From assembly GCA_050273025.1 (NCBI GenBank), contig CP158635.1, positions 11,594,001 through 11,658,000 on the forward strand: a stretch of DNA of 64,000 nt, in the 5' to 3' direction. The notes under the pieces are model-generated. The model had not been told where the DNA came from and searched no databases. It saw nothing but the letters and a program-made list of their open reading frames with translations. Positions 1 through 64,000 of the stretch are shown one piece after another. Position 1 is the stretch's first letter; the number at the start of each line of letters is the position of its first letter. The DNA comes from Cenococcum geophilum. Lineage: Eukaryota. Position numbers and translations under genes: made by a program.

Positions 1-411
1 TCCTTAAGCCTCTATTACGACCTTCCTTAAGCCTCTATTACGACCTTTATCTTATTCTTCTATTCTAGCATCCGGATAACCTTTTTGGTAGTAATAAAGT
101 TTAAAAATGGCTTGCTTTTGTCCCGGGTGACTTATAGAAGTTAGAAATAGGCCCTTAGATGTGTTGATTACGCTGTTAAAACGGATATTAATGGCGGTAG
201 TTATAGGTGAGGTTTCTGAGTTTGGATGAATATTAGGTCTTAGCGCGATTATAAGGGACTTTAGATGGCTTTGCAGATTTAAGTATAAAGACGTTTATCT
301 GCGCCTATTGTAAGTTAATACCATCTATAGCACTTTTTATACTAAATTTGTATATTCCTATAATAAGTTCTAACTAAAATCTTTCAGATTCTATTCTTAA
401 AGGTATCCACT

Positions 412-560
412 ATGCCATTTCCTGGGTATGATCCTTCCCGTACGGAAGGAACTCTAGAACCTACTTTACCTGATCCTTTTAGAGCTCTACTACGCCTTCC
501 TAGCTTCTTTAGCTTCTTTAACTTCTTTAGTAATATAACTGTGCCAAATACTCCCTTTGC
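412..560 (+). pseudogene. 5' part of a Tc1-like transposase ORF, split by LTR element A1
   Basis: ATG at 412. Removing 561-8590 and one TTTGC copy continues the frame (CCC TTT GCT CGC TCT...) into the Tc1 HTH and DDE region. Confidence 0.7.
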
Positions 561-986
561 TGTTACGGACGCTTTAAGTACGATGTTACGACTACTTGGG
601 GAAGAGTCGGAAGAAGCTAGTTGGTTAATATAAGCACGGTCCAGGATGGAACCCGTGGAACCATGTAATAAGGAATAGTAGCCGAAGTCACATAAGGTAC
701 TACGTAAGGAACGTAAGGAACAAAGGGAACTCACGTACCTTATGTATAAGACGTACATCACGTATAAGAAGGATTTCTTAGGAGTACGGTTGTGTATTTA
801 AGGACCCTTAGTCCCTACCTAGATAGTTCCTTCCTTATAGTAATTCTTAGAATACAATTAAAGTTAATCTATTGGGCAACTACTCCGCCAGTTATTATTA
901 CACTATTAACTACTGTCTTTGCATTTCCTATATACCTAGCCTATTAATAGAACCCATTGTAGTTCCTGCTATAAGGTTCTGTTATA
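561..986 (+). repeat. 5' LTR of A1
   Basis: Direct repeat of 8165-8590. Starts TGTTACGG and ends GTTATA (RIP of GTTACA). Confidence 0.96.
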
Positions 987-1031
987 TAATTACTACCTAG
1001 TTACGGTATTAAATACAGAAAGTTAAATAGT

Positions 1032-4000
1032 ATGCCACTAAAAGCAGCCACTATAACGCCATTGACGGCGGTAACTACTTTAAGGTTAGGGGGTAACACT
1101 AGTATAGCGGACACTAACTCGCAACAACCTATAACGGTAGGACAATTATAAGAAATAGTGATTGATTAATAGAAAACAATATAATACTTAAAAATAGGCT
1201 TAATGGAATTGGAGCAGCAAAGGTTAAGTTACCATTAATTAAATAATTCTTAGGAGAGAGATTGAAGCTTAAAGGATTTCTAACGCAGATGCATTTTAAA
1301 GTTATATAAAAAGGGGCCAAGTTAGCTATAATAATGGATTAGATAGCCTACGCAGGACTATTCCTAACGGGTTGGGCACTTAAATGGTTTAAACCCTACT
1401 TAACAGAAATACAGACTAATGGAATAACTACTACTAATTAAAAGGTATGATTTGTATTTTCTAGCTAGGTAGGATTTGCGGAGCAATTAACATAGATATT
1501 TAGGGACCCAGAAGCAATGGTTATAGTAAAAAGGAAGCTTTAGGACCTAATATAGCGAACTTTAGCAATTAAGTATATAATATAGTTTTAAATACTTATA
1601 ATATAAGTTAAGTAGAATAATAAGGCACTTATAGCATAGTATAAATAAGGACTTAAGGCTAAAGTCTAAGACGTAATTATTCTAATAGAAGATACGGACA
1701 CCTTAAGGAAATTAATAGATTAAGCAATTAAGATTAATAATAGGATCTTCTAAAGGGAACAGGCTAAGAGAGGCTAAGATAGAGTTTTATAGTTGTATAA
1801 AACGCAGAGCACGCAACAACTAAAGCTAAATTAGAAACTATGGTATGGCGCAGAGCTAATAGACCTAAGTAGTACTAAAGAAGCCTATAAAAGATAGAGT
1901 AGGAAACTATAGAAACCTAAAGGTTAAGAATTTAGTGATTATAGGACTAAGGAGTAGAGGCCAAACCAGGGATCTTAATAGTAGAAGATGTTTAGGCGGA
2001 CTCTATAACAAAGTTAATAGTTTAGAAACGGAGCTTATATAAATTGCGGAAAATAGGGTTACTTTATAAGGGATTATAAAGATAGTTAGAGTTACTATAT
2101 AATAAAGGGAACTAGACTAATAGTATGTAACATATACGTATAGAGGGATAATAGTGTACTGCGAGAAATAAAAGAGTATTTAATTAACAGTTTTGCGTTT
2201 TGTTATAATAACGCATGCCAAATTTATAAAGACGCTAAATACGGTGTAAGCTATTGGCTATAAGAGCCAGAGTTAAAAGGACTTAGAGGAACTAAAAAGT
2301 TAAATAAAGAATAAGATTAACTCTATAAGCTAGATTAAGATATTACAGTAATATATGGATAATAATTAGTAATAATAATAATAGAGTTGGAGTACTTATT
2401 AATTAACAGTAATGAGGGTAGTAAAGGAACTAACTAGGGGTATCTAAACCTTAATAACGCAATAAAAGTAGAGACTAAGACCGCTATAGAGCAAGGTTTA
2501 GTAACGGGTATTATAACACCATTAGATACGGCATCTATCGCTTTATAAGACGGACGGAGTAATATCTAGAGATAATTAAGTAAGTAGACGACTGCTAGTG
2601 CTAGCTTACCACTTAATAAAGGCAAAAGGCTAAAGGCTTAAGATTCTTAAGACGAGATAAGAGATAACTAAGATTCTTAAGACGAGATAAGGCAAGCTTA
2701 AAGACCTATAATAGATAGAAACCGATAGAGCAGAGCAGTAGCTTAGTTTAAAGATATACGAATGAGCTCGGGATAAGAATTCCCAACGGCATAAGACTCT
2801 TAAGACAAGATAAGTAAGATTTAGAACTCTTAAGATAAGATAAGGACACTAGTTAAGCCTAGTTGGACTAAGGCTAAAGCTAAGCTTAAGTTAGAAGTAA
2901 GCTTAGGATTAAAGAATCTAAGGGGTTAAGAATTTGGAGCGTAAATTAGGACACCTATAAGCAAGAGGTAAGAAGCTTTTTTATAGATTAGAGAATCTAT
3001 AGCGCAAATAGTAATTAGACTAGGAGACAGATATATAGACCTAAAGGACTTACTAGGGGAATATAGTATTTAGCCTAAAGATTAAAAAGTTAATACTAAG
3101 ATTAAGAAGTATAAAGACTTTAGGGATCTACTTATAAGACGCGACGTAAAAGAAACTATAAAGGAATTTAAAGTAAGAATTACCTTATAGCAAGAATAGA
3201 AACTAGATAAGAGATCTAGTATATTAGGACGTATAAAGGATAGAGCGCTAGTATAAAGAATTACTAATAGGCCTAAGGTAGGCATACTAAGAGCTAAGTA
3301 GCTTACTAAACTAGAACAAGAAGAGGATCTAGGGATTCCTACTAGGTTTAAAGAATGACACACTAAAGGCTATTATAACGCAGTAATAAAGAGATATTTC
3401 CTTACGGACAAGCCATATATACTTAAGCAGCTATACTAAAAGTAGTATAGGCAACGACATAACGATAAGTAGGAAGATTTCTATATGTGGTTAAACGAAA
3501 AAGTTATTTAAGACCACCCAATTACAGAGAAGGCTATAACTTATATTAAGGGGGCCTTAATTATAATATTAAAGGATCTAGAGGAGTAATTAGAGGACTA
3601 GAGAAGCGAAAGACGAATCTTAGTACCCGCGAATAAAGTTATAACGCTTAGATTAACATAAGAAAGGTTTAAACTTAAGGACGAAGACAAGCCAAGAGTT
3701 AACCTAAGACATTAAGCATATTATACACTATCGTGGATAGTATACGTAGATAATGCGTGTAACATGCATAAAGCACTAAAGGATAAAAATTAAAAGTATC
3801 TAATAAGGATATATTAGATGACGAATAAGGCGAAGTATTAAAACGCCAAGTATATGCATAGTTAGCACTTAGTAGAAGTTTAAGAATAAGGGGACTTAAT
3901 ACTTTAACTAGGAAGATTCCTTACGGAAGAATACCTAAATAAATAATAATGGTGGGAATGTTTAGAGAACACCTATCTATAGTACATTAAAGATAAAAAG

Positions 4001-4096
4001 CGAACTAAGTATTAGCCTAAGTTAGACCAAGTATAAATAGGATCTAGTAGCCAGTAGTTAGGAAAAGTAGAGGCCTATAGGACTAGAGGGAGCTAG
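1032..4096 (+). pseudogene. gag: Long gag of A1 (~1020 codons) with CCHC knuckle and three C-x4-C-x2-H motifs
   Basis: ATG 1032 (MPLKAAT...); EPMDL-like motif ~1853; knuckle ~2036-2077 (de-RIP CINCGKQGHFARDC); further motifs ~2201, ~3734 and ~3950 in the same frame; slippery site at 4060-4066 (GGGAAAA in copy A2). Confidence 0.85.
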
Positions 4097-7000
4097 TAAT
4101 AGAGCCTTAGACCCTTAAAGGAATTTAAGAACAACACCTAAATTTATAAGTTAAATAGCAAGATTAATAGTTTAAGGCATTAATAGATAGTAGAGTAATA
4201 AGGAACCATATCTCACTAGTAATAGTTAAAAGAATAGGATTACCGCATAGATAGAAGGAATGTCCTTACCTATTAGTGATAATTTTAGGAGATCTAATAG
4301 CCTACGGAGAAGGTATTATTAATCTTAAAATAGGACCTATTTAGTTAACTATTAAAGGAAGACAAGTTAAGATATCTTTCGATATATTACTATTAGGAAA
4401 TAATAAGGCAGTATTAAGAATGCCTTAGTTATAGGAATACAACCCAAGGATTAATTGGATTACAGGTTAGGTTAATATTAGGGATACTTAATGCCGTAAA
4501 ATATAATAATAAGCTAAGTTAGTATGGTACTAAGTAGGAGCAACCTATAAAGAAACGGAAAAAGGACTAAGCTATATACTAAAGAAATACCGTAAGTATG
4601 GTAAGAAACTATAGTTACCTAAGAGTAAAAAGCTATTAGAGTATATAGTATAGGACTATAAAATAGAATTAGAACTAGGAATAAGTCTAAGATTCTTTCT
4701 AATCTATAAGCTTACTAAAGAAGAAGGTAGAGTACTAAAAGAGTTTATTTAAGAGAACTTATAAAAGGGATACATTAGACTATTACAGTTATTAGCAGGT
4801 TATCCAGTACTATTTATACCAAAAAAAATAGTAAACTAAGGCTGTGTATCAACTATAGATAGTTAAATAGTATTACTAGAAAGGATAGGTATCCTTTACC
4901 CTTAATTAGCGAAATCTAAGATAGGATTGGTAATGCGTAAATCTTTACGAAGATAGATCTAAGATAGGCGTACTATTAGATTAAGATTAAGGAAGGCGAT
5001 AAATAGAAGGCAGCCTTTAGGTTAAAGGAAGGACTATATAAACCATTAGTTATGTAATTTAGGCTTATAAACGCACTAGTAATATTCTAGAAGCGTATTA
5101 ATAATATATTAAGAGAACATTTAGATAAATTTATTATAGTATACCTTAATGATATTATTATCTACTTAATAAATAAGGAAGAGTACGGAGAATACGTTAA
5201 ATGGGTTTTAAAGAGACTATAAGAAGAATAAATGCTAGTAGTAATTAAGAAATGCGAGTTCTTTATTAGAAAGACTAATTTCGTTAAATTTATTATTAAA
5301 CTAGGCTAATTTAGCATAGATCCAAAAAAGATTAAGGCTATAGTGAATTGGCAAGAACTAGAGAATATTACGCAATTAAGATTATTCCTAAGGTTTTGTA
5401 ATTACTATAGAAGGTTTATAGCGCAATAGTTAAAGGATATTAAACTATTTACGTAATTAATAAAAAAGGAAGAACTATAGGCATAGGGAGAGGAACAGCG
5501 AGAACTCTTTAAAAAAGTTAAAGAGTTGTTTACCTAGGAGCTAGTTCTTAAAATCTATTAACTAGGACTAGAGACGGTTATAGAAATAGATATATTAGAC
5601 TTTATACTAGGAGCATATTTTATATAGAGGTATCTAGATAAATAGCATCTAGTAGTATATTATAGTCGGAAGATAATACCACTAGAGTTAAACTATAACA
5701 TCTATAATAAGGAGTTGTTAGGTATAGTTATAGCACTAAAGAAATAGAGAGTATTCTTATAAGGTATAGAAAAACTATTTATAGTTAAAACGGATTATAA
5801 GAACCTAATAGGATTCCTAATAATAAAGGAACTTAACTAAAAATAGGTTAGATGGGTAGAGATACTTGCAGAATACTATTTTAAGATTTAGTATATTAAG
5901 GGTATAGACAACACGTAAGCCGATATGTTAAGTTAAAAGGCTAAACTATAAAATAACGATAAGCCATTAGGGGCTTTACTGCGAAAAGATATAGATGGAC
6001 TAATTAGGTATAATTATCTAAAAATTATAATAACTTAAGAGAATAAGTTAGGAAAAGTCTATAAAATACTAGAAAGCTTTTAGGTATAAAGAATTCTAGA
6101 AGCACAGCTAGAAGATCTATAATTAGATATATACGAAAATTAAAAGGTAAAGTATATCCTAAGAAGCATAGCAGAGTAGTTTATAGAGGACTTCTATAAG
6201 GGACTAACTTAAGAATATAATGGAGCTATGGGCTTAGTGTTAAGACTCTAAGAGGAGTATATTATTAATAAAATCTAAAGGATAGCTAGGAAGGTCACTA
6301 AGGAGTATTTAAATTACTAAAGGAATAAACTAATAAGGTATAAGCCGTATAGGGGGCTATAACCTATTAAAACACTAGAGAGACTATAGGAGGTCATATT
6401 ATAGAACTTTATTATTAATTTACTAAAATTAAGAGATCCTATTACCGGATGAGATTATAACGCAATCTTAGTAATAGTAGATAAGCTTATAAAGTAGGGA
6501 TACTTTATAGCCTATACGGAAGAAATATTAGTAGAAGATATCGCTAGAATCTATATTAAAGAAGTATTTGCAAGATATGGAGCACTAAGTAAGATTATAT
6601 CGGATAGAGATCTAAGATTTATAGTAGTATTTTAGGAGGTATTTTTAGTGGAATAAGGAGTTTAAGTAGTAACTTCCACCGCATATTATCCGCAGACAGA
6701 CGGTTAAACGGAAAGATTAAATTAGATACTAGAGCAGTATCTAAAATATTATATTAATTACGCACAGAATAATTAGGTATCGCTATTACCAGTTACACAG
6801 TTTATATATAATGTAACACTATAAGAAGGAATGGGTACGTTACTATTTAAGGCGAATTATGGATATAAGCTAAGAATATTATTATTGCTATGCTAAGTAA
6901 AGAAAACGAGTAGTAAAGCTAAGTAAAGAATAGAGACTTTAATAAATCTTTATATAAACCTTACGGAAATAGCTAAGGTGGTACAGCAAAGAATGAAAAA

Positions 7001-7488
7001 ATACTATAATGCTAAGAGATCTAAGGGACCAGATTTTAAGGAGGGAGATAAAGTATAGCTACTATATAAAAATTTTAAAAGTTAATAACTAAGTAAGAAG
7101 TTAGACCATATTAGACTAGGACCTTTTAAAATTATATAGAGGATTTCACCGATTATATTTAAGTTAAACCTACTAGCTAAAATAAAGATCTACCCTATAT
7201 AGCATATTGCAATACTAGAGCCAGTATATAGGAATATTAAGCTACTAGTCTATAAGGCAGACACGTATAGAGGACAGGAAGAAGATAAATGGCAAGTTTT
7301 AAGGATTATTAGTTATAAGGACATTAACAACAAAATATAGTATAAAGTAAAGTAGATAGGCTATACCAAGACTACCTAGGAGCTACTAGAGAATTTAAAG
7401 AATGCTATAGGAAAGGTATAGAAGTATTGGAAGAAAATAGGTTAGGCAATATTAATAAAGAAGGATTATTAAAGAATAAGTTACCTAA
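4060..7488 (+). pseudogene. pol: pol of A1 (PR-RT-RNaseH-IN-chromodomain) in the -1 frame relative to gag
   Basis: LIDS 4180; VYLNDII (YLDD) ~5140; YNIYNKELL (YDIHDKELL) ~5694; IISDRD ~6595; AYYPQTDG*TERLN 6681; chromodomain ~7281-7406. The 3' end is approximate. Confidence 0.93.
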
Positions 7489-8056
7489 GGGGGACCCAGG
7501 AAGAGCGACTGCTAAACTACTTAGAGTTGTTCCCCTTACTATAGGAAGAAAGTTAGTTCTCTTATTACCTAGTTCCTACAGACCCTATTCTATAAGTTTT
7601 TACTTCTTAAAATAAACCTTCTTACGCACCTTCTTAAGACGAAGTAGACGGGCAGACGCCGCAATGTAAGTATTTAGGGCCTTCTATTCCGTATCCTAAG
7701 AACGCTTAAGCTTAGCAAGGGCCTATACTAGGTTACTATTAAGCTTTGCAGCAGTAGATTAAACACGAAACCCTATAACAAATTACTTAGGGAACTTAAA
7801 AACTATTAAGAGTTATAGGACGCGTATACTTAGCGTTAGAAGTAGAGCGAATATTGTAAGACGATTAAACGTTTGCTTTAGTGCACTCTAAATAAAAGGA
7901 AGGTTGCTAAGATAAAGGACTTACTAACGTAATATATACTAACCCCTCTTTTAAGCAACAAGAACATAGAGATAGTATTATTTTACTAAGCGATAATATT
8001 GCAGCAATAGTGCAAGCACGACGTTGCGTGTGTAAAGAAGAAGAAGCTTTAGGTAT
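7372..8056 (-). pseudogene. Antisense intron-containing ORF of A1: putative Zn(II)2Cys6 plus coiled-coil protein
   Basis: Homologous to 32166-32847, 49098-49802 and 60338-61043. De-RIP consensus is C-x2-C-x6-C-x13-C-x2-C-x8-C, a ~55-nt intron, then ARLLRLEKVRKKVRSKEQKLIEQGLQEL. Confidence 0.7.
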
Positions 8057-8164
8057 TATAAGTAACAATATTAACCAAATTAATTAGACAGATATTACAC
8101 CTCTAGTAAATAACTTAGAGATATTAGGTATCTTTAAGAATGAAGATAAAAAGGAGGGAGATGG

Positions 8165-8590
8165 TGTTACGGACGCTTTAAGTACAATATTATAACTACT
8201 TAGGGAAGAGTTAAAAGAAGCTAGTTAGTTAATATAAGCATAGTCTAAAATAGAACCCATAGAACTATATAATAAGGAATAGTAGCCGAAGTTATATAAG
8301 GTGCTACGTAAGGAACGTAAGGAATAAAGGGAACTTATGTACCTTATATATAAGACGTACATCACGTATAAGAAGGATTTTTTAGGAGTACGGTTGTATA
8401 TTTAAGGACCCTTAATCCCTACCTAGATAGTTCCTTCCTTGTAGTAATTCTTAGAATATAATTAGAGTTAATCTGTTGGGCAACCACTCCGCTAGTTGTT
8501 ATTACACTGTTAACTACTGTCTTTGCATTTCCTATATACCTAGCCCATTGACAGAACCCATCGTAGTTCCTACTACAAGGTTCCGTTACA
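8165..8590 (+). repeat. 3' LTR of A1
   Basis: TGTTACGG...CCGTTACA, preceded by a polypurine tract and followed by the TSD. Confidence 0.96.
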
Positions 8591-9814
8591 TTTGCTCGCT
8601 CTACTGTATCTAATCCTACTTTAACGCCTACTACCCTAAACCGTCGCATTTGTTAAGCAATTGCTTGTTTTAATCAACGGGAAAGACGCAAGGAATAGGA
8701 ATGGGAGGAGCGAGCTGTAGAATGTATTTAATGTCGCTAATAGCTTAAGGAAAGCAACGCTTGAGCGCTTGTTCCTTACTCCCTAAGATATATAATTAAA
8801 GGCCTCTATCGCTACCTTTGGGAACCTATCTCTCGTATTACTGCATTAGTTAAGTAACCATATTCTACTGTCTACCGTATTGTTAATAAAGCGCATACTT
8901 TAACGCGTAGAGGCTACCGCAACGCCCTTATATACGGCTCGCCAATTTAACGTCGTCTAGTTAATTTCCTAGAGTTGAATACTTGGGCGCGTCGTCTTAC
9001 CTACTTGGAGCTTTCCTTCTACGTAGGAGTACCTTGTTCTGATTCTATAGTTGCTTAATATCTTAAGAAGGAAGGCTTCTAATAATACGTCGCCTAAGCC
9101 AAACCCTGGCTTACTATAGCTCACTACCGCGCCCAATTGGCGTTTGCATTGGCTTACCATTACTTTTAAGTTAAGAATTGGTAGAGAGTTATATAGATAG
9201 ATAAGGCAGCTATATACCGCAGTAGCTACTAGCGACTCTATGTTATTAGAAGACCTAATGAATAATTTAATCCTACCTGCCTTTGTCCTAAATTTAGTAA
9301 TATACCTTATATAATAGTATAGGCTGCATTTTACGGTGTAGAAAAGGGCCCTCTACTATTCTAGAATAAGGAAGAATAGGGTAATATTACCGCTTAAGGC
9401 TTTCTAGATTATATCTATCTAAAGCTTAAAAAGTTCTATAACTTCTATAATATTAAGTACGCTGTATATTTCCCTAATTACAAATTTGGAACTACTCCAA
9501 CAATTATATAAATAGATAACGCTCCCTGCTATAAAGCTTGTATTACCATTGCTTAATTCTAGGAAGACGATATTAAGTTACTTAAGTGGCTAGCAAACAG
9601 CCTAGATCTTAACCCAATTAAGGGCGTTTGGAATTAGATAAAGGCTTAAATAGCTTAGTAGAAGCCTCGCCTAACCTTAAAAGAAGTAATGTAGGCAGTA
9701 ATTTAATCTATATAGGAGAACCTAGAGGCTTACTACTTTGAGAACCTAGTTGCTTCTATACCTACACGCCTATAGGCAGTAATTAAAGTAGAAGGGGGAC
9801 CTACTAAGTAGTAG
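8591..9814 (+). pseudogene. Tc1-like DD34E transposase, main part, RIP-mutated
   Basis: AKPWLT; W*RVI*IDK (WTDE) ~9200; IDNAPCY at 9512; WLANSLDLNPIKGVW (WPANSPDLNPIEGVW) with 34 residues between D and E; C-terminus ...AVIKVEGGPTK. Confidence 0.92.
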
Positions 9815-10245
9815 AAGATAGGAGAAAGCTTAGAGGAAGATTAGGGGCTTAGAGGAGACATTTAGACACTCGTTTAATTGCTAAGCGTTGATTTAAACAC
9901 TCATTTGGCTACTGTGACTTTAGAAATATTCGTATATAGGTAATCTACCATACAATTATTGATTTTAAAAAGCTTCACATATTTTTGATATTAAGGTATT
10001 ATGAAGCTCGCTGCCAAGACGGGGAACCTCATACTAATCCGTATGAGGGTCTCCGCCCGAGAGGCGTCACTAGTAAGGCGCTAACCACCGGATGCGCCTG
10101 GGTGCTGTAGATGTGCGTTGTTTTCAAAGCGGTGTTCCCGCACGGACTTACTCGGTGGATCCTGACGTGCCACGCGAGTGACAAAAAAATTGAGAATGCA
10201 AGCGAGAGGAACGTGGTTAACGGGGTTTTGACCGCTCCCTAGTTA

Positions 10246-11635
10246 CAGTGATGTGCACGACCAGCTTCACCCCCCCTCCTTAGCGAGTTGCAGATTCGGT
10301 ACGCGCATCCAATTTCGTCTGGTTGCCACCAGCTGTACATAGTAATTGTAGCGAAGCCGTATGCTTGGCTACAAGAACATTACTTCTGGCGGCCTTCCTC
10401 CGCAGTGTCGTGATCTTTGTCAAATATCGTGAGGCTTCCACCCGTACGATATTGCCAAATTTCGTCAACCTCTCTGCAGAGACAGCGTTGTATTCGCGTT
10501 TTGGCGGGCATAATGGAGGCATAGTTAAAGGGGAGAAGAGGAAGCGTCGTCTTCTTAATTCTCCTGGCCAACCAAGGCGATTCTCCAGGGCAACCAAAAA
10601 GGACCTTGCGTGCAGCCACAGCCGTTCGCTACAATTACTATGTACAGCTGGTGGCAACCAGGCGAAATTGGATGCGCGTACCGAATCTGCAACTGCCCCC
10701 TTTGGCGAGCGCTCCAAAATTTTAAATTCGGTACGCGCATCCAATCTCGCCTGGTTGCCACCAACTGTACATAGTAATTGTAGCGAAGCCTATATCTAGT
10801 GGATAGAGTAGAATACTGTTAATATTCGATAAATGTTCGACTCATTTAAGCCGTATGCTTGGCTGCAAGAACCTTCGCAATCCCGCAGTGTCGTGATCTT
10901 CATCAAATATCGTGAGGCTTCCACCTGTATGATATTGCCAAATTTCATCGACCTCTCTGCAGAGACAGCGTTGTATTCGCATTTTGGCGGCCACAAGGGA
11001 GGCGTAGTTACGGGGGAGAAGGGGGAGAAGAGGAAGCGTACGTCTTCAATTTGATTCCCCTGGCCAACCAAGGCGAATCTCCAGGGCAACCAAAAGGGTC
11101 CTTGCGCGTAGCTACAGCCGTTCGCTACAATTACAAGCGAGACTGGATACGCGTAGCGAATTTGAAATTTTACTGATGACCGATTTGAAAAAAAAAATTA
11201 TTTCGCTTCGGTACGCGGGCTCGCTAGCAATCGTAGCGAACGCCCATGCTTGGCTGCAAGAACTTTACTTCTGGCAGACTTCGCGATCGGCTTTCCTCTG
11301 CAGTGTCGTGATCTTTGTTAAATATCGTGAGGTTCCCACCAGTACGATATCACCAAATTTCATCAGCAACTGCAGGAACAGCTTTGTATTCGCGTTTTGG
11401 CGGCACAGCGGGGGGGGCGCAGTTAAGGGGGAGGGGAGGGCGCGTGCGTCCTCAGGTTGGTTCTCCTGGCCAACCAAGGTGATTCTCCAGGGCAACCAAA
11501 AAGGTCCTTGCGTGCAGGCACATGCGTTCGCTACAATTACTATATACAGTTGGTGGCGATTTAGCGAGCCCGCATACCGAAGCGAAATAATAATTTTTCC
11601 AGAGGGGGGGTGGAAGCTGGTCGTGCACATCACTG
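10246..11635. mobile_element. Non-autonomous Tc1/mariner-type foldback element (1390 bp) made of three IR-flanked units
   Basis: TA at 10244-45 and 11636-37; ~33-bp TIRs CAGTGATGTGCACGACCAGCTTC(C)ACCCCCC; repeated core starting at 10403, 10886 and 11301; 70-bp internal IR at 10286-10355 and 10625-10694. Confidence 0.88.
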
Positions 11636-11759
11636 TACAGTAAAACCTCGCTACACCGTTCAGCTCGGGAGTAGGGGGTTTGAACGTTATGCCGTATGGA
11701 AACATTATATTGCGAGCTCACTTATTAATCGCTGCAAGGGGCTAAATCAAGTCTTCTCT

Positions 11760-13143
11760 CTATCCATAACTACTTAAAGAAGCTTGTGATACTCGTCTGC
11801 TTTACTTACGTAACTTAACGGCCTCGAATTACTCTCTCTACCTTTATAAGAGCTGTAATTAGAGTCTTATTACCCTCCTCTTACTGCCCCTTATAGAGCT
11901 TAAGGCGCTCTAGTGCATCTAAAGCCTTATTAAGCTTAATAACTTATGGCTTAACCTTATTATCGCTTTCCTTGTCATCTGGCGCATTATATAAAGCTAT
12001 AATTAAGGCCTTAATTACTTTCTGTAATAAGGAGGCCTTAGGCTCTATTAAAGCGTCCTCCTTATCCAGATTAATAAAGTCACTAATAGCCATTAATTAA
12101 CTAATTTGCCCTGCCTGGCTAAGCCGCTGTAAATACGCCTCTAATTTAGCCTTAAGCTAAGGCTTGCTATACCCGCTTAGCGTACTTTAGGGGCCCTCGC
12201 GGGGTCCAAAGATTGTTAAATATATAAAGCAATTTATCATGGTTTAAGGGCTAATCTTATACTATGCTGCAATAGCCCATTAAACGGCCCTAAGTACGTT
12301 TATTATCTTAAGGGGGTTCCTATCTTGCTCCACCTAATCTACTATATAGGACAGCTAGTAGCGGCGGTAATAGGCTTTAAAGGTTTAAATTATACCCTAA
12401 TCTAAAGGCTGATAGAGAGAGGTAACGTTTTTAGGCAGAAATTTAACCCTAGTGTTAAGCAAGCTAGCGTGCTCTAATACCGTAAGCATACCCCCAGTAT
12501 GGCTAGGAGCGGAATTAATAAGTAGGAGGACCTTTCTACCGCCTATTAGGCCGTTAAACCACCTAATATAATTAAGGAATATTAACGCCGTTATCTATGC
12601 CTTCTTATTAAACCTTTAGGCGAAGTTAAGGCCCCTTAGGTTGCTACGCTGCGTCCTAAAACATTAAGGATTTTTCGCTCTTCTAATAATCTATAGGGGT
12701 ACAATATAGCTACCGTCTGCGTTGCTGCAGTAAACGGTTATAATACGCTCCTTCTACTTTTTAGTGCCTAATTACCCTATAGTTGTAAGTCCTATATCTA
12801 GCGTGGCCTTATAGAAAAGCCCTGCCTTATCTATATTGTAAACGTCTTAATTTAGGTACGCATCTATAATAACCCTAAGCTCCTATATGCGCTCCTTAGC
12901 GCCTTCTATATCTACTAACCTAGCCTCGCCGTATAGCTTCCGTCTTAATATTTAATTCCTTTTCTTAAAGTTATTAACCTAACCGCTTAAGAAGCTAGGC
13001 TATTATTAACCCTAATAACACGCTATTATATTTTAAAGCTTTATTGCTATAGCCTATATAAGGTCGCCGGTAACAAGTATATTAACAGCCTACATCCACT
13101 GTTGCCATTTAAATAGTGCTTCTTTAAGCTTAGGGTTATTAGG
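11760..13143 (-). pseudogene. CENP-B/Tigger-type transposase (HTH_Tnp_Tc5 plus DDE_1), 3' part
   Basis: De-RIP motifs: NPELEEALFEW, SFSSGWVDNFKKR, DVYNMDEAGLFYK, KERITTVYCSNADG, IIGRAKNPRCF, NKKAWMT, KVLLLIDSAPSH, FLPKNVTSLYQPLDQGII. Confidence 0.92.
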
Positions 13144-14850
13144 TGTTACGAAGTAAGTATAAGCGACGATAATATATAGCAAAGTAGATATTATTAAGCT
13201 ATGTACATAAACTGTGTAATAAGGTTAAGACATTATATAAGGAGAGAAGGTAGGAGATTGGGAAGAAAGGGCATATATTACTAACTTGGTTGCTTAGTTA
13301 ACACGTATATAGGGCAGAATAGGGTTTAGGTTGTAGTCTTAGCAGAACTTAGCAGAATTTGGTGGAACTTGGTAGAATTTAGTGGAACTTAGCAGAATAT
13401 GGCAGAATGCCGTAGATTGCCGTTAGATTACCGTTAGATTACCATTTTACAGTTAGTCTCTAATTGCTAAGTCAGTAAAAATAGGTGGATGTGTGTAAGG
13501 TGTTACGGGGGTATCCCGTGACAGTACCCCCCCTTTAAACTCAAGCTTCTGCGAAATAGGGCTGCGGTAGTTCTAGGTGGAGTTTGTAAAAGTCTTCTAC
13601 GGCTTATATAAGTCCTATAGAGTTAACGGGTTCCTATAAGGACTTAGTAAAGCCTCTCCATTTTATAAAATATATATATTAGCGTTTCCGTTTATCGTAC
13701 TTAATATTATTAATTCTTTTAATAAAGTTCTCGTTCTTACCATCTACTTTAACTGGTAGGGGAGGGTCCTATATCTGTCTAGGCAGGGCGTCTAATATAG
13801 GGGTAGTAGGACGGAGGACTGACGTATAGAATATAGGGTGGATTTTAACCGTATTAGGGAGCTTTAGTTGGTACAAGTAAGAGGAAACGACCTTCTTAAC
13901 CTTATAAGGGCCAGCGTTCTTCTAATTAAGTTTCTTAGCAGGTTGTTTCGTGTTTAGATTTCTTATATCTAGCTAGATAAAGTCACTAACTTAATAGGCC
14001 GGTGCTAGGGTTTGTTTCTTATTCGTAGCGGCTTTATAGATAGATTAGGCCCATATTATTTTATTAGTAAGAAACTGTTATAGTTCCTCTATCTTTTCTA
14101 TAAATTTGTTTACTTCTGTAACCTATAAGGCTTAAAAAGTGGGGCGAGGAACGTTGCTGAAGGGTTTAAAGCCTATTTAAGGATACTAGCCGTAGTTAGC
14201 CAGGAATGGGGAGACCTTTATAGTTTCTAAGACGGAATTATTTACCATAAACTTAGTAAATATAAGCTAGTTAATCCAGTTATCTTATAAGTATAACGTA
14301 TATATCCGAATATACTATTCTATTATAGTATTTACACGTTCCGTTTAACTATCTATTTCTAGGTAGTATACTATAAATAATAGTGCTTTAATATAGAGTT
14401 GGGTAGTTAGTTCTTCCTAGAATATAGAGATAAGCTAGCTACCTTTATTAGAGATAATCGTTTTAGGGGGTCTGTGGAGTTTCTATATATAATCCAGGAA
14501 TAGTTAGGCGATAGCAGGTATTAATATATTAGGGCAGGCAATTAAGTGTCTTATTTTAGATAGTCGGTCTATAACTACTATAATATTTATATAGCCTTTA
14601 CTTATAGGGAGATCAATAATAAAGTTAATTAAAATGTTCTTCCATCTTCGGTCTAGAATAGGTAGTGGCTTTAGAAGGCCATTATACGTCTTATATAAAG
14701 CTTTAGCTCGTTAATAGATATAGCAGCTAGAGACGTACCTTTATATTATATTATGCATATTCGGCCAATAGTATTCTTATTAAAGCAGTTTTAGGGTTTT
14801 TCCTTAACCTAGGTGGCCAGCTACTAGTAGGTTATATATATGTTTAAGGA

Positions 14851-17800
14851 TTTGCTTTAAAAAGCCGCTACAGCAGCAGAACACGCCTACCACCTACCTA
14901 ATAAAGAAATAACCATCTCCAATCAAATTTACGGCATATTATGCCCTAGAACTAATGTATACAGCACAGCCGGAAAGCCTACGCAACCCTAGGGGGTCGC
15001 AGCAAACTTAAAGGGGAGGCGCCGCATAGGAAAACGCGACGCAACAATAAATACAATAAAGGGCGACACAACCATAATAACTAAAGGACACCAACTAGAA
15101 ATGGCAGAAACTCATAGACATCCTAAAAGATATTAAAGAAAATCTAGGGAAGGGAGAAAATAAATACCTACGTATAGGGGTAGCGTATATGGCTTAAGAA
15201 GTAGGCCAAATCGCCCAGGAACTCTAGATAAAGCATAATAGGAACTAGAATATAGTAGAGGATAGGATTAGGCGCATTAAAGACGCTATAAAAGAGTAGA
15301 AACTACTAATAACGCAAGTAGCAAAACCATTATAGGCTAACATCGTAGCAGGCGCCTAACCGGCGACCCTCCCTTGCCTACCCAGCGTAGCACCAGTAAG
15401 AGCCACAGTTAGGGTTTATATACTAATAGCAGTAGGAACAGACCCGGAACAGATCCTTATATTAATTAAAGTATACATACTAAAGGCAGTGGCGGTAAGG
15501 GTTCTATATAGTGGCGACGTAAAGGTTATACTCCCTAACCAGGAGGTAAAGGACTAGACCCTTACCTAGGGAGACACCCCTAAGTGTAAGATTCTCCGCT
15601 AGGATTTCCCAGTTAAAATAATTAGGGTACCTTTTACTACATAAGTGGAAAATAGGAAAGGCGCTGTAAATATATAGATTATTTAAAGGATTACGGAGGC
15701 TACCAAAAAACTAGTCTTAGGGATTACTATAACCAGAATCGCATAGCTATATAAAAAAGAGCGTATAATATATATAGGGGAGACACCAGGGCCTTAAAGG
15801 ATTAAAACACGCAGTACTCTAATAATTAACCTACTAACCTAAGAAATGCAGGCTATAGTAGCCCGTAAAGGAGTAGTTATAGATAGCCTCTAGTATAAAG
15901 CCCGACTATACTACTACGCGGTAGAAGTTTGATAATGCTTTAAATGCCAATAGTAGGGGCACACCTAAAGTAGATGCGGAAAGGACGCAAGGTACGGGAT
16001 ATGCGCTAACGCATACGACACTAAGGACTGCCGTAAGGACAAGGGAGACAGATATGTAAACTGCGGAAAAAGATATAGAGTATAGCAGAAGACGGCGTAT
16101 AAAACCTACTAGGTGTATCTAGAAGCTACTATAATAAAACATATTAAACTATACCGGAATATAGCTACGGTATAGGGAAACACTTATAAGGAGAAGGAGA
16201 TAAGTAGGGTAAATAACGCAAACAACGGAACCTAATCAACCGCATAGTAAAAGAGATTTAGGTTACCTACCCTAATAGAAGCACCCTCTACCTAACTAGT
16301 AGCAAAACGGGCTATAGAACGCTTATAAGGCAGCACTAACGCCGCCAGAGACCCGTCCTAGTAGAGAATCCTAATTATAACAATCCTAAATAGGACACCC
16401 TAGATATAAAGGAAAGGCGCCAATAAGTTACTAAACCAATTACCACTATAAAATTAATAACAATAGTTTAATATAACTGCGGACACTTAAACTACAGAGC
16501 TACGCGCCCTTTATTTAATAGTCTAGACCTAGAGGAATACCAGATAATTATAATATAGGAACTAGTATTTAATAAGCAAACCTAAAAAACATACTAACTA
16601 AAAGGATACTACCTCCTATATAAACCAGACCCGGCTACCTACACGTGCTTTTTAATTAGTAAACACATTAATATATAGGCGTGGAGCTACCGCTCTATTA
16701 GCCCTAATATAGCTAAACTATAAATAGCTATAGAGAGGGGCCAAATTAGTATAATTAATGTCTATAACCTAAGTGATAACAGACCCTAGATAACTACGTG
16801 GGGCCTACTCTAACAAACTATTAACTTAGCAGAAGGCGAGATAATAGTCCTAGGGGACTTTAATATACACTATACGGCATAGGGAGGACTATAGGCTACA
16901 GTAGAAGCATAAGCGACTTACCTGCTTAACGAACTAGTAATATAAGACATTATCTTAATTACCTTAACTGGTAAACCTATATGGAAAAGAGGAACCTAAG
17001 AGAGTATAATCGACCTTATATTTATATAAGAAGCGCTCGCAGACTAACTAGGATTCTGCGGACTAGAAGATATATAGGCACTAACCGCAGACCATATACC
17101 TATATAGATAGCTCTTAACGTTACTGTCCCAGCGCCATAAACTTACTAGAGATACGCCATTAAAAAACTTAATTAGGAAAAATACTCCTAGGAAATTAAT
17201 AATAGACTAGCAGCGACCCCTAAAGTAACGCTAGAGGACATCTAGAGGACCATAAGTAACTACCTAGAGGAATACTACCTAAAGGCCAGGCCTAACAAAT
17301 ATGCTTAGCGCGAGTGGTTGCTAGAGGCAGCACAGCTACTTATAGGCTTAAGGAGGGCGAGGCAATAGTATAGCATAATAGGCGAGGCCTACCACTAATA
17401 AAGCTATAAGGCCCTAAAGAATAGGCTTAAGAAGATAATGCGGAAGGAAAGCAGAAATAGCTAGCGTTAATTCCTAGAGGAAATTACCTTAGATATTACT
17501 AAACCATATAACCAAGGCCTCTGGCGCATATTAAAGTGGAGTAAAAAAGTAGTCAGTAAAATGCTAGAAGACCCCCATCTACCTATACTCTATAGGACAG
17601 AACAGGATCAATATATAAATGATAACGGGGAAAAAACAAAAATACTAGCAGAGAGGTTCTTCTCTAGCATAGTCTAAGCGGACCTATAGGACACTAGCAG
17701 TTAAGAAGACCCTATACCTCTAGAGATAAGCCAGATGGTTATAATAAAGGAGATAAAGGACGCTATATGGAAGCTCCCTAATGGGAAAGCAGTAGGACTA

Positions 17801-20087
17801 GATAGGATCCCAAATAAGGCAATTAAAGCTGCATTAGAAGCTCTAATAATACCACTAGCTAATATTATAACTACCTACCTACACAAAGGCAAGCTATTAG
17901 AATGCTGTAAAGCAACAACTATAGTTGTCCTATAAAAGGCAAATAAAAAGGACTACTCTCTACCAGGAAGCTACCGACTAATCGCCCTTAAAAACACGCT
18001 AGGAAAGCTCCTAGAAAAAATAGTCGCAGAGCGCATGCAAGAAGCCACAGAAGCACATAAGCTACTACTACGGATATAAATAGGCGCAAGGAAGAAGCGA
18101 TTAACCCTATTAGCTATCTCCCTAATTACTTCCAGCGTCCAGGCAGCGTGGCAAGCTAGGCTAGGCTGTATAGTATCTATGCTAAGCCTAGACATAAGCG
18201 GAGCCTTTAACCATGTATCGCATAAGAGGCTCCTATAGATCCTAAGAAAGAAGGGCCTCCTAAAATAGATAATTAAGTTTACCTAATCCTTCTTAATAGG
18301 GCGCAATACTAAAATAGTATTTAAGGGATATAAAAGTGAAACAATACTAATACGCACAGGAATCCCATAGGGATCACCCCTATCGCCAATCCTGTTCCTA
18401 TTTTTTATATCTAAGCTACTAAAGACATTTAATAACGACCAGAAAATAGTAGCCCTAGGCTTTATAGACGACACAAACCTTATTACATGGGGAAACATAA
18501 TAGTAGAAAACTGTACTAGGCTAAATCAGGCATATAACAGGTATATCGCATAGGCAAAACAATATGGTGCCAAATTTGCACTAGACAAATACTAGCTTAT
18601 CCATTTTATAAGGAAAAGGAGGGTAAATAACGACCTAGCGTTAACGGTGAGTATCTAGGGATATAAAGCAAAGCCGGAAGCCATACTTAAGGTCCTAGGG
18701 GTCTAGGTAGACACTAAACTAAACTAGAATGCACACATTATAAAGGCGACTACTAGGGGTGCAGCAGCATTCGCAGCAGCATTATGAATTACAGCCTCGA
18801 CCTGGGGACCATCATTTAGACGTACACGACTACTATATACGGTAGTAGTAAGACTAATAATGCTATACGGAGCCTAGATCTGGGGCCTTAAACTAAACAG
18901 TAAGCTAATAGCAAAAAGCTCCCTAGCGCTATTAGAAAAACTATAGAACTAATGCCTACGTAGAATTACAGGAGCCTATAAGCGGACACCACGTACCGCA
19001 ATAGAACGCGAAGCAGTAGTACTACTACTTAATGTCTATATAGACACAACTGCTATATAAAGAGCAGCCATAGTATAAGGACACCCGGTAGAGAAAGATA
19101 TATACTAAGTACTAGAACGCATATATAAAGTAAGGCCTTACTAGAGAGAAGCAAGGTCCTACCGGAGGCGTAATATACCCAAGTATATAAGCTAGGAGGC
19201 CCTACGCCTATAAGCAGTAGAGAGAGAATAAGAAATATGGGAGCTACTATAACACTAAGCAGAGACCCGGCGCCACGCCAGTAGAGCACCACTACGGCAA
19301 TAGAGGATAGGAGGCCACTAATATAGGTGGAGATCGACTATATATATCGCAAAATAGGCAGATATAGAGTGGAAGCGACGCTGGAAGAAGGCGGCGAAGA
19401 CACAGAGAGCAGCTACGTGGAATACCCTATGGATAATACTGACTCTCCCCCTATACAAAGGATAGACGAAGGTAGAATCTACAGCTAGCTTTCTACTACG
19501 GATAAAGGTAATAGGGCTAAACGCATGGCTAGCAAGCATCTATATCCTATAAACTACACCACACTATATATATAGATGGCCCACACAATTAGTACGCTAT
19601 GTACTACTCTTTTATAACTACCATATAGCTAGAGACTAGCTATTTACCAGGGCGGGCACAAATGATATTACCCGAATGCTCTCTACTAGTAGAGGCCTAT
19701 ATATAACGGTAAAATGGCTAATAAGCTAAGGAGTCCTTTAGCAATTCCAGATAGCATATAAGATCTAATAGGAGGATACTGGAGGATACGCCCCCTTCCA
19801 GCCCCTTAGGGACTGGACACCCCTACCTAGTCGAAGGCAATACGCAGGCGAACCACCCAACCCTCCTACTACCCCCTAGATCTTCCAAGATACCCTAAAA
19901 GTATAGTACGAAAGGCAAATAAACTACAAAGATATACAGGCTAGGCGAAGGTGGAGCGCGTAAGACTAGCTAAAAGGATACACCTAGGTTTTCCCCTAAT
20001 TAGGGATTTTTCCTATATAGAAGGTAGAAGCCTACATGGACCTAAAATAGGGACCAAATCGGGCGATAAATAGAATTAATAATAATA
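14851..20087 (+). mobile_element. Tad-like LINE, copy 1, apparently full length
   Basis: ~17-bp TSD at 14834-14850 and 20088-20104; (AAT)n tail; three ORF1 CCHC knuckles 15933-16100; APE motifs (V*YNCG, LGDFN, IDL, DH); RT GIP*GSPLSPILF and GFIDDTN at 18458; C-terminal CCHC ~19565. Confidence 0.95.
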
Positions 20088-20278
20088 ATATATGTGTTTG
20101 AGGAGCTTAAGCTTAAGTTTATTATAATTAGGGATAACTAGACGGTTTTAGTAATATAAGCGGTTTCCGCGAGCTTTATATTTACTTAGAGAGATCTTCT
20201 TAGAGCGTCTAACGCCGTCATAGATTAGCTTAAGCGTCTCTTAGATAAGCTCGTTATTTAGGTATTTATTAATTATAA

Positions 20279-20379
20279 AAATAGAGTTTTCTCCCCACAT
20301 GTAAATAAGGAGTAGTCCGCGTAGGCCCAATAGGGATCCGAATCGGACGTTAAGCAATGAATTATTATTATTATTATTA
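20279..20379 (+). mobile_element. Severely 5'-truncated (~100 bp) copy of the LINE 2 family
   Basis: Matches 31361-31440; (ATT)n tail; TSD TTATTAATTATAA at 20266-20278 and 20380-20392. Confidence 0.88.
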
Positions 20380-23300
20380 TTATTAATTATAATCTATTTA
20401 ATCAATTAATTAGTTATTTTAAGAATATATACTATAAGATCTTCTATAGGAGGGTTAAATAGTTTAGGGCGAAGTAGGGTTTAATTTTAGTAAGAGCGCG
20501 CTTCTTTTAGGGCTGGCGCGTTTTGTAAGCGTTGGGTTAGGGCATTAGGCTTTTAACCTTAGACGCCTAAGCGGTATATAATTAAGAATTGGAAGCGTAA
20601 TAGATATTCTGACCAGCGGGCCTAACGATGACTTAGCTGTTTTGTGGTTATGAAGTATTATAGGTTCTTATAGTCGCTAAAGACCTTAATTGGAAATCCG
20701 GCGCCTTTTAGTTCAGGTCGCCATTACTTAAAGTATCTAATAATAGCTAGCAATTCTTTATCGTAGATCTTGTAATTATATTTAGTAGGGCTTAGTTGCT
20801 TTAAGAAGTATGCTATAGGGTGTAATACCCCTTCTTTGTTATATTAAGACAGAATGCCTTTAGTAATATAATTAGATAAGTCGGCTTTTATAATACTTAT
20901 TTGCTCTAGGTTAAAGTGTTAAAGTATAGGTATAGTAGTAAATATAACCTTTAGATAAGTAAAGGCCTTCTTATATTCCTTATTGAAGACAAAAGCTTTA
21001 TTCTTTTAGGTTAGAGTAATAAGGGGTAAAACTAGGGCGGAGAAGTTGTTAATAAACCGTTAGTAGAAATTGATAAATTCTATAAAGGCTTTTATATCCT
21101 TAATGTTCTCGGGTTCTTACTAGTTTATAATTACTTTGACTTTCTTTAGGTCTATTTATATACCGTTTATAGAAATAAGAAGCCTAAGGTATAGAACTTC
21201 CGTTTTATAAAACTTATATTTATCTATATTTAATTATAAACTAGCTCTATATAGGGCTTATAGGATAAGGTTAATATATTTCCAATATTTGGTTAGATTA
21301 TTACTATATATTAGAATGTTGTTAATATAAGTAGTATAGAAGATATCTAGGTAGGGACGCAGGGTGTTATTTATATAATGTTAAAACGAGCTTAGAGCGT
21401 TTGTGAGGCCGAAGGGTATTACTAAGTACTTAAATAGTCTATATCGGGCACGAAATGCAGTAAGCCATTTATCTCCCTTTATAATGCGTAGACGGTTAAA
21501 TATAGAGATAATATTAAGCTTTGTGTAGTAACGAGCTTTACTTAGTCGGATTAGCATTTTTTGTATCAATAGGATCGGATATTAGTTCTTAACGGTAACA
21601 GCGTTAAGAGCTTAGTAGTCTACATAGAAGTATAGACCGCCGCCGGGTTTCTTAACGAAAATCACTAGTGCGGCTATAGGTGACGAGCTTACTCTAATAA
21701 ATTCTTTGCTTAGGTTCTCGTCTAAATACTTTCGTAGTACTTGGAGTTTATTTTAGGACGTCCTATATAGGGGTCTAAATCCAGGCTGCTTTCCTTCTTC
21801 AAGTATAATCTTATGGTCGTACAATCGGTGTTCCGGTAGCTTATCGGCTTCCTTCTATAAAAATACCTTTAGGCGGTTGTGGTACTCTACTAGTACCTTT
21901 ATAGTAGGGTTGGTGTACTTCTTTAGTGCTAAGGCCTTCTTAATATCGGCTATAGTGACAGCAAAGATCGTATACTCGGGTTTCTTAGTAAGTCGCGCTA
22001 GCGGGGTAGCTCTAATTATGCGGATATCTAGGGTGCTAAGCTCGCTCGGATTGTCTATAGCTCCTTATTTAGGTTTAGGTTTAGTATTAGGTACGGAGTT
22101 AGTGTTAGATTTAGGTTTGGGTTTTTTAAGTATTCTTTTTATTATAGAGTACTAGTTTTTCTAGTAGTTTTATATGCTAAGCTTAAGCTTCTGCTTAGTT
22201 CGGGGTAGTGTAATACTTGGTAATAACTTATAGAGTTTAGTGGAGTTTTCGGATCTTTGGTGGATATTAGTGGAATTCTTATATTAGTGGGATTTAGTAG
22301 AATTCTTATGCTGGTGGAATCTGGTGGATTTTTTAGATTTTAGTTCTAGGTCTAAGCAGCAAGTTATAAGGCACTTCTGCTTATAACGGGAGGCAGTAAA
22401 TAGAAGCTTAAGGTTGTCCTAATTAATAGTCACCTTATATAGCTTTATCTAGGGTTGTTTAAGGATTACTAGGTAACCCAGGGTAGTAACGAAAAGTTTA
22501 ATTAATTCTTCGTGGTTTAGGTATTAGAGTCTTAGGAATACTATATAGGTAATACGGCCTAAGACGGTGCGTTTACCATTAAATCTAAATACGTTAATAT
22601 GCCGGTTAAGGGGTGTTAGGGTAAAACTACTATCTTATATAAAGATTTTATTAATAAATCCTATACCGCTAGCTCCTATATCAATTAGGATTTAAGCATT
22701 AGCCTATTAACTATTCTGCTAAAGGTGGTAGTTAATAGTTATGCTACGGTCCTAAGAGTTAGAGTTTGTAATATTAAATGCGTTTAATAAAATCCTATAG
22801 TAGAGCCGTCCTAGAGAGCGACTTAGCTCCGGGACCTTCCTTTTAGAGGTAATTAGGGTAGGGTTCTTATAGGACGTTAGTTAGAGCTTTGTTCTCGTAA
22901 ATAGTACTTATTAATTATTAAGCTAAAGCCAGATAAAGATTGGGGACGGTGGCTAGAGGATTAGGGCGGTAGGCTACTAGCGTTAACTATTTATAGATCT
23001 TTTTAAAAAGGGGTGGAGCAGTAGTTAGAGAGGTAGGAGTTACTTCTATATTTAAAGCAGAGGCCTAGCTTAATACGTCGTTCTCATTTAGAGGACCCTA
23101 GTGGGGTATATCTTAGGGTCCTAGTGTTAATATCTATGGCGTCGGGGTGCTTAGGCTAAGACAATAACTTAGTAGACATTTATGGGGTTGCCGTATTGTA
23201 TTAAGGGGCGTGTTTTGGTGTTAGGCGTAGTATATTATTGTACCGTTTATTAATAACGTTTACGTAGGTATTAAGGGCTCCTAGTAGGTCTACGCCTATT

Positions 23301-24419
23301 AGGGAGGTTTTTAGTTTGAGGCTTAATAATTTAATAAGGCTGTTAATTAGTACGGAATCGTTCCAGCCTATTTCCCTTACGTAATAGTTAAATTTAGAGA
23401 AGTATACTAGGAAGCTCTTTGTTCCCTAAGCTATATAGTTTATCTTTCTCTAAGTGGTGGCTTAGTGGTTTGGGTTACTATATATAGCTTTAAGAAGTAT
23501 AACTAGGCTTTATACTAAGTTCGGCTAAAGGGGTTTAATAAGGTTAGCTGCCTCTCCTCCTAGTTAACTTAGGGCGTAATAGAGTTGGTTGGCTTTAGTT
23601 AGGTAGCGATTAGCATTTTTAGTTAGTTTATTCTTAAGCTGGCTTAGAAATAATCGGAGTTCTTATTGTTTACTAGTAAATATTAGGGGGTTAGGTAACT
23701 GTTCGGATTATTATAGTGCGGTAGTTAGTTTAGGGTGGACAGCTACTATAGACTTAGGGCTCGCGTTTTATATATAAGCCTCTAGTAATAGTATTCGGTC
23801 TTAAGGTTCTAGCGTAGGCATCTTAAAGGTACGGACTTCCTCTTAGAGGGCTTCTATTGTTTTCTAATACCGTACTTCTTACTTAGCTTACTATTAGGTT
23901 AGGGCAACTTGTTATTATTTAAGGGCCTCTATAAAGGACTTCTATATACTTGCCATTTATTCTTAGAGGATAGATATAATATTAGTGGCCGTTACGGGGG
24001 CTTTAGGTGCGTTTTCTATTTCGGGCGGTAGTATAAGTAGTTAACGTAATATAGTGTTACGGAGTAAGTATAAGCGACGATAATATATAGTAAAGTAGAT
24101 ATTATTAAGCTATATATATAAACTGTATAATAAGGTTAAGACGTTACGTAAGGAGAGAAGGTAGAAGATTAGGAAGAAAGGGTATATATTACTAACTTGG
24201 TTGCTTAGTTAACGCGTATATAGGGCAGAATAGGGTTTAGGTTGTAGTCCTAGTAAAACTTAGCAGAATTTGGTGGAACTTAGTAGAATATAGCAGAATA
24301 CCGTAGATTGCTATTAGATTACCGTTAGATTGCCATTTTACGGTTAGTCTTTAATTGCTAAGTTAGTGGAAATAGGTAAACGTGTGTAAGGTATTATAGG
24401 GGTGTCCTATAACATTAGG

Positions 24420-24668
24420 AGCTCTACGCCTCTTAAAGCCCTCCTAGCCGCGTTAAAGGATAAGTAAATTAAGGTACTTATATTTAGGCTTTAAGGAGTC
24501 TAATATAATAGACTGTTAAATAGGGCGTTAAAATTAATCGGTAAAAAAGCGAGTAGTGTCTCTTTAAGGTTTTTTAGGGTTTTTATAGTAGTATACCTAG
24601 ATCTGCTACCTCTTATGCTCTAAAACACTATAGCGGCGAAGGCGCTTAAGGTCCTTAGACTTCGCCAT
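24420..24668 (-). pseudogene. N-terminus of the CENP-B/Tigger-type transposase
   Basis: ATG at 24668 (MAKSKDLKRLRR...); joins the 3' part at 13143 across TSD TTAGG. Confidence 0.8.
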
Positions 24669-25895
24669 TATATAGATAGGGCAAGAGGGGTATTAAATTA
24701 ATGAATATTAATGGCAGTAGTGCTAGTTTATAGGCTTAAGAGTAAGGGGTTAATATATAGCGCTAAATTGCGCCTAGTGGAGATGGAATTTAAACCACCC
24801 CTATAATAATCTATAGATATACATTTACCAGTCGGTTAAACTATAGATTAATAAAACAAATATATACAGTTAACCTCCATTAAGAATTAAGTAATTCCGT
24901 TAAAGAATAGTTATTCCTGATCCTCCAGGGCAATTAACCTCCTATATACGCAGCTCTAAAAATAGGGTTTCCAACACCACAATAGCTCGCGCTATACCGT
25001 TCTTATATAAGAGAGCTTTAAACGTAATAGCGTATCAAATTTGAACGTAAAGCCTTATACGCCTTATAGTAAAATCAACTGTTCCTGGCTATTGACCGGT
25101 ATACCGTAGATAAACGGTGTACCAAGATAACGTTAAAGCGCGGCTTTACTATAGTTGTTTACCACCAAATTAGCATTTCGGCTAATTTTGATTTTCCAAT
25201 CGGTTATAATCCAGGGAGCGGTCAAACCCCATTAACCACGTTACCCCAAAACCCCCCCCTGTCACGGCACTGACCTGACGCATACTGTTTTATACTGTTT
25301 CGTACTGTCTCGTACTATTTCCTACTGTTGGCTGGCCCACCACTAGCGCCTTGGCGGCTGGCCCTACTATTTATATACGATACCCCCTTTCACCTTCTTC
25401 TCCTCTTTATACCACAACGTAGTTATTTAGTCTACTTTATTGCAGCACTGTGACAGTTTGTAGTATCCCTAATTGCGCCTTATTATAACCTTAATTTTTT
25501 CCTAGTCTATTATTTCCGTTTTCCCAGTATGATTACGACCTGGCGCGATCGATAATACCATACTATAAGTCCTAAACAACCCTAGTACAGTTATAGACAA
25601 TCTTAATACTACAGCCAGCCTTATAGACTTTAATTGCCTTATACAGATCCCCTAAAATAGGCGACTATAATATAGATAATACCCCATTAATAAATATACG
25701 TAAAGCACTTACCTACCTTTTTAATACCTTCTATACCTATATTGCCTAGGCAATTAGGAGTAGCCTAGAGTACCCTAAAGACCTTAACGTGGTAGGAACC
25801 TTTTAGCACCTTTTTATATATATAACTTTCCTAACTAGCGTTAAGAGTGGTCTTTAAGCCATTTATAATAAAGGCTAAACTATAAAGTCCTAACT

Positions 25896-28800
25896 GGCTA
25901 TATAAACTATAGAGAACGACTGAAGCTCTTGCTGCACCTAGCCCAAAAAGACCAAAACCAACCAAAAGAACCCTGAGAAACACCTAGAGAATCCCCCTGA
26001 GATGCATACATCACAGGGGAGGCACACGTCGAGCGACGGTGGTGCGCACCCACGCGCGACCGTCAGATCCACGCCTAGCAATGGCCCTCCACAATAAAGA
26101 CGGGCGAATACCACACCATAAAACGGATATACCTCTATTAAGAAGGCATCTAACAAAATATAAAGCCTATTAGACGCGTCTAGTATGCAGAATTATAGGG
26201 GAGTAACCGTTAGCTATAATAAACTTATACAGCTAGTAGAATGGCTACGCTAGTCTAGCGAACCTTAGGCGCCCCTCTAGTAAACCCTTAATTAAATCCT
26301 CTAACGGCTAAGCTAAATTAAAAATAAATAAAAATCCCCCTTACCGGCGAACCGCACCTGGGCAGCTATAGCCGCGCTTTTATAGTATAGGGAACCTACC
26401 CCCCTTAAAATAACAACTGGGTATATAATTATAATATAACTAAATATAGATAAAGTAAAGGGGCTTAAGGGATAATTAGAAATAGAAGTCCTTATAAAGA
26501 TCTATAAAGAGGTCTATAACGCTATTATAGTCCAATACCTTAAAAGTAGAGATATTAGAGTTACCTTAAAGGACTAATAGGTAAAGGAATAAGCTATAAG
26601 GGTAGGGGATAGGCTAGAAGAATATATTAGCATAAAAGTGCTCTATAAAGATTACTTAGTTAAAGTCCTAGCGGTTCCTATAAGCCTTAGGGTAGAAAAG
26701 AGACGCTAGGTAGATAACACAGTAACTATATAAAAGATAGTAAAATAAACGGAACGCCTTATACCAGGTCTTAAGATTACTTAAATCTAATAGCTTTAAC
26801 AGGAAAATGTAAACTAAGTATATAATAAGAACAATAAGATGACATAAGGGTTGCTAAAAACTCGCTAGGGAGACGCCAGATAAACGTATAGCTCCCTTAT
26901 TATCAGTATATACACACTAAGAATGCAAAAACTTCTTATTTAAAAAGGAATAATTATAAATGGCCTTATATATAATATAAGGCTATATAACTATAGACTA
27001 CGCCTAGAATAATACTACTGCTATATATAATAGGGACACACCTAATCTATATACGCTGTATAGGTATACTGCGGCTATTATATAGGCCCCCACGATATAA
27101 GACATTACTTAAATTAAAACTAAATAAAATACGTAAACTGCCACAGAAGTATATATAAGGCGTAGAAGAGAGAAGATTGTATTAAATATAGGAGACGGAA
27201 GGTAAGGGCTTAACAGCTGCGGGAATAGCTGTATACTAGGTTATATAAATAAAAATAATAGGTAATAAGCCAGAGGGACGCAGGTGTCTTCCTAGCGTTT
27301 CCTACCTTTAATACTAGGGGGCTAGGCTAGCTATCTTAAGCCTTAACGGGCCAAAAGCGACGCCGCGTAATATTACCAGACTAAATAGGAACATAAGGGT
27401 TACAGGGGACACGAGGGAGAGGATGCCTTATAGGAAGACCTCTATAGACAGCTATAGCAAGCTTAAGACTAGGGCAATTAAGAATTAAACTTAACGCGGA
27501 AAATATAACATTCGCAGCTAACCTATAAAGGGTATATAGCTAACTAGTAAAATTAGGGGAAGAACTAGAAATAATAATAGACTTAGATTTAGAAGGGCTA
27601 ATAAAAACATAAAATATGGGAATAAAAAGCTCTATATAAAATAAGTAGTAACTAGGGTGTAGATATAAGAGATAGAAATCCTAAATATTCTAGAGAAAGT
27701 AGAAATAAAAAAAGCGAGGAATAAAGGAAAGGCAAAGGACCCTTGCTAGGGGTCCGCCACCTATCTATTATATAGTATAATTGCGGTAACACAAACTACC
27801 GTCTTATAAGGCCCCTTCTAGACAGTCTAGATCTAGAGAAATACTATATCCTTACTTTATAAGAGCTATACTACAATTCCTATATATAATTAATATACTG
27901 CCCCTAAGGATTCTAGCTCCTATATAAACCAAAAGTAGCTATACGCGTATGCTTTATAATTAGCAAGGCTATTAGCCTATCTTTATAGTTATAGAAAGCA
28001 GTTAACCTAGATATTATAGTAGTAATAATCTAGATATATAGGGGACCGGTATAAATTATTAATATATATAACCCTAGCGTTATAGGGGTCCTATAAATAG
28101 AGAATATTATATTAGTAATAAGCTTATTAGAAACTAAAGGTATAGAGTCTATCCTATTAGGAGATATAAACCTCTACTACCCGCGGTAGGGGGGTATCTA
28201 TATCGCTGCTAATTAACAGGTAGACTACTTACTAAAAGCTATAGACATCTAGGGCCTTAAGCTAGCTACCCCCCTAGAAGCAATTATATGGTAATAAGGC
28301 ACCGCTAGAAGTATAATTAACCTCACACTTATAGACAAAGGCCTATACCAGAGACTTAAAAGATGTAACCCTAAAAAAGAATGGGCACTTACTTTAAACT
28401 ATATCCCTATTTAGATATAACTAGACCTAGATATTAAGGCGCAACTAAATAGTAAAAGATACGCAATAAGGAAGCTTAAGATAGATAGTTTCCTTAATAT
28501 AGTTAAACAATAACTTTAAGACCTAGAAGAAATCCACCTAATTCTAAATAAGCGAGGCTTAGTAGCTACCCCTAAGGAAATCGACTAAAGACTAGAAAGG
28601 ATCCAGGTAGCAATTAAAGATAGGCTAAAAGAGCACTGCCTAATCTCAAAACCAGGCCCCTACGCGCGACACGTATAGTCCGCATAATACGCGGTTCTTA
28701 TTACCAGCTAATAATAAGTAAGAAGGAAATATATAAATAGCCATAACCCTAAAGATAAGAGACGATATAAAGATATAAGAAACCAGTTAAAGAATACCCT

Positions 28801-31462
28801 AAAAAAAAGCAAGGAATAACTAGAGACGGTTTATAAACGAGTATACTTCTAACCTAAGCCTCCCCTATAATAAGAGCCTTTAGGCTATAGCAAAATAGAT
28901 AAAGAAAAAGGCAGAGCGCCTAGTAGAAGACCTATACCTACTACCCCTATAAAGAGTAGGGGAGTTATAGGCCACTAATAACAATAATAAGAAGGTAAAG
29001 ATCCTTATAAAAAGGTTCTTCCCCTAACCAGCTCTAGCAGACCTTAGTAATATCACGGTAAAACACTAGTGACTCGCCTATAGGTCGACAGCGATATAAT
29101 AACAAAGGAAATGGCTAGAACTATTAGCCGCTTCTTAAATAATATAGCACTAGGACTAGATAGGATTTTAAATAAGGCCTTAAAGACCTGTAGACCACTT
29201 ATAGCACCTTAGCTTATAGATATAGCTAGAGCATACTTTACTATAGGCTACTACCTATAACTCGGAAGATCTATAACAACGGTTATCTTATAAAAAGAAG
29301 GTAAAGTAGATTACTTAATCCTAGAAAGCTACCGCCCTATTGCCCTAAAAAACACCCTTAGCAAAATTTTAAAAAAGGTAATAGCGGACCGCATAGCAGA
29401 CACGGCGGAGGAACACGCCCTACTACTATAAAGCTAAATAGGGGCAAGAAAGAACCGCTTAACACTATTAGCACTTACGCTACTTGCTACTACTATTAAA
29501 TCTATATAGGCGATGCGAAGGGACTTTATGGTATTAATGCTTAGCCTAAATATTAGTAGCGCCTATAACAACGTACCCTATAAGCGCCTCCTATATATCC
29601 TTAGGTTAAAGGGCTTCCTAAAATGGATTATTTAATTTATTTAAGGGTTTATAGGCCAGAAAGAAATATTACTGGTCTTTAGCGGATACTAGAGCCCCTA
29701 TATTATAGTTATAACAGGAATACTATAAGGATCTCCCCTCTTGCCTATACTCTTCCTTTTCTTTATAAGCAACCTACTTAGTACTTTTAAGGAAGGGGCG
29801 ACCTAGGGGATAGGCTTCGTTAACGATACAAACCTAATTATATATGGGCTAATAGCTGTAGAGAATTGCAGAGCACTAGAGAAAGCCTATAACACCTATA
29901 TAAAATAGGCAAGACGATATAGAGTCTAATTCTCACTAGAGAAATACTAGCTAATCCACTTTATAAGAAAACGCAACCAATTTACAGATCTCTAGCATAT
30001 AATTTATATTTAAGGCTTTAAGGGCCAACTAGTTTAAGGCCTAAGGGTATTAGGAGTATAGGTAAATAGCAAGCTTTAGTAAAGCGTATATATATTATAA
30101 GCAGCCCGTAAGGGCTAAGTATAGTATACCGTAATATCTAGGATCGTCAATTCTATATGGGGTCTATGCTTTTAGAGGTCACGCCTACTATATATAGCAG
30201 TTATCCGGCCAACTATAATATATAGATCCAGTATTTGGGCCATAGGAGAAACTAAAAAGGGTTCCCCTAAATCACTCCTTAAATTACTTTAAAAGGTATA
30301 AACAGCCTATATCTGGAGTATTATAGGCGAGTATAAGCAAACGGCCACAGTACTACTTAAGAAGGAAGCTAATATCCCCCCCCTATAATTATATATCGAA
30401 GCCGCTGTAATATAAAGGGTATAGAAGGAGCGTAACTCTAATGTTATAAAGTATATTAAGACACGCTTAGAGAAACTATAGAGGGACCCTAGGGTGCCCC
30501 ATAGGAGAACAGCCTAATAACCCTAAAGTAGGGAAGATATATTAGAGAAATAGGTAAAGAAAGTAAAAGAAGAATAGTGCCGCGTTAGGGCCCAGGCTTA
30601 TATAAAGGAGGAAGGGAGACGCGTAAGAGGTTAGTAAAGATAACAGTAAGAGAGAGATAGGAGCTAAAGTAGAGCATAAAAGAATACTAGGAAACTATCT
30701 ACCGCGATATAATACTAGTTAGATTAACACTAGAGAGGCGTATAGGAGTTAAAGGTACAGAAGTTAAATTAGGTAAGAGGAACCTAAGCTATAGTATAGT
30801 TAACGCTATAGGGGGTAAATACCTAAGGGCTCTAAGAAGGCCTAATAAAGGCAGAAAATATAATAGCAACACTCTTAAGAACAGGAATAATAGGACTAAA
30901 AGATTGGCTCTACTGGGTAGGTATCCTAGTAGGTAGCCTAAGATACAAATATAGATGGCCGAGACAGACTCTAAAGCACGTAATACTGCTCTGCCCCTTA
31001 CGCACCAATTAAGAGGCAATGCTCTTAGTAGCTGGCATAGAAAACTATAATACACTACTCTTAACATAGAAAGGTCTTAAGGCGGTCACCTAGTAGCTTA
31101 TTAGCTAAAATGTATTAAACCAGTTCCAGGTTATAAAAGAAATAGTAATAAAAGGCAGAGGGGCGAGTAATAGGTGCCCCCTAATGACTCTACAGTAGTA
31201 GAGTAAAGTTTGCAATACTAGCGCGTCCGTAGGCTTGTTACGGCAGCAGTGGTTCCTAAGGAGGTTAATAAGTAGGGTAGTAGAGCACTATAGGTAACTC
31301 GTAGGCGCCTTATAGGCGAGTCCCTAAAGGCGAGGAGATAGATTACGGGGTTTTCTTAAATGGAGTTTTCTCCCTATATATAAATAAGGAGTAGTCTGCG
31401 TGGGCCTAATAGGGATCTAAATCGGACGTTAAGTAATAAATAATAATAATAATAAATAATAA
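25896..31462 (+). mobile_element. Tad-like LINE, copy 2 (second family), apparently full length
   Basis: 15-bp TSD TATAAAGTCCTAACT at 25881-95 and 31463-77; (AAT)n tail; ORF1 knuckles ~27010-27180; APE motifs *YNCG ~27770 and LGDIN ~28155; RT GFVNDTN ~29813; CCHC ~30943. Confidence 0.95.
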
Positions 31463-32165
31463 TATAAAGTCCTAACTTAAAGAAGCTTAGTATAGAATTA
31501 ACTTTCTTAAGACGCTTAAACTACGTATATAATAATACAAACAGCAAGCCTTTATAAATACTTAGACTATATAAAGTCTAAGCCTTTAGATTACTATACT
31601 TACCTAGACTATTACTAATAAAAACACCGCTACTAGCTGTAACGGAGCCTTATAGTAGGAACTACGGTAGACTCGTTAATGGGCTAGGTATATAGGTATT
31701 GCCGGAAGTTAACAACGTAATAACAACTGGTGGAGTAGTTGCCCAATAAATTAACTCTAATTGTATTCTGAGAATTACTATAAGGAAGGAACTATCTAGG
31801 TAGGGACTAAGGGTCCTTAAATATACAACCGTACTCCTATAAAATCCTTTTTATACGTAATATACGTGTTATATATAAGGTATATAAGTTCCTTTTATTC
31901 CTCTTATTTAATATATAGCACGTTATAAAACCTTAGCTACTATTTCTTATTACATAGTTCCACGGGTTCTATTCTAGACCGTGCTTATATTAACTAACTA
32001 GCTTCTTCCAACTCTTCTCTAAGTAGTCGTAATATTATACTTAAAGCGTCCGTAATACTATCCCCCTCCTCTTTATTTTCGTCCTTAAAGATACCTAGCA
32101 TCTCTAAGTCGTTTACTAGAGGTGTAATATCTATCTAATTAATTTAGTTAACGTTGTTACTTATA

Positions 32166-32847
32166 ATACCTAAAGCTTCTTCTTCTTCACACGCGCAACG
32201 TTATACTTATACTATTGCTATAATACTATTGCTTAGTAAAATAATGCTATCTCCGTGTTCTTGCTGCTCGAAAAAGGGGTTAGTATATATCGCGCTAGCG
32301 AGTCCTTTATCCTAATAACCCTCTTCTTACTCAGAGTACACTAAAGCAAACGTTTAATTATCCTATAACGTTCGCTCTACTTCTAACGCTAAATATATGC
32401 GTCCTATAACTCTTAATAGTCTCTAAGTTCCCTAAGTAATTTGTTATAGAGTCTTGTGTTTAATCCACTACTATAAAGCTTAATAGTAACCTGGCGCAAG
32501 CCCTAACTAAACTTAAGCGTTCTTATAATGCGGAATAGAAGGCCCTAGATACTTATATTACGGCGTCTACTTGTTTACTTTATTTTAAGAAAGTGCGTAA
32601 GAAGGTTTATTTAAAGAAGTAGAAACTTATTTAACAAGGTCTGTAGGAGCTTAATAATAAAAAAACGGATTCTCTTCTAATAGAGAAGGAAACAACTCTA
32701 AGTAGTTCGGCAGTCGCTCTTCCTAGGTCCCCTTTAGGTAACTCGTTCTTTAGTAATTCTTTATTAATATTACTTAACCTTTTTTCTTCTAATACTTCTA
32801 TACCTTTCCTATAGCATTCTTTAGGTTCTCTAGTGGCTCCTAGGTAG
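32166..32847 (+). pseudogene. Antisense Zn(II)2Cys6/coiled-coil ORF of A2 (exons 32166-32394 and 32450-32847; 208 aa)
   Basis: As read: (M)PKASSSSHAQR...SPCSCCSKKGLVYIALASP...SSYSEYTKANV*LSYNVRS. Removing 55 nt ending in TAG restores the frame into the helical region. Confidence 0.72.
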
Positions 32848-34237
32848 TCTTATTATAGCTTATCCACTTTACTTTATACTATATTTCATTGTCTATATCC
32901 TTATAACTAACGATCTTTAAAACTTACTATTCGTCTTCCTCTTACCCTTTATATATATCTGCTTTATAAACTGGTGGCTTAATATTCCTATATACTAGCT
33001 CTAGCATTACAATATGCTGTATAGGGTAGATCTTCATCCTAGCTAGTAGGTTTAACTTAAATATAACTAATGAAATTCTTTATATAATTTCGAAAGGTCC
33101 TAGTCTGACATAGTCTAACTTCTTACTTAGTTATTAACTTTTAAAATTTTTGTATAGTAGCTACACTTTATCCCCCTCCTTAAGATCTAGTCCCTTAGAT
33201 CTCTTAGTATTATAGTACTTTTTTATTCTTTACTATACTACCTTAGCTATTTCTATAAGGTCTATATAAAGATTTATTAAACTCTTTATTCTTTACTTAG
33301 CTATACTACTTATCTTCTTTACTTAACGTAGCGATAATAAGGTCCTTGGCTTATATCCGTAATTCGCCTTAAATAGTAATATGCCTATTCCTTTTTATAG
33401 TGTTATATTGTATATAAACTATATAACTAGTAATAGCGATACCTAATTATTCTATACGTAATTAATATAATACCTTAGATACTGCTCTAGTGTCTAGTTT
33501 AATCTTTCTATTTAACCGTCTATCTGTGGATAATATGCGGTAGAAGTTGCTACTTAAACTTCTTACTCTGCTAAGAATACTTCCTAAAATGCTGCTACGA
33601 ATCTTAGATCTCTATCCGATATAATCTTGCTTAGTGCTCTATATCTTATAAATACTTCTTTAATATAGATTCTAGCGACATCTTCTGCTGATATTTCTTC
33701 TAAACATGCTATGAAGTATCCCCACTTTATAAGCTTATCTATTATTACTAAGATCGCGTTATAATCTTATCCGGTAATAGGGTCTTTTAACTTTAGTAAC
33801 TTAATAATAAAGTCCTATAATATAACCTCCTATAGTCTCTTTAGTATTTCAATAGATTATAGCTCTCTATATAGCTTATACCTCGTTAGTTTATTCCTTT
33901 AGTAATCTAAATATTCTTTTATAACTTACCTAGCTAGTCCCTAGATTCTATTGTGGTGGTGTAGATTGGACGTCGCCTACTGTCTTGGCATTTTTCCTAT
34001 ATTTATAGAGCCTTCGGCTTCCTTCCTTCTTCCCTCTATCATATATACAGATATATCACGACCTTACCAGTTACCAGAAATACACTCTTTTCTTTCTTTC
34101 TTTCTAACTGATTATGACTAACTAACTGACTGACTGACTGACTAACCAACTGACCGACCGACCGACCGACAGACTAACAGACTGACGGCACTGTGACTTT
34201 CCTATCTTAGAGAGGTCGTACCCTCCCACATATTTTA

Positions 34238-34254
34238 TGGCATTCCACGTGGGG
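34238..34254 (+). promoter_or_regulatory. tRNA primer-binding site of E (candidate tRNA-Arg)
   Basis: TGGCATTCCACGTGGGG starts 8 nt after the LTR. Its reverse complement CCCCACGTGGAATG-CCA looks like a tRNA 3' end with discriminator G. The isotype is an inference. Confidence 0.65.
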
Positions 34255-34851
34255 ACGACGGCAAGCTCTTTAGATTAGAAGTCTGGCACTCTATACACAA
34301 CTCTATACACAGGAGACACGCAGGAACATACTACGACTACAGAAGAACCGCCAGCTGCAGAAGAACGACCAGCTGCAGAAGAACCGCCAGCCAGACAGAC
34401 GAGACAGCAGAAGCAGAGAACCAGGCAGTATCGGACAGCAAGGGGAACCAGGCAGTCCCTAAACAGAAAGACAGCGGAAAAGACGGACATTAGACTCGAC
34501 GCACAGGCCAAAGAGTGGCAACGGTCTCGGAAAGTTACGTACAAGGACGTCAAGCGAACCAACGAGCCAATCAGACGACGTCGACTGGCAGTCGGAGTTA
34601 CCCGATATCTCACCACCTGCGCGCGCACGAGCATGGCCAGAGCTTTGTTGAGGATGCAGAGACAACAAGCCAAGAGCCAATCAATCAGATGGAAACGAGA
34701 TCTAAGGCATCTAGCGGCAGAGGAAGTCAGCACTGCCCTTCAGGAACAGAAGAGAGAATACCAGCCAAGGTCGCAAGCACACGAGATCGGATCTGTCCTT
34801 GAAAGCTTCCTATTCTGGCTTAGCTTTATCCTCTTTCGAGTCATCCGGATT

Positions 34852-36951
34852 ATGTCAGCAGCAGCTCTAGAGGCGTTCCGTGAAGAAGTAGATGTAAGTA
34901 AAAGTAAAAGGCTTAGCAGCACCCTACCGCGTGGAACGACGACAGGCCAAAACAGATGGACGTACCGAGACCCGGTGGCAGTAGGTGATGAAGATTCCGT
35001 GCTCTCCCAGGAAGACCCCCCCTCAGGCATCAAGAAGCAGGTGCCTTCCGTTAGGGATATGGCTATACAAGTAGACCAGCCGCAGCATGTACCTATCAAG
35101 GTCCCGCCAGGACAGCCATCTGGGACACCCTCTGTCAAGACCACGGCCATGCAAGCAGACCTACCGCAGCGTTCACCCGTGACACCTAGGACCGATGACC
35201 CTTAGTAGACGAAGGATGAGAGCCGCAAAGACCACCTACAAACTCCCAAGGAAGCTCTAGATGCACGCAATTAGCAGTTAACGGCTTAAAACAAGATCTA
35301 CGTTGTGACCCAGCCTATGCCAGCCCCAGGAACTATTGGAACTCCGTACTTTATAGGACAGGACGTGTCATAGTTTATTGAGCAGTACGAACGACTATGC
35401 GCCCGATATCACGTCACGAGCAAGGAGAAGCACCAGGGTCTTCCTAAGTACTGCGATTACTGGATAGGGATGTAGATCCGAAGCCTGCCTAAATTTACAG
35501 CTGGTGACTGGATAAAGCTTATAAGAAAGCTTAGGGCAGAATACCGAGGAAGCGACTACTTTCGACAAATGGAAATAGTAGAATTCTTAGAGGCCTACGT
35601 ACTATAGTGTAGGAGTAGCCTACCTGGCGTGCGCGAGTACTGTAAGCAGTTTACACTAATCTCCCAAAGGGTTACGGAGGCAGGCAATCTAGGGAACGCT
35701 TAGCGAGGGTACTGGTTTGTAAAAGAACTTCCGCTTAAATATTAAAGATATACTATAGCCAAGACGGGAGCTGATCCCGATAGACAAGAGTCCTTTGACT
35801 TCTATCAGCTATAGAGGGCCGTAGAGGACAGGCTTAGTTTATATAAGGGCGCAGATCGTCTGCCGAAAATAGACCCTAAGGAGCAGAGCCTTCGTTAGCT
35901 GGTTTAACAATTCCGCAATCAGCAGCCGGTTTAAAGGGATAAGATCAACTGTTGGAGGGAAGGAAGACTTCTTAACCTAGCTAGACCAGGTATACGCAGA
36001 GGAGCCCTAATACAGCAGCAGTCACCGATCACAGATCAGGCTACAGTTTAAAGCCCAGTATAAGGATATAAAGACTGGCAGAACAGCACCCGACCTCTAT
36101 AGGACTCTTAACCTCCGTAAGACCCTTAATATCCGCAAGACTATCAATATCCGCGGGATTCTACTGCCTTTGGACGGCCGCAGCGGGACATATGGGGTTA
36201 GCAAGGTACGCGAGGACAAGGCCAACGGACCTGTTCTGGATGCGGAGGAAGTCATCGTTTTACTAAGTTCGAATGCCAAGGCCTAAAGGATCTTATCCAG
36301 TAAGGACTTATACACCTGTCTAATCAAGAAAGGCTAGTAGCGGGGACGCGCGATCGACCTAGACCTGTACTTCCATGGCTCGGCAATGAAGGACGATTGA
36401 AAGGTATTAAGAATTGGCTTCGTACGTACTAAGGAATAGACCTAGATGGGCAGGCATATCAGAAAATAGAAGGATAAGAACAGACGTAGAAATAGGCCCC
36501 TATGGTATAGACGGATTTTACTACTTTCCATAACGGAGTAGTGCTAAAGAATATTAACAAAATGCGTACGAACTGGGAGGACTACTATTAAGTACGGCCC
36601 ACGGACTCAGTAGTAACGCCCAGCCAGCAACGTCCGCAGACTCGCCCGACCCTTAGAGACAGCCGTGTGACCAGGACAGCCATTGACTTGCAGGCTCCGC
36701 AGCAGGTACCGCAGGCTCCGCCGCAGGAGAAGAATGTACGACCGAGAGATTATATCCAGATTAGGTCACGGCCTGCGGATAAGACAGCTGAAGCTAGGAA
36801 GAAGAATGAATTGTCTGATCCTTAGAGATAGTCTTAGAGACAAACGCTTGACCAGCAGGCTCCGCAGCAGGCTCCGCAGCAGGTGTAGGATGTTTGACTA
36901 AGGGACAGTCAAGTTCTAAGGTGGGGGAGGGGATGCAGGTGACGGCCGTAT
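34852..36951 (+). pseudogene. gag: gag of element E
   Basis: MSAAALE... continues through RIP stops to MPAPGTIGTPYFIGQDVS*FIEQYERLC...GLPKYC...DWIKL; variant knuckle CSGCGGSHRFTKFEC ~36232. The end is approximate. Confidence 0.75.
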
Positions 36952-37095
36952 AAAAGATTTCTATTTATCTGCTTAATTACAGTATTTCCTAAAGCTCCTT
37001 TTCTTGTTTATTTTCTTAATTACAGCGCGTCGAGACACGTCAGTCGCGACGACCTACCGCAAAGATGTCAGTTTAGCTCACCGCCTGTTACCGAG

Positions 37096-37138
37096 CCAAT
37101 AGCGATTTTCCATCCCGGGGATGGAAAATCCTGATTGG
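37096..37138. other. Conserved hairpin/palindrome shared with the Copia D elements
   Basis: CCAATAGC-GATTTTCCATCC-CGG-GGATGGAAAATC-CTGATTGG; copies at 47930-47972 and, reversed, at 63669-63711. Confidence 0.9.
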
Positions 37139-40100
37139 TCCATTCAGCAATAGAGCCGGCAGAACTCTACACCGCCCCTGGAATTCGATGATGCAGCTGC
37201 GCGATAAGAACGACACCGAGAGCCTCAACTGATTGCACGGATACAGAGCCGATTGTACGATGCAGAGCTAGACGCAGAGCTGCATGCAGAGCCTTGATCG
37301 AACGACTGCACGGAAACCTTGATCAATCGAGTGACTGCACAGAAGCCGCGACTGGTCGAGGAAACGAATCAAGCCAGAGCCTCGATGTCAGCACGTCGCC
37401 GTCACTGAATCGAATCAGTCGAATGTCGTCAAATTAGAGCCTTCGACCGGGCCGACCTTGTTCCTTAATCGAACGACGACTGACCGCAGCACGACTGCCA
37501 CTGCTATCCGAATTCAGTACTGCGCCAGCTGCACGACGAGAACGGATACCGCGGCAAGGAAGGGACCTGTACAAGGGCAGTAGCATGATATTGGAAAACA
37601 AGCACCGCGGAAACGGCAAAGCAGTATATAAAGAGGCACTGCAAGACAAGAGAAGACAAGGATGCTCTGCAAGAGATCGTACATAGGGCACAGCTGACCC
37701 CCTTAAGCCTAAGCCATCCTCATGCGACTGAAGACAGGACCGAGCTGTATCTGGCTAAGCCAGTGAAGGACCTTGTTAAGGATTACAAGGGGAATAGGAA
37801 TATACAAGGGCAAGGGATATGCGACAGAAGTAGTCACAACAGCCAAGACGCTGCCACCGGATGACCTCGAAGATATGGATGACGGCTTAGGCAGTTCTAA
37901 GGAAGATTAGGGCCTACGGCAGCAGCCGCAAAGGCCTAAGGATGCGCCGAAGAAGCCAAGGACAAAGGCAGCCCAGAGGTGGAAGAAAAGCAGCTGTAAA
38001 AGACGTCCTACAAAAGCGCCGGGCCTGTGGTAGTGGTTCAGAGGAAGCTGCCGTTAGTGCTCGCGAAGGAGGAAGTCTTAGGACAGGTCTCTGGATTGGA
38101 CGTCTGGAGGATGCTAAGAGCCTTGATTGTACGATGCGGAGCCTTAATCGATTGCATAGATGCAGAGCTTTGACCGAACGACTACACAGTCAGAGCCTTA
38201 ATCGATTGTCTGCAGATACAGGGCCTACGGATGCAGAGCCCAGGTCGTACGTACAGCGGAAGACGCCTTGAGTCAAGCCAGAGCCTCAGTCAAATCCTAA
38301 TCAGTCGAACGCCGCCTATACAAGTCAAGTCGTTAAAATAGAGCCTTCGGTCGGGCCGACCTAATACCCTATTTAGACGTCAGTCGATTGTACGTTGTTA
38401 CAGTCAAATCGAATCAGTCACCCGTTGCCGTCAGACGTCTTCAATCAGCAGTTAAAGATCCTACAATGGCAGACACGCAGGTATGCAGGCACTAGGCCTA
38501 ACCAGGAGATCAGTATACAGCCGGAAGAACGTTTTGGAGCCTATGCGAGAGTCTCTTCCCTTAGCTGTCCCCCCCTTATCGATCGATTGCCGCCCGTCTC
38601 AACGCTTACGGATTGGTTAACCAGAACGATCTTTCCTGCAGGCATAGATACGGAACTTTACACGGAGTCTCACACGGAGTTGTATAGGGAGTCTACGGAT
38701 ATGGAGCATATAGGTGCAGAGCCTTAATTGGACAACAGTACGGCAGCTTAACTGGACGCCGATATATGCGAAGCCTTAATCGACGACAGATGCGGAGCCT
38801 TAACCGACGTACGTCTACACGGAAGCTTTAATCAGCTATCTACGGATGTAAAGCCCTAGTCGTATATGCAGCAGAAGACACCTTGAGTCAAGCCAGGGCC
38901 TCATCAAATCTCGATCAGTTGAACGCCGTCTCCGCATTTAAATTAGGACAGTCAGAGCCTTCGACTAGGCCGACTTTCTACCTTAATCAAACAACCGAAC
39001 GATCAGTTGCAGCACGTCATCGCCGACCAATTAGACAGTCTTTGGCCAGCAGTCAAGGCAGCCATACACGCATACGCGCAGACACGGACGCAGATACGGA
39101 CGCAGGATATGCAATACAGAGCTATTAATGCACAGCTAGATGCACAGCCAGATATACAGCCAGATGCACAGTCAGCCGCATAGTTAGATGCAGAGCTATG
39201 CGGACGTAAAGCTTGGCGATGCAGGGCCTGATGCAAAGCCACGGGCAGAGCCTTGACTGAGAAGCTGCGTACGATGCAGACCAATGCAGAGCTAGATACA
39301 GAGTCTTGATATCAAGCGACCAGCTGAACGATCAAATTAAGCCAGAGCCTCTGCTACCTTGATCGACTGCCCTACCGCCACCGCTGCTGCTGTCACTATT
39401 CCGTCCAGCTATTCCGACCTTGCTGTCTCAACTGACTGCTCTGTCTCTACTGTTCTAGATCTATACCGTTACTAGATCTATTTTACTGCCAGATCTACTA
39501 AATCTTTTATGCCGTCCAACTGTTCCAACCGACCTGCTCTAGGCCTAATGCTATTTTGACTATTCTACTGCTGCTCTCCCGACCGCCATACCCTACCGTT
39601 TTAATCGCCCCGCCGCCACCCGACTAGCTGCCTCCGACCGACTGCTACCGACCATTCTGTTATTAACTGTTCTGTTACTGCTACTACTGCTACTACTGTA
39701 TCAACCGACTGCTGCTGACTGACTACCATCGACCGTCTGCCGCTACCGAGATTTCTGCTACCAAAAGTTCTGCTGCCGGATATCCTACTACTTACTAACT
39801 GTTAGCGAGTTCTACCACCGACTGTTCTATCTTATTTTGCCGCGCTGACTGTCTGCTTTTATTACTGTTTATGCCACTATTACTATTACTGCCGCTACTG
39901 CTGTTACTGCTGCCGTTATTATTTTTGGTTTACTGCTGTTCTAGTTGCTACTAATAGGAAGATCGGATTTTAGCTATAGGTAACGGAAGGACACCGTAGA
40001 GCAGTTCTATGGAAGGGCTAAGGATATAGTTACCTGCGTTCGTTTAGGGATATGCTTTCTTTTATCTATTCTGCTTTTACTATACTCTCGTTTTACTATT

Positions 40101-43100
40101 CTTCTATATTATAGAACGTTAGGGGACAACGTTCTTAGTAGGGGAGGTATGTAGTGGTGTAGATTGGACGTCGCCTACTGTCTTAGCATTTTTCCTATAT
40201 TTATAGAGCCTTCGGCTTCCTTCCTTCTTCCCTCTATCATATATACAGATATATCACGACCTTACCAGTTACCAGAAATACACTCTTTTCTTTCTTTCTT
40301 TCTGACTGATTATAACTGACTGACTGACTGACTGACTGACTGACCGACCGACCGACCGACCGACCGACAGACTGACAGACTGACGGCACTGTGACTTTCC
40401 TATCTTAGAGAGGTCGTACCCTCCCACACTATTAATAATATACTCTTCTTAAAGTCTTAACACTAAGCCTATAGCTCCGTTATGTCCTTAAGTTAGTCCT
40501 TTATAAAATAACTTAATAACCTCTTTTATAATAGATCTTGGTACGTATATTACTTTTTAATTTTTATACTACTTTAAGTCTGGATCCTCTGTTTATATAT
40601 TTAGGATCTTTTATATCTAATTACTCTCTAGTAATTTATGGGTTTTCTCTTCTTATATTGCTGCGATTTTTAGATAATTATATTTAATTAATCTGTCTAT
40701 ATCTTTTCGCAATAAAGCCCCTAATGGCTTTTTATTATTTTATAGTTCTGCCTTTCTACTTAGAGTATCTACTTGTGCGTTCTCTATACCCTTAATATAC
40801 TAAATCTTAAAATGGTATTCTATAAGCATCTCCGCCTATCTAACTTATCTGTAATTAAGTTCTTTTATTATTAGGAACCCCGTTAGGTTCTTATAATCCG
40901 TCTTAACTATAAATAGTTTTTCTATACCTTATAAGAACAACCTTTATTTCTTTAATACTACAACTATACCTAATAACTCCTTATTATAGATGTCATAGTT
41001 TAGTTCTAGTAGTGTTATCTTTTAACTATAATATACTACTAGGTGCCATCCATCCTAATATTTCTATAGGAAGTACGCTTCTAGTATATAGTCTAATATA
41101 TTTATTTCAACTACTATCTCTAGCCGTGGTTAATAGATTTTAAGAACTGGCTCCTAGGTAAACAACTACTTAATCTTTTTAAACAGTTCCTTTTATTCCT
41201 TTCCCTATACCTATAGTTCTTCCTTCTTCGTTAATCTTATAAGTGGCTTAATATTTTTTTAACTATTAAGCTATAAACCTTCTGCAGTAGTTGCAGAACC
41301 CTAGAAATAACCTTAACTATATTATATTTTTTAGTTTTTGCCAATTTACTATAGCCTTAATCTTCTTTAGATCTATGCTAAGTTAGTCTAGTTTAATAAT
41401 AAATTTAACAAAATCCGTTTTCCTAGTAAAGAACTCGCATTTCTTAATTGCTACTAGCATCTGCTCTTCCTATAGCCTTTTTAAGACCTATTTAACGTGT
41501 TCTCCATGTTCTTTCTCACTTATTAAGTAGATAATAATATTATTAAGGTATACTATAACAAATTCATCTAAGTGTTCTCTTAATATATTATTAATACGCT
41601 TCTAAAACATTGCTAGTACGTTTATAAGCCCGAATTATATAACTAGTGGTTTATATAGTCCTTCCTTTAACCTAAAGGCTGCCTTCTATTTATCGCCTTC
41701 CTTAATCCTAATCTAATAGTATGCCTATCTTAGATCTATCTTCGTAAAGATTTGCACATTACTAATCCTATCTTAGATTTTGCTAATTAAGAGTAAAGGA
41801 TACCTATCCTTCCAAGTAATATTGTTTAACTATCTATAGTTAATATATAGCCTAAGTTTTCTATTCTTCTTTAATACAAACAGTACTAGATATCCTGCTA
41901 ATAACTATAATAGTCTAATATATCCTTTTCAAAGATTTTCCTAGACAAACTCCTTAAGTGCCTATAACTCTTTTTCTATTAACTTATAAGTTAGGTAGAA
42001 CCTTAGACTTATTCTTAGTTCTAGCTCTATTTTATAGTCCTATACTACATACTCTAACAGCTTTTTACTTTCTAGTAACTATAGCTTCTTACTATACTTA
42101 TAGTATCTTTTTGGTACATAACTTAATCCTTAATTAGTCTCCTCGTATATCGCTTCAACTTAGTACTATACTAACTTAGTTTATTATTGTATCTTATATT
42201 ATTATATATCTCTAATATTAACCTAACCTATAACCTAATTAATCTTTAGATTATATTCCTATAACTAAGGCATTCCTAATACTACCTTATTATTCCCTAA
42301 TGGTAATATATTAAAAGACATCTCGATTTATCTCCCTTTAATAGTTATCTAAATTAGTCCTATTTTAAAATTAATAATGCCTCCTCCGTAGGCTATTAGA
42401 TCTCCTAAAATTATTACTAATAGGTAAGGGTGCTCTTTTTGCCTATGTAGTAGCCCCATCCTTTTAACTACTATTAGTAAGATATAGTTTCTTATTACTC
42501 TACTATCTACTAATACTTTAAACTACTAATCTTACTATTTAACTCTTAGATTTAGGTGTTGTCTTTAAATTCCTTTAAGGGTCTAAGGCTTTACCACTAG
42601 CTCCCTCTAGTCCTATAGGCCTTTACTTTTCCCAACTATTAGCTACTTAATCCTATTATACTTAGCTTATTCTTTAGCTAATGCCTAGTTTACTTTTTGT
42701 CTTTAATATACTATAAATAGGTATTCTCTAGATATTCCCACCATTATTATCTATCTAAGTATTCTTCCATAAGGAATCTTCCTAGTTAAAGTATTAAACT
42801 TCCTTCCTCTTAGGCTTCTGCTAGATGCCAGCCGTGTATATACTTAGTATTTCTATACTATTATTTATCTATTATCTAGTACATCCTTATAGGGTATTTT
42901 TAATTCTTTTCCTTTAGATTCTTGTGTATCTTATATATATCGTCTACGCATACAATCTATAATAGCGTATAATATACTAAGTGCTTTAGGTTAACTCTTA
43001 ACTTGTTTTTATCCTTAAGTTTAAACCTCTATCGCACTAATCTAAACGTTATAACTTTATTCGCAGGTACTAAGACGCGCCTCTCGCTTCTCTAGTCCTC

Positions 43101-46100
43101 TAATCGTTTCTCTAGATCCTTTAATGTTATAATTAAGGCTCCTTTAATATAATTTATCGCTTTTTCTGTAATTAAGTAGTCTTAGATAACTTTTTCGTTT
43201 AACCATATATAGAAATCTTCCCACTTATTATTACGTTATTACCTATACCACTTTTAATACAGCTGCTGGAGTATATACGGTTTATCCATAAGGAAGTATC
43301 TTCTTATTACTGCGTCATGACAGCCTTTTATATATCGTTCTTTAAACCTAGTAGGAATCCCTAGATCCTCTTCATCTTCTAGTTTAGTAAGCCACTTAGC
43401 TCTTAGTATGCCTATCTTAGGTCTATTAGTAATTCTTTATATAGGTGCTCTGTCCCTTATACAACCTAATATGCTAGATCTCTTATCTAGTTTCTACTCT
43501 TACCATAAGGTAATTCTTGCTCTAAATTCCTCTATAGTTTCTTTCTTTTCGCGTTTTATAAGTGGATCCTTAAAGTCTTCTTACTTCTTAATCTTGGTAT
43601 TAAACTCTTAATCTTTAGTCTAAATATCTCGTTTAACTAGTAAGTCCTTTAGGTCTATGTATTTGTCTCCTAATCTAACTGCTATTTATATTACAGATTC
43701 TCTAATCTATAAGGAAGCTGCTTGCTTTTTACTTATAGGTGTCCTAATTCATACACTAAATTCTTAATCCCTTAGATTCTTTAATCCTAAGCTTGCTTCT
43801 AACTTAAGCTTAGCTTCAGCCTTAGTCCAACTAGGCTTTACTAGTGTTCTTATCTCGTCTTAAGAGTCTTAAATCTTACTCATCTTATCTTAAAAATCTT
43901 ATGCCGTTAGGAACACTTATCCCGAGCTTATTTATATATTCTTAAACTAAGCTGCTACCCTGCCCCATTGGTTTGCGTCTGTTATAGGTCCTTAAATATA
44001 CCTTATCTTGTCTTAAAAATCTTAGTTATCTCTTATCTCGTCTTAAGAATCTTAAGCCTTTAGCCTTTTGCCTTTATTAAGTAGTAAGCTAGCACTAGCA
44101 GTCGTCTACTTGCTTAATCGTCTCTAGATATTACTCCTTCCGTCTTATAAAGCGATAGATGCCGTATCTAATGGTATTATAATACCCGTTACTAAACCTT
44201 ACTCTATAGCGGTCTTAGTCTCTACTTCTATTACGTTATTAAGGTTTAAATACCCCTAGTTGGTTCCTTTACTGTCCTTATTACTATTAATTAATAAGTA
44301 CTTTAACTCCATTATTATTATTACTGATTATTATCCGTATATTGCTATAATATCTTAATCTAGCTTATAGAGTCGATCTTATTCTTTATCTAACTCTTTA
44401 GTTCCTTTAAGTCCTCTTAACTCTAGCTCTTATAGCCAATAGCTTGCACTATACTTGGCGTCTTTATAAATTTAGTATATGTTATTATAATAAAACGCGA
44501 AACTTCTAATTAAATATTCTTTCGTTCCTTATAGCATACTATTATCCCTCTATACGTATATATTATATACTACTAGTCTAGTTCCTTTTACTATATAATA
44601 ACTCTAATCACTTTTACAGTCTCTAGTAAAATAACCCTGTTTCCCGCAATTTATATAAGCTCCGTTTTTAAACCATTGCTTTTACTATAGAGTCCGCTTA
44701 AATATCTTCCGCTATTAAGATCCTTGGTTTAGACTATGCTCCTTAGTCCTATAATTACTTAATTCTTAACTTCTAGGTTTCTATAGTTGCTTTCCCTATC
44801 TTTTATAGGTTTCTCTAGTACTACTTAGGTCCATTAGCTCTGCGCTATACCATAGTTTCTAATTTAGCTTTAGTTATTGCGTACTCTACGTCTTATACAA
44901 CTATAGAACTCTATCCTAACCTCTCTTAATCTGTTCCCTTTAAAAGATTCTATTATTAATCTTAATCGCTTAATCTATTAATTCTCTTAGGGTGTCCGTA
45001 TCTTCTATTAGAATAATTACGTCCTAGACTTTAGCCTTAAGTCCCTATTTATACTATACTATAAGCGCCTTATCGTTTTATTCGACCTATATAGTAAGTA
45101 TTTAAAACTATATTATATACTTAATTGCTAAAGTTCGCTATATTAAGTCCTAAAGCTTTCTCTTTACTATAGTTGTTACTTCCGGGTCCCTAAATATCTA
45201 TATTAATTGTTTCGCGAATCCTACCTAGCTAGAAAACACAAATCGTACCTCTTAATTAGTAGTAGTTATTCCGTTAGTTTGTATTTCTGTTAAGTAGGGT
45301 TTAAACTATTTAAGTGCTTAACCCGTTAGGAATAGTCCTGCGTAGGCTATCTAATCTATTATTATGGCTAACTTAGCCCCTTCTTACATAACTTTAAAAT
45401 GTATTTACGTTAGGAATCCTTTAAGCTTTAATCTCTCTCCTAAGAATTATTTAATTAAAGGTAACTTAACCTTTACTGCTTTAATCCCATTAAGTCTCTC
45501 TTTAAGTATTTAGTTGTTCTTGTTTAACCTATTAACGATTTCCTATAACTGCCTAACCGTGACTAGTTGTAAGTTAGTATCTTATATACTTGTATCTCCA
45601 CTTAACCTTAAAGTGGTTGCTGCCGTTAACGGCGTTGTAGTGGCTGCTTTTAGTGGCATATTATTCGACTTCTTAAAACCGTAACCGTGGTAGTAATTGT
45701 ATAACGGAGCCTTATAGTAGGAACTACGGTGGACTCGTTAATGGGCTAGGTATATAGGTATTGCCGGAAGTTAACAACGTAATAATAACTAGTAGAGTGG
45801 TTGCCTAATAGATTAGCTCTAATTATATTCTAAGAATTACTATAAGGAAGGAACTATCTAGGTAGGGACTAAGGGTCCTTAAATACACAACCGTACTCCT
45901 ATAAAATCCTTCTTATACATAATATACGTGTTGTACATAAGGTACGTAAGTTCCTCTTGTTCCTCTTATTTAATACGTAGCACGTTATATAACCTTAGCT
46001 ACCATTCCTCGTCATATAGTTCCACGGGCTCTATTCTGGACCGTGCTTGTATTAACCAACTAGCTTCTTCCGACTCTTCTCTAAGTAGTCGTAACATCGT

Positions 46101-48565
46101 ACTTAAAGCGTCCGTAACACTAGCTCTCCTTTTCTAACTAAGCCCTATAGAAAAAAGCGTAAAGCAAAAAATCTAACCCTATTTAATAGTAAGGGATTAC
46201 TAACTAAAAAGTAAGAAATTTTTAAAATATGGGAAATAAAGATTTAAGGCGTTTTTTAGAGGGATATAAAGTGCTTTAAGACCCTAATAGACGAAGTCCT
46301 TTATATATTAGATATACTAATAGATAAGGCTTATAACTATATTAAGTATAGCCTTAATATGCTATGCATACATCTAAATAACTTAGGTAAATGGACCTTC
46401 TCTAACTAAGAGTCTATATTTGTGTATATAAGGAAGCACTATAAGACTATAGATATAACCTAAGCAGCTAAAAATAAGCTAAATACCTTAAGCTAAGGTA
46501 AGCGTAACTACTAGCCCTAGAAAGTAGAGCTTAATAAGTTAATAATTAAAGTAAATAAGACTAAGGAATAAAAAGTGGATCTGCTTAAGAAGAATATTTC
46601 CTCTAAGATAAAGGACCTAGCTTTTACCCTTAGCTGTAAAATCGGCGATACTAACTATAAAGACTGGAGCGAGTAGATAAATATATTCGCTTATAACCTA
46701 TAGAACTATACCTATTATACAAAGCTAAATACCGCTAAGCTAAGTACTGCTAGTAGCTATTAACCTATATTACTATAGAATGACCTAATAGACCTTAACG
46801 CCGTTAAGTTTAGTAGTAGTAGTAATAGTCTTCCTAATAACGTCCGAAGATATTATATAGATAATAGACTTTATATAGCGTATAGTTAACCTAGCTACTA
46901 AAAAGATGCTTATAACCCTTAGAAAAACTTAAATCCCCTTTTAATACTACCGCGTTAACCCCCTCTTAGCTACGGCGGATTCTTTAATAAAGGGGATAGT
47001 AATTAAGGCGGTAACTATAAATAAGAACATAGGTTCGGATATAGAGACCCGCCCCTATAATTCCCTTCCCTAATATAGTTTTAGCTAATAGTCCTATACG
47101 CGAACTATGGATAAGTACTCTATACTACTACTAATTATAAAACCGGCTATATTATTAGTAAAGTACCCTTTAGCATATATACACCGTTAGAGACTAATAT
47201 ATTAGAATATACTAGCTAAGACTATAACCACCAGCTAAGCCCTATAATTTAGCTATTAAAAGGCTAACCCTTAGACTAAGTCGCCTTTAATAGTTAGAAC
47301 TATACAGGGAGGAGGATAAAAGGATTAGATTTATACTACTAGATTAGTTAAACCTTATTTTAAGCTAGCTACTACTTAACCTTAAAATAGTAAATAGCGA
47401 TAGAAATGCTATCCTTATTTAAACTTACCTCTCCTTACCGTATAACCTACTCCTATAAGTTTTTATTAAAATAGTAAGTCTTATTAATACTGGTAGTATA
47501 ATACTAGCGTTTATAGATAAAAACTCGCTTATAAAAAAGTATAATATTATAACGAAAAGTGTAGGTATTATAAGGTAATATTACGTATCTACAGATTTAT
47601 AGGTAGTATAATAATTGTTATTCTTTTTCTCTCTTCCTTAAGGAAGGGCGAGGAGCTTAAGGCTTCTCGCTACGCTAGTGCCGTGGCAATACGTGACGGC
47701 AACTTGCCTATATTCCTGACACTGGCAACTCTTCTTTTACGGTTGCTATCTATATATATATACCGCTTAACTAGCGTAATAAATATTAATCCTCCTTACT
47801 TACTATTGCTATTGTAATATAAGTCTTGCTGTCTTAATATTTGCCTCTTAGCACGTAGTGCTTTCTTACTTAGAAGTTATAAGTAGATATCTTGTTAGAA
47901 GGGCCGCTAAGGCGCTAGTAGTAAGCGAGCTAATAGCAATTTTTTATCCTGGGGATGGAAAATCCTAATTAGCTGATTTAAGTTAGGGTTTATAGAATAT
48001 TATACTCCTACTCCCTTTTAACCTAATCTTTAACTTATATATATAGAGTATTTATATTAATAAACGTCTCTAGTACCTTATTTAGGTTTGCCTTTATTAT
48101 TATATTTACTGGGTTATCTTAGCTATTAATCTATTAAATCTTAAAGAGTTTTTAACGCTTATAGGATTACTAAAGTGCTATAATATTAATTATAAGGCGC
48201 TTTTTTTTGTAGTACTAAGCTTAACTAAACACTTATAGAGGGAATATAAGTTAGTATACACGATTATAGGGATAATAGGAAATTCGAGTTAATTTATAAT
48301 TATCTTTAGGGTAGTTTCAATTGCAATTGCTATATTAACTCCGCTAACTATTCTATATATCTAACACTAAAACGCTTTAAATAACGCGCTTACTCTTAGT
48401 TAAGCTCTAATAGATAAAATTACTATAGATTATAAAGTTATTCTCTTTAGTAGATTTATTTATAATAATAATCTTATATCCTAGCTAGGAGCTAAAATCT
48501 TTATTATTTATAAATAATCTATTAATAAATATAAAGAGCTTAGTAGTAGGAAGATTAATAGGCAC

Positions 48566-51500
48566 TATAACGGAACCTTGTAGTAGGAACTACGATAGGC
48601 TTATTATTAGGCTAGGTGTATAGGTAATGCAAATTAAATTTAACAACGTAATAATAACTGGTGGAGTAGTTGCCTAATAGATTAACTCTAATTATATTCT
48701 AAGAATTACTATAAGGAAGGAACTATCTAGGTAGGGATTAAAGGTCCTTAAATACACAACCGTACTTTTATAAAATCCTTCTTATACGTAATATACGTAT
48801 ACTCTATTTGCTCTATTACGGATTATATAGATTCTATAGATTCTATAGATTACCCTATATAACCTTAGCTACTATTCCTTATTACATAGTTCTATTAGCT
48901 CTATTTTAGACCGTGCTTATATTAACTAACTAGCTTCTTTTAACTCCTCTCTAAGTAGTTATAATATTGTACTTAAAGCGTCCGTAACACTATCTCCCTC
49001 CTCTTTATCTTTATCCTTAAAGATTTTAAATATCTCTAAGTTGTCTATTAGAGGTGTAATATCCATCTAATTAATTTAGTTAATATTGTTACTTATTATA
49101 CCTAAGGCTCCTTCTTCTTTATCTATAGCTCGTTGGTCTTATACCGTTGCTATAATATTATCTCTTAGTGAAATTATGCCGTCTCTATATTCTTGTTATA
49201 TAAAAAAGGGGTTAGTCTATATTACGTTAGCGAGTCCATCCTCCTAATAACTATCCTTTTATTTAGAGTGTACTAAAGCAAATATTTATTCGTCTTATAA
49301 CATTCGCTTTATTTCTAATACTAAATATACGCGACTTATTACTTTAAATAGTTGTCTAGTTCCCTAATTAATTTATCTTAAGGTTTTATATTTAATCTAT
49401 TACTGCAAAGCTTAATAATAAACTATTAGTGGTGTTGGTAGAGCTTTGTCGCTTCCGGGACGCTAAGCGTAAGGCTGCTAATATTTAGCAATAGGCCCTT
49501 AAGGCTCGCCTTGCTACGTCCACTCGGTTAATCCGTCTTAAGAAAGTATATAAGAAGGTCCGTTCTAAGGAGTAGAAACTTATAAAATAGGGTCTATAGG
49601 AACTTAGTAATAAAAGAACGGATTCTCTTCCGGCCAAGAAGGAAATAAATTTAAGTAGTTTAGTAACTACTCTTCTTAGGTCCCCCTTAGGTGATTTGTT
49701 TTTTAGTAATCCTTTTTTATTAATACTACCTAACCTAATCTCTTTTAATACTCCTATACCTTTCCTATAGCATTTTTAAATTCTTTAATAGCTCCTAGGT
49801 AGTCTTATTATAGCCTATCTACTTTACTTTATACTATATTTTGTCGTTAATATCCTTATAATTAACGATCTTTAAAATTTACTATTTATCTTCCTCCTAT
49901 CTTCTATATGTGTCTACTTTATAGACTAGTAGCTTAATATTTCTATATGCTAGTTCTAGTATTGCAATATACTATATAGGGTAGATTTTTATTTTAGCTA
50001 GTAGGTTTAACTTAAATATAACTAGTAAAATCCTCTAAATAATTTTAAAAGGTCCCAGTCTAATATAGTCTAATTTTTTACTTGGTTATTAACTCTTAAA
50101 TTTTTTATATAGTAGCTATACTTTATCTCCCTCCCTAAGATCTAGTCCCTTAGATCTCTTAGTATTATAGTACCTTTTTATTCTCTTTTATACTTTCTTT
50201 ACTAATTCTATAAGGCCTATATAAAGGTTTATTAACATCTTTATTTTTTCTTTAGCTATACTACTTATTTTCTTTACTTATTATAGTAATAATAATATTC
50301 TTAGCTTATATCTGTAATTTGCCCTAAATAGTAATATGCCTATCCCTTTTTAAGGTGTTATATTATATATAAACTATATAACTAGTAGTAACAATACCTA
50401 ATTATTCTGCGCGTAATTAATATAATATCTTAGATACTGTTCTAGTGTCTAATTTAATCTTTTCGTTTAACTATCTGTCTACAGATAATATATAGTAGAA
50501 GTCACTGCTCTAACTCCTTATTCCACTAAGAATACCTCCTAAAATACTGCTATAAATCTTAAATCTCTATCCGATATAATCTTGTTTAGTGCTCCATATC
50601 TTATAAATACTTCTTTAATATAGATTCTAGCAATATAACCTCCTATAGTCTCTCTAGTATTTTAATAGGTTGTAGCCCTCTATATGGCTTATACCTTATT
50701 AGTTTATTTCTTTAGCAATCTAGATATTTCTTTATAACTTTCTATGCTAAACTCTAAATTCCATTAATAATATACTCCTTTTAGAGTCTTAATACTAAGC
50801 CTATAGCTCTATTATATCCTTAAGTTAATCCTTTATAAAAATCTTCTATAAATCGTTCTGCTATGCTTTTTAGAATATACTTTACTTCTTAATTTTTGTA
50901 TATATCTGCTTATAGATCTTCTAGCTATACTTTTAGAATTCTTTATACCTAAAAGCTTTCTAGTGATTTATAAACTCTATCTAGTTCTTCTTAAGTTGCT
51001 GCAATTTTTGGATAATTGTACCTAATTAATCCGTCTATATCTTTTTATAGTAAAGCCCCTAATAGCTTTTTATTATTTTATAGTTTAGCTTTTTAACTTA
51101 AGGCGTCTGCTTGTATATTATCTATACCCTTAATATACTAAATCTTAAAATAGTATTCTATAAGCATCTCTGCCCATCTAACCTATCTTTAGTTAAGTTT
51201 CTTTATTATTAGGAATCCTATTAGGTTCTTATAATCCATCTTAACTATAAATAGTTTCTCTATGCCTTATAAGAATGCTCTTTATTTTTTTAGTGCTATA
51301 ACTATACCTAATAACTCCTTATTATAGATGTTATAGTTTAACTTTAGTAGTATTATTTTCCGACTATAGTATGCTATTAGGTGCTATTTATCTTAATATT
51401 TTTATATAAAGTATACCCCTAGTATATAGTCTAATGTATTTATTTCTACAATCGTCTCTAATCCTAGTTAATAGATCTTAAGAACTAGCTCCTGGGTAAA

Positions 51501-54500
51501 CAATTCCTTAACTTAGTAGAATAACTTTTACTATTCCTTTCCCTATACCTATAGCTTCTCTTTCTTCGTTAGTTGTATAAACGGTTTAATATCCTTTAAC
51601 TATTACGCTATAAACCTTCTACAGTAATTACAAACCCCTAAAAACAATCTTAACTATATAACGTTCTTTAGTTTTTGCTAATTTACTATAGCCTTAATCT
51701 TTTTTGGATCTATACTGAGTTAGCCTAGTTTAATAATAAATCTAATAAAATCGGTCTTTTTAGTAAAGAACTCGCATTTCTTAATTGCTACTAGCATCTA
51801 TTCTTCTTATAGTCTCTTTAAAACCTATTTAATATATTCCCCGTATTCTTTCTCTGTTATTAAGTAGATAATAATAATATTAAGATATATTATAATAAAT
51901 TTATCTAAATATTCTCTTAATACGTTATTAATACGCTTTTAAAACGTTACTAGTGCGTTTATAAGCCCGAATTGTATAACTAATGGTTTATATAGTCCTT
52001 CCTTTAACCTAAAGACTGCCTTCTATTTATCGCCTTCTTTAATTCTAATCTGGTAATATACCTATTTTAGATCTATCTTTATAAAGATTTGCGCGTTGCC
52101 TATCCTATCTTAGATTTTACTAATTAAGGGTAAAGGATACCTATCCTTTTTAGTAATGCTGTTTAACTGTCTATAGTCGATACACAGCCTTAGTTTACCA
52201 TTTTTCTTTAGTATAAATAGTACTGGATATCCTGCTAATAACTGCGATAGTCTAATATATCCTTTTTATAGATTTTCCTAAATAAACTCCTTTAATGCTC
52301 TACCTTCTTCTTTAGTAAGCTTATAGATTAAAAAGAATCTTAGACTTATTCCTGGTTCTAATTCTATTTTATAGTCCTATACTATATATTCTAACAGCTT
52401 TTTACTTTTTAGTAACTATAGTTTCTTGCCGTACTTGTGGTATCTCTTCGGTATATAACTTAGTCCTTTTTTTTATTTCTTTATAGGTTGCTCCTACTTA
52501 GTACTATACTAACTTAGCTTATTATCGCATCTTATGGCGTTAAGTATCCTTAATATTAACCTGACCTATAACCTAATTAATCTTTAGATTATATTCCTAT
52601 AACTAAGGTATCCCTAGTACTGCCTTATTATTTCCTAATGGTAATATATTAAAAGATATCTTAATTTATCTCCCTTTAATAGTTAACTAAATAGGTCCTA
52701 TTTTAAGATTAATAATACCTCCTCCGTAGGCTATCGGATCTCCTAAAATTGTTACTAATAGGTAAGAGTACTTCTTTTTCCTATGTGGTAATCCTATTCT
52801 TTTAACTACTATTAGCGAGATATAGTTCCTTATTGCTTTACTATCTATTAATACCTCAAACTGTTAATCTTACCACTTAACTTATAAATTTAGGTGTTAT
52901 TTTTAAATTCCTTTAAGGGTCTAAGGCTCTACTACTGGTTCCCTCTAGTCCCGTAGGCCTCTACTTTTCCTAACTATTAGCTGCTTAATCCTAGTTGTAC
53001 TTAGTCTACCTTTAGCCAATACTTAATTCGCTTTTTGTCTTTAATATACTATAGACACGTGTTCTTTAGGCATTTTTCTATAAGGAATCTTCCTAGCTAG
53101 AGTATTAAGTCCCCTTAGCTTTACACTTCTACTAGGTGCCAACTATGCATATACTTAGCGTTTTTATATTTCGCCTTATTCTACATCTAATATATTCTTC
53201 TTAGATACTTACAATACTTATCTTTAGGTGCTTTATATATGTTACACGCGTTATCCATATATACGATCTATACTAACGTATAATACGCTTAGTGTCTTAG
53301 GTTAACTCTTAGCTTATCTTTATTTTTAAGTTTAAACCTTTCTCGTATTAATCTGAGCGTTATGACTTTATTTATAGGTACTAAGATTTGCCTTTCGCTT
53401 CTTTAGTCCTCTAATTACTTTTTTAGATCTTTTAATATTATAATTAAGGCTCCTTTAATGTGAGTTATAGCCTTTTCTATAATTGGGTGGTCTTAGATAA
53501 CCTTTTTGTCTAGCTATATATAGAAATCTTCCTACTTATTATTGTGTCGCTGCCTATACCACTTTTAGTATAGCCCTTTAAGTATATACGGTGTGTCCGT
53601 AAGGAAGTATCTTCTTATTACTATATTATAGTAGCCCTTTATATATCGTTCCTTAAACCTAGTTAAAATCCCTAGATCCTCTTCTTATTCCAGTTTAGTA
53701 AGCTACTTAGCTCTTAGTGTGCCTATTCTAGGCCTATTAGTAATTCTTTATACTAGTGCTCTATTTCGTATATGTCCTAATATACTAGATCTCTTATCTA
53801 GTTTCTATTCTTGCTATAAGGTAATTCTTGCTCTAAATTCCTCTATGGTTTCTTTCCTTTCGCGTCTTATAAGTAGATCCTTAAAGTCTTTCTGCTTCTT
53901 AATCTTATCAGTAGTCCTTATTTGTGTCTTAAGGTCTTAATTCTATAGGATTTTTGATTTTAAGCTTGCTTCTAACTTAAGCTTAGCTCCTACCTTTATC
54001 TAACTAGGCTTAGGTATTCTTATCTTATCTTAAGAGTCTTAAATCTTACTTATCTTATCTTGAGAGTCTTATGCCTATAGGAAACTCTATCCTAAGCTTA
54101 TTTGTATATCCTTAAACTAAGCTGCTGCCCTACTCTATCGGTTTCTGTCTGTTGTGGGTCCTTAGGTATGCCTTATCTTGTCTTAAGAATCTTAGTCTTT
54201 TGGCCTTTTACCTTTATTAAGTGCCGAAGTGGTTTGCTGTCCTACTTCTCTTACGTCTTGCGAAGCGATAGATATCGTGTCTAGTAGGGTCTTAATCCCT
54301 ACTAATGTTCCCTATTCTGTAGTGGAATTATTCTTTACCTTTAGTATGATATTTCTAAGGTCTATATACTTCTAGTAAGCTGCCTTTATTACCTTATCGT
54401 TATATAATGTTTTGCCTGTATTAAATTTATTGTTCTTAGTATCCGATCTATAAACTAGTTTATTAGTTCCTCTATACTATATAGGGTTTAGCTCTTATAG

Positions 54501-56190
54501 CTAATAGCTTACGCTATACTTAGCGTCTTTATAAATTTAGTATGCGTTATTATAACAAAACGCAAAACTTCTAATTAAATATTCTTTTGTTCCTTATAGT
54601 ACGCTATTATCCCTCTATATATATATATCTTCTACTAGTCTAGTTCTTTTTATTATATAGTAACTCTAACTATCTTTATAATCCCTTATAAAGTAACCTT
54701 ATTTTCCATAATTTATATAAGCTCTATCTTTAAACTATTAGCTTTGCTATAGAGTCCGCCTAAACATCTTCTACTGCTAAGATCCCTAGTTTAGCCTCTG
54801 CTCCTTAGTCCTGTAATCACTAAATCCTTATCCTCTAAGTTTCTATAGTTTCTTACTCTATCTCTTATAGGTTTTTTTAGTACTGCTTAGGTCTATTAGC
54901 TCTGCGCTATACTATAGTTTCTAATTTAGCTTTAGTTATTACGTACTCTACGCCTTATATAACTATAGAACTTTATCCTAACCTCTCTTAGCCTATTCCC
55001 TTTAGTAGGTCCAATTATTAATCTTAATCGCTTAATCTATTAACTTCCTTAGGGTGTCCGTATCTTCGATTAAAATGATTACGTTCTAGACTTTAGCCTT
55101 AAGTCCCTATTTATACTATGCCATAAGCGCCTTATTATTCCACTTAACTTATATAGCTAGCGTTTAGAACTATATTATGTACTTAATTACTAAGGTTTGC
55201 TACGTAATATTTTAAAGTTTTTTTTTTACTGTGGTTGTTTCTTCCGGGTCTCTAAATATCTATATAAGTCGTTCCGTAAATCCTTCCTAACTTAAGAATA
55301 TAAACCGCACCTCTTAATTGGTGGTTGTTATTTTATTTGCCTATATTTCTATAAGGTAAGGCTTAAACTACTTAAGTGCTCTTCCTAATAGGAATAGTCC
55401 TGTATAGGCTATTTAATCTATAAGTATTAGTAGCTTTACCCCTTCCTATGTAACCTTAAAGTGTATTTATATAAGAAATCCCTTAAGCTTTAATCTCTTT
55501 CCTAAGTATCTTTTAATTAATGGTAGCTTAATTATTACTGCTCTAATCCCGTTAACCCTTTCTTCTAGCGCCGCATTATTTGTTATTAATTGGTTAACTA
55601 TCTCTTATAGTTGTCCGACCGTTATAGGTTGCTATAAGTTAGTATTTGCTATACTAGTGTCACCTCCTAACCTTAAAGTAGTTGCCGCTGATAGCGTCGT
55701 AGTGGCTGCTTTTAGTAGTATATTGTTTAACTTTTTATATTTAATACCGTAACTAGGTAGTGATTATATAACAGAACCTTATAGTAGGAACTACAATAGA
55801 CTTATTATTAGGCTAGGTATATAGGTAATGCAAATTAAAGTTAACAACGTAATAATAACTGGTAGAGTAGTTGCCTAATAGATTAACTCTAATTATATTC
55901 TGAGAATTACTATAAGGAAGGAACTATCTAGGTAGGGACTAAGGGTCCTTAAATACACAACTATACTCCTATAAAATCCTTCTTATACGTAATATACGTA
56001 TGCTTTATCTGCTCTGTTATGGATTATATAGATCCTATAGATTATATAGATTACCCTACGTAATCTTGGCTATTATTCCTTATTATATGGTTCTATTGGC
56101 TCCATTCTAAACTGTGTTTATATTAACTAACTAGCTTCTTCTAACTCCTCTCTAAGTAGTCGTAACATTGTACTTAAAGCGTCCGTAACA
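48566..56190 (-). mobile_element. Chromovirus family A copy 3 (LTR subtype b; integrase deletion ~50635)
   Basis: 424-bp LTRs at 48566-48989 and 55767-56190; TSD GGCAC; homologous to A1 and A2. Confidence 0.96.
49098..49802 (+). pseudogene. Antisense Zn-cluster/coiled-coil ORF of A3
   Basis: Homologue of 32166-32847 with a 21-nt in-frame insertion. Confidence 0.68.
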
Positions 56191-57788
56191 GGCACGTAGA
56201 GTAGTCCCTAATTAAGATGGTTTATTTACTAAAAAAGATATTTATTTAGGGCAAGAACGTTATCCTTAGTTAGTTTCTAGTATTAGGTAGTAATAAATAG
56301 ATTAAATAAAGCCTTAGGTTAATAGATAGAAGTAATATAAGCTCTACGAGCGTGTTGCTCTACATATCCTTACTTTAGAGAATTAACGTTAATAATATTA
56401 ATCTTCTTACCTTAACCCTTTCGGCGTAAAGTAATAGAATCCTTATTTAGGGAGAGGATGCATTTATTAAAAAGTAATAGTGTTATTAAATTAAGCTTTT
56501 CCTTTAGCTTTACTATAAGATTTACCTTTACTAGCTTATCTTCTTTAAGAGCTAAGAATTAGTTATCTCCTAAAATAATTATATTATTAGTTTATATACT
56601 AATAATTCTAAATAGAGTTTCTATAGTTATAATAAGAAAGTAGGGATTAAATATAGAAGTAGTTATAAAAGGCTTCTCTTTATAGTGCTTGCTATAAGTA
56701 GCCTACTAATAAGTTTCTACCTCTACGATTCTATATAATGGCTTAAGTATAACTATAATTGTATCTTTAGGGTATTAGTGGCGAATTTACTCTAAAAGGT
56801 ATGCTAATATTAAGTGCTAAAGGTGCGTCTCTAATTAGGTATAGGCCTAAGTAATATCTTATAAATAAACCGCTATTTTATTCTTTATTAAGGAGGGAGC
56901 TAGCGTAATAATAACTTGCTAACTAGCTTGTTAAATTATAGGAGATTATATAAGAATTATCTCTTTACCGTTATTGTTATAACCCTAGATAATAAGCATT
57001 AATTTCTTAAATAGGGCGTTAGTAACTTTACCTTTAATCTTGTTAACTATTCTTAACTTAAAGATACGAACTCTATTAAACTTAATATAATTATACTTCT
57101 TAAATTAAAAAACTCCTCTTATAATAAGACTATTAATCTCCTACTTATTAGATACTTAGAAAGGAGCCTTTAAAGTTATAACACAACCTTTTAAAGCTGT
57201 TTTGCGAGTTTAAAGTTAGCCTTCTCCTTAGCTGTTATAAAGGCTATTAATAACTTAACTCTATTTTTAATAGCGGCAATAAATTACTTTTTAAAATTAA
57301 TAAGATATTAGTAATTTTGTAATCCCCTTTAGGTAACCTTTACCGCGTTATAGTTACGGAACCTCTACTATAATTATATTAGAATTATAGTCGCCTTCTA
57401 GAGCACGTTAATTATAGTTCTCCTTTAGGGCATCCTATAAAGGCTTAGAACTATTATCTTTATAATAAGGCTTAATAACAGTTAAACAGAATTAAGTGGG
57501 TCTATAAGGCATCTAAATAGTATAAGTTTAACTATTAATTGCAATGAGTTAATATAGGCCTAACTACCCTCCTTTTTTACGCTATACGTATACCTTAAAC
57601 TAGAGTAGTAGATTAAGCGTAGTTAAGGTGTTTAGGCCATTTCTTATTCCTAGTGCGTTATTAACCTAGCGTATAGCGTAGAGATATTACACCTCCTTTA
57701 TTGCCTTACAAATAGCCTTAGCTTATTATATAATAGAGGGAGATAGTGGAGAATTATTAGTTATTTAAGGGTAGGCGCTAAAGACTAG

Positions 57789-59341
57789 TATAAGCTTTGC
57801 AGTGTGTGGGAATTAAATAAGCGACTTTATTGTAAATCTATAGAAATCAAGTGGTATAAATATATAAAAGTAGACCCCGAACTCTAAAGCCTATAACTTA
57901 TTTTAAACGTATCCGAGATATATAAGGGTAGTGCTGACGTAGGTGAAACAGGGTAATATGCAAGGTCCAGTAGTCGGTTATATACCCCCCCCAGATTTAA
58001 CAGTGTAGTTAAAGCTATAGAAAGAAAAATAAAGGCAGAAACTATACTCCCTAGCTTTATATCTCTAGACATAAAGCTATATTTAAAGAGATGTCCTCTA
58101 TAGCCTCTTAGGAGACTATATTTAAAAAGGTGTCCTCTTTAGCCTCTTAGGAGACTGTATTTAAAGAGGTATAGTAATTTAATCTGTAGTTGAGGTAGTC
58201 ATTTAAGCTGTAATTGAGGTAGATCTTTAATCTGTGTTTGAGGTAGTTAATTAATCTATAATCAATGTAGTCATTTAAGCTGTAATTAAGGTAGATCTTT
58301 AAAGCTGCTTAATTACATTGACGTGCTTATAGAAGCTGCTCAATTGCAATAATATACTTTAGAATTTTGAATAGAATTTTAACTAGTGCTAAATATAGCA
58401 GTATAACTGGCTAGTATTATAGAAGCTAGGGCTTTAAAATCAAAATTAATTATTCCTAGTTCTTCTTTTATGTTATTAGATTTAACTAATAGATATAATA
58501 CAAATTGTGCTTTTGTTCGTTGGCTATATATCCAAATAGTTAATGTCTAGGGTAGGTAACGGTCGTCTCTCAATTGAATGTCGTTTAGCGACTGCTCATC
58601 TAGTATCCAGCTAAGTGTAGTACTACTTAGATTATTCCATACCGTTTTAGTAATCGTCCATCTAGTATTAGCCTCGTGTTCTGGCCTATTCTACAAGCTT
58701 GTAGTACTATAGGAGTCGTCTATTATAACTAGTTATAGGAAGTCGTTCGCTATCGATTTAAAAGGGTCAAGAAGGGTCCAGTTAGCGTCTTAGCGAAAAC
58801 CTTATTTTGACGTTTTTTGATTCGTTAATTCGTTTGTCAGTCGCGTACGTACGGTCAGGGTCGTACAGTCGGTCGGTCGGGTTTGATTCAATCGATGTTC
58901 GATATAATCGATATTTAATATATTCGATATTCGATGTAATTGATATTTAAAGTGTTTAATATTTAATTGTTCGTCCATTTGGTAAATAAAGATAATTATA
59001 AGTATAAGAGAGGTACCTGGAAGAAGCTTAAAATACTTATAAAGGTAGAAGAAGAAGTGACTTCTTAAACAAGGTAGTAATTGATTGCTTAGTAAGCGCT
59101 AAATGTATAGATTAGATACAGTACGGTAGGCAGGCCGGGCTTATAACTATAAGCTTTGTAGTGTATAGGAATTAAATAAGCGACTTTATTATAAATTTAT
59201 GGAAATTAAGTGGTATAAATATATAAAAGTAGACCCCAAACTCTAAAGCCTATAACTTATTTTAAACGTATCCGAGATATATAAGGGTAGTGCTAACGTA
59301 GGTGAAATAGGGTAATATGCAAGGTCCGGTAGTCGGTTATA
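57789..59341 (-). mobile_element. Element F: TRIM-like non-coding LTR element (1553 bp) with a Copia-type PBS
   Basis: 194-bp LTRs at 57789-57982 and 59148-59341; TSD ACTAG; PPT GGGGGGGTA; minus-strand GTTATAAGCCC after the 5' LTR; interior made of short tandem repeats. Confidence 0.9.
58075..58310. repeat. Tandem repeats inside F (~39-bp units, then ~23-bp units)
   Basis: TATTTAAAGAGATGTCCTCTATAGCCTCTTAGGAGAC x2.5, then AATCTGTAGTTGAGGTAGTCATTT-like units x5-6. Confidence 0.8.
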
Positions 59342-59805
59342 ACTAGTAACGTGGGTATAAGTCTATTTAGGCTAGCGGAATTATTAACGGCTTTAATAGC
59401 TATTTATAAGGTAAGTTCTTTACTAGCGTCCTTTAGTTTTAAAGAAATAATCTTATATACGCGGCGTAATGGCGCGTAATATCACTCTACTTTTTTAACG
59501 CTATTATATGCCTTAATAGGGACTTCCTTAACCTTAATTGCTATTGCCTTTGTTTATTATCGGAACTCTATAAATAAGAAGTTCTTTTCTACATTATGGA
59601 CGATTTAATTAAGGGGTCCTAAGTAGATATTAATCTAGTATAATTAAAGGGTATTCTATACGTTCTTAATTAATATATCCTTTAAGAATTATACGGCTTA
59701 GAAGGAGGTTAAGAAGTTAATAACTTAGAGTACTAGCGTGCCGCTAAGATATATAACGTTAACAATAATATAGAAGTTAAAATTGTAGTTATTTTTAAGG
59801 GTAAA

Positions 59806-61432
59806 TATAACGGAACCTTATAGTAAGTACTACGATGGGCTCGTTAATGGGCTAGGTGTATAGGTAATACAAATTAAAGTTAACAACGTAATAATAACTA
59901 GTAGAGTGGTTGCCTAATAGATTAACTCTAATTATATTCTAAAAATTACTATAAGAAAGGAACTATCTAGGTAGGGACTAAAAGTCCTTAAATACACAAC
60001 TATGCTCCTATAAAATCCTTCTTGTATATAATATACATATGCTTTATTTACTCTATTATAGATCTTATAGATTATATAGATTATATAGATTATCCTATAT
60101 AACCTTAGTTACTATTCCTCGTTATATAGCTCTACTAGCTCTATCCCGGATTATGCTTTAATTAACTAACTAGCTTCTTTTAACTCTCTCCTAAGTAGTT
60201 ATAATATTATACTTAAAGTGTCCGTAATACTATCTCCCTCCTTTTTACCTTTATCCTTAAAGATCTTAAATATCTCTAAATTGTTTACTAGAGGTATAAT
60301 GTCCGTTTAATTAATTTAGTTAATATTATTGCTTATTATACCTAAAGTAATTTCTTCTTCTTCGGCTCTGCGTTGCACTTACACTATTACAGTAATATTA
60401 TCTCTTAGTAAGATTATACTATCTCCGTATTCTTATTATTTAAAAGAGGGGTTAGTTTATATTACGTTAGTAAACCTATCTTTATAATAACTATCCTTTT
60501 ACTTAAAGTATACTAAAGCGAATATTTGTTTATTCTATAACGTTTACTCTATCTTTAATGCTAAATATATATAACCTATTACTCTTAATAGTCGTCTAGT
60601 TCCTTAATTAATTTATCTTAGGGTTTTATATTTAATCTACTGCTACACAGCTAGATAATAAACTGTTAGTGGCGCTAACCAAACTTTATTATTTTTGAGA
60701 CGCTAAGTAAGAAGCTGCTAATGCCTAATAGTAGGCCCTTAAGGCTCGTCTGGCTGCGTTCGCTTAGTTAATTTATCTTAAGAAGGTTTATAAGAAGGTT
60801 TATTTTAAGGAGTAGAAACTTATAAAATAGGGTTTATAGGAACTTAGTAATAAAAGGATAGATTTTTTACCGCTAGGGAAGGAAACAAGTCTAAGTAGCT
60901 CGGTAGCTATTCCTCCTAAGTCCCCCTTAAGTAACTTATTTTTTTACAATCTATTTTTATTACTACTGCCTAACCTAATCTCTCCTAATACTCCTATACC
61001 TTTCCTATAGCGTTTTTTAGATTCTTTAGTAACTCCTAAATAGTCTTATTATAGCCTATTCACTTTACTTTATACTATATTTTATTATTAATGTCCTTAT
61101 AATTAATAATCTTTAAAACTTACTACTTATCTTCTTCTTATCCTTTATACGTATCTACCTTATAGACCAGTAGCTTAACATTCCCGTATACTAGTTTTAG
61201 CATTGCGATATACTATATAGGGTAAATTTTTATCTTAGCTAGTAGGTTTAACTTAAACGTAACTAGTAAAATTTTCTAGATAATTTTAAAAGGTCCTAGT
61301 CTAACATAGTCTAACTTCTTACTTAGTCGTTAACTCTTAAAATTTTTATATAGTAGCTATACTTTATCTCCCTCCTTAAGATCTAGTCCCTTAAATCTCT
61401 TAGCATTATAGTACCTTTTTATTCTTTCTTAT
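59806..61432 (-). mobile_element. Chromovirus family A copy 4, 3' end (subtype b), interrupted by D1
   Basis: 424-bp LTR 59806-60229, PPT, antisense ORF, chromodomain and integrase tail. Confidence 0.93.
60338..61043 (+). pseudogene. Antisense Zn-cluster/coiled-coil ORF of A4
   Basis: Homologue with acceptor TAG|GG TTT and the same 21-nt insertion as A3. Confidence 0.68.
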
Positions 61433-64000
61433 TGTCGGGAATAAGGCAAGTTGCCGTTATATACGGCAAACTGCCGTCACGTAATAGCAAGTTGCTATCA
61501 CGTGTCGCCGCGGCACTAGCGTGGCGAGGAGCCTTAAGTTCCTCGCCCTCCCTCATTCTAATAAATAAGCTTTATTAACCAACATCACTATAACCTACTC
61601 GAGTAGTCCTTATTGGTGAGCTACCCTATATAACCAACACTAATTAATGGTTGAATATATAGTTAACTACAGAGCAGCTAGGTTTTTAAACAGAAGAGAC
61701 AGTCTCGTATAGGGGTGCCATATACGCTTATATGGAATAGATCCCGGCGACACTATACTACCTTAGTGTCGACCTGAATCGGAGTTCCTTACCACCATCG
61801 TACTACTGTCTAACGACCTAGATCGTCTATACGAACTATATCTCATCGAATGTCCCATCAAACGTCCCATTACCTGTTTCCATTAACTATGACCTACTAA
61901 ATGACATCGTCGTCATTCTATTTACCACCTATCTGATATATATAGAGAGCTTCTAGAGCCCTCTTTAATAGACAGAGTCATCATCCTTATTCTACGTTCG
62001 ACACTTAGACTTGCGGAAAACTAGTAATAAAAGTGTTACTAAGTACTAGGAGATACCAAGTTGCGTCTATTATGCAGAATAACCGCGTTTACGAAGATTT
62101 GGTCAAGTACTTTAGGTTAGAAGTGTTACTAAACTTAAGGTCCTAAGTTAACGTCCGAAACGCGTCAAACGATATCCAAAATGCGTTAAATAACATCTCA
62201 AATTTCCTACCTCTTAACAGCAAACCTACGAGATCCTACAAAACCGAAAATCCTACCTACCTTCGACGTACAATACCCCGTCGATTTTATACCTACTATA
62301 GCGTTAACCTACCCAAAGAAGTACGAGGACGACATTAACCCAGAGATATAGAATAGAGACATTAACCCTGTAAACGCTAAGCAACAGAACCTAAACGGAT
62401 TCTTATTACACTGTATAGCGCACTATAAAGACAGCGAATATAACAGTACTATGCTATAGTACTATATAAGGGAGGACTTTGTTAAATAGATAAAGAAAAT
62501 ATAGGCTTATATAAAGAAGGATATTATATAAGACTTCCGTAACTTCTTACGGGAGTACGCAGTATTTATACCTATAGATGGGGGTACTATTAGAGATAAT
62601 ATTTAGGAGCAAGTCCTTAACACAGAAGAAGAACATAAATGGACTCCATAAGAGATGAAGATTAAGCACCAAATACACGCTATAAAGAATAACTCTTAAG
62701 GGAATCTTAATAACGGACAGCCACAAGCAACACTATAGTAATAGCCTCCGCAAGAACCTCCGCAGTAACTACCACAGATAACCTCGGGCTATTAAACACC
62801 TCAAGTTCCTCAGGCTGCCGCATCTCAACCCGTACCTTAAGCTGCCGTATCTCAACCCATACCTTAAGCTCTGTCCCGCCAGCAAGCTTAACAAAAATCT
62901 CCGCAAAAACCTCCGCAGTAATCTCCGCAGCAATCTCCGCAGTAATCTCCGTAATAAGCCTCTACTTCTCTATAAACATTTAATAAGCTTTAGAAGATTT
63001 AGCGTAGAGGGAAATTCCAAGACTCCTATAGTTCCTAAGGTAGCTATAGAGGTAGCTACCAGCGTGATCCAGATAGGAAGTTCTCGTGGAGGGTACCGTA
63101 AAGAGAGAGTGATATAGGGGGGGGAGCAGTTGGAACGGCACAGTCACGCAGGCAATCCATAAAAGAAAGAACTGCTAGTATCTACGGCAGCTACGAACTC
63201 GATAACTGTTGCAACTAATATACCTGCAAACTAACCCTATAACAAGACTCCGTGCCAATCTGCCTACGGAACCGACCCTGCGCTAGCACCGTACTGCTAT
63301 ATGCTATCAACAAACCGATAGCGCCGCTATGCCTGCTATTACGATACTAATCGCGCCGATATACCTGCGATCTACTAACCGAATAATCGTGCCGATATAC
63401 ATGCGATCTTAATTACCGTTATACCGACAAGAACGACCTAAACAGGACTAGCAGTACGGCCTGTTAACAAGACCTCGCGCCAATATACTTACAAGCCTAA
63501 ACCTGTCGCGGGCACCGTACTACTATTACAATAGACTACTGCCCTGCCTACAGTTAACTAACCCTTGCTACTTTATCAGCAGCTAACTAACCCTTACTGC
63601 TCTGCCTGCAGCCAACCGACTTCTACTACCTCTACCTACGATATTGTACAGACCCTGACTTTAACTAGCCAATTAGGATTTTCCATCCCTAGGATAGAAA
63701 ATTGCTATTAGCTCGCTTACCACTAGCGCCTTAGCGGCCTTCGTAAGATGTCTACCTACTACTACTTCTAAACGATTCTTTCTCCTTTCTCTTCTTTTCC
63801 TTAGTTTAGTATTTTCACTAAATAGTAATCTACAAGCTTTAGTTTGAAGGTATTTATATAAGCCGCTATAAGAGGCAAATTTTCAGATAGCGAGACTTAT
63901 ATTATAATAGCAATAGTAAGTAAGGAGGATTAATATTTGTCACGCTAGTTAAGCGGTATTTTATATGTAAATGGCAACTATAAAGAAGAGTTACCAGTGT
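61433..64000 (+). mobile_element. Element D1: pol-less GalEa-type Copia derivative; 3' LTR starts at 63998
   Basis: 5' LTR 61433-61639 shares U3 with the D2 LTR and is followed by near-palindromic CTAATTAAT; gag-like segment ~62300-62700 (L*YYIREDFVK*); 63660-63997 matches the D2 3' UTR; the window ends GTTACCAG|TGT. Confidence 0.85.

Follow-up and report, generated by a model that had tools for sequence, protein, structure and literature searches.

An additional antisense gene, brtn, has been described in the Boty-like Ty3/gypsy chromoviruses of Botrytis cinerea and Sclerotinia (Zhao et al. 2011, Virology 417:248, as cited in PMC8365987, PMC7264820, PMC4227169 and PMC5987419). In plants, antisense genes located between pol and the 3' LTR are grouped as aORF-3R and include Grande gene23, RIRE2, Retand and PvRetro13; the review covering them suggests a regulatory nuclear role, urges attention to spliced antisense transcripts and cites HTLV-1 HBZ for an antisense promoter in the 3' LTR (PMC7264820). 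Accessory proteins of another kind, the DUF3716 proteins REP9-1 and REP9-2, belong to a class II transposon of Zymoseptoria tritici (PMC8232023).

Here we analysed four family-A Ty3/gypsy elements in a 64,000-nucleotide stretch of Cenococcum geophilum DNA (the window). Each contains an antisense gene next to its 3' LTR. This layout is not new, and brtn of Boty, described in 2011, is a nearer precedent than HBZ. In our search of ~8.4 million papers the layout was described in fungi only as brtn of Boty, and no paper reported a zinc-cluster-like gene lying antisense in a retrotransposon. A first-pass annotation of the window had interpreted the gene as an antisense, element-encoded DNA-binding regulator. 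The underlying observation was confirmed, and the interpretation was partly supported.

An antisense frame in four RIP-mutated copies

A homologous antisense ORF adjoins the 3' LTR in four of four family-A copies (Table 1), a claim of the first-pass annotation that the alignment, the element map and un-RIPed relatives all bear out. The alignment of the four antisense-gene stretches spans 883 columns with a mean column identity of 85%. Its variable columns carry the signature of RIP, since 262 are transition-only, against 48 two-state transversion and 22 multi-state columns. In all four copies the ATG has become ATA and the donor GT has become AT, and many TAA and TAG stops interrupt the frame. 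All four copies are RIP-killed and none is able to make the antisense protein, which leaves the window itself ordinary.

Table 1. Elements, antisense genes and the parts of the copy 2 gene, in window coordinates
Feature	Coordinates	Strand	Remarks
Copy 1 element	LTRs 563-984 and 8167-8590	+	self-BLAST
Copy 2 element	LTRs 31640-32058 and 45702-46122	-	interrupted by nested insertion 33952-40433
Copy 3 element	48566-56190	-	
Copy 4 element	from 59805	-	resemblance to copy 1 stops at 61427
Antisense gene, copy 1	7405..8056	-	exon 1 8056-7828, intron 7827-7773, exon 2 7772-7405
Antisense gene, copy 2	32166-32814	+	~197 codons once spliced
Antisense gene, copy 3	49098..49770	+	subfamily with 7 extra coil codons; acceptor AA; private 1-nt deletion near end
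Antisense gene, copy 4	60338..61010	+	subfamily with 7 extra codons
3' LTR, copy 2	31640..32058	-	91% identical to 5' LTR 45702-46122
5' leader of antisense gene, copy 2	32059..32165	+	sense strand: polypurine tract (~32059-32078) and stretch behind it
Exon 1, copy 2	32166..32394	+	start codon, conserved N-terminal stretch, six-cysteine domain; alignment to L001/L003
Intron, copy 2	32395..32449	+	55 nt, phase 1 within Trp codon; donor now AT, acceptor AG
Exon 2, copy 2	32450..32814	+	coiled-coil region, Ser/Pro-rich linker, conserved C-terminal motif ..SPL..FF....LLILLNLFSSNTSIPFL, stop TAG 32812-32814
Chromodomain-coding pol end, copy 2	32756..32943 (approximate)	-	sense translation ..EDEWQV..YKVKWIGYNKTTWEPLENLKNAIGKV..
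Pol-frame extension behind chromodomain, copy 2	31937..32755 (approximate)	-	stop-free in un-RIPed relatives

In copy 1, pol is read in + frame 3, opposite to the antisense ORF, with the Pfam domains RVT_1 and RT_RNaseH and a sub-threshold SH3_Tf2-1. The chromodomain was not detected in the Pfam scan of this RIP-mutated copy; PF00385 is present in the pol proteins of relatives. Scanned in six frames, the nested insertion of copy 2 contained no Pfam domain, and the RIP-mutated window translations of the antisense gene matched no Pfam family even at E up to 10.

The antisense frame of the window copies contains 2-3 stops per 76 codons in exon 1 and 7-12 stops per 132-140 codons in exon 2. One sense frame is equally open over the region, and the real pol gene has a similar shadow frame. 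We dropped stop-codon density as a coding test because it does not score real pol differently from its shadow frame, and since the window densities alone do not discriminate, the coding question was decided via un-RIPed relatives.

Two un-RIPed metagenome loci, L001 and L003, served as the reference for the gene in copy 2, where the start codon at 32166-32168 is ATA (ATG in both loci). Exon 1 has 3 stops in 76 codons and ends on the first base of a split Trp codon; compared with the two loci, Cys1 and Cys2 are still TGT/TGC, and Cys3 to Cys6 have become TAT/TAC. Excision of the 55-nt intron gives ..SNAK-W-SRVQS.., the junction also found in un-RIPed database proteins. The frame, the intron boundaries and the phase given by the first-pass annotation proved exact. 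Its end point did not: the ORF had been drawn to 32847 with a product of 208 aa. The TAG in Table 1 is invariant in all four copies and coincides with the stop of L001 and L003, which sets the ORF at 32166-32814 and the product at ~197 aa. Several database proteins ending ..TP[VI]PF[LPS] stop at the same position. Neither L001 nor L003 keeps the CTAAG proposed as branch site; alternative branch-like sites are CTAAT, GTAAC or TTAAC-like.

The gene starts ~108 nt inside the element, counted from the 3' LTR, whose boundary in copy 2 was set by self-BLAST and by alignment to L001. This LTR is the presumed source of the antisense promoter. The leader block between the two is kept in relatives and reads TPLINDLEM..FEDEDEEEGDGVTD in the pol frame. 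At the other end, the final ~55-60 nt of the gene overlap the codons of the last chromodomain helix.

Intact relatives and selection on the two strands

A profile built from the four RIP-mutated exon 2 translations matched 74 proteins at E<=0.001, 25 of them at E<=1e-10, and several of these are un-RIPed. A metagenome scan added 107 relatives, of which 80 loci were kept; 73 of these loci contain 79 pairs of exon 1 and exon 2. An antisense integrase or chromodomain lies at most 1.5 kb downstream in 77 of the 79 gene copies. Of the other two, one has no room on its contig and one lies where no integrase or chromodomain was found. All 20 family proteins whose records we consulted derive from metagenomes or runs, bear the sole name 'hypothetical protein' and have no NCBI source; the 25 rows of two further searches were likewise 'hypothetical protein', bar one stray annotation. 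Holders other than X1 share just 0.04-0.07 of words, for which reason we draw from them no habitat or organism.

L001 and L003 contain the ATG, all six cysteines, a 55-nt GT..AG intron and the common stop. The start codon, the GT donor, Cys3, Cys4 and Cys6 that had been restored on paper by reversing RIP are thus all present in intact genes. The six cysteines follow the spacing C-x2-C-x6-C-x13-C-x2-C-x8-C in L001, L003, the more distant locus L078 and the database proteins P0086 and P0089, each with six of six present. Reversal did fall short at two further cysteines of the window, the middle one of 'C-S-C-C' and the one in 'RRACT', which it left in place. Un-RIPed relatives have Arg (CGC/CGT) at these places, and by this comparison the two extra cysteines are RIP products of Arg codons.

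The intron was surveyed in the 69 of 79 related gene copies whose matches reached both exon edges. It measures 55 nt in 66 of them and 61, 127 and 130 nt in the other three, always 1 mod 3. At the 5' end, 21 copies have GT and 48 have AT; at the 3' end, 66 have AG and 3 have AA. In L078 the intron has 64 nt by our reading of the coordinates; position and phase are kept while the length varies. Between L001 and L003, 11 of the 55 intron positions differ, without periodicity.

Forms lacking the intron also exist. The junction ..SDAEW|SRV.. occurs in five database proteins (P0003, P0024, P0080, P0086 and P0089), whose sources may be either RNA or DNA, and a 723-nt contig of run X8 omits exactly the 55 nt, X8 being RNA only by our guess. 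Patchy contigs of relatives in runs X6, X7 and X11 showed no intron joint in the parts covered. The spliced form P0089 extends upstream across the antisense polypurine tract and takes in ~39 nt of sequence derived from the LTR. This read-through is the single hint that transcription may come from the 3' LTR.

Selection was measured on three un-RIPed loci only (L001, L003 and L078, the last with a 1-nt frameshift). Between L001 and L003, 27 of 38 differences in exon 1 fall on antisense position 3 (p = 3e-6). The same holds for 39 of 68 differences in exon 2 (p = 1.5e-4), where antisense position 3 is position 2 of the pol frame, and the periodicity shifts over the intron exactly as the spliced frame requires. 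Between these loci exon 1 has a dN/dS of 0.06 and exon 2 one of 0.23, as against 0.10 for the pol core, so that the gene is conserved like the other genes of the element; relative to L078 its dN/dS is 0.14-0.27. The spliced antisense frame is under purifying selection. The findings named in advance as fatal for the gene were all looked for, and none was encountered: the un-RIPed copies do not keep Tyr at the Cys sites, they have the ATG and the GT, their dN/dS of 0.06-0.27 is not near 1, and no frame-breaking indels separate L001 from L003.

The gene had been placed in a spacer between the chromodomain and the polypurine tract. This view has to be given up, as the pol of un-RIPed relatives continues past the chromodomain with no stop. 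The open pol ORF (L001, minus strand, 29..4069; L003, 3784..7512) passes through both antisense exons and the intron between them, crosses the polypurine tract and enters the LTR by ~120-175 nt (~120 in L001) without a stop, while the other two sense frames contain 9-24 stops. In the window the extension has 19-26 TAA or TAG codons per copy, of which 16-22 per copy are a single C>T or G>A away from the L001/L003 codon; none is TGA.

Both strands may code, with a real antisense gene facing a C-terminal Pol tail of ~290 residues that selection keeps stop-free, either as a functional tail or merely for its openness, for example to hold the stop of the genomic RNA near the 3' end. We give this reading nearly an even chance. 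The pol frame of L078 is likewise open once its single 1-nt indel is allowed. Five further pol proteins span the tail with 40-73% identity and end ..EP[VI]EP[CW]DE, although they were selected by having the tail and hence give no frequency; in one of the five, 24 additional codons, again free of stops, lie opposite a longer antisense intron. In shuffled sequences the probability of finding no stop over exon 2 was 0.002-0.058 for L001 and 0-0.019 for L003, and ~0.01 for the leader and LTR part, in tests that are not independent because the two loci are related. The amino acids of the tail, however, are weakly constrained: in the pol frame, exon 2 gives a dN/dS of 0.73 and 0.52-0.58 and the leader one of 0.35-0.50, and over the leader the differences from L078 are spread flatly over the codon positions (26, 25 and 31). 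Moreover, where the tail has conserved blocks, they coincide with features kept for other reasons, namely the polypurine tract, exon 1 of the antisense gene and its splice sites. A conserved protein domain in the tail was ruled out for most of its length on the same grounds (dN/dS 0.5-0.7 and flat codon positions).

It is possible, at odds somewhat short of even, that the antisense gene lies wholly inside a pol frame kept open by selection for ~290 codons past the chromodomain, in an obligate overlap in which one strand is selected for its protein and the other mainly for openness. The open stretch would then span both antisense exons, the intron (even one of 127 nt) and the polypurine tract and reach into U3, and the amino acids of most of the tail would drift almost freely. 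Openness would perhaps keep the stop codon of the genomic RNA near its 3' end and let it escape RNA surveillance.

The cysteine domain and the helix

The intact product of ~197-209 aa consists of a six-cysteine domain, a helix, a Ser/Pro-rich linker and an acidic and hydrophobic C-terminal motif. The cysteine domain presumably binds zinc. Zn(II)2Cys6 clusters have the spacing C-x2-C-x6-C-x5-12-C-x2-C-x6-8-C, and the loop of 13 residues between Cys3 and Cys4 is one residue beyond this range. We ran Pfam on seven N-terminal sequences with most or all six cysteines intact, and no family reached its cut-off on any of the seven. Zn_clus (PF00172) scored at best 17.0 bits (L003) against a cut-off of 21; four of the seven sequences matched it at E<0.1, mostly at profile positions 18-37 of 39. 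The bZIP family was absent from all Pfam scans, even at E up to 10.

DUF3716 (PF12511, cut-off 22 bits) also stayed below threshold, with 20.1 bits for L001 (E = 6e-4), 18.6 for L003 (E = 1.7e-3), 15.4 for the database protein P0091 and 13.6 for L078. Its alignments to L001, L003 and P0091 begin at profile position 3 or 4 and reach the last of the 59 positions, and that to L078 starts at position 8. P0086, P0089 and P0090 gave no DUF3716 match.

AlphaFold2 modelled the cysteine domain at pLDDT 48-67; the ~8 usable un-RIPed sequences make a shallow alignment for the N-domain alone. A Foldseek search of the model against the PDB found nothing at E<=0.001, and its top row, GAL4 (1aw6; E = 9, probability 0.02), is not evidence. 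In a phmmer search of PDB sequences with P0086, PPR1 (1pyi) came first at a non-significant E = 0.56. The closest ESM Atlas clusters are unnamed Ascomycota proteins; one cluster at a score of 0.77 has 28% DUF3716 members, a lead only, and no Zn_clus cluster appeared. As to the assignment as a Gal4-type Zn(II)2Cys6 protein, the six cysteines are there in L001 and L003, but given the sub-cut-off Pfam scores, the low pLDDT and the lack of a significant Foldseek match, membership in this class is not established.

Behind the cysteine cluster AlphaFold2 placed a helix at residues 77-151 with pLDDT 95-99. It is at least 75 residues long, and the prediction is that two such helices pair in a homodimer. 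The homodimer model scored 0.56 against 0.12 for the best control, with runs agreeing in 100% of contacts and a partner pLDDT of 90-91. Among proteins solved as same-chain pairs, 21 of 30 attained this mark, against 0 of 23 solved as single chains (17 of 29 and 0 of 30 among eukaryotes). The modelled dimer is antiparallel, residue 136 touching 90 and residue 115 touching 115.

A real gene might also encode something other than a DNA-binding regulator, namely a DUF3716-type module binding RNA or protein, with chaperoning, nuclear import, integration targeting or anti-silencing as possible roles. L001 and L003 match DUF3716 over its full profile and Zn_clus mostly over its second half, the ESM Atlas lead points the same way, and the poorly basic stretch between Cys2 and Cys3 and the antiparallel modelled coil would fit. 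In addition, a class II transposon of Zymoseptoria is described as encoding DUF3716 proteins in accessory genes (PMC8232023). Against this, the DUF3716 score is itself below cut-off, the label explains nothing because DUF3716 is without known function, and, taken as a whole, the protein is laid out like a transcription activator, with a cysteine cluster, a coil, a linker and an end that is both acidic and hydrophobic. We consider such a module rather unlikely.

Interpretation and comparison with known systems

That the antisense frame only shadows the coding region of the pol tail, or is open by chance in DNA biased by RIP, and yields no protein, is very improbable: window stop density fails to separate it from one sense frame, pol has the same kind of shadow, any TAA or TAG can be read as a RIP product with much freedom, and the pol frame is open over the region in relatives, but the idea is already contradicted by intron lengths that are always 1 mod 3 with a one-base jump in periodicity across the GT..AG segment, by substitutions falling on antisense third positions (pol-frame second positions in exon 2), by the antisense dN/dS of 0.06-0.27 against 0.52-0.73 for the pol frame over exon 2, and by the intron-less forms.

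We conclude that the four stretches represent, in RIP-inactivated form, a genuine third gene, which one clade of ascomycete Ty3/gypsy chromoviruses carries on the strand opposite to gag-pol with a single 55-nt phase-1 intron. The reality of the gene is very likely, given the homology of the four copies, the intact gene in relatives, the purifying selection on the spliced frame and the linkage to antisense pol. For the full reading, a real antisense gene whose product is a zinc-binding dimer acting on its own element, we put the probability at about 0.6. What the protein does is more tentative, and we would bet slightly against rather than for a dimeric, zinc-dependent nucleic-acid-binding factor that is made from a spliced antisense transcript and regulates transcription of the element or another step of its cycle. 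The transcript would start in or near the 3' LTR; DNA binding, LTR regulation and transcription from the 3' LTR are all inferred here.

A clade of fungal retrotransposons carries its own small regulator-like protein, and selection on it is as tight as on pol. Should this protein bind the LTR, the element would control its own transcription as complex retroviruses do, and this would have a bearing on bursts and silencing of elements in plant-associated fungi. The example also indicates that RIP-wrecked DNA can be read back reliably, as intact relatives matched the reversals made for the ATG, the splice donor and all six cysteines.

With Gal4-type Zn(II)2Cys6 proteins (PF00172; PPR1 1pyi, GAL4 1aw6) the protein shares two C-x2-C-x6-8-C halves, a predicted dimerising helix and an acidic and hydrophobic C-terminus. 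It differs in its length of only ~200 aa, its sub-cut-off Pfam score and its 13-residue loop, and the PPR1 and Pfam alignments pair its first three cysteines with the second half of the cluster. Between Cys2 and Cys3 the sequence, AKEGLV or SKEGLV, is far less basic than in Gal4 or PPR1. The dimerisation coil of Gal4 is parallel, whereas the modelled coil of the element protein is antiparallel. HTLV-1 HBZ is a bZIP protein of a mammalian retrovirus, encoded antisense at the 3' end, spliced and equipped with a dimerising helix. The likeness to HBZ is one of layout alone: the Pfam scans of the fungal protein contain no bZIP domain, and there is no evidence of common descent.

DUF3716 resembles the N-terminal region as a cysteine-rich fungal domain of ~59 residues that occurs on accessory genes of a mobile element, and it is the best Pfam match, over the full profile; the carrier described there is a DNA transposon (PMC8232023), the match here is below cut-off and the domain has no function assigned. 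With brtn, compared by description only, the gene has in common that it is an extra gene of a fungal chromovirus, sits antisense between pol and the 3' LTR, recurs in the copies of its family and lacks an assigned function. The aORF-3R arrangement, between the pol domains and the 3' LTR and opposite to gag-pol, is found in all four window copies and in 77 of 79 related gene copies. Plant aORF-3R genes have the same position, orientation and conservation across copies; they differ in their plant hosts, in belonging mostly to non-chromovirus elements and in showing, according to the review, no clear similarity to known proteins (PMC7264820). Unlike them, the fungal gene has a defined architecture of cysteine cluster and coiled coil and lies wholly inside an open pol frame.

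RIP-mutated chromovirus copies in the window

This fungal DNA is AT-rich and carries the RIP signature. Within the window, self-comparison revealed a single Ty3/gypsy family in four copies (see the table below). Pfam recognized RVT_1, RT_RNaseH and a sub-threshold SH3_Tf2-1 in + frame 3 of copy 1, so in each of the four copies the reading frame proposed in the first-pass annotation is antisense to pol and adjoins the 3' LTR.

Features of the window (window-relative coordinates)
Feature	Position	Strand	Basis
Copy 1, LTRs	563-984 and 8167-8590	+	self-comparison
Copy 2, LTRs	31640-32058 and 45702-46122	-	self-comparison
Copy 3	48566-56190	-	self-comparison
Copy 4	from 59805; likeness to copy 1 ends at 61427, inside pol	-	self-comparison
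Nested element interrupting copy 2	33952-40433		self-comparison
Terminal direct repeats of nested element	33952-34234 and 40150-40433		
Antisense intron, copy 2	32395-32449		
Antisense stop codon, copy 2	32812-32814		
Pol frame opposite the antisense gene	~31937-32755	-	
21-nt indel, copies 3 and 4	49420-49440 and 60660-60680		
GC-rich island	10000-12000		

The nested element lies inside pol of the RIP-mutated copy 2. It is 6.5 kb long, with terminal direct repeats of 284 bp (96% identical) and a GC content of about 50%, compared with about 31% around it. It contains only short ORFs, and no Pfam domain was found in any of its six frames. In appearance it is a non-autonomous LTR element, either inserted once the RIP episode was over or spared by it. 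The sequence beyond the end of the copy 4 likeness (62-64 kb) has a GC content of about 41%. A GC-rich island (49%) between RIP-mutated repeats carries ORFs on each strand, 146-158 aa in length.

The four antisense stretches align with a mean column identity of 85%. Among the variable columns, 262 show transitions only, 48 a two-state transversion and 22 more than two states. In-frame indels of 21 and 3 nt split the copies into two subfamilies. The longer one, which separates copies 3 and 4 from copies 1 and 2, corresponds to seven codons (..EAAAAQQ.. in relatives) of the coiled-coil region. The antisense frame reads as claimed, and cutting out the proposed intron restores it. Exon 1 (76 codons) has 2-3 stops in this frame, and exon 2 (132-140 codons) has 7-12. 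Stop density proved indecisive as a coding test, because one sense frame is equally open, as is the shadow frame of real pol. Pfam found no family in the RIP-mutated window translations. In all four copies the start codon is ATA instead of ATG and the intron donor AT instead of GT; the acceptor AG is retained in three. Cys1, Cys2 and Cys5 are each retained in two of the four copies, while Cys3, Cys4 and Cys6 are TAT or TAC in every copy.

Intact relatives and the antisense intron

The exon-2 translations of the four copies, their stops written as X, were made into a profile that was searched against 1.84 billion proteins. This profile matched 74 at E <=0.001 and 25 at E <=1e-10, and several un-RIPed matches read ..ASARLLRLEKVREKVRSKEWKLVEQGLQELGDE.. 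A metagenome scan confirmed 107 relatives, of which 80 loci were kept; nearly all tblastn matches start near query residue 16, where the exon 2 boundary lies. An integrase/chromodomain lying antisense to the gene is linked to it in 77 of 79 copies.

Two of the un-RIPed loci from the scan, L001 and L003 (GC 0.51), carry an ATG in place of the window's ATA, the full set of six cysteines, and a 55-nt GT..AG segment at the site of the proposed intron. The RIP reversal by which the ATG, the donor GT and the lost cysteines had been postulated was thus accurate, and the intron itself is borne out. The ORF had been extended to 32847, giving 208 aa; this end has to be corrected, since a TAG common to L001, L003 and all four window copies terminates it earlier, with a spliced product of about 197 aa. 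L003 and L001 also differ from each other by the same 21-nt indel, so both subfamily forms are old. The window copies differ from L001 at 181-213 positions, of which 128-151 are C>T or G>A, and their two seeming extra cysteines are Arg codons in intact relatives. P0089, a full-length spliced database protein, is missing the first Met and retains only the second (..GEIMPSC..), yet the conserved stretch ..ERRARTIAVILSLGE.. is still present upstream. Lineages may therefore use different start codons, unless the P0089 copy is defective.

We found 79 exon 1-exon 2 pairs in 73 loci, and the matches reach both exon edges in 69. Of these 69, 66 have an intron of 55 nt, and the remaining three measure 61, 127 and 130 nt; every length is 1 mod 3. 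The intron opens with GT in 21 cases and with the RIP form AT in 48, and it closes with AG in 66 and AA in three. By our own reading of the coordinates, the un-RIPed locus L078 has a 64-nt segment at this site. The junction ..SDAEW/SRV.. is unbroken in five database proteins (P0003, P0024, P0080, P0086 and P0089). P0017 and P0081 begin inside the intron and so derive from genomic DNA. The contigs with spliced forms measure 0.9-1.4 kb; those looked up (P0003, P0024, P0089) come from JGI. P0003 is the first sequence of the query, and the query's best match among the scanned metagenome contigs was 61% identical, so the P0003 contig is outside the 80 kept loci. In sequencing run X8, one 723-nt contig joins L001 position 496 to 554 with two letters between, skipping exactly 55 nt. 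The intron-less proteins and this contig, from a run that is RNA by guess only, are evidence that makes splicing probable rather than proven.

Selection on the antisense frame, and an open pol frame opposite it

The differences between L001 and L003 track the spliced antisense frame. In the pol core, 29/36 fall at pol position 3. Antisense position 3 takes 27/38 in exon 1 (p = 3e-6) and 39/68 in exon 2 (p = 1.5e-4), where it equals pol-frame position 2; merely 15 of those 68 are at pol-frame position 3. Across the 55 nt of the intron, 11 positions differ and no periodicity is seen. For the same pair, dN/dS is 0.06 in antisense exon 1, 0.23 in antisense exon 2 and 0.10 in the pol core, and 0.73 in the pol frame over exon 2. 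When the more distant L078 is the partner, dN/dS is 0.14-0.27 for the antisense gene and 0.52-0.58 for the pol frame opposite exon 2. The outcomes named beforehand as fatal to the gene are all reversed: un-RIPed L001 and L003 have the cysteines, ATG and GT and show no frame-breaking indels between them, and antisense dN/dS is 0.06-0.27. The antisense stretch described here is the dead remnant of an accessory gene, conserved, spliced and antisense, that belongs to a chromovirus clade.

Unexpectedly, the pol frame opposite this gene is itself open in un-RIPed relatives. On the minus strand of L001, the pol ORF extends from 4069 down to 29; that of L003 begins past the contig end and reaches 3784 (3784-7512). 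Neither has a stop after the chromodomain. The open frame crosses both exons and the intron of the antisense gene, the polypurine tract and ~120-175 nt of the LTR (~120 in L001); the other two sense frames over this stretch contain 9-24 stops. The resulting pol tail is about 290 codons long in un-RIPed relatives and shares the end ..EP[VI]EP[CW]DE. L078 is open likewise except for one 1-nt indel, which breaks the antisense gene too. Five further pol proteins, selected because they have the tail, span it with 40-73% identity and the same end. P0103, the pol protein of a relative, has 24 extra stop-free residues exactly at the antisense intron, which is longer there; they match the 72 extra nt of the 127-nt intron variants. 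In the window, the tail has 19-26 stops per copy, all TAA or TAG, and 16-22 per copy are one RIP-type change away from the codon in L001 or L003. By shuffling, the probability of no stop was 0.002-0.058 (L001) and 0-0.019 (L003) over exon 2 and ~0.01 over the leader. The amino acids of the tail are barely constrained (pol-frame dN/dS over exon 2 0.52-0.73). Selection for its openness is possible, at somewhat less than even odds.

The predicted protein and its counterparts

The Gal4-type Zn(II)2Cys6 label of the first-pass annotation is unjustified on present evidence. On un-RIPed N-termini, Zn_clus scored 14.9 and, at best, 17.0 bits (cut-off 21), mostly over profile positions 18-37. The best Pfam matches were to DUF3716, at 20.1 and 18.6 bits (cut-off 22), with essentially the whole profile aligned; none of seven N-terminal sequences reached the cut-off for either family. 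The best phmmer match among PDB sequences was PPR1 (E = 0.56), with the first three cysteines aligned to PPR1's last three. The label that is justified is 'six-cysteine, DUF3716-like or Zn-cluster-like'.

An AlphaFold2 model from a 22-row alignment (mean pLDDT 79.5) predicts a helix at 77-151 with pLDDT 95-99, but the cysteine domain has a pLDDT of only 48-67. Foldseek of the model gave no significant match: the first-ranked entry, GAL4 1aw6, has E = 9 and carries no weight as evidence. A two-copy model of P0086 residues 76-152 scored 0.56 versus 0.12 for the best control, a mark reached by 21/30 proteins solved as pairs of one chain and 0/23 solved as single chains (17/29 and 0/30 in eukaryotes). 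Agreement between runs covers 100% of contacts, partner pLDDT is 90-91, and the modelled homodimer is antiparallel and symmetric about residue 115. These predictions support, but do not show, pairing of the helix with itself. An antiparallel coil, if as modelled, would put the two cysteine domains at opposite ends; the Gal4 coil is arranged differently.

The C-terminal motif ..SPL.DSFFGDPSLSMLPDLISSDTPVPF is conserved, and the last ~18 residues overlap the chromodomain's final helix on the opposite strand. With its cysteine cluster, coil, linker and acidic and hydrophobic end, the protein would have the layout of a small transcription activator. It may bind DNA and regulate the LTR.

We found no description of a zinc-cluster antisense gene in retrotransposons in the full-text literature. 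The domain architecture and the position of the gene wholly within an open pol frame are the parts not found in print; the kind of gene is already known. Papers citing the 2011 description of brtn of Boty present it as a further gene of a fungal chromovirus, antisense and situated between pol and the 3' LTR (PMC8365987, PMC7264820, PMC4227169, PMC5987419). Analogous antisense ORFs occur in plant elements (PMC7264820; PMC4408406). A Zymoseptoria DNA transposon has accessory genes that carry DUF3716 (PMC8232023).
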